Positions 1 to 64,000 are shown, counted from the first letter of the stretch. The stretch is DNA of 64,000 nucleotides from an uncultured Nitrososphaerota archaeon (GCA_963842885.1 CAWJIE010000005.1:224001-288000), one strand, 5' to 3'. Notes: a model not told the origin generated them from the sequence alone. Translations and numbers: made by a program.

Positions 1-1
1 C

Positions 2-196
2 CTCTCTCGTCAGTGGAGTAGGAGAGACCCTGCGCAAGTCGACCATCACAGCGGTCATCGCGGACGCGGCGTTGGAGAAGGCATCCTCCAAGGTCCGGCC
101 GTAGCTCTGGACGAGGGCGTCGGACATGTAGTCCAGAAGACGGAACTTCCGGAAGGATGTTCTGGTCCGCAAACGCCTCAGCTTCCCCTTACACAT
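2..196 (-). CDS. Archease (RtcB tRNA-ligase activator), N-terminal part, truncated by window edge
   Basis: Manual translation: MCKGKLRRLRTRTSFRKFRLLDYMSDALVQSYGRTLEDAFSNAASAMTAVMVD, matching the archease pattern (F/Y)xxLDHxAD..i.ayG.tLeeAF.nAa.am..vmvD. Not in the ORF track; the true start may be downstream of 196. Confidence 0.8.
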   Translation of the reverse strand, partial: MCKGKLRRLRTRTSFRKFRLLDYMSDALVQSYGRTLEDAFSNAASAMTAVMVDLRRVSPTPLTRE

Positions 197-241
197 GGTT
201 GGACTGGAGCCCTTAAAGAGTTGGGATGGGCGACCGCGAAA

Positions 242-252
242 CGTTTTAAAGG
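242..252 (+). promoter_or_regulatory. TATA-like box upstream of tRNA-Ser (may also serve the divergent archease gene)
   Basis: TTTTAAAG about 35-40 nt before the tRNA 5' end, in a GC-rich background. Confidence 0.5.
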
Positions 253-286
253 AAACCGCACATCATGCCCACAACGACCTGTTCTA

Positions 287-409
287 GCCGGGGTAGCGAA
301 GTGGATTAACGCGCGGGCCTTGAGGCCGAAGGCGGAGCTCCGTCTGCCGGTCGGAATGAAAGCCCGTGGCCCTTCATGGGCCGCGAGGGTTCGAATCCCT
401 CTCCCGGCG
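287..409 (+). tRNA. tRNA-Ser(TGA) with ~36-nt intron in the anticodon loop (325-360 if at canonical 37/38)
   Basis: Acceptor GCCGGGG/TCCCGGC, discriminator G, anticodon stem CGGGC/GCCCG with CT-TGA-G|A, long variable arm GGCCC-TTCAT-GGGCC, T-arm GAGGG-TTCGAAT-CCCTC. Confidence 0.92.
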
Positions 410-489
410 CTTCTTGCGAGTTCAGCTCTTTCCATACCCGTTTCCACACTACGAATGCATGGAATTTGGTCATCGGAGGCCTGAAGCCA

Positions 490-1617
490 TCAGGACACAA
501 GAGGCGTTTCCACGTTGGTGTTCCACCAGGGCTTGGACCAAGCTTTGTCGACGACGGGAAGGGCAGAAAGGATCCACCGCCCCATCTCCTGCACGTGCGA
601 CATCTGATGTCCGTTGAGGCCCTTGGTCTTCATCCAGTCCTCTCCCGAAACGAGGTTCTCCAGGTTCAGCCGGGTAGTGAGAAGCAGCTTCTGGTCGTCC
701 AGCGCCCGCCTTAGCCTTTCGATGTCCAACCGGCCGTCTCCTCCGTCAATAAGGAGAGCGGAGACGTCCAGCATGTCCTTCTCCTCCATACCGAGGATGG
801 CCCTGTCCTTCCTGTAAGGTGGATAACGGAGGATCCGGCAGGCGGCGCTCGCCGGAAGGCTGACGACCTTGGGGTCGTATTCGTTGATCAGCTGACATTT
901 GGATATGATGAGTTTCTCCATCCCAATGGTGTGGAGGTTCCTCTCAGAAAGGGCGAACTCCGCCTGCACGTTGATGCGGTGGCGCATCTCAATCTTGTCG
1001 ACAAGTATGTCAACCACGCTGGGCGAGGGCTGTCCGTCCTCGCCCCAGTCGATGCCCCTTGCTCTGTACCTTTCGCCTGCCCGCAGGGCGTTGAACCTCC
1101 TGTCGTTCGACGTAAGGAAGTGCATGTACTCGGAGCCAGCGACGGTCTCCAGATAAGAGAGTACCTGCACGAACTTCCCGGCCTGACTCTTGGGCAGGAT
1201 GAAGTCAAGGTCGTGGATCTTACGGTTCATGGCGCCTCCCACTTCGTTGGCGCTGGCGCTCAGGACCTTGACGGCGGCGCCGCCCATCAGAAGAGGCTGT
1301 AGGGGGGAGTCCAGCTTCCTTCCGTTCTGGGTGTTCCTGAACGTCGAGGGTGCCGTGGTCGCGGCCCAGAGGGCCACGACGGCCCTGCGCATCACCGTCG
1401 GCTTGAGGTCCACGTAGGAGGGGATCTTCAGGTCCTCGCGCAGCCTCTCGACGTCGACGTTGCTGCGGGGCTGCCTTTCGGCTTCGAACGTCTCTCCGCC
1501 CGGCCCAAAGTAGACGCGAACCCTTTCTGGTGAGGTCAAGGCAGCCTTACATTGTGCCCTGTGCGATGCGAGCATATATGTGGGTTGCTGGCGGGTTCGG
1601 CTTGCGCACCCACGCAA
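490..1617 (-). CDS. Uncharacterised nucleotidyltransferase-fold protein
   Basis: LLMGGAAV...RKIHDLDF (GG..DxD pol-beta-type motif) and C-terminal KD..D motif; true start probably ATG 1575 or TTG 1539. Confidence 0.65.
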   Translation of the reverse strand: MRGCASRTRQQPTYMLASHRAQCKAALTSPERVRVYFGPGGETFEAERQPRSNVDVERLREDLKIPSYVDLKPTVMRRAVVALWAATTAPSTFRNTQNGRKLDSPLQPLLMGGAAVKVLSASANEVGGAMNRKIHDLDFILPKSQAGKFVQVLSYLETVAGSEYMHFLTSNDRRFNALRAGERYRARGIDWGEDGQPSPSVVDILVDKIEMRHRINVQAEFALSERNLHTIGMEKLIISKCQLINEYDPKVVSLPASAACRILRYPPYRKDRAILGMEEKDMLDVSALLIDGGDGRLDIERLRRALDDQKLLLTTRLNLENLVSGEDWMKTKGLNGHQMSHVQEMGRWILSALPVVDKAWSKPWWNTNVETPLVS

Positions 1618-1809
1618 TCAACGGTGGAACAGTGCTTCCGTCACACCATTCGGCCCATACCGGATGAGTCGCCAGAGGACAACTCGTGGCTGGTTCGCAG
1701 CTCCTGAGCTGAGCGTCGCCAGTCGACATGGAACAGATGTTTTCTGGCTCGGCCTGCAAGATGTTCCCCCCCATAAAGGCTTAAATTGGCGCGGAGACGA
1801 CACCATGTT

Positions 1810-3405
1810 ATGACCGAACAAGAACGGTCATCCGTTTTCGTCAGAGAAAGCACAGGTCTAGTCAAGAACGTATCAATGTTCGACGCAATAGCTCTAAACG
1901 TAAGCAACATGTCTGCCGGAGCGGCCCTTGCGACCATCGGCTTCACGATGGTAGCCCTTCCTTCTTCCGTATCTGGCGTCAACCTAGTGGGTGCCTCACT
2001 CATAGCGTTCATCCTATCCATACCCGAAATAGTCGTCTACACTATGATGACGAGGAGGGTTTCACGCACAGGAGGGGACTACATCTGGGTGTCGAGGACG
2101 TACGGCGGCCTCTTCGGAAGCGCACTGTCGTTCATGGGCTACACCGTCGAAACCATGGCATATCTTGCCCTAATCGCCCTTTCCGCAATATTCGCAATCG
2201 GTTCCGTTGGCCTATTCTTCTACCCGTCTAGCTCCTTCTCCTTGGGCCTCGCACTGCCCGGAGATCTCGCCGGTTCGACGCCATACGTACAGCTCGTGGT
2301 GGGGGCGCTGATATTCGCCGTCCTGATAGGAATCAACATTTTCAAACCCAAGTACGGCTACAGGCTCGTCTCCGTCCTCGCTCTCGTGGGCGTGGTCGCG
2401 ATGGTGGTGGGGATACTCGCCCTCGTCAGCGCCGGCCAGACCGGCGTCGCGAACTACATGAACGGACTCTCCAGCGCCGTCGGCGACTCTTCGATCAACT
2501 ACACCTCTGTAGCGTCTAGTTACACGGGCTCCACCTTCAACTGGGCCGGATCACTGTTCCTTCTGCCATTCTTCGCAATCTTCGTCTACCCATGGCTCAA
2601 CGCCGGCCCCGCCGTCGCGTCTGAAATCAAGGGAACCCGCGGAATCAAGTGGAACGTCCCTATCGCCTCATTCTTGGTGATGATACTCGTCACCACTGCC
2701 TTCGGCGCGATGTACTACGCAGGCGGCTTCCAGTTCGTGACGGCCGCCCTTTCGAACCCGACGCTGGTATACGACTACTCGTTCAACTTCTGGACCCTCG
2801 CCATGGGTGCGGTGAACAACACCTACGTGGCCTGGTTCCTGGGCATCGGTTGGGTCCTGTGGACCCTGGCCGTGCTCGCATACGGAATCATCGTCACTTC
2901 AAGGTACATCTTCGCGCAGGCGTTCGACAGGTTCCTCCCTGAGAGGTTGGCCACAATCAGTCCCAGGTACGGCTCTCCCGTCGTTACGCTCCTCTTGGAG
3001 TTGGTGGTTACGGTAGGCTTGGTCGCGGCAGGCGCGGTGCTCTACGGAGGCTTCCAGTCGCTCTACGCGGCGGTAATCGCTTCGATGATCTACTTCTTCT
3101 TCGTCGGAATCGCAGCTGTCATCCACGCATTCAGGAACGAGAAGGGGACTTCGAAGGGCATTCTGTCGCTATCTGGAGGGCTGATGGCCGTCGTATTCGC
3201 ATTCATCGTTTACCAGTTCCTCACCAACCCCACGATATGGGGCACATCGGCAACAGCGTTGGGCATGCCGGGCTACGACTTCGCGTACATCTACGTCATC
3301 GTATCTTTCGTGCTGGGCATAGTGATATACCTGACATCGAAGAGCTACCACAAGAGCAAGGGCATCAACATAGACTTAGCTTATAAAGAGATTCCGCCAG
3401 ACTGA
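1810..3405 (+). CDS. APC-family amino acid/polyamine permease
   Basis: About 12 TM segments, VFVRESTGLVK start, RTGGDYIWVSR, SRYIFAQAFDRFLP; ATG at 1810 preceded by TTAAAT. Confidence 0.9.
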   Translation: MTEQERSSVFVRESTGLVKNVSMFDAIALNVSNMSAGAALATIGFTMVALPSSVSGVNLVGASLIAFILSIPEIVVYTMMTRRVSRTGGDYIWVSRTYGGLFGSALSFMGYTVETMAYLALIALSAIFAIGSVGLFFYPSSSFSLGLALPGDLAGSTPYVQLVVGALIFAVLIGINIFKPKYGYRLVSVLALVGVVAMVVGILALVSAGQTGVANYMNGLSSAVGDSSINYTSVASSYTGSTFNWAGSLFLLPFFAIFVYPWLNAGPAVASEIKGTRGIKWNVPIASFLVMILVTTAFGAMYYAGGFQFVTAALSNPTLVYDYSFNFWTLAMGAVNNTYVAWFLGIGWVLWTLAVLAYGIIVTSRYIFAQAFDRFLPERLATISPRYGSPVVTLLLELVVTVGLVAAGAVLYGGFQSLYAAVIASMIYFFFVGIAAVIHAFRNEKGTSKGILSLSGGLMAVVFAFIVYQFLTNPTIWGTSATALGMPGYDFAYIYVIVSFVLGIVIYLTSKSYHKSKGINIDLAYKEIPPD

Positions 3406-3411
3406 GACCCT

Positions 3412-4362
3412 GTGAAGACACGCATCTTTTTTGCCAGCGATGTACACGGCTCGGAGAGCTGCTTCAGGAAGTTCATCAACGCCGCAAAGTTCTACGATGC
3501 GAACGCGCTCATACTGGGCGGAGACATCACCGGCAAGGCACTCGTGCCCATCCTCGAGCGGCCTGACGGGAGGTTCCGCCTCTCCTTCGAGGGTGAAGAG
3601 GTCGTCGTCAAGAAGGAGGAGCTCCCCACCTACATCAAGACGCTTAGGAACAGCGGCCGCTATTACTTCATGGCGACGGAGGCCGAGGTCGCGGAGCTGG
3701 AGAAGGACAAGGCCAAGGTGGACGCGCTGTTCCTGGAGAGCATGAAGGAGGTACTTCGGTCCTGGGTCTCGTTAGCCCAAGAGAGGCTCAAGGGTACAGG
3801 GGTCAAGTGCTACATCTCCCCCGGCAACGACGATCGGCTGGAGCTGGACGAGCTGCTGCAGGACTCGGAGAACGTGATCAACCCGGAGGCCAGGGTGGTA
3901 GAGCTCGAGAGCGGGAACGAGATGATCACCCTGGGCTACGCGAACCCGACCCCCTGGAACTCCCCTCGAGAGGTTCCGGAGGATGAGCTGTTCAAGATGA
4001 TAGACGGAGTTGCGAGCCAGCTGAAGGAACCGTCGAAGAGTATATTCAATCTTCACGTTCCCCCGTATGGTACCGAGCTCGACAAGGCCCCGGCCGTGAA
4101 CTCGGAGCTGAAGTACACGCGGGAGAGGCTCGGTCAGGTCAAGATGACCAACTGCGGGAGCACAGCCGTACGAAAGTCAATCGAGAAGTACCAACCCATG
4201 CTAGGACTTCACGGCCACGTCCATGAGGCAAGGGGTTTCATACGGATCGGCCAGACCCTGTGCATAAGCCCAGGCAGCGACTACGTGGCGGGGACGCTCA
4301 AGGGCGCCATCATAGACCTTCAGGACGGCGCGATAAAGGAATACATGCTCACCAGCGGGTAA
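3412..4362 (+). CDS. Icc-like metallophosphoesterase
   Basis: DVHGS, GGDITGK, PGNDD, LHVPP, GLHGHVHE calcineurin-like motifs. Confidence 0.9.
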   Translation: MKTRIFFASDVHGSESCFRKFINAAKFYDANALILGGDITGKALVPILERPDGRFRLSFEGEEVVVKKEELPTYIKTLRNSGRYYFMATEAEVAELEKDKAKVDALFLESMKEVLRSWVSLAQERLKGTGVKCYISPGNDDRLELDELLQDSENVINPEARVVELESGNEMITLGYANPTPWNSPREVPEDELFKMIDGVASQLKEPSKSIFNLHVPPYGTELDKAPAVNSELKYTRERLGQVKMTNCGSTAVRKSIEKYQPMLGLHGHVHEARGFIRIGQTLCISPGSDYVAGTLKGAIIDLQDGAIKEYMLTSG

Positions 4363-4536
4363 GCCTCTCGGCGTTCGAGTCCGAATTTGTCCTTCAGAGG
4401 GTGTCCAGAATAGAGTCTGCGGCTGGCCTGGCCCCGCCTCTTCTCCTCGGCGATGAGCGACCCAGGCCCATGGGGCTGAGCCCGTAGAGGACCTTCGTGC
4501 CAGCTGGCTCAGACGACTTTACAGTCGACGCCCAGA

Positions 4537-5136
4537 TTACGGCAGGACCGCCAGGGCCAGTGAGACCAGGAAGGGCACCAGGAGCGTTATGATCACGCCG
4601 TGGAGGAAGCTCAGTGCTCCCACCTCGTTCCCTCCGACCGCCGAGATGACCGTCAGGGTGGTGTCCATAGTAGTCGCCCCGCCCAGAGATATCGAGCTCC
4701 GGCTGCCGAGCTTCCGTCTGAACAGCGGGTATGCGAAGAAGGTGAAAAGCTCCCTGAAGAAGTTGGAAAGGAACCCCGTAGCTCCAGCCAAGGCGCCGAG
4801 AGAAGCAGTGACCAAAGGGCCGTCGAGGGTGTACCAGCCCATCCCCAGGGAGGCGGCCAGGGCGCCCTTCAGACCCAGCGACGGAACGAAGGAAAACGCC
4901 AGCCCCGCCAGAAGGCTGCCGACGACCGTGCCTGCCGAAAGCAGCATTGCGTCCTTCCCGAGAGACGAGACGGTCTTCCTGTCGAGGCCTGCTCCGACGT
5001 CCACGGAGACGATGAAGACGAACGCCATCAGGAGGAGGTCGACCAGCGGAGACACCTCGCCGGCCGTTACACCATTCAGGTCGACGGACGACAAAATGAG
5101 GCCTGCAAGAAGGGAGCCGACCAGGAGGGCCGGCAT
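4537..5136 (-). CDS. LysO/DUF340 lysine exporter family (C-terminal part)
   Basis: GMGWYTLDG, NFFREL, GGATTMDTTL motifs. Confidence 0.85.
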   Translation of the reverse strand: MPALLVGSLLAGLILSSVDLNGVTAGEVSPLVDLLLMAFVFIVSVDVGAGLDRKTVSSLGKDAMLLSAGTVVGSLLAGLAFSFVPSLGLKGALAASLGMGWYTLDGPLVTASLGALAGATGFLSNFFRELFTFFAYPLFRRKLGSRSSISLGGATTMDTTLTVISAVGGNEVGALSFLHGVIITLLVPFLVSLALAVLP

Positions 5137-5150
5137 CGCCAGCTGTTTCT

Positions 5151-5420
5151 TCAGTCTCTCCTCCTCCCGCGGATGAGAAAGGTGACGACTGCTCCGGCGA
5201 CGGCCGCCGTCAATCCGAGCAGCAGAGAAGTGCCGGCCGCTTCGGGAAGTATCTGGAAGAGCGTCCCCCTCCCGAGGCCGATGCTCAGGCCCATCGAAAA
5301 GAGGAGGGCCGAGGCGGCGACTGCCGAAACCGGCCAGAGGTGTGGCTTCAGTCTCCGCATCCTGAGAATCTGGCCGAAAAGGATGCCGATGACGAAGACC
5401 GCTAGGACTTCCTCGAGCAT
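5151..5420 (-). CDS. LysO family transporter, small N-terminal subunit
   Basis: Three TM helices, LLFSMGLSIG motif, directly upstream of the LysO C-terminal gene. Confidence 0.7.
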   Translation of the reverse strand: MLEEVLAVFVIGILFGQILRMRRLKPHLWPVSAVAASALLFSMGLSIGLGRGTLFQILPEAAGTSLLLGLTAAVAGAVVTFLIRGRRRD

Positions 5421-5491
5421 AAGACTCCTGACCTGCGGTGCAGCCGCCTAATTTGCGTTGCCACGGCTGGCTCCATCGGAGGGCATCGTGC

Positions 5492-5959
5492 TCAGATCTT
5501 CTTCTTCAGGTAGGACACCGTATGGTCCTCCCTGAACCCCACTCGCCTCATGAAGTCGAGGGCCTTGAAGTTGCGAGTCTCGACTTCGCAGATGACGTTC
5601 CTGGCACCCCTCTCCCTCAACCTCCGTTCCAGCTCCTTGTAGAGCTTCAGGGCCACCCCCCTCTTCTGGTATCTCTTAGACACGGCTATCCATAGGAAAT
5701 ACCCGGTGGACCATGAGGAGCCGGTGCGCTTCAATACTCCGCCGAGGACGAATCCCACGACCCGCTCGTTAAAGAGGGCCACGAGACAGAGATCCTGGTT
5801 GTCAACGAAACGGGCGAGCAGCTCATCCTCCGTCCAAAGCCTTTTAGAATAGGAGATCTCGCTCGTGAACATGGCCTTCCCCAGCCTCCAGACGAACCCC
5901 AGATCATCTATGGCCATGGCCCGCACGGCCACGAGGTCGGCTGTCCTTCGTTTCAACAC
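5492..5959 (-). CDS. GNAT family N-acetyltransferase
   Basis: IAVSKRYQKRGVALKL acetyl-CoA motif A and N..AL.F....GF. Confidence 0.88.
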   Translation of the reverse strand: MLKRRTADLVAVRAMAIDDLGFVWRLGKAMFTSEISYSKRLWTEDELLARFVDNQDLCLVALFNERVVGFVLGGVLKRTGSSWSTGYFLWIAVSKRYQKRGVALKLYKELERRLRERGARNVICEVETRNFKALDFMRRVGFREDHTVSYLKKKI

Positions 5960-6121
5960 CCCGAATCAGGTTCATAGCGTATTTAGGCTTTAGCCAACGC
6001 TGGGGGGGGGAGGGTCGACAAGGTCACCAGTAAATGGACGACACTCTCCACAGACCGGTTCATTCTCCAGAGGTCGCCGCGAGTGGCGCGGACCTGTGCG
6101 GGCTCTCTCCCACAGACGAGT

Positions 6122-8308
6122 TCAGTGGATGAGGTGGAGGACGTTGATGAAGAGCGGGATGAAGACGATTGAGAGCGTATTGAGCAGCTTGATGAGCACG
6201 TGAAGTGAAGGGCCGGCCGTGTCTTTCAGAGGGTCTCCCACGGTGTCGCCCACGACCGCTGCCTGGTGGGCAGGAGAGCGCTTGCCGCCCAGGTGGCCCG
6301 CCTCGATGTACTTCTTGGCGTTGTCCCACGCGCCTCCCCCGGTGTTCATGAAGAGGGCCAGAGGGATGGCCGACAGCGTGGTGCCGATCACGAGGGCGCC
6401 TACGGCCTCGATGCCCATGAGCACCCCTATGACGATGGGCACGATGACCGCCACCAGTCCGGGGAGGACCATCTCGCGAAGCGCCGCCTTTGTGCTGATG
6501 TCGACGGCTTTGCCATAGTCGGGCTTCCCGGTGCCTTCGAGGATCCCGGGTATCTCCCTGAATTGTCTCCTCACTTCCTCGACCATCAGAGAGGCGGCCC
6601 TCCCGACAGCCGCGATGGCCTGCGAGGAGAAGAAGAAGGGGAGCATGGCGCCGATGAAGCCGGCGAACAGGACCGCCGGGTTGGAGATGTCCACGACGAA
6701 GGTGGTCTTGCCGAAGTAGGCGGTCGCCTGTTGAACGTAAGCCTGGAACAGCAGCTGCGAGGCGAGCAGCGCCGAACCGAGGGCGAAGCCCTTGGTCAAG
6801 GCCTTCGTCGTGTTGCCCACGGCGTCGAGGGCCTCCATCGTCTCCTCTGCGCCCTTCTCGCCCGACATTTCGGCGATCCCTGCGGCGTTGTCGGCGATGG
6901 GCCCGAAGCCGTCCAGCGCGAGGACCATCCCCATCACCGCGAGCATCCCCATGGCCGCCAAGGTCGTGCCGTAGATGCCGCCCGTGAACGCGCCTATCTT
7001 GGCGTTGGCTTCACCGAAAAGGGTCCCGAAGTAGTAGGAGACCAACAGGGCCCCTCCCAGCGATACCACCGGCAAAGCCGTGGTCTCCAGCCCTACGGAG
7101 AAGCCCATGATGATGTTTGTGGCTGCGCCGGTCTGGCTTGCGTTGGCGATCCTCCTGACAGGCGATCGGTCGCGGCCCGTATAGTAGTCCGTAATGAAGT
7201 CGATCAGGACGCTGGCGACAAGTCCGGAGAGAAGCGCGAAGTAGAGATAGATTGCGCCGTTGCTCGCTCCGAACAGGATATCGGTGGCGAAGAAGAATAG
7301 TATCGCGGCGACGATGGTCGTGACCGTGAGGCCCTTCCTCAGCCCCTTCATGGGGTTCTTCGCCTCGGCCTCGCTCAGCTTCACGAAGGGCATCCCCACG
7401 AGGGTGGCGAAGATGCCGAGGGCGCGGGCGATCAGCGGGAATACCAGGAAGATCAGGTTTCCTGTCGCGGCGCTGATTAGGCCTCCGATTATCATGCCTC
7501 CGATGTTCTCCCCAGTGGCGGACTCGAAGAGGTCCGCGCCCCTGCCCGCGGAGTCACCCACGTTGTCGCCGACGAGGTCGGCTATCACAGCGGGGTTGCG
7601 AGGGTCGTCTTCGGGGATCCCCGCCTCCAGCTTGCCGACCAGGTCAGCACCCACATCGGCGGCCTTGGTGTAGATGCCGCCGCCCAGCTGGGCGAAGAGC
7701 GCTATGAGGGAGGCCCCGAACCCCATCCCCACGATGCCGCCGGCGGCGCTCCGGCCCAGAGAAGAGGCTTCGGCGACGGTCAGGGTCCCGAAGAGCGCAT
7801 TGTAGCCGCTGTAGAACAGGAAGAGCACGGACACCCCCAGAAGCGAAAGTCCCACGACGGCGAAGCCCATGGTCGCTCCGCCGTAGAAGGCCGTCTTCAG
7901 GGCACTCTCGGCGCTGTCTTGGGCGGCGGCCACAGTCCTCAGGTTCGCCTTTGTGGCGTTGTCCATGGCGATGTAGCCGGCGGCCAGGGACGCGACGGCA
8001 CCCACCAGGAAGGCCACCGCCGTGCCGAGGCCCAGGTTGGGTGCTACGGCCATCAGGACGAAGATGATCGCCGTGATGACGATGATGGTTGTGTACTGCC
8101 TTCTGAGGAAGGCGTAGGCTCCCACCCGGATGGCCGAAGCCACCTCGATGGCCTTGGGAGCCCCCTTGTTCATTCTCCCTATCTTCCTCATGAGGAGGAG
8201 GGAGACTGCGATGGCCAGCGCGCCCGAAATGGGGGCCAGCCAGAAGACGGAGGTCGAATCGAATGTAACGCCGAGGATGGATTGTGTTGCTAGCAGCACA
8301 AATGACAC
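6122..8308 (-). CDS. hppA: Membrane-bound H+-translocating pyrophosphatase, K+-independent type
   Basis: GGGIYTKAADVGADLVGK, EDDPRN, DNVGD, GGAWDNAKK, GDTVGDPLKDT; GNTTKA (Lys) marks K+ independence. Confidence 0.97.
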   Translation of the reverse strand: MSFVLLATQSILGVTFDSTSVFWLAPISGALAIAVSLLLMRKIGRMNKGAPKAIEVASAIRVGAYAFLRRQYTTIIVITAIIFVLMAVAPNLGLGTAVAFLVGAVASLAAGYIAMDNATKANLRTVAAAQDSAESALKTAFYGGATMGFAVVGLSLLGVSVLFLFYSGYNALFGTLTVAEASSLGRSAAGGIVGMGFGASLIALFAQLGGGIYTKAADVGADLVGKLEAGIPEDDPRNPAVIADLVGDNVGDSAGRGADLFESATGENIGGMIIGGLISAATGNLIFLVFPLIARALGIFATLVGMPFVKLSEAEAKNPMKGLRKGLTVTTIVAAILFFFATDILFGASNGAIYLYFALLSGLVASVLIDFITDYYTGRDRSPVRRIANASQTGAATNIIMGFSVGLETTALPVVSLGGALLVSYYFGTLFGEANAKIGAFTGGIYGTTLAAMGMLAVMGMVLALDGFGPIADNAAGIAEMSGEKGAEETMEALDAVGNTTKALTKGFALGSALLASQLLFQAYVQQATAYFGKTTFVVDISNPAVLFAGFIGAMLPFFFSSQAIAAVGRAASLMVEEVRRQFREIPGILEGTGKPDYGKAVDISTKAALREMVLPGLVAVIVPIVIGVLMGIEAVGALVIGTTLSAIPLALFMNTGGGAWDNAKKYIEAGHLGGKRSPAHQAAVVGDTVGDPLKDTAGPSLHVLIKLLNTLSIVFIPLFINVLHLIH

Positions 8309-8377
8309 CTTGCTTACGACAGCCCATGTTTATGACTGTAAATAAATAGTTTGTTACAGCGTCACGGAAGAACAGGA

Positions 8378-8692
8378 CTACTTGGTCTTGAGCTTGATCT
8401 CTATGTTGACGGTGTCAGGGATCCTGAGGCGTGTCAGCTGGGCGATGGTGCGCTCGTTGGCATCGATGTCGATGAGCCTCCGATGGATCTTGAGGTCCCA
8501 CTTGTCGAAGGTATGCGTCCCCTGACCTGAAGGGGCCTTTCGAGTGACGATCCTTAGCTTCTTCGTCGGGAGCGGCACGGGCCCTCTTACGTTGATGCCC
8601 GTCTTCTCGCCCAGGTCCTTGATGTCCTTGCTGACCCTCTCGAGGTCGTCTAGGCTGGTCGATACGAGCTTAATCCTAGCAATCTGTGGCAT
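8378..8692 (-). CDS. rpsJ: 30S ribosomal protein uS10
   Basis: RGPVPLPTKKL..TRKAPSGQGTHTFDKW..KIHRRLIDI archaeal S10 signature. Confidence 0.97.
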   Translation of the reverse strand: MPQIARIKLVSTSLDDLERVSKDIKDLGEKTGINVRGPVPLPTKKLRIVTRKAPSGQGTHTFDKWDLKIHRRLIDIDANERTIAQLTRLRIPDTVNIEIKLKTK

Positions 8693-8748
8693 GTGTGGTC
8701 AGCCTTCCGAAGCTTGAAGAGTTCCTCTTTTAAAGTTTGTTGGGATGG

Positions 8749-9039
8749 TTACTCTTCGATGGAGAGCTTGCCGTACTTCCCGACGTTGAGCCTCATCTCG
8801 CCGCGGAAAGTGCTTACGTAGCCGTTCTCTATCTTCAGCTTGTCGCCCACCTTCACCTTGGTGGCGAGCTCGTTCCAGAGGGTGAGTGTCGCCGTCCCGG
8901 AGTCATCCTCGACGGTGATATCTGCGACCGTGGCCCTTTCGCCCGTCTTGAGCGAAACTTCGCGCGGAGAAGAGGTTTCCTTCACCGTTACGTCGACGAA
9001 GACCCTCCGTGAGTCGGGTCTCAGCTCTTTCAGCTTCAA
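8749..9039 (-). CDS. Single OB-fold ssDNA-binding protein (crenarchaeal SSB-like)
   Basis: DDSGTATLTLWNE...GDKLKIENGYV..FRGEMRLNVGKYG. Confidence 0.88.
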   Translation of the reverse strand: MKLKELRPDSRRVFVDVTVKETSSPREVSLKTGERATVADITVEDDSGTATLTLWNELATKVKVGDKLKIENGYVSTFRGEMRLNVGKYGKLSIEE

Positions 9040-9282
9040 ACTAATCTGCGCAACTACTGGAGGAGTCCATATTTAAACGTAACAAGGCACAGACGGCCGT
9101 GCCTTCCAGAGCCATCGGCATGGGAGAGCTCATGGGACGCTGAGGACGGGCGTCCCACCTTCTATGTCCCCAACAGGGCGTTGCATGAGGGCTCAGGTCC
9201 ACCGAGTTCGCCACCCCTACGAAGGCGACGAAGCTTTTATAGTGGAGACAAAAACACGAATTGAAGAGAGCGCACAGGCACT

Positions 9283-10257
9283 TTGTGGGAAGAGATCGCG
9301 GCGTCCATTCTTGCACTCCCCGTCTCCTACGTCACGACCAGGTTCCTGGCGGGCTACCTGCGGAAGCGTGGTTCCGTCGTTCCCGACGCCCACAAGGCGG
9401 GCCAGCCCAAGATCCCCCGCCCTGGAGGACCGGCGCTCATCGTCTCCTTGGCGTTGTCAGGTGCGCTGATCTACCTGCTGTCGGGCGACCTCCGAGCGGC
9501 GGCGGTCGTGCTCGTCGTGGTGATTGCCGGAGCGGTGGGACTTCTCGACGACCTGCGGACCCTGAGCGGCCCGCTGAAGGTGGCCCTTCTGTTCGCGGCT
9601 TCGTTGCCCCTGCTCATCCTCGGGACGTATTCGTCCTTTCCGGTGTTGCCGTTCGTGGGCGCCGTGCGGCTTACCATCATCTACCCCTTCCTCGTCCTCG
9701 CGGCCATACCCGTTACGGCCAACACATTCAACATGATCGACGTCTACAACGGCCTGTTGACCGGGTTCTCGGCCCTGGCGACTCTCCCTCTCCTGGTCGC
9801 GTTCGTAGTGTTGGGGGACTGGGTGATGGTGGCGGTGACCCTGGCATTCATCCTCATGCTCGTGGGCTTCTACCCCTTCCACAGGAACCCGTCTAAGATC
9901 TTCCCAGGAGACTCTGGGAGCCTGGCCCTGGGTGCGGCCTACGGAGCCATCGTCATCACGGGAAGGTTGGAGGTGGTGGGAATCGTGGCCCTGATCCCCG
10001 CCGTGCTGAACTCCTTCTTCGTCCTCTCCTCCGTGAAGGGTTTCGTGGAGCACAGGAGCATGAAGAAGAGGCCCGTGATACTCAGGGAGGACTGGCTTCT
10101 GGAGGCCTCGACCGACAAGGACGCGCCCATGACCCTTTCAAGGATGGTGCTGGCCGGAGGGCCCCTGAAGGAGGAGGATATCGTGGAGACGATCTTCGTG
10201 TTGGAGGCCGTGGCGGTGGCCCTGGCGATCCTGACTTTCGTTATAATGAGGTGGTAG
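9283..10257 (+). CDS. UDP-GlcNAc:dolichyl-phosphate GlcNAc-1-P transferase (AglH/GPT, MraY-like family)
   Basis: DAHK..PRPGG, GLLDD, NTFNMIDVYNG, KIFPGDSG motifs; polytopic membrane protein. Confidence 0.9.
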   Translation: MWEEIAASILALPVSYVTTRFLAGYLRKRGSVVPDAHKAGQPKIPRPGGPALIVSLALSGALIYLLSGDLRAAAVVLVVVIAGAVGLLDDLRTLSGPLKVALLFAASLPLLILGTYSSFPVLPFVGAVRLTIIYPFLVLAAIPVTANTFNMIDVYNGLLTGFSALATLPLLVAFVVLGDWVMVAVTLAFILMLVGFYPFHRNPSKIFPGDSGSLALGAAYGAIVITGRLEVVGIVALIPAVLNSFFVLSSVKGFVEHRSMKKRPVILREDWLLEASTDKDAPMTLSRMVLAGGPLKEEDIVETIFVLEAVAVALAILTFVIMRW

Positions 10258-10261
10258 CAAG

Positions 10262-10497
10262 ATGACAGCCAAGCTCAAGATAGTGGCCACCATCTCCGTG
10301 CTGATAGTGGCTTCGTGGGTGATCCTCCTGCTGAGCGCCTTCCTGATATTCGTGGTGGTCGCCCCGATATCTGCGCCAGTCAACTCCAGTTACATCGTCA
10401 GGGCTGGAATATGACATCGCCAAGCCGCTCGCCGGCGCCGCGATCTTCGGGATATGGTTCTACTCCTTCTACCTTCTCAGGGACTCTTACACGCGGG
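10262..10497 (+). CDS. Small membrane protein, apparently frameshifted
   Basis: MTAKLKIVATISVLIVASWVILLLSAFLIFVVVAP stops at 10414; a second hydrophobic segment (YDIAKPLAGAAIFGIWFYSFYLL) continues in another frame; end approximate. Confidence 0.5.
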
Positions 10498-10998
10498 TCA
10501 CGGGGCCCGCCGGGACTCCCAGTTCTTCCTCTTCTCGTCAAAAACCCGACGAGAATAGAAAGGCCTAGCAGGGACCCCAGCCACGACGGTGTCGGGGGGG
10601 ACGTCCTTCGTCACGACGGAGCCCATCGCCACGACGCTCCCGTGGCCCACCTTGACGCCGGCCTTTATCACCGCGCTGGCGCCGATGGCTGCCCCGTCCT
10701 CCACCACGCAGCCGATCATCCTCTTGCTCATCGGATAGGGGTCGTTGGTGAAGACGACGGCGGGGCCTATGAAGGCGTCCTTGCCGATGACGGTCATGGG
10801 CGGTATGTAGACCGAGCCCTCGATGCGCGTGTTTGCCCCGATCTTGACGTTGTAATCGATGTGAGCGAGGGAGCCGATGGAGACGTTGTCGCCGATCTCG
10901 GTATTCGAGCCGACGTATGAGAAGTGCCATATCTTGACGTTCTTTCCAATCTTGGCCTGGGGGCTCACGAAGTTGATGACCTTGTGCGCGTCGCTCAT
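10498..10998 (-). CDS. Hexapeptide-repeat N-acetyltransferase (WbpD-like)
   Basis: IG.NV.I repeats, FIGPAVVFTNDPYP, VVTKDVPP..VVAGVPAR. Confidence 0.9.
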   Translation of the reverse strand: MSDAHKVINFVSPQAKIGKNVKIWHFSYVGSNTEIGDNVSIGSLAHIDYNVKIGANTRIEGSVYIPPMTVIGKDAFIGPAVVFTNDPYPMSKRMIGCVVEDGAAIGASAVIKAGVKVGHGSVVAMGSVVTKDVPPDTVVAGVPARPFYSRRVFDEKRKNWESRRAP

Positions 10999-11080
10999 AA
11001 GGGAGTCCTGTCTGCCAATGTGCTAAAAACGTTTGCGCTCCGCAGGATGGGATCCCCGAGACAGGTCAGAAGTTGGCGAT

Positions 11081-12013
11081 TCAGAGCTGCAGGAATATGG
11101 GGAGTCCCCTTTCGCTTGAATAGCTGGCGGCCTCGGCTATCTTGCTCGTCTTGATGGCGTCCCACCCGTCGACGAGCGGCTTCTTCCCCTTCTCCACGCA
11201 CTCAAGGAAGGACTTGATCTCCGCAGAGAGGGGCTCCTGCGACTGGAGCCGGGGTATCTCCGTGGAGGTCTCGCTGTCGAGGCGCACCTCTTGGGTCACG
11301 AAGTTCACCGTCACCACGCCCTCCGTGAAAACCGCCTCCAGCCTCCTTTCCTTCTTGGGCGTGACCCAGTTGGACGTGAGGATGGCCGAACGGTGGCCTT
11401 TGAAGCCCAGGACCAAGACCGCAAAGTCCTCGAACTGGCCTCGCACCCTGCCCGTCCGAGCGAAGACCTGGAGAGGCTCCTCGGCGAAGATCCACCGCGC
11501 TGTGTCGATGTCGTGGACGGTCGTGTCCTTCAGGATCCCGACGTCCTTGACGCCTCCCCATCTGCTCTCCCTGTGGAACTCCGCTAGGAGGAGCTCGCCC
11601 ATCTTGCCGTTGGACACCACTTCCTTCATGTAGGCCACGACGGGGTTGAACCTCTCGATGAAGCCCACGGCCAGGATGCGCCTCTTCTCATCTGCCAGCG
11701 TCGCCAGCATCTCACCTTCCGGTATCGTCGCCGCGAGTGGCTTCTCCACCAGGACGTTGAGCCCCGACTCGAGCAGCCTCTTGGCCACCGAGGCGTGCGT
11801 CACCGTGGGCGTGCAGACATGCACGGCGTCCAGCTGGGCTGAGGAGAGCATCTCCTCAACAGATTTGTAAGCTGCGCAGCCGTACCTCTTGGCGTAGAAG
11901 TCGGCCTTCGATGGATCGACGTCGCAGACGGCCTTAAGGACGCCCATCTCTCCGAGAACTCGGGCGTGGTTCTTCCCCCAGCCGCCCACCCCCACGAGAC
12001 CCACGGAAGGCAT
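11081..12013 (-). CDS. Gfo/Idh/MocA oxidoreductase (WbpB-like)
   Basis: GVGGWGKNHAR, VEKP, VGFIERFNP, HDID. Confidence 0.9.
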   Translation of the reverse strand: MPSVGLVGVGGWGKNHARVLGEMGVLKAVCDVDPSKADFYAKRYGCAAYKSVEEMLSSAQLDAVHVCTPTVTHASVAKRLLESGLNVLVEKPLAATIPEGEMLATLADEKRRILAVGFIERFNPVVAYMKEVVSNGKMGELLLAEFHRESRWGGVKDVGILKDTTVHDIDTARWIFAEEPLQVFARTGRVRGQFEDFAVLVLGFKGHRSAILTSNWVTPKKERRLEAVFTEGVVTVNFVTQEVRLDSETSTEIPRLQSQEPLSAEIKSFLECVEKGKKPLVDGWDAIKTSKIAEAASYSSERGLPIFLQL

Positions 12014-12047
12014 GTCGAAGCTGCTCCCCGCAATCCAATTATTAAGC

Positions 12048-13154
12048 CTATGCGACTTCAGGCGGGAGGGTCGCCCTCACGATGACCTGCCCCGGGAGGG
12101 GTCTGGAGGCCTCGAGGAGCTCACGGTCCCTGGCGCTGCATATCACGACCACCTGGTACCTTTCGGAGAGCAGGGGCCTGGCGCGTTCCCTGCCCTCGGG
12201 GTCGTAGGGGTTCCAGTACTCCACCTCGCCAAAGACCTCGCGCAGCTCGGCCAACAGGATCGAAAGGAGCCGGGCCTTCTCGGCCTTCATCTCGTACTGG
12301 TCGACGGACCAGAGGACGAGTATCCTCGAGCGGATGGCCTTCAGGCCCTTGTTCCTGACCTGGAGACGGATGAAGGACTCGAGGATCTTCGTGTAGCTGG
12401 AGAGAGCGCGCATGGCCCCGGCGGCGAAGTGGAGGAGCGGGTCCCCCTGCTGGAGGCTCTCCATGAGGAGCTGGACCTCGAAGAAACCCTTGGAGAGGTC
12501 GTCGATGTAGAGCACTTCGTCAGGCTGTATCGTTATCGAAAGGTCCCTGTAGATCGATGCCTGCACGGCCTTGTCCAGGTACTTCCTCAACGTATGGCCC
12601 ACGTAGATGAGCTCGGCCGAGTCCACGTCCGTCGTAGTCACGGGGATCCCAAGGGCGCTGCAGAGCTTCTTCGAAGGCACCTTCCCCAGGAGACCCGCCG
12701 CGGGGATGCCGCAGTCGGACGAAACAGGGGCGTAGACGTATGTGAAATCGACCCCCGGTTTGAGCCCGCTCTGTTCCTCCAGTACGCTCAGGAAGCTCTT
12801 GTTCCCGCCGATGGAGAGCGGGACGACGTTCATTACGGTGGAGCCCTTGCTGAGGCTCTGACCGACCTCCTTGAGGCGCATGAGCTGCTCCGCCCTCCCC
12901 TCCGCCCCCGAGGACTTGAGCTTGGGGCTGAAGACCAAGACGGAGCACCTCGAGATGCAATCGGGAAGCGGGATGATGGGGCTCAGGGTGTCCTCGCCGA
13001 AAAGCGTCGCCAGGATGAGGTTGTCGGCCTTCGGAAGGTGGACGGCGGTCTTGAGGCTCTCATCGGCGATGGTCACGTCGAAGCCCGCGGAGGCTAGCCT
13101 CCTGCCGACCGCGAATCCCACGTCGCTGACCCCGTAGATGGTGGCTTGATCCAA
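12048..13154 (-). CDS. Degenerate nucleotide-sugar dehydrogenase-like protein
   Basis: Rossmann-like start (IYGVSDVG), LEEQSGLKPGVDF..VYAP and AELI recall UDP-sugar 6-dehydrogenases, but GxGxxG and GGxC are missing. Confidence 0.55.
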   Translation of the reverse strand: MDQATIYGVSDVGFAVGRRLASAGFDVTIADESLKTAVHLPKADNLILATLFGEDTLSPIIPLPDCISRCSVLVFSPKLKSSGAEGRAEQLMRLKEVGQSLSKGSTVMNVVPLSIGGNKSFLSVLEEQSGLKPGVDFTYVYAPVSSDCGIPAAGLLGKVPSKKLCSALGIPVTTTDVDSAELIYVGHTLRKYLDKAVQASIYRDLSITIQPDEVLYIDDLSKGFFEVQLLMESLQQGDPLLHFAAGAMRALSSYTKILESFIRLQVRNKGLKAIRSRILVLWSVDQYEMKAEKARLLSILLAELREVFGEVEYWNPYDPEGRERARPLLSERYQVVVICSARDRELLEASRPLPGQVIVRATLPPEVA

Positions 13155-13325
13155 AGAACCCTTTCAGCCGCCGCGAACCTGCTTCTGGCTTCCGCCATGT
13201 GCGGATTTAACACTTTGCAATATGAAATGCGAAGCCCGGGCCCCGCAGGGAAGCCCCTACCGCAAAACGCTTTAAGGGCAGTGGGGTAACGCCTCGATGA
13301 TTCAGAGTTCGAGGAGGCCCTGCAC

Positions 13326-14372
13326 TTGAGGATATGGATGGACGCGTTGACGCCGAAGCAGCTCATCTTCCTGGACGCGATCAGGAGGAGGCTCGAGGAG
13401 CTGGGACACGACGTTTTCACCACCACCCGGTCCTATCACGACGCCGCCTACGTGGTGCAGAGGCTGGGCCTTGATGTCACCTTCGTGGGTGGCCACGGCG
13501 GAGCCACCATCAGCGCCAAGCTGGAGGCGAGCCTGCGCAGGTCGCTGGACCTGGCCAGGGTGATAGAGGGACGCAGCTTCGACGCGGCGTTCTCGTTCAG
13601 CTCGCCGGAGGCGGCCAGGGTCGCCTTCGGCCTGGGGATCCCGCACTACGCGGCCAACGACTCGCCCCACGCCCAGGCTGTGGCGAGGCTTACGATCCCC
13701 CTTTCAAGGCTGCTCTTCACGCCATTTGTCATCCCGCCCTCCGCGTGGACAAGGTGCGGGATCAGGCTGGAGGACCTGCGCCGGTATCACGCCATAGACG
13801 CGGCCGCCTGGCTCAAGCATCCTGAAAGATGGCCCCGGCCGAACGAGGTCGAGAGGGGCGCGAAGCACGCGATAGTGGTCAGGCTCGAGGAATCCCAGGC
13901 GAGCTACCTCCTGGGAGGAGACGGCGACACCTTGAAGCTGGTCCTCTCACTGGTCGATCGCTTCCCGGAACGCAAGGTCATCCTGTTGACGCGGTACGCC
14001 GAGCAGGAGAGGTTGTTCAGCGGCGTGAAAGGCAACGTGACTCTATGCACGACGCCGTTCTTCGGTGTCAACATGGTCAAGGACGCGGCGCTGCTCCTGG
14101 GCCGGGGAGGGACGATGAACGCGGAGGCCGCACTCTTGGGTGTCCCCACCGTGTCATACTTCCCTGGGATGCCGACCTACATTGACCGGTATCTGGAGAA
14201 GGAGAAGGCTCTGGTCCTGGTCAAGAGCGACGATGAGGCGATGAAGGCCGCGGGGGAGCTCATCGATGAGAAGGGAGGGGAGAGGAAGCGAAATGCCAAG
14301 GCACTCCTAGACGGGATGGTGGACCCCGCGGAGTTCATCTCGCGAAGGCTGTTGCAAGAATCGACGCAGTAG
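13326..14372 (+). CDS. DUF354 domain protein (GT-B-like fold)
   Basis: MRIWMDALTPKQ, SPEAARVAFGLGIP..NDSPHA, GGTMNAEAALLGVP. Confidence 0.88.
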   Translation: MRIWMDALTPKQLIFLDAIRRRLEELGHDVFTTTRSYHDAAYVVQRLGLDVTFVGGHGGATISAKLEASLRRSLDLARVIEGRSFDAAFSFSSPEAARVAFGLGIPHYAANDSPHAQAVARLTIPLSRLLFTPFVIPPSAWTRCGIRLEDLRRYHAIDAAAWLKHPERWPRPNEVERGAKHAIVVRLEESQASYLLGGDGDTLKLVLSLVDRFPERKVILLTRYAEQERLFSGVKGNVTLCTTPFFGVNMVKDAALLLGRGGTMNAEAALLGVPTVSYFPGMPTYIDRYLEKEKALVLVKSDDEAMKAAGELIDEKGGERKRNAKALLDGMVDPAEFISRRLLQESTQ

Positions 14373-14425
14373 GCCCTCTCCCGCTAGTGCTTATTAACCC
14401 AAAGAGGAGCTGCTAGACAGCTTGA

Positions 14426-14501
14426 AGCCCGGTGGTGTAGAGGTCAAGCATACTGGCCTTTGGAGCCGGTGACGAGGGTTCGAATCCTTCCCGGGCTACC
14501 A
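14426..14501 (+). tRNA. tRNA-Gln(TTG), CCA encoded
   Basis: Acceptor AGCCCGG/CCGGGCT (archaeal Gln A1-U72), anticodon arm CTGGC-CT-TTG-GA-GCCGG, GGTTCGAATCC, 3' ACCA. Confidence 0.96.
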
Positions 14502-14687
14502 TCACTTGGGATGCTAGTTCAAACTGGGTTCTATTGCAGGATGGACACACACAGGCACAAAAGGAGAATCGAGAAGCAGCAGGCTGGGCTTCTCTAATGC
14601 AATGAGGGTCCGATGGGCGTCGACTTCCTCGAACACCTCCTAGTGGAAGGCCGGCTGGGAAGGAATGAAGGGGGTGTTCATCCACGC

Positions 14688-15821
14688 CTAATCGATGACA
14701 TGGATGTCCCTCTTGGCGGACATGTCCTTCAAGATGCGGGGCCAAACGGAGACGCTGACCTCGCCTAGGTGGGCTTTCTTGAGCAACAGCATGTATATGC
14801 GTGATTGCCCAATCCCTCCTCCGATGGTGAGGGGAAGCTCTCCATTGATTATCCCTTGGTGGTAGGGGAAGTTGAGGAAGCCCAGCTGGCCGCTGAGCTC
14901 CAGCTGCTTCCTAAGAGTCTTGGCGTTGACACGAATCCCCATGGACGTCAGCTCGTGACGACGCCGGGTGACTGGGTTCCACACGAGTATGTCGCCGTTG
15001 AGCCCGTGCATGGGACGCCCGTCCTCCGAGATCGTTTCGGTGACCCAGTCGTCATAGTCGGCTGCCCGCATCTCGTGCGGGTAGCCGTCCTGCAGGACCC
15101 AGCCGATGCCGATGATGAAGACAGCAGGGTGTTCCTGAAGGATGGCCGTTTCCCGAGCCTTGCGGGGCAAGTCGGGGTACTTGGCAAGGATGTCCTCCGC
15201 GTGCATGAACGTCAGCTCGTCGGGTAGGTTCGGGTACCTGTCAGTCCCAAGCTGTGGGAAGAGCTCCTGTACATGAACCTCAGCCCCCTTCAAGACCCTC
15301 CATATCTTCCTTACCGTCTCCTTGAGATAGGGGAGGTTCCGCTGCTCCTCCGCTATCACCTTCTCCCAATCCCACTGGTCCACGTAAGCACTGTGATCGT
15401 GGTCCAAGAAGTAGTCCTTACGCACGGCCCTCATGTCCGTGCAGAGGCCTTCTCCCAGCCCCATGCCAAATTGCTTGAGGGCTGTGCGCTTCCATTTGGT
15501 GGCCGCCTGCACCACCTGCGCGTCGACTGGATGCTTGTTATGATCGTTCGACATGTGGAACTGGATGGGCGTTCGCGATCCATCGCGGTCCAGCAGATCG
15601 TTTACTCCAGACTCGACGTCCACGATGAGCGGGACCTGTACCATCATCAGATTGAGCTCCTTGCAAAGGTTCTCTTCTATGTAGCTCTTCACGGCGAAGA
15701 TGGCCCTCTGCGTGTCCTTCGGATTCAGAAGGGAATGGTAGTCCTGCGGAAGGACTTTCTCCAGCTCTTCGTAGCTCCCGATGCCTGGCCCTGCCAAGTC
15801 GGCCTTTTTGTCCGACATCAT
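14688..15821 (-). CDS. asnA: Aspartate-ammonia ligase (asparagine synthetase A, bacterial type)
   Basis: KWKR, TDMRAVRKD, HSAYVDQWDWEK, RAADYDDW, LNGDIL, ELTSMGIRV, TIGGGIGQSR. Confidence 0.95.
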   Translation of the reverse strand: MMSDKKADLAGPGIGSYEELEKVLPQDYHSLLNPKDTQRAIFAVKSYIEENLCKELNLMMVQVPLIVDVESGVNDLLDRDGSRTPIQFHMSNDHNKHPVDAQVVQAATKWKRTALKQFGMGLGEGLCTDMRAVRKDYFLDHDHSAYVDQWDWEKVIAEEQRNLPYLKETVRKIWRVLKGAEVHVQELFPQLGTDRYPNLPDELTFMHAEDILAKYPDLPRKARETAILQEHPAVFIIGIGWVLQDGYPHEMRAADYDDWVTETISEDGRPMHGLNGDILVWNPVTRRRHELTSMGIRVNAKTLRKQLELSGQLGFLNFPYHQGIINGELPLTIGGGIGQSRIYMLLLKKAHLGEVSVSVWPRILKDMSAKRDIHVID

Positions 15822-15876
15822 GCCTAGCCCGTTGGGCAGACGGGGAGGTAATTAACATGTTCGTGAGGAACTAAGT

Positions 15877-15902
15877 AGGCGCTTCTATCCACCGAAGCGC
15901 CT
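15877..15902. repeat. Perfect 9-bp inverted repeat upstream of asnA
   Basis: AGGCGCTTC-TATCCACC-GAAGCGCCT. Confidence 0.6.
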
Positions 15903-16218
15903 TCATCTGCCCCCCAACAGACTCGCACCAAATCACCTACCGCAGCAGGGGCATCTGGCTAGGCTAGGGGACATTTCCATACGGTACCCCATCAATATGC
16001 AGAAGGTCGCCTCGATTCAGGTGTCGCCAGAAGCAGTCCGTCGAATGTTCGTTGCACCAATAGATATCTCCACAGGATACGACTATTCAGAGGGCGATCC
16101 GCCTGAGAAGAGTGGCCACGGCCAAACAGAGGGCGTCAAGGCAAACACTGACTTGCTGATCGAACGATCTTAATACCCTTAACATAAGGATATATGGTTG
16201 GATTATTAACGAGTCCAT

Positions 16219-16602
16219 ATGCCCATAGTCAGCCTATCGTTTCCCCAACAGATGATCGATGACATGGACGAAGTCCAGAAGTCGCTGGGCTTCACCGGCC
16301 GGTCCGAGCTCGTTAGGTCCGGCATCCGTCTGCTCCTTCAGGATGTCAAGGACAAGAGCTCCATAACGGGCAAGGTGAGCGCCGTGGTCGTACTCACCCA
16401 CAACGAGGAGAACGAGGAGGCGGTGACGCGAATCAAGCACAAGTTCGACGGCATCGTGCGCACCCACATCCACAACAAGACCGCCAAGAAGACATGCGTC
16501 GAGCTCTTCCTGTTGGAGGGAGCCGGCTCCGACGTGACCTCCATGACCAAGGAGTTTCAAAAGGAGGACGGCATACGTAGCGTAAGGCTTCTGATCATCT
16601 GA
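16219..16602 (+). CDS. NikR-like ribbon-helix-helix/ACT metal-responsive regulator
   Basis: MPIVSLSF..GFTGRSELVR RHH domain; H..H.H..C metal ligands (KHKF, THIH, CVELF). Confidence 0.88.
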   Translation: MPIVSLSFPQQMIDDMDEVQKSLGFTGRSELVRSGIRLLLQDVKDKSSITGKVSAVVVLTHNEENEEAVTRIKHKFDGIVRTHIHNKTAKKTCVELFLLEGAGSDVTSMTKEFQKEDGIRSVRLLII

Positions 16603-16632
16603 ACACTTGGAAGCGCTTCTTCGATTCGGTCA

Positions 16633-17496
16633 TCACTGGGACAGAAACATTCCGAGCTTCTTGAGGAGCATCGTGGCTAGAAGCATCGCCAATGCCACCA
16701 AAACGATGGCGGCCCCCGGAGCTGCGTTCGGCATCAGCAGCGAAAGGAGAAGCCCAAGGACCACCGCCGCCACGCCGAACACGGGGGAGACGAAGATGGT
16801 CTGCTTGAAGGAGCGAGCTACCTGCATGCTCGACAGGGCGGGCACCACCAGGAGCGCCGATATGAGGAGGATCCCGACTATCGGGATCGAGACGACCACG
16901 GCTATCCCCGCAAGCACGGCGAGGAGGTAGTCGTACTTCCAAGTCACGATGCCCGCCGCTTGAGCTTGCACTTCGTCGAACACGGTATAGAGGAGCTCCT
17001 TGTAGAAGAAGACGAGGAAGGCGGCGGTCGCGATGGTAACGGCTATGGCCGCGTAGATCTGCTGCCATGTCACCAGCAGGATGCTCCCGAAGAGCAGGCT
17101 GTTCAGGGCGAACCCGTAGTTCAGGGTGACGCTCGTGATGAATATCCCTGAAGCAAGGCCCAGCTCGAGGAAGACCGCCACGGCCGCGTCTCCCGTCAGC
17201 CTCCGGGAACGGATCACCTTGGTGATCATGATCGAGCCCACGACCACTATCGCGCCTCCTATCCAGTACGGGTTAAGGCCAGAGAGGGTCGGGAAGATGC
17301 TGCCCACCGCCAGGCCGATGGCTATGCCGCCATAGGCCGTATGCGCCAGCCCGTCCCCTATCAACGAAAGCCTCTTGAGTACTATGTAGACGCTCAGCAT
17401 CGAGCTGAGGAGGGCGACCACGATCCCGATGATGAACGCCCGCTGCACGAAGCCGGCGGACAGGTAGCCCAGGAGGGAGCTAAGGATGCTCTCCAT
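16633..17496 (-). CDS. Zn/Mn ABC transporter permease (ZnuB-like)
   Basis: SLIGDGLAHTAYGG, LFGSIL, FDEVQA, VGILLISALLVVP. Confidence 0.93.
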   Translation of the reverse strand: MESILSSLLGYLSAGFVQRAFIIGIVVALLSSMLSVYIVLKRLSLIGDGLAHTAYGGIAIGLAVGSIFPTLSGLNPYWIGGAIVVVGSIMITKVIRSRRLTGDAAVAVFLELGLASGIFITSVTLNYGFALNSLLFGSILLVTWQQIYAAIAVTIATAAFLVFFYKELLYTVFDEVQAQAAGIVTWKYDYLLAVLAGIAVVVSIPIVGILLISALLVVPALSSMQVARSFKQTIFVSPVFGVAAVVLGLLLSLLMPNAAPGAAIVLVALAMLLATMLLKKLGMFLSQ

Positions 17497-18268
17497 GCTC
17501 CACGACCTCTATGGGGTACCCGTAAGCCTTGGATAGGACCGAGCCCGCATCAAAGTCCTTCGTCTTCCCGTCGAAGTACAGCGTCCTGTTGATGCAGACT
17601 ATCGTCTTCGCAAGCTTCGTCACCACTCCGATATCATGCAGCGAGAGGATCGTCGTGATTCCAAGGTCCTTGTTCAGATGCTCAAGTATAGAGTAGAACT
17701 CGCTCTTCGAATGCGCGTCCACCCCGCTGGTGGGCTCATCGAATATCAGCAACTGGGGGTCGCCGACCAGGGCCTTCGCTGTGAACACCCGCTGCATCTG
17801 TCCACCTGAGAGTTCGTTGATGCTCCTCCGTCTGAGGTCGCCGATGCCCAGGCGCTCTAGGGCCTGGGCCGCCTTGGCGTGATCCTCGGCATCGAACCAA
17901 GGAAGGTGATTGGAGAGGGGAACTCTCCCCAAGAGCACGGTCTCGTAGACGGTCGCCGGGAAGTTCCAGTCCTTGGCGTGAGGCGTCTGAGGCACGAACC
18001 CGACCTTCCTGAGGCTCTCGGCCGACACAGGAGCTCCGAAAAGCTTGACGTAGCCTGCAGTGGGCTTCACGAGCCCGACTATGACGCTGAGGAGGGTTGA
18101 TTTGCCGGCGCCATTCGGGCCGATGAGGCCGAGGAAGTCGCCTGCTTGAACCTCCAGGGAGATGTGCTCGAGGGCGACGATGTCTCCTGGGTACGTCACC
18201 TGAACGTCGTGGAGCTCGCACGACCGGCTGAGCGGAACCCTGCGCCAAGTTCTGCCGTCCGCCGTCAT
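17480..18268 (-). CDS. Zn/Mn ABC transporter ATPase (ZnuC-like)
   Basis: GPNGAGKST, VPQ, LSGGQMQR, DEPTSGVD, HD. Confidence 0.93.
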   Translation of the reverse strand: MTADGRTWRRVPLSRSCELHDVQVTYPGDIVALEHISLEVQAGDFLGLIGPNGAGKSTLLSVIVGLVKPTAGYVKLFGAPVSAESLRKVGFVPQTPHAKDWNFPATVYETVLLGRVPLSNHLPWFDAEDHAKAAQALERLGIGDLRRRSINELSGGQMQRVFTAKALVGDPQLLIFDEPTSGVDAHSKSEFYSILEHLNKDLGITTILSLHDIGVVTKLAKTIVCINRTLYFDGKTKDFDAGSVLSKAYGYPIEVVEHGEHP

Positions 18269-18322
18269 GAATCGACCCGGCGGAGTTTATGCTTTCCATC
18301 TCCGGCTTCCCCTCTTTCAAGC

Positions 18323-19309
18323 CTATCGACCTCCCACGTGGTTCAGAGCCAACGTCAGGACCAGCAGGTTCTGCGCCATCAGGGTCAGGTAGGTCTGCCC
18401 TTGCGCCTGCTCCTGGGCTGTGAGACCCTCTATCGGGTTCATCGGGACCAGCGTGGCGTTGGTCTGGCTCGCTATCGCTTCGGGCACGGCCGGGTTCTCA
18501 AGGGATTCGTAGCCTACGTAGAGCAGGTGGTTCTGGTTTATCGCGTTGACGACGTTGGTGATGTCAGCGGCAGTGGGCTCCTCCTCGAAGGGGCCGAAGA
18601 CCGGGATCTGCGTCAGGTTGTACTGCCGGGCCAGGTAGCCGAAGGCCGTGTGGAAGGTCACGAAATCTCTTGTCGCGAGGTTCGAACTGGCCAGGCTCAT
18701 GAACTGCTGGTTGAGCGACTGGAGCTTTGCCTCGTAGGCGTTGGCGTTGGCCGTGAAGTAGGCCGCGTCGCCGGAGTCCGCCTTTATGAACCCCTGCAAT
18801 ATGTTTTGGACCATGGTCATGGCGTCGACAGGGTCCAGCCAGATGTGGGGGTCGATGGTCCGATTGGCCACCTGGAACTGTGGCGGGACCGTTATGAGGC
18901 TGACGTTCTGGCTGCAGTCCACAACCACAAGGTTTGGATTGCCGGCAGCGGCTATCGCCTGCTGCGCCCAAGGCTCCAGGCCCGCCCCGTTCAGTATGAG
19001 TACGTTCGCCGACGCAATGGCTTCTACGGATACTACGGTCGGCTCGAAATCGTGGACGTCCTCTGCCACGGGAACCAGAAGCGAAACGCTGACTTTGACA
19101 CCGCCGACGTTCTGGGCCCAGTCCTGCAAGGGGAAGAACGTAGCAAGGACCTTCAAAGTCGGGGTTAAAGATGAAGGACCAGTCGACCCGGGCCCGCTGC
19201 GAGGGTAGAGGAAGGCGTATCCTCCGAAGGCCGCCGACGTGAAGAGCAGTATGACGACTAACGCCCAGAGGCGCCTTTCTCCGCCTCTGCCTTTGCTCCC
19301 AGCCTCCAT
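18323..19309 (-). CDS. Zn/Mn ABC substrate-binding protein (ZnuA-like)
   Basis: N-terminal TM anchor, DVHDFEP, NGAGLEPW, DPHIWLDP, FHTAFGY. Confidence 0.93.
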   Translation of the reverse strand: MEAGSKGRGGERRLWALVVILLFTSAAFGGYAFLYPRSGPGSTGPSSLTPTLKVLATFFPLQDWAQNVGGVKVSVSLLVPVAEDVHDFEPTVVSVEAIASANVLILNGAGLEPWAQQAIAAAGNPNLVVVDCSQNVSLITVPPQFQVANRTIDPHIWLDPVDAMTMVQNILQGFIKADSGDAAYFTANANAYEAKLQSLNQQFMSLASSNLATRDFVTFHTAFGYLARQYNLTQIPVFGPFEEEPTAADITNVVNAINQNHLLYVGYESLENPAVPEAIASQTNATLVPMNPIEGLTAQEQAQGQTYLTLMAQNLLVLTLALNHVGGR

Positions 19310-19332
19310 CGATAGTTATTGCTCCAACACCT

Positions 19333-19360
19333 TTAATAAATATATCCCTCTTTTTATTAA
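19333..19360. promoter_or_regulatory. Candidate NikR-type operator over the znuA promoter
   Basis: TTAATA-N16-TATTAA (arms extend to TTAATAAA/TTTATTAA) enclosing a TATA-like ATATAT; extra half-site at 19387-19392. Confidence 0.6.
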
Positions 19361-19555
19361 GAGCGCCAGCTATCTCCTCAGGAGTTTATTAATGAGTACC
19401 TTGTCGACGCTCAGCAGTCCCCTCCTGGTGAATATGAAGTGACGGAATCAAGAGCTAGGCTCATGGTCCTGTCGAACCCGCTGTCGCGTGGCTGGCATCG
19501 TCCAAAGATTCCATGAAGAATAGGGGCAGGAGGGCAGAGGCTTCCCCCAGGTCCT

Positions 19556-20575
19556 CTAGAGGCCGACGCTGTTCACGACGATGCCGCTGTTGCCATCGAT
19601 GACCAGGACGATCTTCGAGCCCTTGTGGTCGTAGCGCGCGAACCATATGGGCGCGTGAAGGAGCTCCCCGTCGGCAACGTCCATCTCGGTGTTCATCTGC
19701 TGAATCATGTGGTACTGCTTGTGAGCCTTCTGCGACTGCAGCTGGTCCACCATGGTCTTCGCCTGGTACTTCGCCATGTCCTCGCTTATGTCCCCGTTGA
19801 GGATCTTGATGCCGACTCCCCTAGCCAGCTTGTCCACGTCAAATATCTCCCTCTCCGTCAGGTTGAACTGGTAGTCAGTGGGCTGGTACTGGGTGAACGC
19901 CTTGATGGCGACAACGGGGAAGTCATAGTTCTCATTCAGCGTGAAGGTCTTCCTCATGTTCATCCCGCCTCCGGCACCTCCCATCATCGTTCCAAGCATG
20001 GCGCCCTCCATGAGCCCGCCGCCGCCGAAACCACCACGCCGCCCGCCCATCCCTCCGGCCATAACTCCGAACAGGGCTGCTTCGGTGGCAATGGTCCCGA
20101 CCGTGGCGACTGTGTCGGCGGCCGTGATGGAGGTCCTGGCCGACACGGGGACGAGCCAGTATGGGACGTAGCTTAGGGTGAGCTCCTCTTGGGTCGAGTT
20201 CTCCTCAAGGTGGCGGTGAAGGAGACCCTTGTCCATTAGATCCTTTAGCTTCTCTGCCACTACGTCCTGGCTCTGCAGCTTCAGAGGCAGCATCGTCTGC
20301 TTCATGAGGCTCCTCCACCCCGCGTCCCCCAAGGAGATGCTGGAGCCGCAGTAGTCGCACGTTATCACCATCTCTCCGAAGAGGGGCTTGATGGGGGCCC
20401 CGCAGGTGGGGCATTTGAGCTCGGAGACGCCGGCCGGGGCTACCGTCTCAACGGCCTGTGCAGCGTTGCCAGGGGCCTGAGACCCGCCTTCGGCGGGAGC
20501 CTGGACGGTGGCGCCGCACTTGGAGCAGAAACGGGCGTCGTCGGGCAGCTGCGTACCGCATTTGAGACAATACAA
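19556..20575 (-). CDS. Double zinc-ribbon domain protein
   Basis: CLKCG..ARFCSKCG, CPTCG..CDYCG, YVPYW, HAPIW and IDGNSG motifs. Confidence 0.8.
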   Translation of the reverse strand: MYCLKCGTQLPDDARFCSKCGATVQAPAEGGSQAPGNAAQAVETVAPAGVSELKCPTCGAPIKPLFGEMVITCDYCGSSISLGDAGWRSLMKQTMLPLKLQSQDVVAEKLKDLMDKGLLHRHLEENSTQEELTLSYVPYWLVPVSARTSITAADTVATVGTIATEAALFGVMAGGMGGRRGGFGGGGLMEGAMLGTMMGGAGGGMNMRKTFTLNENYDFPVVAIKAFTQYQPTDYQFNLTEREIFDVDKLARGVGIKILNGDISEDMAKYQAKTMVDQLQSQKAHKQYHMIQQMNTEMDVADGELLHAPIWFARYDHKGSKIVLVIDGNSGIVVNSVGL

Positions 20576-20722
20576 TTCCTCTCACTTGGAAGACCTCAGG
20601 CCACGCTGGGGTCTCAGCCTCTCCACATCTGCTTAGCCAATAAACGTATTGCCGTCTAAAGAGAAGGGCGCCGGCCGAGCGGTTGAGCAAGAGATCCCGG
20701 TGAACGCAGCCATCGTCGCAGG

Positions 20723-21019
20723 TCAAATCTGGAAATGCAGGACGAAGCCGAGGAAGACGCTGAACATCAGAACGAAGAAGACGGAGCCCGCCACTAGGGC
20801 TGCCCTCATCTCCCTGTTCATGAGGAACGCCACCGTGCCCACCACGGTCCGCATCACGGGGGTAGCGATAAGGATCACCGTCGCCGCCATCAGGGTGGGT
20901 TCCGAATACTCCTGGACGGAGGGCACGGCGTAGGCCAGGATGCCGAGGACGAAGAGGGAGGTGCTCATGACCATCCCCACTACGAGCACCCAGTAAAGCG
21001 CCCTGTTCACATCCGCCAT
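20723..21019 (-). CDS. DUF1634 small membrane protein
   Basis: ILIATPVMR motif, three TM helices, downstream of TauE. Confidence 0.75.
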   Translation of the reverse strand: MADVNRALYWVLVVGMVMSTSLFVLGILAYAVPSVQEYSEPTLMAATVILIATPVMRTVVGTVAFLMNREMRAALVAGSVFFVLMFSVFLGFVLHFQI

Positions 21020-21023
21020 CCCA

Positions 21024-21920
21024 TCAGCTCCCTCCGAGGTAGGGGAGGTGGAGTCCCCACGTGGTCAGCCCCCTCGCCAGCATTGTATACGCCAGATAGA
21101 GTATGATTATCGAGAATACGATCTTCAGGTTCCGGGCCCTTATCCGGTTCATGAACCACGTCCCGACGGTCGCCCCCACCGTGGTCCCAATGGCCACGGG
21201 GGCCAGCACGTAGAGGTCCAGCTTCCCAGCGGCCAGGTAGGTGATGGCGCTGACGGCCGCAGTGACGCCTATCATGAACTTGCTGGTGGCGACAGCCACC
21301 TTCATGGGGACGTTCATGTACCTGTTCATGGCCGAGACCTTGAACACGCCCCCGCCTATCCCCAGCATGCCTGAGGCGATCCCCGCGAAGAAGGCTATGG
21401 TGCTCCCGGGCAGGCTTCCGTTCACCCTGTATTCGACGTCCCTTTTCTCGGCCACATCGTGGTAGACCCCCTTCAGGTCGAGATATGCGGTCGCCCTGTC
21501 CTGTTTCCCATTCCCAAAGGCACCCGAAGCGAACTTCTCTTCGTCCAGGTTCCTGGCCCTGAAGACCGCCACGGTGAGGTAGAGCAGCATCAAGCCGAAG
21601 ATGAGGAAGAGCAGTTGGTTGTTCAGGTAGAGGGCGACGAGGCTTCCCACGAGCGCGCCGACGGTCGTCGAAAGCTCAAGGAAGAAGGCCAGCCTAACGT
21701 TGGTTATCCTCTGCTCCAGATATCCCGACCCTCCCGCGTTAGAGGTGGCGATGACTGATGCTATGCTAGCGGCGATGGCGACCTGGATGGGGACGCCCAG
21801 GTACACGCTGAGCACGGGCACGATAATGATCCCCCCGCCCACGCCCATGAGTGCCCCCAGGAAGCCAGCGAAGACGGCGGACAGCAGCCCCTGAAGGAAG
21901 AACGACAGGGTGATCAGCAA
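21024..21920 (-). CDS. TauE/SafE sulfite exporter family protein
   Basis: GALMGVGGGIIIVP, SGMLGIGGG, ATSKFMIGVTA. Confidence 0.9.
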   Translation of the reverse strand: MLITLSFFLQGLLSAVFAGFLGALMGVGGGIIIVPVLSVYLGVPIQVAIAASIASVIATSNAGGSGYLEQRITNVRLAFFLELSTTVGALVGSLVALYLNNQLLFLIFGLMLLYLTVAVFRARNLDEEKFASGAFGNGKQDRATAYLDLKGVYHDVAEKRDVEYRVNGSLPGSTIAFFAGIASGMLGIGGGVFKVSAMNRYMNVPMKVAVATSKFMIGVTAAVSAITYLAAGKLDLYVLAPVAIGTTVGATVGTWFMNRIRARNLKIVFSIIILYLAYTMLARGLTTWGLHLPYLGGS

Positions 21921-21990
21921 GATGTCAATTCAAATCCGCCGGGAAATATAAAAGCAATTTGAAGCTACGGCGCCCATGCTCACATGGCCG

Positions 21991-22423
21991 TCAGAACACT
22001 GCGCCGTAGAGGCGCTGGTGCTCCTTCTTCATGCACCTGTCCCAGGCCAGGGTCAGTCCCAGCGACCGCCCCCTCTCGGCGGCCTCCGGGCTGTAGATCC
22101 CTTCCTGCAGCCAAACGGTCTTTACGCCCCTGGCTGCCGCCTCCTCGACGACCCTGGCTGCCTCGGCCGACGGTCGGAATACGTCGACCACGTCTATCGC
22201 TCTCCGTCACATCGGCTAGGGACTTGAAGCACTTCCTCCCGAGAACGTTGTCCGCGAACGGGTTCACTGGAATGATGTTGTATCCGTTCTTTTGCAGGAA
22301 CTCGGGCACGAAGCCCGCCGCCTTGGCCAGGTCCCTAGAGGCGCCCACCACTGCAACGTTCCGCCTTGAAAGAATCTCCCTTATCTTCGCGTCGTCTAGC
22401 CCGTCCTTCGGGATGTTGGACAT
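21991..22423 (-). CDS. CoA-binding protein (YccU-like), frameshifted near 22200
   Basis: AVVGAS, IIPVNP in one frame; DVVDVFRPS..WLQEG..DRCM in another. Confidence 0.85.
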
Positions 22424-22491
22424 CGACGAAGAGCGACCGAGACCCAAGCTTAAGCCTAGCGGCGTTAACGAAGGCTTAAAGCGACCTGCCG

Positions 22492-24184
22492 GTGCCCACA
22501 GCACCGTTGATGAACCGCAAATGGTGGGGCTGGGGCGACCCCAACAAGTGCGACGAAATTGAGTCCCACCCAGAGCTCTTCGAGTTCCTGAAGAAGCAGC
22601 TCAACCTGTCCGCGGAAGTCCGCTACCCCTGCGTCGAGGCCGATCAGGTCAAGCTCCCAGAAGGCCGGCTGCCGAAGGAGCTGCTTGAGGAGTTGATGGG
22701 CATCTGCTCCCCCGAGAGGGTCCGTGTCGGCGCCATCGCCCGGCTCATGCATTCGGCCGGCATGGGCTACAAGGACCTCCTTCGCATTCGCAAAGGTGTC
22801 CTCCCAGACTACGTCGACGCAGTCGTCTATCCTGGAAACGAGGAGGAGGTCCTGCGGCTCCTCAGGCTATGCGAGGGCAACTCTGTCCAGGTGATCCCGT
22901 ACGGGGGAGGGAGCTCCGTCGTGGGCAGCTTCGAGGTGGTCAGGAAGAACGGCCAAGGTGTCGTCTCCATGGATATGAGCCTAATGGGGAGGCTGGTCAG
23001 GCTCGACACCGTCTCCCTGACGGCCACTTTCGAGGCGGGCGCCACTGGGCCGGACCTGGAGTCCCAGCTGGCAGCCCACGGGTTTACGCTCGGTCACTTC
23101 CCTCAGTCTTTCGAATACAGCACCCTCGGGGGTTGGATCGCCACCAGGTCAGCAGGCTCCTCTTCGAATATATACGGGAGCATCGAGGATATGGTCATCT
23201 CGCTGCGGGTCGCCACCCCGAGAGGCATAATCGAACCGGTAACGGTGCCCAGGAGCGCGGCCGGCCCCGATCTCAGGGAGCTCTTCCTTGGAAGCGAAGG
23301 GACTTTAGGCGTCATAACTCAGGCCACGCTGGTCGTTCGCAGGGCGCCGCCGGCCAGGGGTTTCTCTTCTTATCTGTTCAAGAGCTTCGAAGATGGCCTG
23401 GCCTGCATAAGGGAGCTAGTCCAGGGAGGCCTCCACGCCACCTCCCTGCGCCTCTCCGACGCCAACGAGACTAACTCCTTCTACCATTCGAAGGGAGAAG
23501 CGGTCGCCACATCCTCCAAGATGAAGGAGGCGGTGGGCTTGTGGCTCGTGTCGAAGAAGGGCCTCTCGTTCGAGGACGGGAGCCTCCTGATCGCCATCTA
23601 CGAAGGGGACGCGGGCCAGGTGGAATCCGACAAGGCCCGGGTGAAGTCAGCCTGCCGCTCCCATCACGGTTTCGGGCTCGGCTCCTCGCCAGCGGAGGCT
23701 TGGTTGGAGAGCAGGTTCGAGCAGCCCTACCTAAGAGATTCTCTGGTGGAGCACGGAGTCATGGTGGACACGCTGGAGACGGCCACGGTGTGGAGCAGGG
23801 TCGGCCAACTCCACGACGCGGTGGCCGTGGCCATAACGACAGAGCTGGAGAAGAGGGGTCGCTCGGCCCTCGTGATGTGCCACCTCTCCCATATGTATCC
23901 CTCGGGATCCTCTCTCTACTTCACGTTAATGGCCGGACAGGAGCCGGGGAGGGAGCTGCAGGAGTGGGAGGCCGTCAAGGAGGCGGCCTCGAGCGCCATC
24001 GTATCGAATGGGGGGACCATCACGCACCACCACGGCGTCGGGATCTGAGCATTCCAGGTGGATGCTCGCCGAAGACGGGGAGCAGGGCCTCTCGGCCCTC
24101 AAGGCCGTCAAGGCCTCCCTAGACCCTAAGGGCATAATGAACCCCGGGAAGCTGCTGCCTTATCGGGAGTCGAAGCCCATTTGA
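22492..24184 (+). CDS. FAD-linked oxidoreductase, alkyl-dihydroxyacetone-phosphate synthase-like; frameshift near 24045
   Basis: KWWGWG, PYGGGSSVVG, GHFPQSFEYSTLGGWIATR, GSEGTLGVIT, DTLETA, THHHGVG; C-terminus LDPKGIMNPGKL lies in a shifted frame ending TGA 24184. Confidence 0.88.
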
Positions 24185-25840
24185 GCTCGCCCGCGCTCTT
24201 CGGCCTGCAGGCCAGGGAGGCCTCCATCACGCGGATGAAGAGCGGAGGAGTTCGACGTCTTCGTGATCGGCGGCGGCATCACGGGCGCCGGCATCGCGAG
24301 AGACGCGGCCCTGCGAGGCTACAAGGTGGCCCTGGTGGACAAGGGGGACTTCGCCGGCGCCACGAGCAGCCGCTCGTCGAAGATGGCCCATGGCGGGCTG
24401 AGGTACTTGCAGTACTACAAGTTCAGGCTTGTCTTCGAGGCGCTGAGCGAGAGGCACACGCTCTCGCATATAGCCAGCAACCTCGTCCACCCCCAGCCCT
24501 TCCTCATCACGGTGTACAAGGGCGCCTCGCACGGCGTCGGCACCTACAGGATGGGTCTCGTGCTCTACGATCTCCTGGCCCTGTTCAGGACACCACACCC
24601 CCACAAGAGCCTCGGTCGCGACAGGGCCATCGAGCTGGAGCCCCTGCTGAAGCGAGAGGGCCTCCTTGGCGGGTTCCTGTACTACGACTACAGGGTCGAC
24701 GACGCCAGGCTGACTTTGGCCAACGTGAAGACCGCGTGGATTAAGGGAGCCGCGGTGGCGAGCTACGTCGAGGTCCTGGGCCTGGACAAGGAAGGGCCGA
24801 AGGTGAAGGGAGCCAGGCTTATGGACCGGCTTTCCGGAGAGGCGTTCTCCATACGCTCTAAGGTGGTCGTCAACGCCACGGGGCCATTCACGGATAGGAT
24901 TCGCGCCATGGACGACCCCGGCTGCGAGAGGAAGCTGAGGCCTACGAAGGGCGTGCATTTGGTGGTCTCCCCGCAGAGGCTTCCCGTAGGGCATGCCATA
25001 GTGACGGAAGCTGAGGACGGACGCAACGTGTTCGCCGTGCCCTGGGGTCGCTACGTGCTTATCGGAACTACAGACAAGGATTTCGAGGGGGACTTCGACA
25101 GCGTCTTCGCGACTAGGGAGGACGTCATGTACCTCCTGGATTCGGTCAACAGGGCCCTCCCCTCCGCCAACCTCGGCCTGCAGGACGTCCTGACAACCTT
25201 TGCGGGCCTCAGGCCCCTGGTCCTTGAGCTAGGTGTGAAGGAGTCCGAGGTCTCGAGGGAGCATGAGATCTTCGTCAGCCCCTCCGGCCTGTTCTCGATC
25301 GCAGGGGGGAAGCTGACCACGTACAGGTCCATGGCCGAAGAGCTCATGGACAAGGTCTCCGACGTCCTCCGCCATGTACACGGCGTCCAGGCGGTGTCCC
25401 TCTCAGGGAGCGGGTTCGACCTCCTCGACGGCGCGTTCGACGAGAAGTACCGCAACCCCATGCTGAAGGACATCACAGCCGGCGGCCTCGATGAGGACGT
25501 CGCCGAGCACCTCCTCTACTTCTATGGGGCTCACTACGGCGAGATACTGACGCTGCTGCGGGCCGACCCTTCACTGGCCTCGAGGATCAAGACCGGTCAT
25601 CCCTACATCTGGGCGGAAGTCCGGTACGCTGCCGAACGGGACTGCGTCGTTCACTTGGAGGACATACTCTCTAGACGCCTCCATCTGGTGTTCGAGGACG
25701 CCGAGCAGGGCCTAGACGTCGCGGGAAGGGCGGCCGAAATCGCCGGCACCGTGCTGGGCTGGTCGGACGAGACCAAGAGGAAGGAGATCTCCTCATACGC
25801 GGACACCGTGGAGCTGACAAGGAGATATAGGGCGGGATAG
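24181..25840 (+). CDS. glpD: FAD-dependent glycerol-3-phosphate dehydrogenase; frameshift near 24240
   Basis: FDVFVIGGGITGAG, TSSRSSKMAHGGLRYL, DDARL, AGLRPL, GGKLTTYR. Confidence 0.9.
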
Positions 25841-25855
25841 ATACTCGAAGCAGCC

Positions 25856-26779
25856 TTGACAATGGCCTTCTTCATCGTCAACCCTGCCGCAGCGAACGGC
25901 AGGATCAAGAAAGAATGGGCGTCCATCCTGGAGACGGCGAGGGCAGAGTACTCCCCCGCCCTCGGCTTCGCGCTCACGGGCGGGCCCGGCGATGGAGCAC
26001 CCTTGGCGAAGAAGGCCCTGAAGGAAGGCTATGACGTCATCGTTCCTGTAGGGGGCGACGGGACCCTCAACGAGGTCGTCAACGGCTTCTTCGAGGACGA
26101 CAGGCCGGTGAACCCTTCGGCTTCTCTGGGCGTCATCTCCCTCGGCACAGGGAGCGACTTCATCAGGACCCTGGGCATCCCCAAGGACCTCCATGCCTAT
26201 CTCGAGACCCTGAGGAGGGCGAATACAAGGACCGTTGACACCGTACGGAGCGTCGTCACGGCCCCGGACGGGTCCAGGAAGGTCAGGTACTTCATCAACG
26301 TGGGCGACTTCGGCTCCGGAGGCGCCGTCGTCGAGAAGGTCAACCGCACAAGCAAGGCGCTGGGAGGGAGGATCTCCTTCCTCTGGGGGATTCTCACTAC
26401 GCTCCCCCGCTACAAGAACAAGGAGATAACATACTCTGTGGACGGCGGCGAGGAGAGGACGGAGGTCCTCAACAACTTCGTCGTGGCCAACGGGCGGTTC
26501 TACGGCGGCGGGCTCAAGCCGGCCCCCGAAGCTTCCCTCGACGACGGCCAGTTGGACATCGTGACCATGGGGGACTTCCGCTTCAGGGAGGTCCTCTTCA
26601 GCCTCGGGAAGCTAAGGGAGGGCACCCACCTTTCCAATCCCAAGGTTGGGTTCGTCAGGGGGAGGAAGGTTGTTGCGAGGTCAGAGAAGAATGTCCTCAT
26701 CGAGGAGGACGGCGAGCTAGTGGGCTGCCTCCCCGCGGAGTTCGAAGTAGTTCCGAAGTCCATCTCCCTGATCTGCTGA
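25856..26779 (+). CDS. Diacylglycerol/lipid kinase (DgkB/YegS family)
   Basis: IVNPAA, GGDGTLNEVVNG, GTGSDF, NGRFYGGG, DDGQLD, DGE. Confidence 0.92.
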   Translation: MTMAFFIVNPAAANGRIKKEWASILETARAEYSPALGFALTGGPGDGAPLAKKALKEGYDVIVPVGGDGTLNEVVNGFFEDDRPVNPSASLGVISLGTGSDFIRTLGIPKDLHAYLETLRRANTRTVDTVRSVVTAPDGSRKVRYFINVGDFGSGGAVVEKVNRTSKALGGRISFLWGILTTLPRYKNKEITYSVDGGEERTEVLNNFVVANGRFYGGGLKPAPEASLDDGQLDIVTMGDFRFREVLFSLGKLREGTHLSNPKVGFVRGRKVVARSEKNVLIEEDGELVGCLPAEFEVVPKSISLIC

Positions 26780-26843
26780 TGCCACTCCCGGGTCCGGCCT
26801 CTTTGGTGGGAGGCGTGGAAGACAGAGCGACGCGGATGGATCC

Positions 26844-27540
26844 CTAGACGCTGTGGACTTCGAATTCGCAGTACCGTTCCCCGTCGGCCAGGCAGGCGAC
26901 GTTCTCTATGACCAGCTTGCCCCTAGTGGCCTCCATCTGGCCGTCCCTCAGACCTTCCTCCACCGTCTTGCAGACGTAGAGCGGATACTTCACAGCCAGC
27001 TCCTTGAATGGACAGCTGAAGACCCTGTAGACGAGGCGGTCAGCGCTCTCCTCGACGATCTCGGGTTCGCCAACGGATTCGGCCAGGGCGCGGTTGACGT
27101 AGAGGTGCTTGTACTTATCGACAGTCCAATCCGAGATGCTTGTTCTCGGAGGCTAGGGCCAGGAGGGCATCGCTGCCATTCCTGTGCCCCATCTCCCAAA
27201 GGGCCTTCTTGAATTGTTCTTCACCCAGCATCTTCTGGAAGGTCTTGATCATGTCGTCAGAGAACCTCTGATACTCCCTCTTTGGGAAAGTCAGGAGCGG
27301 AGGATGCTCGCTGACCCGGTAGTAGGCCTTCGGCTTCCCCCTCCTCCCCTTTATCTCATACCTCTCGATCAGGCCGACGCTCTCCAGGGCCTTCATGTGA
27401 TACCTGACCGTGAACATCCCCAGGGACAGCTTGTCGGCTATCTCCTTGATGCCCTTCGGACCACCGTACAATAACCTGAAGATCTCCAACCTTGATTTGC
27501 TTGTCAGCACACGGTAGACCTCCACTTCACTCACTGACAT
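26844..27540 (-). CDS. ArsR-type HTH regulator with Cys-rich C-terminal domain; frameshift near 27135
   Basis: SRLEIF..VRYHMKALESVGLI..GRRGKPK; second frame gives SCPFKELA..VC...ACLADGERYCEF ending TAG 26844. Confidence 0.8.
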
Positions 27541-27818
27541 GCGCTCTCAAAGACCAGGCATTATTGGCCAATCTGACTATATAAAAGTAATGATAGCATA
27601 CTTTAAACAATTATTTCGGCACATAAAACATATAGAACAAAGATGTTGCAGGAAAGGCAAACAAGAATGCAAGGGTGTTGAGCTATGCTGACGACAATAA
27701 TAGTTATTTTGGTTATATCATCGCCACTTCGCTGCATACCAGCATTAAAGCTCACTGCATGCAGAGACCCAAACGGACGCACGAATCGAATTTGGACTGA
27801 TTACCAGGGAGACGAGGC

Positions 27819-28244
27819 CTACTTGACCACCAAGACGGGGCACTTCGAGAACCGGACCACCCTTTCTGACACGCTTCCCATCAGCAGCCTTTCGAGCGTC
27901 CCTGTGCCCCTGCTCCCCACAATCAGCAGGTCGGCGCCCTCCTTGGCCGCCGTGTCCAGTATCCCCTGGGCGGGATCGCCGCTGAGCAGGAGGGTCCTGG
28001 CCGTGACGCCCGCCACAGAAGCCATCGACGCGCACTTGGCCAGGGACTGCTTCCCTTCATCTTCCAGCTTGTTGAAGACATCAAGCGAGCCCAGCACGTC
28101 GTAGCTGTAGGAGGTGATGGGAATGTGCACGACATAGACGACGATGAGCTCCGACGAGAACTGCCTGGCGAGCTGAAGGGCATGCTCGAGCGCCCTCAGG
28201 GAGTTGGGGGAGCCGTCCACGCCGGCCACAATCTTCTGGTACAT
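27819..28244 (-). CDS. Universal stress protein
   Basis: MYQKIVAGVDGS, ADLLIVGSRG, MGSVSERVV..CPVLVV. Confidence 0.93.
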   Translation of the reverse strand: MYQKIVAGVDGSPNSLRALEHALQLARQFSSELIVVYVVHIPITSYSYDVLGSLDVFNKLEDEGKQSLAKCASMASVAGVTARTLLLSGDPAQGILDTAAKEGADLLIVGSRGTGTLERLLMGSVSERVVRFSKCPVLVVK

Positions 28245-28324
28245 CTCATGTATGATGGGCCTCTCCGCCTCATAAACATGATGAGCCCGTCGTTCGAGAA
28301 GAAAGAGCCCCTTTCGGCCGACCA

Positions 28325-28744
28325 TCAGGGGGCGGCCCGCTTGTTCTTCAGGAGGTATTTCTTCAGGGGCTCCCAGTAGGAGTCGATCCAACCCTGCCTG
28401 TAGGCTTCGGCCTGCGAGCTCGGAACCTTGGAATGGACCATCGTGAGCTTGGTCCCGCCCTTCGACGGAGTCAAAGTGATGTCGACTTGCGACGGCGGAT
28501 ATCCTTCCGGCCACTCCGTCGTGGTCCACTCCCACACGATCTTGCTTTCCTTGGCCAGGTCGAGATACTTCCCGAAGATGTAACCGTCCCAAGCCGTGAA
28601 GGAGCCGCCGACCTCGGCTTCCCCCGTCGCCGCCGCGCCCGTCATGGCCGCGTGCTTCTTCGGGTTGACCAGAGCCTCGTAGACCGCGCTCGGCGTCCCC
28701 GGGACGACGACTGCCTGGGTTATTGTCGTGGTGCTGAGCTTCAT
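28325..28744 (-). CDS. SRPBCC/AHSA1 domain protein
   Basis: VYEAL..GGSFTAWDGYI..W...EWP..GW..SYWEPLK. Confidence 0.88.
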   Translation of the reverse strand: MKLSTTTITQAVVVPGTPSAVYEALVNPKKHAAMTGAAATGEAEVGGSFTAWDGYIFGKYLDLAKESKIVWEWTTTEWPEGYPPSQVDITLTPSKGGTKLTMVHSKVPSSQAEAYRQGWIDSYWEPLKKYLLKNKRAAP

Positions 28745-28846
28745 CGCTTGAACGGCCGGCCGCTAACTCCCTTAAACCTTCCCCATCTAACTTACCCGAC
28801 GCCGTCACCGATGGCTTCGGTCGGGCACCCCTCTGGCGCCTCGACG

Positions 28847-28882
28847 GTTATCGCATTCGATATAACATTAGATATAATTAAA
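28847..28882. promoter_or_regulatory. Candidate PadR operator/promoter
   Basis: TATCG-CATT-CGATA inverted repeat plus tandem (C/A)GATATAA copies 11 nt apart, between divergent genes. Confidence 0.4.
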
Positions 28883-28963
28883 TACATCCTGAATCACGGG
28901 TCTGTCCTATGCCGAATAAAGCGACAAAGCCCGCCCCGAAAGGGGCGGGTCGGAAACGGATTC

Positions 28964-29545
28964 ATGAGACCCCAGGGGGCCCCCAGGGGTCTGCTGCACA
29001 TCTACGCCCTCTGGAAGATCGCTGGCAAGCCCATGAGTGGGTACCAGCTGATGCAGGACATCGAGGCCAAGACGGAGGGAGCGTGGCGCCCTGGCCCGGG
29101 TGCCATCTACCCCATCCTGAAGAAGCTGGCTGTCGAGGGGTACATCAAGGAGACGAAGGGGGGGAAGAAGGGCTCTTCTCAGACGGTCTACGAGATAACC
29201 GCATCTGGCAAGAGCAGGATCGCCGCCGCGAGGAAGGTCTCCAGGTCATCCGGCGAACGGTGGACACTGATGAGGCGGGTGTTCTCCGACCTCATGGAGC
29301 CAGAGGACCTGAACAGGTTCGTCATCGAATCCCCTTCGAGGCACTTCGAGTTCGTCCATGAATTGATGCTGTCCAACGGCGACAGGATAAGCCAAGAAGA
29401 CAAGCTCTACCTCCTCCACCAGTACAACCTGCTCCTGGAAAGGGAGCTGAACTGGAGCGAGAAGGCCCTCAAGACGCTGTCGGGGAGCGGGTCCTCGAAG
29501 GCGCCGGCCCCGGAGGCCCAGGCCTTGGAGGCGGACCAGCGATGA
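28964..29545 (+). CDS. PadR family transcriptional regulator
   Basis: PMSGYQLM..WRPGPGAIYPILKKL..GYI..YEITASG. Confidence 0.9.
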   Translation: MRPQGAPRGLLHIYALWKIAGKPMSGYQLMQDIEAKTEGAWRPGPGAIYPILKKLAVEGYIKETKGGKKGSSQTVYEITASGKSRIAAARKVSRSSGERWTLMRRVFSDLMEPEDLNRFVIESPSRHFEFVHELMLSNGDRISQEDKLYLLHQYNLLLERELNWSEKALKTLSGSGSSKAPAPEAQALEADQR

Positions 29546-30585
29546 CCGAGAACGTCCTGGTGGCAACCGACCGGAACGCCTCCTCCAACGTGCTCGTATC
29601 AGTCGAAGGTCTGACCAAGTCATTCAACGCATCTGTTAAGGCGGTGGACTCCGTCAGCTTCCAGATCACGAAGGCGAGATCTTCGGCTTCCTCGGGCCCA
29701 ACGGAGCCGGCAAGAGCACCACAATCAACATGCTCACCACCATACTCACGCCCACCTCAGGTACGGCCACAATCTGCGGCTTCGACATCGTCAAGGACGC
29801 GATGAAGGTCCGAAGGTCCGTGGGCGTGGTGCCGCAGGAGTACACGGCCGACGAGGACCTTTCCGGCATCGAGAACGTCTTGCTCTGCGCCGACCTCTAC
29901 GGCATCCCCCGTTCGGTTTCCAAGCCCAGGGCCAATGAGCTCCTCAGGCTGGTCGAGCTCGACGCTGCCGCCAAGAGGAAGGTGGACACCTACTCTGGAG
30001 GCATGAGAAGGAGGCTGGAGCTCGCCTGCGGCCTGATAAGCAGGCCGAGGCTGCTCTTCCTGGACGAGCCCACCCTCGGCCTGGACGTCCAGACGAGGAC
30101 CGCCGTATGGGACTACATCAAGAAGCTGAAGACCGAGTACAATATGACCCTGTTCATGACGACCCACTACCTCGAGGAGGCCGACGCCATGTGCGACCGG
30201 ATCGCCATCATCGACCACGGGAAGATCCTGAAGATGGGCACGCCAAAGGAGCTCAAGGACAGCCTCGGCGGCGACGTCATCGAGATAGCCGTGAAGGAGG
30301 ACTCTGAGGACCTGTCCTCCATCCTCTCCAAGGTCAGCCTCGTCAAGGAAGTCAAGAAGGAGGACCACACCTATCGCATCATGGCCGAGCTCGGAGAGGA
30401 GGCCGCGCCCGAGATCATCGAAGCCGTCAGAGACAAGGGTCTACATATCTCGAGGATTTCGGTCACGAAGCCCACGCTGGACGAAGTCTACCTGGCGATA
30501 ACAGGCCGCCGCATACGCGACGAGCAGGCCAACTGGGAGGACACGATGAGCACGCGCAGGACGATGTCAGAGGGCGAGGAGCTAG
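29542..30585 (+). CDS. ABC-2 (DrrA-like) exporter ATPase, frameshifted
   Basis: GEIFGFLGPNGAGKS, YSGGMRRRLE, LDEPTLGLD, TTHYLEEAD; indels near 29670 and 30567; probable stop TAG 30583-30585 overlapping RBS-like GAGGTGA. Confidence 0.85.
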
Positions 30586-30596
30586 AGGTGACGGAC

Positions 30597-31496
30597 ATGA
30601 GCAATACTTCTGCAAAGGGATCAGCTGACACGAAGCTCAGCACGAGCCCCCTCCACGGAATCTGGGCGATGACGAACAGGGAGCTCAAGAAGTGGTACAA
30701 GGCGCCCTTCGTCCTCGGCATGTCGCTCGTCCAGCCATTCATCTGGATGGGCCTCTTCGGAAAGGCCATGAACATCAGCGCCATCTTCACGGGCAGCTCC
30801 TTCAACATACCCGGCCTCAACATCCCGGCAGTCGGTGCTGAACACCCTGGCCAAGACCATGATGCAGAGCACCTTCGGCACGTCGGACTACTTCTCCTAC
30901 CTGGCCGTCGGGATGCTCGCCTTCATAACGCTCTTCACGGCCATGTTCACTGGCATGTCCATAGTGTGGGACAGGAGGTTCGGGATCCTGAACAAGTTCC
31001 TGAGCACGCCCATCTCGCGCAACGTGATACCCGTGAGCAAGGTGCTGAACTCCGCGATCAGGGGGATCATCCAGGCGGCGATCGTGCTGATGATCGCCGT
31101 GCTCTTGGGGATGAACGTCTCCAAACTCTCCGTGCTGGGGATAGCGGGGACCTTCGTGGCCCTGACCCTGATGCTGATCGGCTTCGGCTCCCTGTTCGTG
31201 ACGCTGGCCCTCAGGGCAACGAGCTGGGAGACCCAGATGGCGCTGATGAACCTGCTGAACCTGCCGCTGCTCTTCGCGAGCAACGCCATGTTCCCGGTCT
31301 CGTTCATGCCCAGCTGGCTGCAGCCGGTGGTCAGGATCAACCCGGTGAGCTACGCGGCCGACATCAGCGCCAGCTCCTTCTCGGGTCTGCCCCCACGCTG
31401 TACTCGGTGCCTTTGGAGTTCCTGTACCTGGGCGGCTTCGCCATCCTCATGGCCATCATCGGCCAGGTCATGGCCCGCAGGCTGCTCTCGAGGTAG
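30597..31496 (+). CDS. ABC-2 exporter permease, frameshifted
   Basis: RELKKW..QPFIW, DRRFG..L.TP, PLLFASNAMFP..NPVSYA spread over shifted frames (indels near 30830 and 31370). Confidence 0.82.
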   Translation: MSNTSAKGSADTKLSTSPLHGIWAMTNRELKKWYKAPFVLGMSLVQPFIWMGLFGKAMNISAIFTGSSFNIPGLNIPAVGAEHPGQDHDAEHLRHVGLLLLPGRRDARLHNALHGHVHWHVHSVGQEVRDPEQVPEHAHLAQRDTREQGAELRDQGDHPGGDRADDRRALGDERLQTLRAGDSGDLRGPDPDADRLRLPVRDAGPQGNELGDPDGADEPAEPAAALREQRHVPGLVHAQLAAAGGQDQPGELRGRHQRQLLLGSAPTLYSVPLEFLYLGGFAILMAIIGQVMARRLLSR

Positions 31497-31697
31497 ACTC
31501 ACGCGGCTGGGACGGCCGTTCCCGGGTGAACGGGTCTCGAGGCCTTCACGGGCTCCGGGACCTTCCGCTCCCTTTCCGACGTCCTTTTTTCCGTTCTTCC
31601 ATCTAGGCCAGGCCCTGAACCATCTCGGGCTGGCACCAGCGGAACCGAGACACTCAGACGGGAAACGCTAATTAGGAAACCGAGGCCAAGAACCACC

Positions 31698-32436
31698 GTG
31701 GAGAAGGTCGACGTAGTAATCCTGACCAAGGACAGCGACGACCTTCTCAGAGCCTGCCTCAGCTCCGTATACGAGAACATCCCCGTGAATCGCCTGATCG
31801 CCGTCGACGGCCATTCGAGCGACCTCACTCTGCAGATTCTCGACGAGTTCGAAACGAAGTACGGCAACGTGAAGGTGATCGAAGAGGACGGCACCCGAGG
31901 GAAGGCGCGGGAAAGGGGGATACGAGAGGTCGAGACGGAATGGTTCGTCTTCGTCGACAGCGACGTGGTCCTATGCAGGGACTGGTTCCAGAAGGCGAGC
32001 AGGCTCATCGAGCCCGACGTGGGCGCGGTCTGGGGGGTCGACATCCCCGGCGCCGCTACGAACAGGCTGATGGTCAGGGCGCTTCTCTGGATGGAGTCCC
32101 GCGTCTTCGACCTCAGGGGCGGCTGCCACGACCTCCTGGTGCGCCGCGAGGCGGTCAAGGACATCCACATCCCGAGCCAGCTTCACACGCTGGAGGACGC
32201 GTACATCAGGGACTGGATCCTATCCCAGAACTACCGGGTCGTCAAGAGCTTCGCCTCTTACTGCCGGCATTACAAGACGATGGGAGCATGTTCTCCAGGC
32301 AGAGCATACGCTCTTCCGTCCTGGAGTTCAGAGATGCAGATCGGTTCGGGAGCGCTGGGTGTACAACGCCGTCTTCGCGCTGATGTGGGCGTTTTACGGC
32401 ATCCAGTCGCGCTCCGGCCGTGGTCTTCCGGAATGA
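31698..32436 (+). CDS. Glycosyltransferase family 2
   Basis: VDVVILT, VDGHSSD, FVDSD, ED motif; C-terminus probably frameshifted (likely stop 32436; the ORF track reads to 32564). Confidence 0.8.
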
Positions 32437-32571
32437 AATCAGCAAGGATGTTTCGGCTTCAACTAGGCCTGAATGTCAGGGTCCCCGCCACTCAGGTGTT
32501 CGTCCAGGCTCGAAGGTTAACCCTAAATACCGTCCTCGCCGCATTCCGACGTCAACGCACCTGAGCCGGAA

Positions 32572-33647
32572 ATGAGAATGCTCTTCGGCGTGTGCTCTTG
32601 GGGCTTGGGCACGCCACTCGTACCCTCCCCATAATTCGGAAGACCATCGAAGAGGGCAACGAAGTGACCGTCGTCTCGAGCGGGAGGGCCCTGAACATGC
32701 TGAAGCAGGAGCTAGGTCCGGGCCCCATCTTCGCCCGCCTGGACGACTACCATCCCCCCGAGACGCTCAATCCGAGCCTGCTGGTCCTGAGAGCCCTCCT
32801 CAAGTTCCCCGTCTACGTCACGGATATGTTCCGAGAGCATGATTTCGTGAGGAGGCTCCTCGATCGGTCAAGAGGATGGACGTGATCTTCTCCGACAACC
32901 GCTTCGGCTTCTATTCCCGGAGCATTCCCAGCTACTTCATGGGCCACCAGCTCAGGATACTCAACCCCCTCGGCGTCAGGGTCCTCGAGGACGGGACCGA
33001 GATCTACAACAGGTACTTCCTCAGCAAGTACGCCGGCGTCCTCGTGCCCGACTTCGAGGAGGACGGCCTGGCGGGCAGGCTCGCCCACGGCCTCTCCATC
33101 ATCGACGAGAAGCGCCTGAACTACATCGGCGTCCTGTCCGAGTTCAGCTACCATCCCGCCGTCCAGGACGTGGACGTCTTCGTCTCCATCTCCGGCCCCG
33201 AGCCTCAGAGGAGCGCCTTCGAAGGCCTGGTCCGGAAGCAGCTGGACGGCTTCGAAGGCAGGGTGGTGATGTCGCTGGGCAAGCCGGAGGACAACGGTCA
33301 CCATGGGACCCAACCTCAAAGGCTACCTGGGGAGGGAGGAGAGGGAGGAGCTCCTCAACCGGTCGAAGATCGTCGTCGCCAGGTCCGGCTATTCCACCCT
33401 GATGGACCTCTGCTCTCTCAGGAAGAGGGGCTTCCTGATCCCCACGCCGGGACAGCTGGAGCAGGAGTACCTCGCGAAGTACCACATGGAGAGGAGGAGC
33501 TTCTACAGCGTCCAGGAGAAGGAGCTGGACCTCAAGCGGCAGCTGGAGGAGGCCCTCTCCTTCCGCGCACCCGAGCTGAAGTATCCGACCGAAAGGGCGG
33601 TGGAGAGGGCCGTCGACGTGATCACCGAGACGGCCCGAAGCGCCTGA
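32572..33647 (+). CDS. GT-B glycosyltransferase (MurG/GT28-like), multiply frameshifted
   Basis: GVCSWGLGHATR, SDNRFG, SGPEPQR, RSGYSTLMD, PTPGQLEQEYLA in successive frames. Confidence 0.82.
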
Positions 33648-33652
33648 ACTCC

Positions 33653-34620
33653 CTAAATGAGGTTGTCCATATAGGGCCTAAGGGCTGAGATGCCGCTTCT
33701 CAGCGAGAGGAAGGAGTCGGTCGCGAAGTACTGATACCAGTGGCAGTCGATGTCGCAGCTCTTCATCTTCTCCCTGCACTCCCTGGCCCTCTCCGTGGCC
33801 AGGAATCCCATGAGGGGCTCCTCCGACGCGTCGATGCTCTTCTCCATCAGCGTCCTGCAGGGATAGTAGAGCCGTCCGTCGGCGTCGATGATGACCGAAG
33901 CCGCGTTGCAGCTGTGCGGGACCTCGAGGGTCCTCAGGTACTTGTCGGTGGTGATGATGGTCCCCGGATACTCTGTTCTTGAGCCGCAGGACCTCGTCCC
34001 TGAAGGCCCTGGTGTCCGGGAGGAAGTCCTCGGTCCCCGGGAGGTGGCAGGCCGGCATCACGACGGCCTTGGCGCCGGCGTCGTGGCATCTCCTGATCTT
34101 GGACTCCAGTCCCTGGAGGTCCTCCTTCATCACGACGATCTGCACGCAGACGACGGGCCCCCAGGACACGAACTCTGGGAGGGATTCGTAGAGGTCGAGG
34201 TTCCTGTGACCTTCGTCTATGCTGACGTGGAGGAAGTCGATGTACTTGGCGTACTCCTTCATGGGCCTCCTGTCGAAGAGCTTCCCGCTCGAAGTGAAGA
34301 GGAGGTAGAGGGGCTTGCGTCCGGGCGTATTCGAGCACCTCGCCGATGTCGGGCCTCAGAAGAGGCTCCCCTCCCTCCAGGCTGAGGAGGACGACGCTGG
34401 AGTTCGCGACGTTGTCGATGACCTTGAGCACCTTCTCGGTGGGCATGTCAGGCGTCTGGGACCTCCAGACGTTGCAGAACTCGCAGCGAGAGTCGCATCG
34501 CTGGAGGACCTTGAAGGAGCAGTAGAACGGGAAGCGGAAGTCCTTTGCCGCGTAGTCGGCGTAGGCGTACCTGAGCGTGGCAAGGTACTTGCTGGCCGGC
34601 AGGCGCCTGATCCGCGGCAT
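33653..34620 (-). CDS. Radical SAM protein with C-terminal Cys cluster, frameshifted
   Basis: CDSRCEFC, EGGEPLLRPD, VSIDEG, C-terminal SC..YYPC..C..C; indels near 34320 and 33970. Confidence 0.85.
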
Positions 34621-34643
34621 GGCGACCCGGATGCCCTTGTCCT

Positions 34644-35654
34644 CTAAAAAGAGTTGCGCAGCAAAAGAGAGTCGTAGATGGAGACGAGCCTCTTGGCCAC
34701 CTTCCTTATGTCGTGGGAATCCAGCGCCGCCCTCCCCTCTCGGGCCAGGGACTCCGACAGATCGTCATCCCTCCGTAGGCGTCCCAGGGCAATCGCGAAG
34801 TCGGCCGCAGAGTCACCCAGGAGGGCGCTCCTCTCATTCCGGAGCAGTCCCTCGTAGACCGGCAGGTTTCGCGCGACGACCGGCCTCCCCACGGCCATGG
34901 CCTCCATCAGGGCCACCCCCTGGTTCTCGGCGAACGACGGGGTGAAGAAGATATCACATCCACAGTGGGCGTCCAGGATGTCCTGGACGTCGTGGATGAA
35001 TCGGACGTTGCCCGGGCATCGACCGATGGCCCCGCCCACCTTGAACGGGTGATAGAGGCTGGAGCGCCTGCCCACCCAGACGAAGTCCATTTCTGGGACC
35101 GCCCTCGCCACCTCGGGGAGGACTTCGATGCCCTTCTTCAGGCAGACGACGCCGATTACGTAGGCGACCTTGTGTTCGATCGGGATGCCGTACCTCTCCC
35201 TGAACTGCCTTCTCCGTTCCCCCTCGAACTTGAACCTCTCCGGGTCGATGCCGTTGCTCAGGACCTCAACGGGCGCCTTGAGGCCACGCGCCCGCAGCCG
35301 ACCGCGGGTCCATTCGCTGGGCGCCAGCACGAGGTCCGCCTTGCCGTAGAACCATGTCAGGTACCTCCCCACCCAGCCCGAAAGGAGGGTGCTCCCCGTC
35401 CAGGTGCCTTGGGCGTCCTCTGCCGTCGTGTGGGCGTGGATGACCACGGGTACCCCCTTCTTCTTGGCCTTCCTCACCTCAAGGGCGTTCCACGGTGGGA
35501 TGGGAGTGTGGACGTGGAGGATGTCGTACTCTCTATCGGCCCTGTCGTCGCTCACCGTGACCCCCTCGTTCAGGAGTGCCTCCTTCAGCCTCCGCGCCGA
35601 TACGATGTTCCCCATCATCAGCCCGACGGGGGTCACCAGGAACTTGACTTTCAA
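34644..35654 (-). CDS. Glycosyltransferase family 4
   Basis: HAHTTAED, SNGID, KKG, PSFAENQGVALMEAMA. Confidence 0.9.
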   Translation of the reverse strand: MKVKFLVTPVGLMMGNIVSARRLKEALLNEGVTVSDDRADREYDILHVHTPIPPWNALEVRKAKKKGVPVVIHAHTTAEDAQGTWTGSTLLSGWVGRYLTWFYGKADLVLAPSEWTRGRLRARGLKAPVEVLSNGIDPERFKFEGERRRQFRERYGIPIEHKVAYVIGVVCLKKGIEVLPEVARAVPEMDFVWVGRRSSLYHPFKVGGAIGRCPGNVRFIHDVQDILDAHCGCDIFFTPSFAENQGVALMEAMAVGRPVVARNLPVYEGLLRNERSALLGDSAADFAIALGRLRRDDDLSESLAREGRAALDSHDIRKVAKRLVSIYDSLLLRNSF

Positions 35655-36126
35655 TGAACGAACACGCTGTCTAGGAGGGTCCCTTAGAGCACGTTCGCCT
35701 GAGCTCACCAGAGATATAATCATTCCATGGGCTCGGGAGGTCAACTTTTCCGGCCAGCGGGACGGTGTTCAAGTTTGGCAGGACATCCCTTTCGAGGACC
35801 TAGTGGATGGACGTGTCGACGCGCAGATTGCCATCCGCCGGGGGCAATCTGTGTGTAGTCCCTTCGGCGGGGGCATGCCCCTTCCTCAGGCTTGGTCCAC
35901 CATAATATCCAGTGGCTTGTTGCTTGATAGAGCAAAGTGGTATGTACTGGGAACGAATGTGTGGAAAAGGAGGAATCCGCCGTTTTGTGACGGAAGTGGA
36001 TTCCTACCGCTCTTATCTGACTCCTTTCAATGCGGACGAGCATTGCCAGCGAGCTGACTCCGGCGGTGGGCCCGACGCAGAAAATCTTAATTCCGTGACC
36101 CCGGCATAGGGCGTTCACCGATATAC

Positions 36127-36501
36127 ATGGAGGAACTTTCCGAAGCGGAGGAGCTCCGTCGCCAGGTGGCTCTTCTCAGACGCAAACTGATCAAACAGAG
36201 GGTCTTCCACAAAGCATTGACCCCTATCGAGAGAGGGATAGTCTATCTCACCTCTAGACCTGGCATCAAGATGACGAGCGAACTCCTGCAGGGCATATTG
36301 AAGGCCATAATATCCAGGGCCTCGATATGGCTTGAGCCCGGATTCGTTTCCAGGGCCCTCATTGCCGGCGGCAGGAGGGTCATGGCGAACGTGAGGGCGG
36401 CGCTGCTGATGGGGAACAGGGCAGCGCTGGAATGGGCCGACGACCGGCAATACCTGATCCTTATGGGCCTACATTCAATGGACGCGGGGCCTCCCGGCTA
36501 G
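36127..36501 (+). CDS. Hypothetical protein
   Basis: ATG-started 124-aa ORF heading the glycan cassette. Confidence 0.65.
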   Translation: MEELSEAEELRRQVALLRRKLIKQRVFHKALTPIERGIVYLTSRPGIKMTSELLQGILKAIISRASIWLEPGFVSRALIAGGRRVMANVRAALLMGNRAALEWADDRQYLILMGLHSMDAGPPG

Positions 36502-36555
36502 GATGAAGCGCGGCGCATCCCGCTCACTAGCGCTTCCTGTCAGGACCTTGCCTAG

Positions 36556-37041
36556 TTGATTCCATCTTCGCGCCGAGGGCTCGTGTCGCTTCTTCTGGTG
36601 CTGGCCCTTCTTTCGGCGACGGCTCCTTTCCAGCTGGCGCTTTCTGCCAGCACCGAGTCGGCTCAGCTGTACTCCGAGATAGGTACGACCTACGCACGCG
36701 TCCAGACCATCGAAGGGGAGGGGGGAAACGTGACGGGCGTCGTCGGCCAGCTAAACCAGGCGTTGGCCTTGGTCGCCGCAGGTGAAGCAAACGAGACAGG
36801 GGCGCCCGACCAGGCCCAGGCCTTGTACCAGCAGGCTGAATCCATCATCCAGTCGGTCAACCAAGAACTTCCGGGCGTGGAGAGCCGGGGGAAGGCCTCC
36901 GCGCAATCCGAGGTCTTCTGGCTGGCATTCACATTGGGGGCGTTGGCGGCGATAGGCATCGGAATCTACTTCTTCGGCGGGCGGATCTTCTGGTCCCTCT
37001 GGGTCAGATCTCACAGAGACTGGACGGTGAAGAAGCGATGA
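36556..37041 (+). CDS. Secreted helical protein with C-terminal membrane anchor
   Basis: Signal peptide, Ala/Gln-rich helices, C-terminal TM and basic tail. Confidence 0.75.
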   Translation: MIPSSRRGLVSLLLVLALLSATAPFQLALSASTESAQLYSEIGTTYARVQTIEGEGGNVTGVVGQLNQALALVAAGEANETGAPDQAQALYQQAESIIQSVNQELPGVESRGKASAQSEVFWLAFTLGALAAIGIGIYFFGGRIFWSLWVRSHRDWTVKKR

Positions 37042-37520
37042 TCGACGACAAGGTCAAGGCGGTCCTGCTCGCCGTCGTCATCGTCATGGGGATTATGACC
37101 GCGGGCCAGTACTGGCTGGAGCACCGCGTCGTCGGACCGTTCTCTGAGCTGGGTGTCCTCGGCTCAGACCAGATGATCGGCGACTACCCCTCCACGGTCA
37201 CGGCGGGGCAGAACGTCACGCTTTACGGTTACATAGGGAACCACCAGGGAGGCGTGACGTACTACGATCTTCGCGTGAAGCTGGGGAACTCGACGACCGT
37301 AGTCAATGAAACCACCTGGGTCGACGTGCCGTCGGTGGCCGATTTCAGGGCTGTCCTGAGGGATGGCCAGAACTCCACCTTCCCGCTTGTGCTCAGCTTC
37401 TCTCAACCCGCCAATGGCACGAAGATCATCTTCGAGCTGTGGGAGTTCGACGCTTCTTCGGGCTCGTTCCTGTACGCCGGGCTCTGGGGACAGATACTCC
37501 TGAACGTGACGGCGACCTAG
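37038..37520 (+). CDS. DUF1616-like protein (extracellular part)
   Basis: FSELGVLG..DYP..IGNHQG..Y..KI.FELW pattern. Confidence 0.72.
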   Translation: MIDDKVKAVLLAVVIVMGIMTAGQYWLEHRVVGPFSELGVLGSDQMIGDYPSTVTAGQNVTLYGYIGNHQGGVTYYDLRVKLGNSTTVVNETTWVDVPSVADFRAVLRDGQNSTFPLVLSFSQPANGTKIIFELWEFDASSGSFLYAGLWGQILLNVTAT

Positions 37521-37521
37521 C

Positions 37522-38097
37522 ATGGCCGAAGACTCGGAGGCCGTAATGCGGCTGGTATCCAGCCGGGATTGGAAGCTGGAGGATCTCATGGCCGAGGGCG
37601 AAAGGGGGGGCATCAAAAGAGAGAAGCTAGCACGTAGGATTTTCGCTTTGTGGGAGGATGGGAAGGTCCAGGTGTCGGAGCGGGAACCGCCAAGTGGGTT
37701 CAGGGAGTACCTTTTCGGGGTCCGAGGGCTGTGGTTTTTTGGCATTCTGGTATTCCTGCTGGGGGCATCTTTGCTAATCTACGCATTGCCCTCCATTGAA
37801 GTATTTTCCTACTCAAGATATTTAGTAGGGTCCGTTTTCGTTTTGTATGTGCCGGGATACGTGGTGGTCGAGGCTCTTTACTCGAACAAGAATGACCTCG
37901 ACGAGCTTGAAAGACTCGTCATATCGGTAGGCCTCAGCCTTACCTTGGTTCCCCTCTTGGCGCTGGTCCTGGCCTATACGGCGTGGGGCGTCAGCCTTGG
38001 TTCTGTCTTCTCTCTGATCTCCATATTTGTGGTCGCCTTCGGGCTGGTAGCCGCTTATCGAAGGTACGAGCAGCTCAGAGGAGTCTCTTCGCCATGA
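37522..38097 (+). CDS. DUF1616-like membrane protein
   Basis: VLYVPGY..EALY..DLDELERLVISVGLSL..PL. Confidence 0.75.
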   Translation: MAEDSEAVMRLVSSRDWKLEDLMAEGERGGIKREKLARRIFALWEDGKVQVSEREPPSGFREYLFGVRGLWFFGILVFLLGASLLIYALPSIEVFSYSRYLVGSVFVLYVPGYVVVEALYSNKNDLDELERLVISVGLSLTLVPLLALVLAYTAWGVSLGSVFSLISIFVVAFGLVAAYRRYEQLRGVSSP

Positions 38098-39086
38098 CTG
38101 AGACTATGAAGGACGTCAACTTCCAGCGGGCGAGCAAGCTTACGCGCGTCCAAGAGAGGCTCGCCTCAAGGAAGCTGGTGGTGCGGCCCAGCCAAGTGAC
38201 GGTGGTCATCCCGACCCTCAATGAGCAGGATGGGATCGGCGACGTGATCGATGAAGTCATGGCCGCAGGATACAACACCGTGCTCGTGGTCGACGGGGGT
38301 TCCGTCGACAAGACGATAGAGATTGCGGACGACCACGGGGCTAACGTAGTCCTGCAGGAGGGCAAGGGGAAGACCAAGGCCATAGAATCTGCCACGAACT
38401 TCGTCACCACCGACTACTTTGTAATCTTGGACGGGGATTGGACCTACCCCGCCATGTACATCCAACCAATGGTGGACCTTCTCGACGCCAACGATGAGGT
38501 GATTGGATGGCGGCACTATGGCAGAAAGAACATACCCATCGTCAACAGGCTGGGGAACTACCTGCTGACTAGGGAGTTCACTACGCTGTTCAACGTGAAG
38601 CTGCACGACGTCTGTTCCGGGATGTACGCCGTTAGGACCTCCTTTGCCGGCGACCTCTTCTACGAGTCAGGGGGATTCAGCACTGAAGTGGAGCTGGCGG
38701 CGCAGGTGGCCTCTTCTGCAGGTCACATTGCTGAGATTTCCATAGAGTACAGGGAGAGGAAGGGGAACAAGAAGATGAACCCCTATCGCGACGGCCCCAG
38801 GATCGCCAGGGATATCGTTCGGCTCTCTTGGGACTACAGCCCGATACTTTCGCTGGCGGCGGTCGCTTCATTCATGCTCGTGCCGGGAGTACTGCTGGGT
38901 GCATGGGCGACCATGTCATATGCGCTGCAAGGAGTCAAGCACTTCGCGTGGGCGATGATTGCAGCCGCCCTCCTCGCGGGAGGGATATCCGCCTTCTCCA
39001 CCGCCCTTCTATCCCTGCAGATGAAGAGGTCGGAGATAAGGCAGCGTAGGATGAACCGCCTCTTCCTGGAGAGGAGCGGCAAATAG
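38094..39086 (+). CDS. Glycosyltransferase family 2 (Dol-P-sugar synthase-like)
   Basis: VVIPTLNE, VDGGSVD, DGDWTYP, DVCSG, two C-terminal TMs. Confidence 0.9.
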   Translation: MTETMKDVNFQRASKLTRVQERLASRKLVVRPSQVTVVIPTLNEQDGIGDVIDEVMAAGYNTVLVVDGGSVDKTIEIADDHGANVVLQEGKGKTKAIESATNFVTTDYFVILDGDWTYPAMYIQPMVDLLDANDEVIGWRHYGRKNIPIVNRLGNYLLTREFTTLFNVKLHDVCSGMYAVRTSFAGDLFYESGGFSTEVELAAQVASSAGHIAEISIEYRERKGNKKMNPYRDGPRIARDIVRLSWDYSPILSLAAVASFMLVPGVLLGAWATMSYALQGVKHFAWAMIAAALLAGGISAFSTALLSLQMKRSEIRQRRMNRLFLERSGK

Positions 39087-39161
39087 CGTCTAGAGAACTC
39101 ACGGGCGCAAGTTCAACCTTCGTATCAATACGCTGAAGATTAACAGCGGTGGATTCCTAGT

Positions 39162-39575
39162 TTGCGTAGGGGAACGTCCAGAGAACAGAAGTTGCTGGCC
39201 CTAATGCTGGTCTACGTCGGGCTAGCCGCGTTCTTGGTCTCTCTTGGCTCGAAACCCTTTACGTATGGTCTATCGACAGTGATGGGGACCTCGCTCCTGG
39301 CAATGACTTCGTTGCGAGACTCCATCATGGTCTCCTCGCTTTTCAGCGGCCTGAACGTCACTGCGATGTTTTCAGATGCGTTGATAGACGCACAGGTCCT
39401 GGTCACCCTGTTATGCGTGTCTTTGCTGGCCTACGCGGAGGTGGCGAATCCCACTTACGGAGGGAGCGCCGCGGTCCTGCGGGAGTTAAGACGGAACTGG
39501 ACGCCGATACTGGCCTTCGTCCTGCTCCTCTTTGCCGTGACGGTGGCTTCAAAGATCCTGCTCCTGGTCTTCTAG
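39162..39575 (+). CDS. Hypothetical membrane protein
   Basis: Three to four hydrophobic segments. Confidence 0.6.
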   Translation: MRRGTSREQKLLALMLVYVGLAAFLVSLGSKPFTYGLSTVMGTSLLAMTSLRDSIMVSSLFSGLNVTAMFSDALIDAQVLVTLLCVSLLAYAEVANPTYGGSAAVLRELRRNWTPILAFVLLLFAVTVASKILLLVF

Positions 39576-39629
39576 TGGCCTCGTCCTGAGCACCAAGTCA
39601 TTTCGTATGGTTCTTTCATAGGGAGTTGT

Positions 39630-40589
39630 GTGTTGGGCCTGCATCAATCCCATTCGTTCTTCTCTGAGCTTTCTCTGGTCTCCAGCGCAGTCGTGCTTTC
39701 TTCGCTGGCTGCCTATTCCGTGCTCGGGCGCTTCATGGGGCAATCCTATCCCCCATTGTTGGCAACTGAAGATCTATTCCTGTTCTTAGCCTTGACCATC
39801 TCGCTCCTGGGAGGGTCGCAGGGTCCCTTGGCCTATGTCGTTATGGTACCCGTTGCCCTCCTTGCATTCGCAGAGGAGCTCTTGTTCAACGGGACCCTGG
39901 TCTGGGCGGGCTTCATCTTGGCCTTCCTGGGGCTGATCTGCCTGCCTGTCTTCGCGCTATTCTTCAGGAATAGAGACGGCAATGTCTCGGCTGCGCTGGA
40001 GGTCTCCGCCCTGCTCTTTGTGACCAGGCTCGTCCTCTCTCCTTTCCCTGTTTCAATGATTCAGTCGTCCGTCGTAGTGCCAATTGTCTACACGTTGATA
40101 CTTGCTGCCCTTGTGATCTACATCTGGGTTCGGAGGTTGCCCCTGGCGGAGGTTGGCCTCACCAGGGGTTCCGGTAGGCTGCCTGTGCAGATACTAGTCG
40201 GGCTGTCAATCGGCGCGGTCCTCGGTTACGTCGAGCTCGATATCCTTCATCCTCCTCCGATCGCCATCGGGCCATCATCCCTTGTCAATGCGCTCTACGT
40301 CGTCGTGACGATGGTGGCCTTCGTTGGGTTGACCGAAGAGCTGCTCTACCGTGGGCTGGTCCTGAGCAGGCTGGCCAAGATAATGCCGAGGTGGCAGGCC
40401 GTCCACATCACGGCCGTCCTCTTTGCCCTCTTCAACATCGGCTGGTTCAGCCCCCTGGAGGTCATCTTCGCTTACGGGGCCGGAGTGGTCTTCGGCTACC
40501 TGATGCTCAGGTACAACAGCATCGCGGCTCCCATCACCGCCCACGGCTTCTGCAACGTCGTCCTCTACCTCCTGACGCTTTCCCTGTGA
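39630..40589 (+). CDS. CPBP (Abi/CAAX) intramembrane glutamic protease family
   Basis: EELLYRG, LFALFN (His replaced by Asn), AHGFCN. Confidence 0.85.
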   Translation: MLGLHQSHSFFSELSLVSSAVVLSSLAAYSVLGRFMGQSYPPLLATEDLFLFLALTISLLGGSQGPLAYVVMVPVALLAFAEELLFNGTLVWAGFILAFLGLICLPVFALFFRNRDGNVSAALEVSALLFVTRLVLSPFPVSMIQSSVVVPIVYTLILAALVIYIWVRRLPLAEVGLTRGSGRLPVQILVGLSIGAVLGYVELDILHPPPIAIGPSSLVNALYVVVTMVAFVGLTEELLYRGLVLSRLAKIMPRWQAVHITAVLFALFNIGWFSPLEVIFAYGAGVVFGYLMLRYNSIAAPITAHGFCNVVLYLLTLSL

Positions 40590-40598
40590 CCGGTCCTC

Positions 40599-41585
40599 TT
40601 GGGAAACGACATTAGCGTCGGCATCATCGGCCTCGGCAAGATGGGCCTTCTCCACGCCAGCATCCTGAGCGTAATGGATGGTGTGAAGGTCACTGCCCTT
40701 TGCGAGAAGAGCACCCTCATCTCCAGGTTTGCCAGGAAGATCCTCCCTGAAACGTCTGTCGTCGAAGACGTGGCCCAGCTGGCAGGGAAGGGCCTCGACG
40801 TCGTATTCGTCACCACCCCCATTCCCACTCACTTCCCGATAATCCAAGAAGTCTACTCGCGGCAGATCGTCAAGCACGTATTTGTGGAGAAGACACTCGC
40901 CTCGAACCGCAGGGAATCCGGCGAACTGTGCTCGCTCGCCGAGCACGCATCTGGAATTACCATGGTGGGATACCAGAGGAGGTTCGCCGTGACGTTCGCT
41001 AAGGCAGGGGAGTTGCTCAAGAGGGGCGCTCTTGGAGACGTCATCTCATTCGAAGCCCACGCCTATTCATCGGACTTCGCAGAAGGCGCCGGAGGGGGCA
41101 GGGGGAACGCTCGGGGAGGGGTTCTGCGGGACCTTGGCTCCCACGCCATCGACCTGGCCCTCTGGCTCTTCGGGGATTTGAAGGCAGGGCCGTCTCTCGA
41201 CCCCCTCCCTCTGTCTCCGAATGCGGCCGCACCGGTGGTCTTCGGGGCGAAGACAAGGGGAGGTCTGGAGGGTGAGTTCAAGGTTTCATGGTCAGTCCCG
41301 GGCTACAGGATGCCGGAGATCGGCATTTCCGTCGAAGGCGACCATGGTCGCCTGATGGCCAACGATGACGTGGTGGAGCTGACGCCGAAGGCAAGCCCTC
41401 CTACAAGATGGCACAGACAGGACCTCAACGACGGCGTTCCTTTCCTTCTGGGCGGACCCGAGTACTACCGCCAAGACGAGGAGATGGTCCGCTGCCTTCG
41501 AGAGGGTCGCTCGCCGGAGGACTCCTTCAGCTCGGCCTCGAAGACAGATCGCATTATTGGCGATGCGGAGGGGTTCTTGACATGA
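40599..41585 (+). CDS. Gfo/Idh/MocA oxidoreductase
   Basis: GLGKMGLLH, FVEKTL, GGVLRDLGSHAID. Confidence 0.88.
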   Translation: MGNDISVGIIGLGKMGLLHASILSVMDGVKVTALCEKSTLISRFARKILPETSVVEDVAQLAGKGLDVVFVTTPIPTHFPIIQEVYSRQIVKHVFVEKTLASNRRESGELCSLAEHASGITMVGYQRRFAVTFAKAGELLKRGALGDVISFEAHAYSSDFAEGAGGGRGNARGGVLRDLGSHAIDLALWLFGDLKAGPSLDPLPLSPNAAAPVVFGAKTRGGLEGEFKVSWSVPGYRMPEIGISVEGDHGRLMANDDVVELTPKASPPTRWHRQDLNDGVPFLLGGPEYYRQDEEMVRCLREGRSPEDSFSSASKTDRIIGDAEGFLT

Positions 41586-42520
41586 CCCCTGAGGGAAGGT
41601 TCGTACTTGTGGGAGACAACGCCTTCCACGGCATCAGCCATCTATCTCAGGAGAGGGCGCGAGCTAGGGGAGAAGGCATCCTCGACCCAAGGAAGGCCGC
41701 ACAGCTGGTGCAGATCTCGCTGGAGAACGGAGCCGAAGGTTTCATGTTCTCCGTCAGCCCCACCACTCTCGCGATTCTCAGGGAGATCAGGGGCCATGAC
41801 TCGACTTCGGCATTCTCGCTCTATCCCATTGTGCCATATGCCTACGAATACGTCTCAAGGTCGACTCGGTCGGGGGGGATTGCTGGGATGGCAAGGAGCT
41901 TCCTATCGGAGACGTTCTATTCGGGGAACCTCTGCGCCATCTCGAAGAGCATCAGCGGGGTGCTTGCCACGAACCCTGCGAACCTATTGGAGGCTTATGT
42001 CCGGTACGAAATCTCCAGGGTGCGGACGGCGGCCGGCAAGAAGGCGGTCATCAAATCGATTCTCCTTCATGAGGTAGTCATCGACATGGCTTTGGCTCTG
42101 GACCTTCGATGGCTCTTCGAATCCCACCTCAGGTTCTCCGAGAAGCTGGGGATGAGGGCCGGCTTCGAGACTCGCAACTTCGCATATCTGGTGAGGAAGC
42201 TCAGGCAGTGGAGCATCCCCTTGGACAAGGTCACGATAGCGGCGCCCTTCAATGTGGCGGGCTTCCTGATGACGCCATCGAAGGAGGTCTGCGAGCAGTC
42301 ACTCCGGGAGGCCAAAGGGGCCACTGTAATCGCCATGAGCATCCTGGCAGCGGGCTATCTCAAGCTCCCTGAAGCCATGTCGTATGTCTCCGGACTGCCG
42401 AACCTAGGAGGGGCTGTGGCTGGAGTCTCGAACGAGGCTCAGGCCCTTGAGACCTTCAGGTCGCTGAACGAAAAGTTCGCTCTTTCAACAGCAACGGGCG
42501 GCGTGCCCTTACAACATTGA
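41582..42520 (+). CDS. Conserved hypothetical protein (possible aldo/keto-reductase-like barrel)
   Basis: LVGDNAFHGISHLSQERAR, PYAYEY, PFNVAGFLM, IAMSILAAG; overlaps the Gfo stop codon. Confidence 0.65.
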   Translation: MTPEGRFVLVGDNAFHGISHLSQERARARGEGILDPRKAAQLVQISLENGAEGFMFSVSPTTLAILREIRGHDSTSAFSLYPIVPYAYEYVSRSTRSGGIAGMARSFLSETFYSGNLCAISKSISGVLATNPANLLEAYVRYEISRVRTAAGKKAVIKSILLHEVVIDMALALDLRWLFESHLRFSEKLGMRAGFETRNFAYLVRKLRQWSIPLDKVTIAAPFNVAGFLMTPSKEVCEQSLREAKGATVIAMSILAAGYLKLPEAMSYVSGLPNLGGAVAGVSNEAQALETFRSLNEKFALSTATGGVPLQH

Positions 42521-43690
42521 AGGTCCTCTTCGTAAGCTAGGGAGTATCCGCCCTTCGAAGTGGGAGGGGTGGCTCGCCACACATTCAACCTTGTGGGGCA
42601 CCTGAAAAAGCTGGGTGTTGAATGCGAAGTGGTGTCCTTCGGTGACCCCCTACAATCCAACGACGGAGTGAGGTTCATTCGTCCTAGGAGCTCCATCATC
42701 AGCCGGGGAAGACGGCCGGTGTACCTAGACTTCCAGGTGCCGTTCGACATAGTCCGTTTCACCTCAATGGTCAACCGTCTCATCGAGCGGGAGGGGTTCG
42801 ATGTCGTGCATGTCGAGGAGCCTTATGTGGGCTCCTTTGTCACCCATGGGAGGAAGGTGACCACAATACATGATACCAGCTACGGCGAGCTGAGGTCCAT
42901 CCTTAACGCGCCTGCAGGCCTGACCGACTTCAGGCGCGCCATCTTCTACATTTACCTTGGATTCCTGTTCGAAAGGGAGTCCGGAAGGAACAGCAGGGCC
43001 ATCATCGTCCCTTCTGCCCAGATGAAGTCTGAACTGGTTGTCAAGTACGGCTTCGATGCCGGGAGGATCAGGGTAATACGGAATGGCGTCGTCCTCCCGC
43101 CTCTGAGCTCGCTCACCAGGGAAGAGGCGAAGCGCAAGCTGGGCCTCCCCAACGTTCCCCTTGTGTTCTCAGCGTCTCAGCACGTCGCCAGGAAGCGCCT
43201 CGAGACCCTGATAGAAGCCGCGAAGCTGTTGAGGGAGGACAACATCATCTTTCGGGTAGCCGTCGCCGGGGATGGCCCCCTCAGGCAGAAGCTGATCAGC
43301 CTATCGGAATCGTATGGTCTCAACGGCTTCGTTTCATTCCCCGGCTGGGTCCCGCAGGAGGAGCTGGACTTGTATTATAGAGCAGCCGACATCTTCGTGC
43401 TCACCTCAGAGTACGAGGCCGGACCTATCACGATGCTGGAGGCGATGTCCAACGGCGCGACCGTCGTGAGCACGAAGATCGGAGGCTTCGCGGCCTGCAT
43501 CCAGGACGGCATAGACGGCCTCCTCTATCCGGTGGGAGACTGCAGGGCCCTTTCCTCAAGCCTAGAGAGGGCGCTCCGTGATCAGGACTTCCTCCGGAGG
43601 TCTTCCTCCTTGGGGAGGGCGTTCGCCGAGAGGTTCGACTGGGGGCGCGTGGCCGAGGACACTCTTTCCCTGTACAAGGAGATAGCCTGA
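42517..43690 (+). CDS. Glycosyltransferase family 4; frameshift near 42538
   Basis: MKVLFVS-REYPPFEVGGV, RNGV, YEAGPITMLEAM. Confidence 0.87.
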
Positions 43691-44782
43691 ATGGAGACGC
43701 TCCGAATAGTGCAGGTGACCCACTCCTTCCCGCCTTACTATGGAGGCCTCTCCCATGTGTCAGATATGATTTCCAAGAACTTGGTTAAGGAGGGGCACGA
43801 GGTGGAAGTAGTGACCCTTGACGTCGACGGGAACCTCCCCTCCCATGAGGAAGCCGACGGCGTCTCCATCAACAGGTTCAGGGGCTATGCGCCCTCAGGC
43901 GCCTACTTCGTCCCTTCGCGGAGCGCCTTCCGCCACCTGCAGTCGGTCAAGGGTGACGTCGTGCACGCCCATAACATAGGTGCTCTGCTGGCGCCCGCCT
44001 GCTGGCTGGCCATAAGGAACAGGATGGGGACGACCGCCTTCGTGATGACGCCCCATCATCACACCGCCGGGAGCCAATGGCACACGAGGCTGTTATGGAA
44101 GCCGTATTGGCCCGTGGCCAGGCGCACAGTCCGAGCGGCCGACTCCGTGCACTGCGTGTCCGACTTCGAATCAAACGTCGTCAGGAACGATTTCTCGGTA
44201 GTCCCCGTCGTCATCCCGAATGGCGTCTCTGAAGACGTCCTCCTCCACAGGTGGGAGCCGCCACGGGGCTTGGTGTTGACGTACTCTGGAAGATTGGAGC
44301 GATACAAGAGGGTGGACCGGCTGATACAGGCGGCCTACGAATTGAGCAGTCGCGGCGGCCAGGTTACGGTCAGGATCATAGGGGATGGCCCCGACCTTCG
44401 GAGGCTCGCGGCCCTCGCACACTCATTGGAAGTGAACGTGGAACGTCATCCCTTCCTGGAGAGAGAGAAGTACTTGGAAATGCTCGCTACGAGCAGCTGC
44501 TTCGTTAACCTCTCCGAATATGAGGCCTTCAGCATAGTCGTGGCGGAAGCTTTGGCCATAGGGGTTCCGGTCGTCGCCGCCCTACCCTGGGGTGAAACGT
44601 TCGGCGGGTTCGACGGGGTTCGATTGGTAGACGGGGATTCCACCTCAGACATAGCCCGGGGGGTTCAGGAACTGGTCTCAAGTGGTCGCCGCGCAGGCGC
44701 AGTCATTCCAAGCTGGCGAGACGTCGCGCGTAGACTGATAGCGGAAGCTTACAGGCCGGCCCTCGACAAGAAGGCGGCGTAG
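43691..44782 (+). CDS. Glycosyltransferase family 4
   Basis: FPPYYGGL, IPNGV, GRLERYKR, EAFSIVVAEAL. Confidence 0.9.
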   Translation: METLRIVQVTHSFPPYYGGLSHVSDMISKNLVKEGHEVEVVTLDVDGNLPSHEEADGVSINRFRGYAPSGAYFVPSRSAFRHLQSVKGDVVHAHNIGALLAPACWLAIRNRMGTTAFVMTPHHHTAGSQWHTRLLWKPYWPVARRTVRAADSVHCVSDFESNVVRNDFSVVPVVIPNGVSEDVLLHRWEPPRGLVLTYSGRLERYKRVDRLIQAAYELSSRGGQVTVRIIGDGPDLRRLAALAHSLEVNVERHPFLEREKYLEMLATSSCFVNLSEYEAFSIVVAEALAIGVPVVAALPWGETFGGFDGVRLVDGDSTSDIARGVQELVSSGRRAGAVIPSWRDVARRLIAEAYRPALDKKAA

Positions 44783-45877
44783 TTGTCCGCAAGGCCACGG
44801 GCCGCTGACGCCCTGATCGAGGTCGTGATAGACACTGCCAAGGTTGTCGCTTCAGGTGATGCGACGGAGGGGTTGCGCGAGGTTTGGTTCTCGGGCCTGT
44901 CCTCGGTTCCTCCGAGCAGGTCGGACGCGCTCGCCCGGCTGATAAACGAGAATCGCCTGACCTTGCCAGCCTTCCGTCTGCTCGAAGGAGATGAGTCAGG
45001 CATTTCAAGGGCCCTGAGACGGGCCCTGGACCCCACTGTCAGACAGCTGAAGAACGCAAGGGAGGACAGGGACAGGCAGCTGAGGAAGTTGGTGGACGCG
45101 TTGACCAAGTATGGCATCGACTACGTGATCTTCAAGACCTTCAACAGAACAGGCTGGGTCGGCGTCGACTTGGATGTGCTAATCGCAAAGGAGAACTATC
45201 AGGACTGCGTCAAGGGCCTTCTCGCGGAAGGCTATTACTCGATCGACGACCTTTCCAAGCAATACGCGACGGGCTTCATGTCGAAAGGTAACCCGGTGAT
45301 CGTTGACCTGCATACTCAACTCGCCCTCCTCGGAATCCCGTACTTCTCCTCAGAAGTGCTTCTAGCGGATGTCGAAAGAACGAACACTGAGGTGCTTGAC
45401 GGCTGCGCGAGTGTCGAATTCGATCAGCTGGGCGGGACCACAGAAGCCGCAGTGAGGATGGCGCACGCCGTGATTAAGGAGGGCGTCGTGACAGCTGGAG
45501 AGGTGGCGGAGGTGCTCCCTGATGTGGTTCGAGGGGGCGTTTCCGAGCTTATCGCCAGGGAGAACCTTCAGCTGGCAAGTTCGGTCTTCGGCTACGCCGC
45601 AAAAGGGACCATGGGCGAGAAGGGATTCGGCGGTATCGTGGCATTCAACGAGAGCGCCATCCACGTTCTTGCAAAGGGAATGCTGGACGAGTCGCTGAAG
45701 CGACCCAGCCTCCCTTGCAGGATACCTGCAAATGTCAGCGTGCTTTCCCTTCTTGATCGTCTGCAGGCGGAGGGCGAGTTGAGCATCTCCCTCCCGACTC
45801 TCATGCGTAACCTCACTTTCAGAAGGAACGCGGCCTATCTGGGTCACACTTTGTTGGAACGCCTTGGCATCAGCTAG
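44783..45877 (+). CDS. Nucleotidyltransferase family protein (NTP_transf_5-like)
   Basis: GIDYVIFK..DLDVLI..VDLH..H pattern. Confidence 0.75.
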   Translation: MSARPRAADALIEVVIDTAKVVASGDATEGLREVWFSGLSSVPPSRSDALARLINENRLTLPAFRLLEGDESGISRALRRALDPTVRQLKNAREDRDRQLRKLVDALTKYGIDYVIFKTFNRTGWVGVDLDVLIAKENYQDCVKGLLAEGYYSIDDLSKQYATGFMSKGNPVIVDLHTQLALLGIPYFSSEVLLADVERTNTEVLDGCASVEFDQLGGTTEAAVRMAHAVIKEGVVTAGEVAEVLPDVVRGGVSELIARENLQLASSVFGYAAKGTMGEKGFGGIVAFNESAIHVLAKGMLDESLKRPSLPCRIPANVSVLSLLDRLQAEGELSISLPTLMRNLTFRRNAAYLGHTLLERLGIS

Positions 45878-46733
45878 CATAGCGGTACTCACTCCTGCCT
45901 TTAATGAGAGAAGTAGTTTGCAGGCGATGATCTACAGCCTGGCCCGCCAGACCATCAGGCCAGACAGGGTACTGATTTGTGACAACGGGTCCATTGATGG
46001 CAGCGCCGAGTCGGCAGAGGAGGCCTTACAAAGGGCAGGACTCTCACACGAAATCATATCGCTTCCGAGGATTCCGGCAATGGGAAAGTGGAACATAAAC
46101 ATCGCTTACTGGTCGCTTGCCGAGGCTTTGGTCAAGGCGGGGATTTCGCCTGACTTCGTGGCCACGATTGAGGCAGACGTTACCTTGGAGCCGCTTTACT
46201 TCGAAAAGCTTGTCAAATGCTTCAGTGATGACCCCCTCCTTGGCATAGCTGGCGGCAGGCTGGAGCCCATGGGGCTTCTGAAAGGAAGTTACCCGCTGGG
46301 GAAAGGCGGTGTCATGGTCTGGGGGGCAAATCGGATGTATTCCTTCAAATGCTGGCTAGAACTCACCAACGCGGTCGACCTAAGGTACCTGCCGATGTGG
46401 GATACCGACCATGTCGTCCTTGCTGCGATTCGCGGATACCACGTCCTAGCAAGTGGTATCGCCACCGCCAGAGCCTCTCGTGCTGTCAGCACTTCGAGGG
46501 GGAGACCCAAAGGTATGGTGGACGCTGCCCATGGGCTACCTTTATGGTGGGCAGCATTCAAGACTCTGCAGTACAAGGACCCTGCCTATCTGGTAGAATT
46601 CGGTGCGCGAAGGCTCTCAGCCGGAAGCAGACAGCTGTATATGTCGAACGAATGCTTGAAAGCCTTGGGCTTGGTCTATAACAGAGCCGCCGTACAGGTC
46701 TTGAGGAATACGCTGAGAGGTCGCCCTAATTGA
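45864..46733 (+). CDS. Glycosyltransferase family 2
   Basis: TPAFNE, CDNGSID, EAD, LGIAGG, WD. Confidence 0.85.
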   Translation: MASASIAVLTPAFNERSSLQAMIYSLARQTIRPDRVLICDNGSIDGSAESAEEALQRAGLSHEIISLPRIPAMGKWNINIAYWSLAEALVKAGISPDFVATIEADVTLEPLYFEKLVKCFSDDPLLGIAGGRLEPMGLLKGSYPLGKGGVMVWGANRMYSFKCWLELTNAVDLRYLPMWDTDHVVLAAIRGYHVLASGIATARASRAVSTSRGRPKGMVDAAHGLPLWWAAFKTLQYKDPAYLVEFGARRLSAGSRQLYMSNECLKALGLVYNRAAVQVLRNTLRGRPN

Positions 46734-48559
46734 ACATCCCATCTGGCGCGTTGAGTATCATCCCCACACCAGGCAGGACCTTTACCGAAAACCTGATCTT
46801 TTACACCTTAATCCTGGCGGCTTTGTTTACGGTTTTGATTCTGCTTAGCTTTCGAAGCCGGAAGGATGCAATAGACCGAAGAAAATTGGGTAAAGTCGTC
46901 GGTGCAGTCCTCGCTGCGGTCGTGACGGTCACACCGTTTGTCGCGATGTTTTCGGTACAGCCATTCGCGAGGCCGGACGCCTTCTTTGTTTTGCAGGGCT
47001 CGGTATGTGGCCTGCTAGCCCTCTATCTTGCCTTGGGGAGAGCGAATCGGAATCTGGTCGCCTACGCCCTAGTCGTTTCCGCCATCTCGATGACGGTCAC
47101 AGTCTATCTGCAGAATGGTTTCTATCCGCTAAGCAACATTCAGGACGACGCCCTCTATCAGACTGGAAACATCGCCTCATTCCAGCAGGCCTCGGCGCAG
47201 GGAGGATTCTACTACTACGTGCCCATTGGAGACCTACTTCTGGTGCCCCTCTACATGGTTAGCGGAATAAACCTGGGATTGCCCATTGTCGAAAGCGTGG
47301 TGACTCTGGCAGTCACGATGTTGAGCCTGCTGTTGCTGTCGAGGAGGTTCGGTTTTGAAAAGGCAGCCCCAGCGGCCATGCTGATACTTTCAACACCTCA
47401 GCTTTCGTTTCTTGTCGGTAGAACTCTATCGATTCCGTACGCCATGTTGACTTTGCTGTTGGTTTCGATACTGGCGACGAAGCCGGCCTGGAGGCAGACA
47501 GTGGGCCTCCTGGGGATAGTCATCCTTGTGATGGTCTTTGCCCATCCGGTGGGCCCTATTGCACTGATAGCCGCATTCGTAGTCCTGGGTGCGATAATAA
47601 CGTTGACCAGGAGCAGCCAGCTCGAATTGTCGTCATCCGTGGGGCCGACGCTTAGATTGCTTTTAGTCATAACGGCAGGGTATTGGTTCATGACCTACAT
47701 TTACACGCTGATAGTTACAAAGGCCGCTCACATCTACGACTCCACTGGAAGCTTCATCGCGGGCCTGATTGGCGGCAACTCAAAGTTGGTCTCGGGCAGC
47801 ACCATTCCCACAGCCCTTGCCCCTGGCTACTCCCAACCAGCATTCTGGGAGTTCGCCTACGCCTGGGCTGCCCCGGTAGCGATCGGGATGGCGCTTCTGC
47901 TTGTCTGGTTTGTGACTCGGGTATTATTAGGCCGGACCAGGGGAGGTAAGAGAGCTGGCTTCTCCATCTTCTCTTCGACCTTCGGGCTCATAGCGATTTC
48001 TTCATGCATCGCCGCCTTCGTTCTTCTTGGCAGCTCGTTCGCAGCTTATGCGTTTGGTAGCGAGTCAGGCCAGTATGCGATTCCATGTGCCTACTTGCTG
48101 TTGCTGTTGCCTTCAGCTCTCGTCATCCACCAGCTGCTGGACAGCAAGAAAGTGGGGGTCATATTGATCACCGCGGTGATCTTGTCCTCTGTGATATGCA
48201 TTGGAACATTCAGCCCGGATTGGGCCCCCTTGGAGCACCAGGATTTCGGGGTCGAAGCCACCATCCCTAGTAGGAGCATCTGCGTGCAGGCGAATGACAT
48301 CGGCGCCTTGGTGGGGCAGGGGTTCTCGACCATCTACCTTGACTACGATTTGGCTGCGGCTGCAGCTGTCCCGAGCTACAAGAACGTCAGGACCGTCCTG
48401 ACCTCCGTCTTCGCAGGCAGCTCCATTCTTGGCGATTACAACAACTCTCTGTTCGTGCTGAGAACTGACAGGTTGGCTAATTCAGCAGTGGACACGCAAT
48501 CGCAAGTGCTAGACGTTGTGTACAACTCTCAGAGTCATATCGCTTTCTATGTGGGTTGA
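46730..48559 (+). CDS. Polytopic membrane protein (possible polymerase/GT-C)
   Basis: About 13 TM segments with extracellular loops (QDD, YYYVP), within the glycan locus. Confidence 0.6.
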   Translation: MNIPSGALSIIPTPGRTFTENLIFYTLILAALFTVLILLSFRSRKDAIDRRKLGKVVGAVLAAVVTVTPFVAMFSVQPFARPDAFFVLQGSVCGLLALYLALGRANRNLVAYALVVSAISMTVTVYLQNGFYPLSNIQDDALYQTGNIASFQQASAQGGFYYYVPIGDLLLVPLYMVSGINLGLPIVESVVTLAVTMLSLLLLSRRFGFEKAAPAAMLILSTPQLSFLVGRTLSIPYAMLTLLLVSILATKPAWRQTVGLLGIVILVMVFAHPVGPIALIAAFVVLGAIITLTRSSQLELSSSVGPTLRLLLVITAGYWFMTYIYTLIVTKAAHIYDSTGSFIAGLIGGNSKLVSGSTIPTALAPGYSQPAFWEFAYAWAAPVAIGMALLLVWFVTRVLLGRTRGGKRAGFSIFSSTFGLIAISSCIAAFVLLGSSFAAYAFGSESGQYAIPCAYLLLLLPSALVIHQLLDSKKVGVILITAVILSSVICIGTFSPDWAPLEHQDFGVEATIPSRSICVQANDIGALVGQGFSTIYLDYDLAAAAAVPSYKNVRTVLTSVFAGSSILGDYNNSLFVLRTDRLANSAVDTQSQVLDVVYNSQSHIAFYVG

Positions 48560-48803
48560 AGGATTGAAGCCAGACCTTGGCAACCACCTAACGGCCTTTG
48601 GCGAGTTCTGGGGGGCATGGAACTACCGTAACGATTGCCTCCCCGATAGGATTCTCGGAAACGAGCGCCTGATTCGTAATCGGCTCAAATTGAGAGAGAT
48701 ATCGGGTCTGGGAGAAGACATTCCACATCTGTGCGCCGCAACGAGGATCTGCTTGGCAGGAAAGACCTCCCCCTAAGACGTTACCTACGGTGGAAGAAGC
48801 CAA

Positions 48804-49925
48804 TTGTTCGTGAAAAATGGAACCTCTGGGAATGGGATCTTGACGGCCAAGCCCGAGACCCCAGGAGACTCCATCGAAAGGTACCCGAGAGTCTGCATAG
48901 TCGTGGTCACCTATCTCGTAGGTCACATCCTCAGGAACGTACTTGGCGCCATCTCTGAATTGGATTACCCTAAGGAGAAGATGCGTCTGATCTTGGTTGC
49001 ATCTCCTGAGGACAACAATGCGAGGGAATGCTTCAACTGGTTCAAGGCCAGCCAGGATCGATTGGAGGCGGATTTCTTGGTAATCAGCATCAACTCGGCC
49101 GATTTGAAGCGAAACGAGGGAATACGGGCGAGCGAATGCGAGTATGTCTTGGTTATGGATGACGACGTTCTCATTAACAGTCTCATACTGAGTCACCTTT
49201 TGGAGCTCGTTCAACTCGACGAGCTAACGGCTGCGGTTGCATCACCAGCGATTGACGATGCCCCAACTCTTGCTGGTCGACTTCACTTCGGTCGGTTTGA
49301 CGGCAGAATCGCTGGCGCGTACACCGTTATGCCATGCACTCTATTCAGAAGAAGCCTCGTGACAAGATGTGGCCTGTATCGCGAAGATATGGGACCTCCG
49401 TTCACCATCCACGAGGATTGGGAATTGGGGTCTAGGCTCCGTAGGGAAGGCTTCAAGGTTTTGGTGGATGGGAGAGTGATGTCGAAACATCTGCACCAAC
49501 TCTCTGGCAGGAAACCTTCGGCCGTCCCCAAGTCAGGTGGGTCCGCACAAAGCCAAGCGAGAGGAAGTGGGCACCATAGGATTCGCAAGTACGTCTCGGA
49601 GTATCTGCACAAGAATTGGTGGAGCATGTGGCAAGTCATGAAAGTCAGCCCCATCGCACAGACCCTTGAGTACGTTGGTTATGCGCTTGTGCCGGCGCTG
49701 CTTCTTTTGCTGGTCATTCTTGACTTCGGGCTTGGCTTGTTGTCGGTTGCCTTGTCCTTGGCTGCCATTTCCCTTTATGCCCTTGCGAAGGGGTATTACC
49801 GGACGTACGCGATGAAGAGGCGCATTTCATATCCCCTTATCCTTACCTGGATACGGGTCTTTCGAACTTATCTTCTAATACTGGGGCTTGTCGTGAATTC
49901 GCGGCATCTAGACAAGAGGCCATGA
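48804..49925 (+). CDS. Glycosyltransferase family 2 with C-terminal TMs
   Basis: LDYPK, KRNEG, MDDD, HEDWELG. Confidence 0.85.
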   Translation: MFVKNGTSGNGILTAKPETPGDSIERYPRVCIVVVTYLVGHILRNVLGAISELDYPKEKMRLILVASPEDNNARECFNWFKASQDRLEADFLVISINSADLKRNEGIRASECEYVLVMDDDVLINSLILSHLLELVQLDELTAAVASPAIDDAPTLAGRLHFGRFDGRIAGAYTVMPCTLFRRSLVTRCGLYREDMGPPFTIHEDWELGSRLRREGFKVLVDGRVMSKHLHQLSGRKPSAVPKSGGSAQSQARGSGHHRIRKYVSEYLHKNWWSMWQVMKVSPIAQTLEYVGYALVPALLLLLVILDFGLGLLSVALSLAAISLYALAKGYYRTYAMKRRISYPLILTWIRVFRTYLLILGLVVNSRHLDKRP

Positions 49926-50093
49926 TCCTGCCCAGCTCTCATTGGCCGTGCGGGCATTGGGGAAAAAAGTGCATAGGGGATTGTTTTGGGCCGATTGTGT
50001 TGGAAGCCCTTTGAGGACTCCAACCAGGAAGGCAACGTCGTATGGCAGGCATCCGGGCTCGCGAGTCCAACCGGTCATGCGGGCGGAACCGTG

Positions 50094-51296
50094 ATGGCAA
50101 GATCTCGCGTGGTTGTCTTCTCCGAGGCGCTGTGGCCGAACGGCGGAGGCGCGGAGCTGGCCACCCACCTCTTCGTCAAGTCTCTGGTCGAACACGGTTT
50201 CGACGTTACGATGGTCACGGGCCAGCCCTCGGGCCCATCACGCGACGGCCTCACCGTGCTCACCTCCAGCGTACTGAGGGCGGGTTCGAAGACTGAATTG
50301 TGGATCAAGATCCTTTCACGGGGATCGCTTTTTGAAAGCATCATTCGAGACCACGAGATCGTCTATATCCCTAGGCTGTGTTATCCTCTGGCGCCGATTG
50401 CAAAGAAGCTCGGAAAGAAGCTGATCATTCATCTCCACGACTACGCGCCGATCAGCTATTCGGCAGCGGTCCCTGCTCCATTTGAGCCCACAAGAGATTA
50501 CCTCGGAAAGGTCAAGGCATTCAATCTATGGCTCGAACGTAGAAAGGGACGAAGCGCACAATATCTGGCCATCTTCGGGGATCTTCACACTCGTCTGGCC
50601 AGATACTGGCTGGGCTATGCGGATCACTTGGTCTGCGTCTCGGATAGACAAATGCAGATAATATCAGCGCTGGCTCCGGAGCTAGGAGGTCTGCTTTCGC
50701 GGGTGTACAATCCTCTTCCTGACTTGCCCAGGGTCCAGGATAGGTCCCGTGGAGAACCCGCGTTCCTCTACGTAGGAGGAGGCGCCTATCACAAAGGGTT
50801 CCATGTCTTCGTCAAGGTCGCGAGTCAACTGCTGAGCCAAGGCACCAACGTGAAGTTCCTGATGACGGGGACCGCGAACCAACGTTCCGACACCTTGTTC
50901 AGCAGAGTTCGCTACAGGTTCGATGGCGCTTTTCAGACCCTGGGAAGACTGCCTTATGACCAGTTGGTTGAAAAATACGCCTCCGTTCGGGGTCTCATAT
51001 TCCCTTCGATATGGGAAGAGCCTCTCAGCTACGCTGTAGCGGAGTCAATGGCTGCCGGCGCCATACCCATTGCTTCAAACGTCGGAGGGAACAGCGAACT
51101 GGTCAGGGGAAGTGCCGCCGAGCAATATCTCTTTGATCCGTTCCAGTCAGATTCTCTGGCGCGTAACATCGAGTCCATCCTATCGATGTCGGAGGGCCAA
51201 CTCCTGAGCATCGGGGAAGACCTGAGGGGTAGCATTTCCCGCACTCTGAGAGCAGAGGCGACGACGGAGAGGTTTGTGCGGTTCTTCGAGAACTGA
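50094..51296 (+). CDS. Glycosyltransferase family 4
   Basis: GGGAE, HLHDY, HKG, PSIWEEPLSYAVAESM. Confidence 0.88.
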   Translation: MARSRVVVFSEALWPNGGGAELATHLFVKSLVEHGFDVTMVTGQPSGPSRDGLTVLTSSVLRAGSKTELWIKILSRGSLFESIIRDHEIVYIPRLCYPLAPIAKKLGKKLIIHLHDYAPISYSAAVPAPFEPTRDYLGKVKAFNLWLERRKGRSAQYLAIFGDLHTRLARYWLGYADHLVCVSDRQMQIISALAPELGGLLSRVYNPLPDLPRVQDRSRGEPAFLYVGGGAYHKGFHVFVKVASQLLSQGTNVKFLMTGTANQRSDTLFSRVRYRFDGAFQTLGRLPYDQLVEKYASVRGLIFPSIWEEPLSYAVAESMAAGAIPIASNVGGNSELVRGSAAEQYLFDPFQSDSLARNIESILSMSEGQLLSIGEDLRGSISRTLRAEATTERFVRFFEN

Positions 51297-51367
51297 CTCA
51301 CTTTGGGCCGCTTGCTCGTTCGGTTTCAACAAGGAAAGAAGACCGCATAGCGTCAAGTGAATCCAGA

Positions 51368-52010
51368 TTGGTCTTCGTCTCTCTTACCTTCGACGACGGT
51401 TTTCTGCGCCACTACGCCGTTGCAAAGATGCTCCACAGAGTTGGCGTCTCGGCTTCTTTCTACATCCCTACGGGAAGGACGCCATTCTATGAAGGCAAGG
51501 GGGGTCGACTGGCTTCAAGGCCCGACCTTCTTGGGGAGATGGTTGACATGGGACACGAAATCGGTTCGCACACGCACACTCACAGAGACCTCAGACTGCT
51601 AAGTCCTCTGGAAGTCAGGGCTCGAGTGTCGGGAATCGATCGAAGGGTTGAATGCGGCTCTAGGTTCACGCTCGCACACTTATGGTCTGGCATACCCTTT
51701 CGGCCTCTTCAACGAGGTCGTTAAAGGCGAGGTGAGCAAGGCCTTTAGCTACGCGAGAGCTGGGAGCTACTCCAACAGATGGAACACCGTTCGAGACCCA
51801 TACGCTATCGGCAGCTTCGGGCCCAGCAGGCATCTGGCGGAGATACCACTCAAGGTCGCTTCGAACCCGTCGTGCCCGATAGTCCTGATGTTCCATTCAG
51901 AACCCCTCCCCCTGATTCTCTTTGTCGTCCGGATGCTGCTTTCTATGAACATGAAGATTGTCCCATTGAAGACCTCTTTGACTAGTCTGGGGATCGTGTC
52001 TCAAAAGTGA
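51368..52010 (+). CDS. Polysaccharide deacetylase; frameshift near 51625
   Basis: LTFDDG, HEIGSHTHTH, then AYPFG and LMFH in the next frame. Confidence 0.85.
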
Positions 52011-52063
52011 GGAACTATGCTTGCGCCACTGGTCGCCGACTCGATGTCCGGGAACTGTAGCGC

Positions 52064-53292
52064 ATGAGCAGAGTACGTCCCCTGAACATTGCGATAATGG
52101 ATGATGCTGGCTTCGGTCGAGGAGGTCCGGGTCTGTTCGGGAAGGAGCTCTACTCGGGACTTCTGGCTGACATCAACGAAAACCTCCTGGGCAACGTTGC
52201 GGTGAGAATCAACTTGGGCGACATCACCCCCAGGCGTATGTCCGGTTCGACGGGCGGCAGTGATGTCCCGTTTCTGCGGGCCTTCTGGGACGCTGGCACC
52301 GTAAGAGAGCTGAGTGGCCTGATGCGACAGGCGAACACCGACATCGCCCACGCCAATGTCGTAAACGCGCGATACCGCGTTCCATCGTCAGAGCAGTCAA
52401 ACAGGCAAACGTTCCCCTTGTGACGACAGTTCATAGCTACAACTCTCTTTGTCCTACGGGATGGGCGACCAGGTTGCCGGAGCTGGAGCCTTGCGCCAAC
52501 TTGGGCCTTCAGATTCATTGTCCGGTGTGCCTCTGGAACGAGTCGCGGCTAAGCCAGAAGCCACGAACAAAGAGGCTGTTGGACGGGTTGAACCAGCAGG
52601 CTGCGCTCCGCCTTCTCCTCAGAGAGTCTAGGTCCGTCGTCGTGCCCTCGAAGGCACTGGCGTCCCAAATCGAGGCTGACATCGGTTCGGTCGGGCTGAA
52701 TGTCGCATACAATCCCGTCCCAGACGAACTCCTCGAGATCGAGCCAAGTCCGGGCGAGGAGGGGACCGTCGCCTTTGCCGGGAGACTGACCCATGAAAAA
52801 GGCGCGCACCTGCTTCCGAGGCTGGCCGACTTGATGAAAGGGACGAAAGTCCATGTGATGGGAGGGGGCCCTCTGGCGAGCTTCGTCCGGGAGCAGGCAC
52901 GGAGTCGCCCTAACCTCATCTTTCATGGATTCGTTTCACAGAAGGAGAAGACAGACATCTTCAGGCGGGCGGCAGCGATATTGGTTCCTAGCCTGTGGTT
53001 CGAGGCCTTCGGCTACTCGGCGGCGGAGGCCCTGGCGCTAGGCAAGCCGGTCGTTGGGTTCTCTGTCGGGGGCGTTGGCGAACTCGTCTCCCAATCGGGC
53101 GGGGGCAGGGCCGTCAAACCATTCAATTTAGGAGACTTGGCCGAAGCAGTCGAATCCATTGCCGGTGACAGGAAGTGCTCTTATGAACTCGGAACCAAGG
53201 GAAGGGATTTTGCTCGAAAAGAGCTAAGCGAAGACCACTTCGCATCCAACCTTCAGAGAATCTATTCAAGGAGCTTGAGCAAACTCCAATGA
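52064..53292 (+). CDS. Glycosyltransferase family 4; frameshift near 52370
   Basis: TVHSY..CP, GRLTHEKG, PSLWFEAFG..AEAL. Confidence 0.82.
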
Positions 53293-53414
53293 AGAATCTC
53301 CTTTTCATCGGCGCGCCGTTCGGAGTCGTGAGTGGAAGCTCGGCTAGGGCTGCCAAGGTGCTGCCGTCCCTTGCTGAAATTGTTCTAGAAGAGACCGACT
53401 GAGAGGTGGGATAG

Positions 53415-54539
53415 ATGTCAGACAGCCTTAAGGAACTCAAGGAGACCTGGAAAGAGCCAGCGAACCCCGGCATTGAGATTATCTCACCAAGTGAAATCCT
53501 GCGTGAGGTCCTGAAATCCAACATGGTGCTCGCCAGTCTCTATGCGGTACCTCCTCTACTGTCATACCTCTGCGCGCACAATGAGAAAGACAGCTGCCTG
53601 TACCTCGGCTACAAGGGGAGCATAATCCCCATTGTAATCAGGAGGACTCTAGGCATCTATGCGCTAGCTCAACACTCGCCACCTCAGCTCGCCGTCCGAG
53701 GTGATGGCGCAAGAAGCGTAGATGTTGCCGAGAACATAAGGGTCCTCAGAAAGGCCTTTCCAGCCCTTCTCATCAAGCTTAGGCAATATCCCTTCGACTA
53801 TGCGTATCTCGGCTCGTCGGCAGACTTGGGTATCAGGCCAAGGACCAATGATCGCGATATCCGAATCGACTTGACGAGCCCTGTCAAGGTCATATACTCA
53901 AGGTTTGACAAAAACCACCGTAACAGGATCCGTAGGGCACTGAACAATGATGACGAAGGAGTGATATCTTCAACGGCCGAAACCTTGCCCTACTACGTTC
54001 ATGACGAGACGAACCTTGACGGAATTGGAAGGTTCGGGCGCCTCTTGGGGCATACCCTCAGGAAGATGTCCTTTCAGGGAGATGCGCCGAATTCCCAGGG
54101 GTACATCCTATCCTACGCAAAGGAGTTCTCTCTCTTGAAAAAGTCATTCTCAACTCTAAGAGATTGTAATCTTGTCAAGGTCTTCATCGCGTATGATGAT
54201 CAAGGGAACCCGGCTTCGGGGCTTGTGGTGCTGCTTTCCGGGAGATTCATCAGGTCTCCGATGGGCTTGACACTTTTGGGTGGTTCCACTCGGGAAGGAA
54301 ACAGACAGGGCTTGTCTGTGGCTCTGGAATGGTCGGTGATAACCTGGCTCAGTCGCAACGGCTATGACAGATACTACATGGGCGGAATAGGTCCGGTGGA
54401 CACCAAAGGCGGACCAGCCCAATTCAAGAAGGGCTTCGGGGGGCAAGTGGTACCTGGTCACGTTCTTTGGCACTCCCCTTTCCCGTTCCTGGGTGAGCTT
54501 GCGGAAACGCGTGGTATTCAGCACTGGCTCGGGCAATAG
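53415..54539 (+). CDS. FemAB-like/GNAT-fold protein
   Basis: IDLT..FDKNHRNRIRRA, W..I..G...Y.MGG, FKKGFGG. Confidence 0.72.
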   Translation: MSDSLKELKETWKEPANPGIEIISPSEILREVLKSNMVLASLYAVPPLLSYLCAHNEKDSCLYLGYKGSIIPIVIRRTLGIYALAQHSPPQLAVRGDGARSVDVAENIRVLRKAFPALLIKLRQYPFDYAYLGSSADLGIRPRTNDRDIRIDLTSPVKVIYSRFDKNHRNRIRRALNNDDEGVISSTAETLPYYVHDETNLDGIGRFGRLLGHTLRKMSFQGDAPNSQGYILSYAKEFSLLKKSFSTLRDCNLVKVFIAYDDQGNPASGLVVLLSGRFIRSPMGLTLLGGSTREGNRQGLSVALEWSVITWLSRNGYDRYYMGGIGPVDTKGGPAQFKKGFGGQVVPGHVLWHSPFPFLGELAETRGIQHWLGQ

Positions 54540-54749
54540 GGCCTGGGGATGCTAACAAGCTTGCAACCCTTGGCTTGCTTGGGAGAAGGGCGGAGGCTAA
54601 CTAGCCAAGACGAAATGGAGAGGATATCGGTACAACAGAATGCCTTTGTGGGAATATCGGAATGGGGTATGGACCTAGGCATAATCCTATGTGAGCCCTT
54701 CAAAAGCGCTTAGGCAAGCTTGACGATAGTAGAATGAAAGGAGAGACCT

Positions 54750-55838
54750 GTGGGAGTGCACGCATCTAGAAATCTCAGAGGAACCAGATTGACCGTGGCC
54801 ATCGTAGGGCCATCCACGGAATACGTATCCGGATCGTTGTTGCGGCCTCTCAACATCTGGTACGCACTTAGCTCGACAGGACTGTTAAAGCCAGTTTACA
54901 TCCCGATTAGTAGCTTCGCCAGTCTAGTCCCACAGCTTAGGTCTGTGATCGCTCCGCAAACGCTGATTGTTAGTGGAGTGAATCCTTGGGTCTCCGCGTT
55001 CATAACATTGCTGCGCCGTTCCGTTCACAAATCAGCCATAGTCGACGTTCATGGATTCGCTTGGTACGAGTCTTCTCTTATGCACGAAAGTGGTTTCGTG
55101 CGGCGAATCATGCTCTTGATGTGTGAGTCTGTTGCATACAAGACTGCATCATCGGTTGTATCTGCATCCGCAGGACTTGGCTTGTTGCTATGGAAATGGC
55201 TGAGAGTGAGAGCAACAGCAATCCCGAACGCCGTCAGCCCATTGTTCGAAAGAACTCTTCCATTTGTTCTTCCTTCAAAGGGTCACTGTAGAGAGCAACT
55301 GCTGAGAGAGGTGAGTTCTCGACCTAACACTATTCTCATTTTAGCCCCGCTGCCCACGGTATTTGCTGCTAATATGAAAGCCCTAGATGAACTCAGGAAA
55401 GTCGCAGGACAAGAAGGGGTAACATTTCTAGTTACAGGGGCTGCATTGGAAGCAACGCCTGGCATCGTTTTTCTCGGGTATCTGAGCTTTACTCGCTATG
55501 TGTCTACTTTGGCTGCTGTTGATGCGGTGATTCTACCATTCCCAAGTGAGGCTATCTGTGGTGGAGCGAGGAACAAGCTCTTGGAGGCCGGATACTGCGG
55601 TCTCCCAGTCATCTCAACGAAGAGCGGCGTTCTTTTTACAGAGGCTACGCCTTACACACATTATATTCCGCTAGAGCAGGGCACACAGATTGCAGAAACC
55701 ATTGAAGCTTATGCCGACCTTGTAGCTCCAGCCCTTCACGAGCTTGTGTTACGAGAGTACGATTTCGGAAGATTCAAGACGAACTTTATCTCGCTCATTG
55801 TCTGTAAGTCAAAGTATCTTCGTGACATGGGGCAATGA
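54750..55838 (+). CDS. Glycosyltransferase family 4-like
   Basis: VDVHG, IPNAV, GARNKLLEA..G.PVIST. Confidence 0.8.
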   Translation: MGVHASRNLRGTRLTVAIVGPSTEYVSGSLLRPLNIWYALSSTGLLKPVYIPISSFASLVPQLRSVIAPQTLIVSGVNPWVSAFITLLRRSVHKSAIVDVHGFAWYESSLMHESGFVRRIMLLMCESVAYKTASSVVSASAGLGLLLWKWLRVRATAIPNAVSPLFERTLPFVLPSKGHCREQLLREVSSRPNTILILAPLPTVFAANMKALDELRKVAGQEGVTFLVTGAALEATPGIVFLGYLSFTRYVSTLAAVDAVILPFPSEAICGGARNKLLEAGYCGLPVISTKSGVLFTEATPYTHYIPLEQGTQIAETIEAYADLVAPALHELVLREYDFGRFKTNFISLIVCKSKYLRDMGQ

Positions 55839-56169
55839 TGTTGTTTCCTCATGCAGAGTCACGCCACGCTCATCTCGCGTGTTATTCCATTTTCCTGCGG
55901 GCGGTTTTTGGGTTATCCAGACGCAAATAGTCAGTTGACTCCCATCTCGTTCTCTGAGTCTTGCAGAACATGGGAGCGTTCGAGATCGCGCCCGGACTTC
56001 GACTAGTAGCATTCACACAGAAATGAGAGTTCGAGTACGTCGCACCGATGGTCCTTCCAATACTGGGTTCGTCCGTAATCACGCCGCGTGTACCTATGCG
56101 AAGGTCCATTTGGCCGCTTTATCCTTGAGCTAGCTATCACATCGTTCGACTCATAGGGAATGCAACCGG

Positions 56170-56853
56170 ATGCGCAAGACCATGGTCATCTTTGTAGGTG
56201 TGCACGGAACTGGAAAGACAACACAGGCCAATACACTCAGAGAGCGGCTGACTGTGCAAGGTCTACGTGTTCGAGCGACAAGCTCGATTCAGTACGTCAT
56301 GATAGATAGAGTCTGGTACAGGGTACTTGAGTTTGTGACGCGAAGAAAGATCCGGTTTCAATACCATCCGCAAGGTCCCGAAATAGAATTCCCAGACCCA
56401 CTAATACTCGAACGTTTGTTCGTGTTCGACCTTCTGATTCATTACGCCTGCGCAATTCTTTCGTTGCTTAAACTCTATGGACTGTTGCTATCCTCTGATG
56501 TTGTGATAGAAGACGAAGGATCGATATTTCGAGAAATGGCCTATGTAGCCGACGTTCATCGCCGGCGCGTTTCCTCTAGCCAGGTCAAAAGAAGATTCGG
56601 AATTATCAGGCGATTGCTCCCCGCTTCAACTATTGTCGTTCTTCTCGAAGCCGAGTATGAGCGTCTTGAAGAAAGGTACAAACGAAGGGGTTCTCCAATC
56701 GAGCCGAGTAGTTATATCGCGTTCCAAGCGAATTCACTTCGAGAGATGCTCCAGGATAGTGGAGTCCGTGTCTTGGAAGTAGAGGCAAATGGAACATTTG
56801 ATCATGTGTTCGAGAATACCTGGAAACTATTCAGCGAGATATTACGTCGATGA
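56170..56853 (+). CDS. Thymidylate-kinase-like P-loop protein
   Basis: VIFVGVHGTGKTTQ Walker A, lid arginines RYKRRG. Confidence 0.72.
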   Translation: MRKTMVIFVGVHGTGKTTQANTLRERLTVQGLRVRATSSIQYVMIDRVWYRVLEFVTRRKIRFQYHPQGPEIEFPDPLILERLFVFDLLIHYACAILSLLKLYGLLLSSDVVIEDEGSIFREMAYVADVHRRRVSSSQVKRRFGIIRRLLPASTIVVLLEAEYERLEERYKRRGSPIEPSSYIAFQANSLREMLQDSGVRVLEVEANGTFDHVFENTWKLFSEILRR

Positions 56854-56987
56854 GTTCAAGCGTCGCAACGTTCTGCCATTCTCTCTCTGCTGAGAATAGG
56901 CTTTGAGTCACCTACAGGACCTGATAGGTGTTCTGATTCCTTCTTCTCAGGACCACCGGCATTGTTGAAGGCGGTAATCTGGTAGCT

Positions 56988-58259
56988 TTGTCTGATTCCT
57001 ACCAAGCGGACCAGACAGCCGGCCACGGTACCGGACCCAAAAACCAAGCGGCGCACACTATTCTATTCATGACTGAACGGTGCATCGAAGATAGCGGAGG
57101 ATCATCCTTTCGAATGAGAGGAATTGCTCGCGGTCTCTCGAGGCGAGGCTTTAGAGTACTATCAGTAGATGCAGTCCATAATTCGTATGTCGAGTTCCAT
57201 GGCGAAAGAGAATCCCGCGTTCCGCTACGTCGTTCGATTGTGGTTGCGTTACTTTCGTACATCTTATTGGTTCTTGATCGACTTCTAGCCGCCTTGATTC
57301 GCTTTCCCATCGAGGAAGTCCGTAGGATTACTTGCGTATTCGATGTCGCCTTGCTCCTGGATTCTATTCGGCTCGCGTCTCATGTCAAGCCTGATGTAAT
57401 CCAGGTGGAGGAATACTACTCTCTTTTGCCAGTCGCCGCAATCGTGAAGATGCTGACTCGCTCTCGGATGCTAGTACTGGACGAGCACAACATAGACGTC
57501 TTTAGGCTTTCTGACTTCCATCGAAAGAACTGGTTGTTCTGGGCGAGCGTGTATGCGCTGGAAAAGTTGGGGGTAAGCTCCAGCGATTGCACGTTTGTGA
57601 CCTCTGAAGTCGAGAAAAGCAGGCTGCGATGCCTGTGGAAGAGCAATGAGGTCGTGGTCATTCCCAACTTTGTCTCGTTGGAATCAATTCGCAAGAGCCG
57701 GGAAGGTTTCCCCAGCCAACTTGATGGTGTTGTAAAGGACTCCAAACCAGTCCTCATGTTCCATGGAGACTTCAGATACCCGCCAAACAGGGAGGCGGTG
57801 CACGTCATTCTTGACAAGTTCTTACCTCAACTGAGGGCGGTCTATCCGGCAGTTTTAATCCTGGTTGCCGGTCCGGGACTAGCTCCAGAAAGAAGACCCA
57901 ACGTAGTTTTCCTTGGGTATGTAAGGGACATATACGACGCGATACGGCATGCTGATGTGGCGCTCGTTCCTCTGCTCAACGGAGGCGGAACACGAATCAA
58001 GGTGCTGGAGTACATGGCGTGCGGGGTTCCTGTTGTTTCGACACCTAAAGGTGTCGAGGGACTGAGTTTGGAAAATAGAAAGGAAGTTCTAATCTGCGAC
58101 ATAGACTCAACCGTAAGTGAGCTAATCGCTCTTCTGGAGGACAAATCATTGAGAGAATCTATCGTGAGGAGTGCCTTTGGCAGGATATACCGAGAGTATG
58201 ACGCGAATAGGGTCTGTGCGCAGATCGCAACAGCATACCGCGAGTATCTGGGATTTTAG
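56988..58259 (+). CDS. Glycosyltransferase family 4
   Basis: DEHNID, YPPNREA, GGTRIKVLEYMACG.PVVST.KGVEG. Confidence 0.88.
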   Translation: MSDSYQADQTAGHGTGPKNQAAHTILFMTERCIEDSGGSSFRMRGIARGLSRRGFRVLSVDAVHNSYVEFHGERESRVPLRRSIVVALLSYILLVLDRLLAALIRFPIEEVRRITCVFDVALLLDSIRLASHVKPDVIQVEEYYSLLPVAAIVKMLTRSRMLVLDEHNIDVFRLSDFHRKNWLFWASVYALEKLGVSSSDCTFVTSEVEKSRLRCLWKSNEVVVIPNFVSLESIRKSREGFPSQLDGVVKDSKPVLMFHGDFRYPPNREAVHVILDKFLPQLRAVYPAVLILVAGPGLAPERRPNVVFLGYVRDIYDAIRHADVALVPLLNGGGTRIKVLEYMACGVPVVSTPKGVEGLSLENRKEVLICDIDSTVSELIALLEDKSLRESIVRSAFGRIYREYDANRVCAQIATAYREYLGF

Positions 58260-58559
58260 TAGGGCTGTCTCTTTGACACAGTCGGCTCGCCGCACTAGGA
58301 TGCTTGTTCTTCTTCACAGCTATAGGTGGGGAGAGAGAATCCGGGTCGACGCGAGAAGATTTCTAGAACCTGCAAAACACCTTCACAGCCAATGGCATTG
58401 ACCGATGCGTCTTCGAACGTTCGCCTTCGATGCAAAAGAACTAACCTAATCCATTTGGCCTATTGATCGTTAGAGATTCCAGATTGCTAGGGTTTCGACA
58501 TCCTTGTCAGGAATGCCTCGGAAATTGCTGTTCGTCGTGTGAATGGAGGCGTCCTTAAG

Positions 58560-59213
58560 ATGCCCCTGATCTGCTTGTTTGGGCCCGACGGCGCGGGGAA
58601 GACCTCGCTTGCCAGAGCCTTAAAGGGCGAGCTGGCCCGAAGAGGCTTCAGAGCCCGAGTCTCTTGGATGAGAGGTACCCATACTTTCGCGTCGTTGCTG
58701 GCCAGGATGATGGCCAAGTTCCCTTCATTTGCTGGCAGCGACAACTTCTACTACCAGATATCCATTCCAAGGCGCCTTCTTCATTTGTGGCAGTTCGTAG
58801 AATTCGTTTCAATGCTTCCCGTGCTTCTTATGCGTTTTCTTCTTCCCAGCCTGCTGGGCAATTTCGTGATAGCCGAGAGATACATTCCCGACTTCTTGGT
58901 CTGGGTGACCCTAACTACGAACGACTCGACCTATTTGGGGTCACTTGGCGCTAGGTTCCTGCTTTCCCTTCTCTCCAAGACGGGAACCAAGTTCTACGTG
59001 ACCGCCGAATATGCCGAGCTGATTAGGAGAAGGAACGACGTTGCCCCTACTTTCCTCAAAGGGCAGCTGGACCTCTACGATAGGCTTGCGAAGTCCGTCG
59101 GAGCGAAGAAGCTGGACACCACTTGGACTAGTGCGGACGAATCTGCGAAGATCTTGATTGACTTGGTGGACCGAGACTTGGCACGAGAAGGCCACTGGCC
59201 CACAACAGGTTGA
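58560..59213 (+). CDS. Thymidylate-kinase-like P-loop protein
   Basis: ICLFGPDGAGKTS, VIAERYIPD, LIRRR. Confidence 0.8.
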   Translation: MPLICLFGPDGAGKTSLARALKGELARRGFRARVSWMRGTHTFASLLARMMAKFPSFAGSDNFYYQISIPRRLLHLWQFVEFVSMLPVLLMRFLLPSLLGNFVIAERYIPDFLVWVTLTTNDSTYLGSLGARFLLSLLSKTGTKFYVTAEYAELIRRRNDVAPTFLKGQLDLYDRLAKSVGAKKLDTTWTSADESAKILIDLVDRDLAREGHWPTTG

Positions 59214-59489
59214 TCCCAAGTGTCTAACTTGCTGGCGCGACGAAGGCCTCAAGGCTTCGTCCTATGTGGCCGTCCAGGGGATTCTCCTGCGGGTGCCTGC
59301 GCCTACCATCGGTCTATTCCCTCTGCCCACTCGTCTAGTCCCGTTTGCCGAATATCCACCTCGGCAAAGGCAAAGAACGAGGCAGGGGGCATGCGGCCTT
59401 TCCTCTTTGGGCAAAAGGCTTTAGAGGAGTTCGCGATAATTGATATATTCACTGGTCGCATCACTAGAGCCCCGGGTGAAGTGTCCTAG

Positions 59490-60605
59490 ATGGCAATCGT
59501 GGCGATTACTTCAATCGGTGAGCTGGAGAGAATAGCCACACAATGGGACTCTTTCGTGATAGACCGTGGCACGAATCCCTTCTTTCTGAGCGGATACATG
59601 AAGCACTTCATGGGCCACTCTCGGATGGAAGGATGGAGGCCCCTAATTCTGGTCGGGATGTCAGGTGAAGCTGTGGTAGGAATAGCAGCCTTCAAGACCC
59701 GGCGCACGCTTGGAGTCAAGGCAGCAGAGTTCATTGTCCCTGCCTCTTATTCACCAGATTTTCTTGCGGACCCCCTGCACCGTCAGTCCTTCCCCATGGA
59801 AAGCTTGGAGTTCCTCATTGACAAGTCAGGGTGCCAGTTAGCCGAGTTAGTATTGCCAAGCCATTCGCCGTATGTGAAAGTGATAAAACGATGGTCCTCC
59901 GCCCGTCGAATCTCTTATCGGGAACTGCCGCCGAGGAGGCTGATGGCTCATTCGATTCTCCCCGTGGTGGACACATGGGTTGATTTTACAAGGGCGCGAG
60001 GGAGAGACTTCGCCCGGCACTACACGAAAATTGAGCGCAAACTGCGTGAGAAAGGGAAGCCTGCAATAGACTCTACTGGAATTAACCGTCCTGAGGTCGT
60101 GAAAAGAGTACTCGAATTGGACAAGAAAAGCTGGAAAGAGGAGTGGCGCAAGAAGAAGGGAGACCTCATTGATTTGGATCTAGAAATGCTTCTAGGGTAT
60201 TGGAATCGCTCATCGAAGATGGGACTTGAGTATTGCCCTAGGGTATGGTTCTTGGAACTCGACGGGGAACCCATCGCTTACGCCATAGCCCTTCGATTCA
60301 AGAAGACAGCCTTTCTCATCAAAACTTCCTATGACTCGAGCCTTAGCAAGTTCTATCCAGGGGACTACGTTCAGAATATCGTACTTCGAGATCTATTCGA
60401 CTCAAAGCGCATTTCCTTGATAGACTTCCATACCAGGCTCCCATATCACCGCAGATGGACCACCTTATACTTGAACAGAGAGAGGATTCGGCTGTGCAGG
60501 AGGAGTGTCCTCTCAGCCTTTCTGGCAATGTCCGATTGGAATCAGGCATCGTCTAGGTTGAGCAAGGCAATTCTGTATCGGATTAGGATTATCGATATTC
60601 CTTGA
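59490..60605 (+). CDS. GNAT acetyltransferase, CelD/BcsL-like
   Basis: W..F...NPF, SWK, LELDGEPIAY..KTSYD..YPG..DF. Confidence 0.78.
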   Translation: MAIVAITSIGELERIATQWDSFVIDRGTNPFFLSGYMKHFMGHSRMEGWRPLILVGMSGEAVVGIAAFKTRRTLGVKAAEFIVPASYSPDFLADPLHRQSFPMESLEFLIDKSGCQLAELVLPSHSPYVKVIKRWSSARRISYRELPPRRLMAHSILPVVDTWVDFTRARGRDFARHYTKIERKLREKGKPAIDSTGINRPEVVKRVLELDKKSWKEEWRKKKGDLIDLDLEMLLGYWNRSSKMGLEYCPRVWFLELDGEPIAYAIALRFKKTAFLIKTSYDSSLSKFYPGDYVQNIVLRDLFDSKRISLIDFHTRLPYHRRWTTLYLNRERIRLCRRSVLSAFLAMSDWNQASSRLSKAILYRIRIIDIP

Positions 60606-61524
60606 GTCCGGCGTCTTGGGTCGCACCGAAGTTCATCTTATCTTCTACACTGTCGCCTGGAAGTCATGATTCGAGGGATTAGCAGACTGTAAGGAAGCCC
60701 AACGACCTGCGGATCCGGTCCTAACTTTTCTCCGCGAGTACCTGGTCCGCGGCCTTCCCATTCTCGTGGAAGGAGCTGAACTCTGACAGCGAGAAGTAAG
60801 CCCTCTGCGGAGCCAGAAAGGATGGCTCTGCCCCGCACTCCACTTTGGAGTACCGTTCTCTTTATGCTCCGCCTATCCTCGGGCGCAATAACGGACTCCC
60901 TGAGCGCGGACGTAACATGCCATGGGCCATTCTTGACGTTCATCCCTCAAAGGCCCGGGGAGTCTATGGCCCTGCGGCGCTCGAGGATCTTGCGGCAGAT
61001 GATATGTCAAGCGGTCTTGCTGTCTTGGTTAGGACCTTCTCCCTTGGCGCACGGGTACGTGGTTCCGACGGCTCTATCCTCCTTAACGAGTGGGGCTGGC
61101 TCAAAGGACGGAGAATCGTTTCGTCTAGGTGGTTTGCTAAAAGGTCGAAGGCTCGCTGGGGCGTCCTTGGCGGGCTTACTGGTTGTCTGAACTGTATATA
61201 TTGGAAGCTCATCAAAAGACAACCTTTTCCCCGTTGGCTTTGGGAAAAAGCTAATGCTTTGACGACAAAGCTGCCCTAGAGGTAGCCTTTCTATATAGCA
61301 CCAAGCGAAAGGTTATAAGGACACCAAGTTTGTGAGGATATTGGTAGAAGGATGGCCGTCAACAATACCGGAAAGTTGGCACCCGGACAATGTACTAGAA
61401 TAATTCTACAGAAACTTCTAGGAAGGTTGGCATCAGGCTGTTATAGGAATGCTATGTGTTTCGAGGCAATAGCAGGAGGATGCCTGCAAAGAATGCCAGA
61501 GCATAGGTATATCGAGGTGTCGAG

Positions 61525-62052
61525 ATGAGCATAGACAGACGGAAATTTCTTAGGACGTTGGCGGCTGGCTCTGCCTTTGGGCTGGCGGCTGGCGGATTAA
61601 TTGGCTTCCAGGCTAGGCAAGCCTCGGCTGGTTGGCCGACTGGCCAACCCTTGGATGGGCACGGCTTGAACGCTTCGCCGTCTTCCGCTTCGAGCCTCGT
61701 GCAGCCTTATTCCTACCTGATCTTCTATGACTCGGCTGCGGGACTCTACGAAGCCATGAACGGAACGACCGGAGCGACCGACTATTCGGGAACAAATGCG
61801 GCGACGGTGATTCAAGCAGCTATCAGTGGAGCGCCGACAGGTGGCAGTGTCTATATCCAGGTTGGTACTTACAGTGGAACCGGCTCCGTCACCAACACCA
61901 ACGGACTGTCGATAATAGCCCAAGGTGGCGCAGCGTTCTCCGGCTTCACGATGCCCGCCTTCGCAAGGATGCCAAGCACTGTGACCCGACACGTTACCCT
62001 CACTCCGAATGGGCCTTATGACGGGGGCGACTTCGGGCCGAGTAGCTCGTGA
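61525..62052 (+). CDS. Tat-exported surface protein, N-terminal part of a probable beta-helix protein
   Basis: DRRKFL twin-arginine signal with ASA cleavage site; YSYLIF..NGTTG..YSGTNAATVIQAAI..GGSVYI..GTY cap motif; ends ...PNGPYDGGDFGPSSS. Confidence 0.8.
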   Translation: MSIDRRKFLRTLAAGSAFGLAAGGLIGFQARQASAGWPTGQPLDGHGLNASPSSASSLVQPYSYLIFYDSAAGLYEAMNGTTGATDYSGTNAATVIQAAISGAPTGGSVYIQVGTYSGTGSVTNTNGLSIIAQGGAAFSGFTMPAFARMPSTVTRHVTLTPNGPYDGGDFGPSSS

Positions 62053-62058
62053 TAAGAA

Positions 62059-63780
62059 ATGAGCAACATTAGTCCATACGGCGCATTTACAGGAAGGAGG
62101 CTCTACTCAACGAGCAAGATTGACAACGAGATAGAGGAGATCCTTCACCGCTTCAGCAAACTCGAATACTACCAGCGGATGCCGACCAACCCTAACCAGT
62201 CGCCTTGGGTGTCCCAGCGGACGGGTCACAGCTACCGGGCCGAGTGGCTCCGTGAGGCGAAGGAATGGGAGAGGGGTCTGGTCGGAACAGAGGACGACAA
62301 GATGCTTAAGCAACGAATCCTTGACAGGATCCTGCGGGTCGAGAGGGGCATGGTCGCAGCACCGGGTCATCTGGCGCTCATCCCTAGCTGGAGGAAGGTC
62401 GGAGAGAGGTCCTTCAAGAGATACTTTGGCATCGAATACTTCGGCGGCAAGCACATGAGGATGCTGCCAGCCCCGCTTCAGAACCTCGACAAGATGATGA
62501 TCGGGGGGCTTACCAACATGGCTTCTACCACGTCTGGCTTCCAAGAGGCGATCAACCACCTGTCAACACAGGGAACCAACAATTCCTCCGTGCAGGGCGG
62601 CGTGTTGGAGATATTCCCTGGGGCCTACACTTCCAATTCGGTGTGGCAGCTTCCGACCAGCGCATCCACCGCGTTCGACTTCACATTGCAGGGAGGCGGC
62701 AAGAGCAACACTGACATCCAAATCACGCCAACTGGAAGCCAAACCGCGGCCATTAGGGAGGGCTACACTTCTTGGCTTCACGGAACGATGGGGCCGAGGT
62801 TCGTGATGCGTGACCTGAGCATGGACGTCACCGGAGCCTACTCAGGCACATCTGCTCCCTCTGGCGACAGCTCCAGTGGCGGGGTCGTCAGCCTTCAGTT
62901 CTACAGCGTGTTCTTCGATCGCGTGGGCATGTCAATTAATGTAACCCTCAACTCACCCACGAATCTCCTGAAGTGTGGGACGTATGCAGGCCCATCCCAG
63001 CCCTGCAATTGGAGCAATTTCGAGATTCACGGCTTCTCAGGCGCGAACATCCTATCGGTCGTAGTGGCTTGGTTCGAAGGCTTCTCTTGGACGGGGGGAC
63101 TCGTCGAGTTGCAGGATACAGGTCATAAAGGCAACGGCATAACCATCCGCAGCAACGGACCTAACTATCTCGGACAGATTGACTCGTATGACCTCGGTAA
63201 AGGGACGACGAACACTTGGGGCTGTTTTGTGAGCCCTTCAGGTACGACGACGTTGGACGAACTTGAATATCCTTTCGTGGAGAACATCGGCAGCTCGACT
63301 GGCTGCGGCTCGGTCTCCGGCGGGGCTGGTAATCCTTGCATCACAATCATAGGCATCCAAAATGAGTCAGCAGTCGCACAAGGCGACCCCACGGAATTTG
63401 CCTTCTGGAACGACGGATGCAAGTACCTCAAGACGATAGGCTTCTCCTTGGGGCTTCAGAGTGGCAATCAGTGGCTTTCGAGTTACCTGACTGGACCTTT
63501 CAACAACAACGTAGCGGGAGTTGGCTATCTCCTTGGCACAAATACCTACAATGGCGTGACAACTCCGACAGCAAGCACAACTTACAAGGCCAGTGCCGAC
63601 CTGTTGCTCAATTCCAGCGGCGGAACAGGCGTAAGTATCACAATTTTCGACCAGTTCGGAAATGTGATCCTAACAGGGCTGACGACGCTCTCGGCTTTCA
63701 ATCTGAAGCTCGGCATGCAAGTCAACTTCGGAGCCTTCAGCATGGCTCCATCGGTCACGGTATTTCAAGTCAGTGGCTAG
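62059..63780 (+). CDS. Unknown 154-aa charged domain fused to Ser/Thr/Gly-rich pectin-lyase-like beta-helix region
   Basis: Same frame as the upstream ORF; abrupt change in composition at STTSGFQEAINHL..GGVLEIFPGAY..TLQGGG; no signal peptide. Confidence 0.75.
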   Translation: MSNISPYGAFTGRRLYSTSKIDNEIEEILHRFSKLEYYQRMPTNPNQSPWVSQRTGHSYRAEWLREAKEWERGLVGTEDDKMLKQRILDRILRVERGMVAAPGHLALIPSWRKVGERSFKRYFGIEYFGGKHMRMLPAPLQNLDKMMIGGLTNMASTTSGFQEAINHLSTQGTNNSSVQGGVLEIFPGAYTSNSVWQLPTSASTAFDFTLQGGGKSNTDIQITPTGSQTAAIREGYTSWLHGTMGPRFVMRDLSMDVTGAYSGTSAPSGDSSSGGVVSLQFYSVFFDRVGMSINVTLNSPTNLLKCGTYAGPSQPCNWSNFEIHGFSGANILSVVVAWFEGFSWTGGLVELQDTGHKGNGITIRSNGPNYLGQIDSYDLGKGTTNTWGCFVSPSGTTTLDELEYPFVENIGSSTGCGSVSGGAGNPCITIIGIQNESAVAQGDPTEFAFWNDGCKYLKTIGFSLGLQSGNQWLSSYLTGPFNNNVAGVGYLLGTNTYNGVTTPTASTTYKASADLLLNSSGGTGVSITIFDQFGNVILTGLTTLSAFNLKLGMQVNFGAFSMAPSVTVFQVSG

Positions 63781-64000
63781 ATGTCAAAGAATAACACTGG
63801 CCAGCTTCGGCATCTAACCGGGAACCTCAGAACCTCAGCCCCGACGATCAATGCGGGGTGATTCGTCTGTGGCACAGGCTCTCTACAGCCCAAGCTCAAG
63901 TCGCTCACCACCCAGCGCTCGGGGCTAGTTGAACACACCGCCTTCGGTGCTCCTGCTCTGGTTCCTGCCGCGTCTTGCCACCAAGTGGGTGCATGTTAGC

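Follow-up and report, generated by a model that had tools for sequence, protein, structure and literature searches.

A putatively Tat-exported, tailspike-like beta-helix protein probably split by an old insertion into two adjacent genes in a Nitrososphaerota archaeon

Near the end of a 64,000-nucleotide stretch of DNA from an uncultured Nitrososphaerota archaeon (GCA_963842885.1, CAWJIE010000005.1:224001-288000; hereafter the window, in which positions are counted from the first letter), a putative surface-protein gene appears to be cut in the middle of a motif by an insert that carries an open reading frame. The host is described as a soil or freshwater archaeon. An earlier note on this DNA had proposed that the insert is a protein-coding, perhaps circularising intron in an mRNA, or a DNA insertion that acts as an on/off switch. 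The locus raises the question of whether the insert is removed from DNA, RNA or protein, or whether the two parts are stable genes.

The upstream gene, ORF1 (61525-62052, plus strand), contains 175 codons plus a stop and is read as the N-terminal fragment of a split protein. A Shine-Dalgarno-like GAGGTG, read from the sequence and presumably complementary to the 16S rRNA 3' end, lies 5 nt 5' of its start (61514-61519, plus strand). The coding sequence ends in ...PNGPYDGGDFGPSSS, the C-terminus of the 175-residue protein being ...TLTPNGPYDGGDFGPSSS, and is followed by TGA TAA GAA ATG as claimed earlier, with the TGA at 62050-62052. ORF2 (62059-63780, plus strand; 573 residues) starts at this ATG at 62059, 6 nt after the ORF1 stop. 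At the junction (62049-62058, plus strand), a second Shine-Dalgarno-like element, GTGAT (62049-62053), overlaps TGA TAA GAA. ORF2 contains two dissimilar parts on the plus strand: the inserted 154 codons, an orphan, basic and hydrophilic N-terminal domain (N-domain, 62059-62520), and residues 155-573 plus stop (C-domain, 62521-63780), with a cap helix (TSGFQEAINHL), a predicted right-handed beta-helix and a C-terminal part. The full intervening stretch (62050-62520) is 471 nt, or 157 codons. ORF1 and ORF2 are in one frame, as the earlier note had stated, since their starts are 534 nt apart (62059-61525, 178x3). The chance expectation for a common frame is 1/3, and the relation is not kept in relatives: it is changed by +2 nt in G003/L017 and by +1 nt in one contig of metagenome run X2, which has an additional G after 62054 at the junction. 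The junction of G003/L017 consists of GAGGT, TAA, 5 nt and a TTG start, in a frame other than that of the window. In both junction types, a Shine-Dalgarno-like GTGAT or GAGGT is located 5-8 nt 5' of the ATG or TTG of ORF2. Fusion of ORF1 and ORF2 by read-through or frameshifting was rejected, with tandem stops in the window and frames that vary by lineage. There is also a 15-nt direct repeat (62034-62048 and 62236-62250). It was rejected as a trace of insertion, being near chance by a rough estimate and having its copies in different codon phases.

Relatives encoded by a single gene suggest what was interrupted. P0008 (793 aa) matches ORF1 157-174 with its residues 371-388 (8 identities in 18 positions, with PNGP and GD[FY]G among them), and its residues 390-793 align with ORF2 155-573, collinear after the ORF1-tail match and gap-free. 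The module NG-x5-D[FY]...FQ..IN is uninterrupted in P0007, P0008 and the G057 protein, three unsplit Tat proteins that align with ORF2 155-573 along all of its length at 40-44% identity. Counted from D[FY] to FQ, the spacing in P0008 is 11 residues, the same as in the window when 62050-62520 is deleted; P0007 has 12, the G057 protein 10 and the first module of ORF1 8. The contiguity of this motif in homologues, which the earlier note had given from recall, is therefore confirmed, as is the interruption of a conserved module at the site it had named. These alignments indicate that an insertion split a conserved module, and that the 154 codons are foreign to the beta-helix family, since all three unsplit proteins lack them. 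The heads of the unsplit relatives vary: that of P0008 is different, and those of P0007 and G057 contain one module. We infer the ancestor of the split protein, because no unsplit relative with the exact two-module head of ORF1 was found. ORF1 aligns end to end with residues 1-172 of the G057 protein (score 140), which makes an origin of ORF1 by partial duplication conceivable, although profile comparison backs the first module only.

ORF1 begins with a putative Tat-type leader (residues 1-35; 61525-61629, plus strand), which contains MSIDRRKFL, a hydrophobic core, and ASA followed by G. The DRR.F[LI] motif is kept in seven of the eight aligned ORF1 relatives, and the remaining one is N-truncated. 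The Tat signal of the earlier note stands as a readable and conserved motif, but it falls under the cut-off of the Pfam TAT_signal family (12.2 vs 22.7 bits), and NCBIfam gave no match at E<=0.1. The unsplit relative P0007 passes TIGR01409 (17.4 vs 16.7 bits). The first cap module of ORF1 (61705-61872, plus strand; YSYLIF...NG-x5-DY...VIQAAIS...GGSVYIQVGTY) matches the start of the C-domain family in profile-profile comparison (E 4.2e-5), and residues 84-135 give a weak match to Pfam PF12708. Its motif is also found in P0009 and in P0019-P0021; these last three are the only longer proteins matched by ORF1, and the common part is the first cap module only. The ORF1 tail (VTLTPNGPYDGGDFGPSSS; 61993-62049, plus strand) corresponds to the strand half of a second cap module. 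It ranks with the most conserved regions of ORF1, with T160, P161, G163, P164 and D166-G171 invariant in eight sequences, which gives 10 invariant positions within the last 16 residues. The ORF1 relatives (n=9) are 118-182 aa long and 61-99% identical.

The abrupt change of composition inside ORF2 described in the earlier note is seen in the numbers: residues 1-154 have a pI of 9.9, a GRAVY of -0.66, 27% K/R/D/E and 23% S/T/G/N, whereas residues 155-573 have a pI of 4.6, 9% charged residues and 44% S/T/G/N. The make-up of mature ORF1 is like that of the C-domain (pI 4.4, 6% charged, 44% S/T/G/N), and the C-domain is acidic, S/T/G/N-rich and Cys-containing, like the exported relatives. The 154-aa domain, for which the earlier note had suggested a search in other genes, forms one cluster among 1.84 billion representatives and is always found at this locus. 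It is single-copy in its own genome and has strong matches in two of the 61 related genomes. Searches for a Pfam, PHROG, NCBIfam or PDB-sequence family of this domain found none, and no recombinase, endonuclease or Hint family was detected in the insert with Pfam, in agreement with the lack of endonuclease or intein motifs reported before. A PHROG match of the N-domain to 'tail assembly chaperone' (E 0.08) was dropped; it is absent from the seven family members scanned whole. The ESM Atlas gave no usable match for the N-domain, and the ORF2 family profile, searched against PDB sequences, gave just two matches, with E values of 0.28 and 0.74. The AlphaFold2 (AF2) model of ORF2 of the window, built from seven sequences, has a mean pLDDT of 43 (25-40 in the N-domain) and is unusable. 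It had also been suggested that ORF2 might be an independent paralogue of ORF1, with its ISPYGAFTG start as a copy of TPNGPYDGGDFG. The two share four residues, need a gap to be aligned and have no profile match, and comparison of the ORF1 family with the N-domain gave no profile match either; the paralogue reading is not supported.

In this clade, every case seen has the two-gene form. All nine ORF1 relatives end at DGGDFG.xx, and all six close ORF2 relatives (C-domain 62-83% identical) begin with the 154-aa domain, so that the homologues consistently show two genes with this domain as an N-terminus, which is part of the outcome that the earlier note had named as speaking against its own proposal. 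The adjacency and order of ORF1 and ORF2 are kept in the window, G003, L015, L016 and L017, with a spacer of 5-6 nt. The insert has a dN/dS of 0.10-0.12, ORF1 one of 0.15-0.29 and the C-domain one of 0.10-0.14; these values are rough because dS is saturated (>1.6 in most pairs). The sense frame of the insert has zero stops in three pairwise comparisons, and constraint is confined to this frame, with a pN/pS of 0.19-0.33 vs 1.17-1.42 for a 150-aa antisense open frame that spans the insert (62107-62559, minus strand). This antisense frame was ruled out as a real gene; it is judged non-coding and outside the feature. Insert and flanks have diverged to similar extents (identities of 66-83% vs 62-70%). 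These values point to purifying selection on all 462 nt of the insert as protein, as strong as that on the flanks. The family is patchy, being present in three of the 401 genomes of the class and two of the five in the genus. A search of genome contigs gave no loci beyond the two already known, and none of 116 pattern matches in viral contigs was a relative.

The fold of the protein was approached through the G057 protein, an unsplit relative with 44% identity to ORF2 155-573, for which AF2 gave a pLDDT of 75 and a pTM of 0.73. The break site maps in this model to the loop directly before the cap helix (residues 84-95). Foldseek searches with the model gave nine PDB matches at E<=0.001, all of them phage tailspike or depolymerase chains, and WceF (6tgf) was matched at E 0.021; these fold matches have low TM-scores (0.2-0.3) and sequence identities of 9-13%. 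A Pfam scan of ten members of the C-domain family gave no consistent family. On the predicted structure of this unsplit relative, the protein is a right-handed parallel beta-helix of the tailspike type. Glycosyltransferase genes upstream and a Wzx-type flippase gene downstream place the locus in a polysaccharide-synthesis island. The glycan island around the locus is variable. TatA- and TatC-like genes are present in the genome; the TatC match (G000:C9:3199-3877) is in two pieces in different frames in the assembly, which reflects either a fault in the assembly or a disrupted gene. There is no leader in ORF2.

Taken together, we propose that the locus results from an old and fixed insertional fission of a Tat-exported, tailspike-like beta-helix protein whose halves may reassemble, and we give this whole explanation a probability of about 0.55. 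The ancestor would have been a single gene in a polysaccharide-synthesis island, encoding a Tat-exported, tailspike-like right-handed beta-helix protein of a type that, like Pantoea WceF, acts on the surface glycan of its own cell by trimming or modifying it. An insertion of about 470 nt would have hit the N-terminal cap module, in the loop that leads from the strand (NG-x5-DF) to the cap helix (FQEAIN). The upstream part would thereby have received stop codons, and the downstream part would have gained 154 new codons at its front, together with a start codon and a ribosome-binding site. The outcome would be two translationally coupled genes, with the Tat leader, the head and half a module in ORF1, and the new basic domain, the cap helix and the beta-helix in ORF2. 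That this is a stable two-gene fission without excision is, in our judgment, likely. The ORF1 tail might then dock back onto the ORF2 cap in the cytoplasm, perhaps with the 154-aa domain as an assembly or chaperone adaptor, and the signal-less ORF2 might be exported by hitchhiking on the twin-arginine leader of ORF1, a conceivable route since Tat transports complexes in the folded state. Reassembly with Tat hitchhiking is a tentative part of the explanation, held at somewhat less than even odds.

The same fission may have had a different outcome, in which the halves stay apart: ORF1 would be a small secreted protein, and ORF2 would have a new role inside the cell, for example on a glycan precursor. 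In a variant, the N-domain of ORF2 would be a propeptide or an intramolecular chaperone that is cut off. ORF1 contains a complete first cap module, and each of the two genes appears to be under selection. The N-domain of the signal-less ORF2, being basic and hydrophilic (see the pI and GRAVY above), looks cytoplasmic, and ORF2 may therefore stay inside the cell. However, the tail of ORF1 is half a module and useless alone, yet it holds the run of invariant residues described above; the genes are always adjacent with their short spacer; and the C-domain retains the composition of exported relatives. We consider this outcome unlikely, at about the level of a serious minority view. If the halves do stay apart, the locus would be an ordinary gene fission with an orphan domain.

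Removal of the insert from the mRNA is far less probable. It would require that the 471 nt be removed by the archaeal splicing endonuclease or by another route, perhaps with circularisation, to give one Tat protein. Deletion of 62050-62520 does restore the module with the spacing of P0008. A tRNA splicing endonuclease is expected in any archaeon, and both subunits are encoded in this genome (two PF01974 matches over the cut-off). Introns in mRNA are known from archaeal cbf5 genes (PMC2738675). However, when 100x100 positions around the junctions were scanned for bulge-helix-bulge motifs, one strict match was found vs 0.8 expected, and it lies off the junction (62089/62536), where excision would leave the stop codons in place. 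Relaxed criteria gave two matches vs 4.9 expected, with none at the matching places in L015 or L017. Junction duplex energies compared with shuffled sequences gave z-scores of 0.70, -0.06 and 1.51, with no excess pairing, and a search of 61300-64000 on both strands against Rfam gave no match at E<=1, including no group I or II ribozyme core. In addition, the whole insert is constrained as protein on a par with its flanks, ORF2 is provided with a separate Shine-Dalgarno-like site and start codon, and relatives differ in the relation of the two frames. The intron or circularising element of the earlier note is thus not supported. A form of this idea in which the insert is removed post-transcriptionally without a bulge-helix-bulge, or the halves are otherwise ligated, with a single Tat protein as one product and a 154-aa protein made from unprocessed or circular RNA as the other, is equally improbable. 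If this is true, the insert would be an intervening element that carries an ORF within an archaeal mRNA, a type undescribed so far.

There is even less in favor of a DNA switch, in which a mobile or excisable insert would turn the surface protein on and off. The patchy distribution of the family and the position in a variable glycan island would fit such a switch. However, 62050/62520 is not flanked by direct or inverted repeats, the insert lacks recombinase and endonuclease motifs, and no second copy of the insert was found in any genome searched; divergence of the insert in step with its flanks also argues against mobility. A search of sequencing runs listed no RNA run for this stretch and two DNA runs with 0.05-0.07 of the words. 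The check for DNA reads without the insert, suggested in the earlier note, was made in these two runs, and the contigs assembled from them are from relatives only. No insert-free joint was seen in these contigs, of which no piece covers the whole stretch, and contigs of relatives in run X2 bridge the 5' junction of the insert. One joint in the read data (62144-62269) falls where P0001 and P0005 are shorter. The on/off switch is therefore regarded as very doubtful.

Atypical split inteins with a long C-part exist. We give next to no weight to a split intein at this locus, by which the ORF1 end and the ORF2 start would ligate the halves at the protein level, as in known fractured genes with split inteins (PMC2677866): Pfam gave no Hint or intein family at E<=1; collinearity with P0008 marks the ORF1 tail as extein-like, which leaves no room for an N-intein; and the insert ends in ...GGLTN[MA] (...GGLTR in P0001), without His-Asn, and is followed by Ala or Thr, so that the invariant Asn and the nucleophile are missing.

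Insertional fission thus remains the preferred reading, and would make this locus a clear example from nature of a protein severed in mid-module by an insertion, with both halves long retained (relatives to ~62% identity). The inserted sequence would have become a conserved domain without relatives anywhere, as judged from its one cluster in the 1.84 billion representatives. The locus may also provide an archaeal counterpart to WceF-type tailspike-like enzymes encoded in glycan-synthesis clusters. If reassembly and hitchhiking are true, a broken gene would have been rescued by Tat hitchhiking in Archaea, and we know of no earlier case of such a rescue. It would also be a natural split-protein complementation in a beta-helix, and a domain born from an insertion would have gained a function as an assembly adaptor.

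Known Tat hitchhiker pairs include the small and large subunits of hydrogenases. Tat export of signal-less partners is documented (PMC4273604, PaoABC; PMC10924467). Like those pairs, the present one has one partner with a twin-arginine leader and one without, its joint export being putative. Unlike those pairs, which are cofactor enzymes with distinct subunits, ORF1 and ORF2 would be halves of one former polypeptide. ORF-bearing archaeal rRNA introns exist, such as that of I-DmoI. Like these introns and the cbf5 intron, the present insert is an intervening stretch in a coding region in a genome with a splicing endonuclease. Unlike them, it has no bulge-helix-bulge at the junction and no endonuclease motif, and it contains a separate start site and has been conserved as the N-terminal part of the protein encoded downstream.

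WceF of Pantoea stewartii (PDB 6tgf) is a trimeric, tailspike-like enzyme with a Tat signal, encoded in an exopolysaccharide cluster (PMC7949094). With WceF and the phage depolymerases 7vz3, 5w6h and 8iqe, the G057 model shares a tailspike-type right-handed parallel beta-helix. The location of the gene inside a polysaccharide-synthesis cluster is likewise shared with WceF, and so may be the Tat leader, which is putative and motif-based here. Unlike WceF, which is one polypeptide, the present protein would be encoded by two genes, and the likeness comes at identities of 9-13% and TM-scores of 0.2-0.3. Mitochondrial cox2 provides an example of insertional fission into complementary genes (PMC5374615); there, too, an insertion-split gene is kept split, in a different organism and system. 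Another precedent is nrdA of Aeromonas phage Aeh1, which was split after insertion of mobE and whose fragmented enzyme is assembled by insertion-derived tails (PMC3045599, Crona et al. 2011). As in Aeh1, an insertion would have cut one gene into two adjacent retained genes, with insertion-derived sequence on fragment ends and with no RNA splicing, protein splicing or DNA rearrangement. In the phage, the homing-endonuclease gene persists as a separate ORF and the tails are short. The present locus retains no endonuclease, and all 154 inserted codons form a conserved orphan domain joined to the downstream half. Assembly was shown for Aeh1 NrdA; the two halves of the beta-helix may reassemble in a comparable way.

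Two neighbouring genes in the window, ORF1 and ORF2, come from one gene that was split by an insertion. Selection maintains the two fragments, together with the domain that the insert contributed, in the form of two genes a short distance apart. ORF1 (61525..62052, plus strand, 175 aa) begins with a putative twin-arginine leader (DRRKFL, hydrophobic core, ASA) and ends in ...TLTPNGPYDGGDFGPSSS. It is followed by TGA TAA GAA and then by ORF2 (62059..63780, plus strand, 573 aa), which lies in the same frame and has no leader. The insert, 62050-62520, is 471 nt long. ORF2 residues 1-154 are basic and charged (pI 9.9, 27% K/R/D/E), while residues 155-573 (the C-domain) keep the composition of an exported protein (pI 4.6, 9% charged, 44% S/T/G/N), similar to mature ORF1 (pI 4.4, 44% S/T/G/N). 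The two-ORF layout, shared frame, composition change and insert size were thus described correctly in the earlier note. A 15-nt direct repeat (14/15 identical) is found at 62034-62048, the very end of ORF1, and at 62236-62250 in the insert; its copies differ in codon phase, and it is near chance expectation by rough estimate.

A search of 5.8 billion clusters with ORF2 155-573 matched nine proteins. Six (P0001-P0006, 62-83% identical) all have the 154-aa domain at their start, it is absent from two others (P0007, 490 aa, and P0008, 793 aa; 40-41% identical), and P0009 is a distant, partial match. All nine ORF1 relatives (118-182 aa, 61-99% identical) terminate at DGGDFG.xx(x). The 154-aa domain alone matched one protein, P0006, among 1.84 billion representatives, and among 61 related genomes it matched strongly only in the window's genome (G000) and the congener G003; five other matches (E 0.017-0.042) were taken as noise. 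The C-domain was found at E<=1e-5 in 3 of 401 genomes of the class: these two and G057, from another family, whose 495-aa protein is unsplit and has a twin-arginine leader. At genus level it occurs in two of five genomes, with no match in congeners G001 (59% complete), G002 (95%) and G004 (90%). No paralogue of ORF1, the 154-aa domain or the C-domain was found in the window's own genome (2.03 Mb, 11 contigs, 87% complete). The closest relatives carry the source name 'Conexivisphaerales archaeon', and metagenome contigs yielded three loci, L015, L016 and L017.

Several relatives differ in other regions. In L015 (1904-2494) and L016 (1910-2494), a Ser/Thr/Pro-rich repeat (STSTS...) lengthens the ORF1 linker behind the leader, as is typical of glycosylated stalks, and the remainder of ORF1 is conserved. 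Two distant beta-helix relatives, P0008 (1-280) and P0019 (1-200), have extended N-terminal regions, Cys-rich (zinc-ribbon-like) and membrane-like, with an internal twin-arginine-like motif behind them; either the proteins are genuinely membrane-anchored or separate genes were fused in the gene calls. A second match in G057 stands alone: 37 residues (G057:C5:37430-37540, 57% identity, E 1.5e-6, within a 40-aa open frame) correspond to the extreme C-terminal end of the C-domain and could be the remnant of a gene or a C-terminal tag that is shared.

The family shares a cap module, NG-x5-D[FY]-x-[GAP]-x(8-12)-[FI]Q-x-x-I[NS], which is unbroken in P0007, P0008, the G057 protein and the first module of ORF1. 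In the window, NG-x5-DF-GP comes from the ORF1 tail and ...TSGFQEAIN from ORF2 residue 155 onwards. Local alignments match P0008 371-388 to ORF1 157-174 (8/18 identical) and P0008 390-793 to ORF2 155-573 with no gap between the matched halves, and the DF-to-FQ spacing of 11 residues in P0008 equals that in the window after removal of 62050-62520. These alignments bear out the earlier reading of a module split mid-motif by the insert. AlphaFold2 modelling of the unsplit G057 protein from an alignment of 10 rows (pLDDT 75, pTM 0.73) gave a hairpin (53-58, 65-69) followed by the DF bridge, the cap helix (84-95) and a long beta-helix; the break in the window corresponds to the loop directly ahead of the cap helix. 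In profile comparisons, ORF1 contains a complete first module copy (E 4.2e-5 against the C-domain family start) and does not match the 154-aa domain, so ORF2 is not simply a paralogue of ORF1. ORF1 also aligns over its full length with G057 1-172, so its history may have included a duplication; no ancestor with its two-module head was found among the relatives searched.

Judged from its substitution pattern, the insert is constrained as protein. With dS saturated, dN/dS in three pairs was 0.12, 0.11 and 0.11 for the insert, 0.29, 0.19 and 0.15 for ORF1, and 0.14, 0.12 and 0.10 for the C-domain. Among the insert's six frames, the sense frame alone is stop-free with low pN/pS (0.19-0.33). An antisense open frame of 150 aa (62107-62559, minus strand) covers nearly the entire insert, and G003 has a comparable one (L004 1531..2154). 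The pN/pS of 1.17-1.42 in the window's antisense frame indicates that it is not coding; the insert's high GC3 (0.76) probably explains why it is open.

We put the probability of a stable fission with no excision at about 80%. More tentatively, the ORF1 and ORF2 pieces may reassemble, and the signal-less ORF2 would leave via ORF1's twin-arginine leader. We infer reassembly because 10 of the last 16 residues of ORF1 are invariant although this tail would be meaningless by itself, and because ORF2 keeps an exported composition without a leader. That Tat moves folded complexes, and with them proteins that carry no signal of their own, is described in PMC4273604 and PMC10924467, and assembly of a fragmented enzyme by insertion-derived tails in PMC3045599. 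The main rival, that the halves now work apart, is somewhat less likely in our judgement; the conserved ORF1 tail speaks against it. TatA- and TatC-like genes are present in G000. The genome's sole TatC match (G000:C9:3199-3877; locus L020, about 1465-2371) is in two pieces in different frames, the overlapping ORFs 1465..2142 and 2030..2371, with the TatA-like gene just upstream (779..1348). The break is either an assembly frameshift error or a broken or split tatC, and it bears on whether Tat export functions in this organism.

Removal of the insert or ligation of the halves, by RNA, DNA or protein splicing together, is very improbable. The two-gene form, with ORF1 stopping at the same place in 9/9 relatives and ORF2 starting with the 154-aa domain in 6/6 close relatives, is the only form seen in the clade and is part of the outcome that the earlier note had set against its own proposal; the protein constraint also argues against removal. 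The shared frame varies between lineages: TGA TAA GAA ATG recurs in L015 and L016, but in G003 (locus L004) and L017 two bases are added, the stop is TAA, and ORF2 starts with TTG in a different frame; one relative's contig from DNA run X2 has an additional G behind 62054. In both junction types, a Shine-Dalgarno-like pentamer, GTGAT in the window and GAGGT in L017, lies 5-8 nt ahead of where ORF2 begins, and ORF1 has GAGGTG at the corresponding position; we take these to match the 16S rRNA 3' end. A splicing endonuclease is present in G000, as expected in an archaeon. A bulge-helix-bulge scan of 100x100 positions round the junctions, compared with 400 random placements, gave one strict match against 0.8 expected and two relaxed matches against 4.9 expected, and none at the corresponding L015/L017 positions. 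Excision at the strict match, 62089/62536, would keep the stop codons. Duplexes between the two junctions did not outdo shuffled sequences in energy (z 0.70, -0.06, 1.51), and 61300-64000 had no Rfam match on either strand at E<=1. Against a DNA on/off switch, no repeat pair brackets the insert, and the relatives' contigs that bridge the 5' junction include no insert-free joint. As first noted, the insert has no intein or endonuclease motif, and no Pfam, PHROG or NCBIfam family was found for it. The split mid-motif is supported by collinearity with P0008; the intron or switch reading is unsupported and, at the RNA level, improbable.

A long one-strand glycan-synthesis run (46730-60605), with the split gene at its end, comprises a GT2 (48804-49925), GT1/GT4 glycosyltransferases (49986-51296, 52420-53292, 54750-55838, 56988-58259), FemAB-/GNAT-like proteins (53415-54539, 59490-60605), two small P-loop proteins (56170-56853, 58539-59213) and a 609-aa ORF with no Pfam family (46730-48559). 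A Wzx-type flippase lies downstream and convergent. L015 has a GT1 upstream, and the G057 gene has FkbM-type methyltransferases on both sides. In Foldseek searches of the PDB, the G057 model matched nine chains at E<=0.001, every one of them from a phage tailspike or depolymerase, the best being Depo32 (7vz3, E 2.4e-5); AlgE4 epimerase scored E 0.018 and Pantoea WceF E 0.021, and TM-scores were low (0.2-0.3). The split gene is a case of insertional gene fission with an insert-born orphan domain. WceF is described in PMC7949094 as a Tat-signal, trimeric, tailspike-like enzyme of the stewartan cluster that affects polymer length. The ancestral protein would resemble it in its predicted tailspike-like fold, putative Tat-type leader and glycan-cluster location. 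On this analogy, it was probably exported and worked, as an enzyme or a binder, on glycan made by the same cell.
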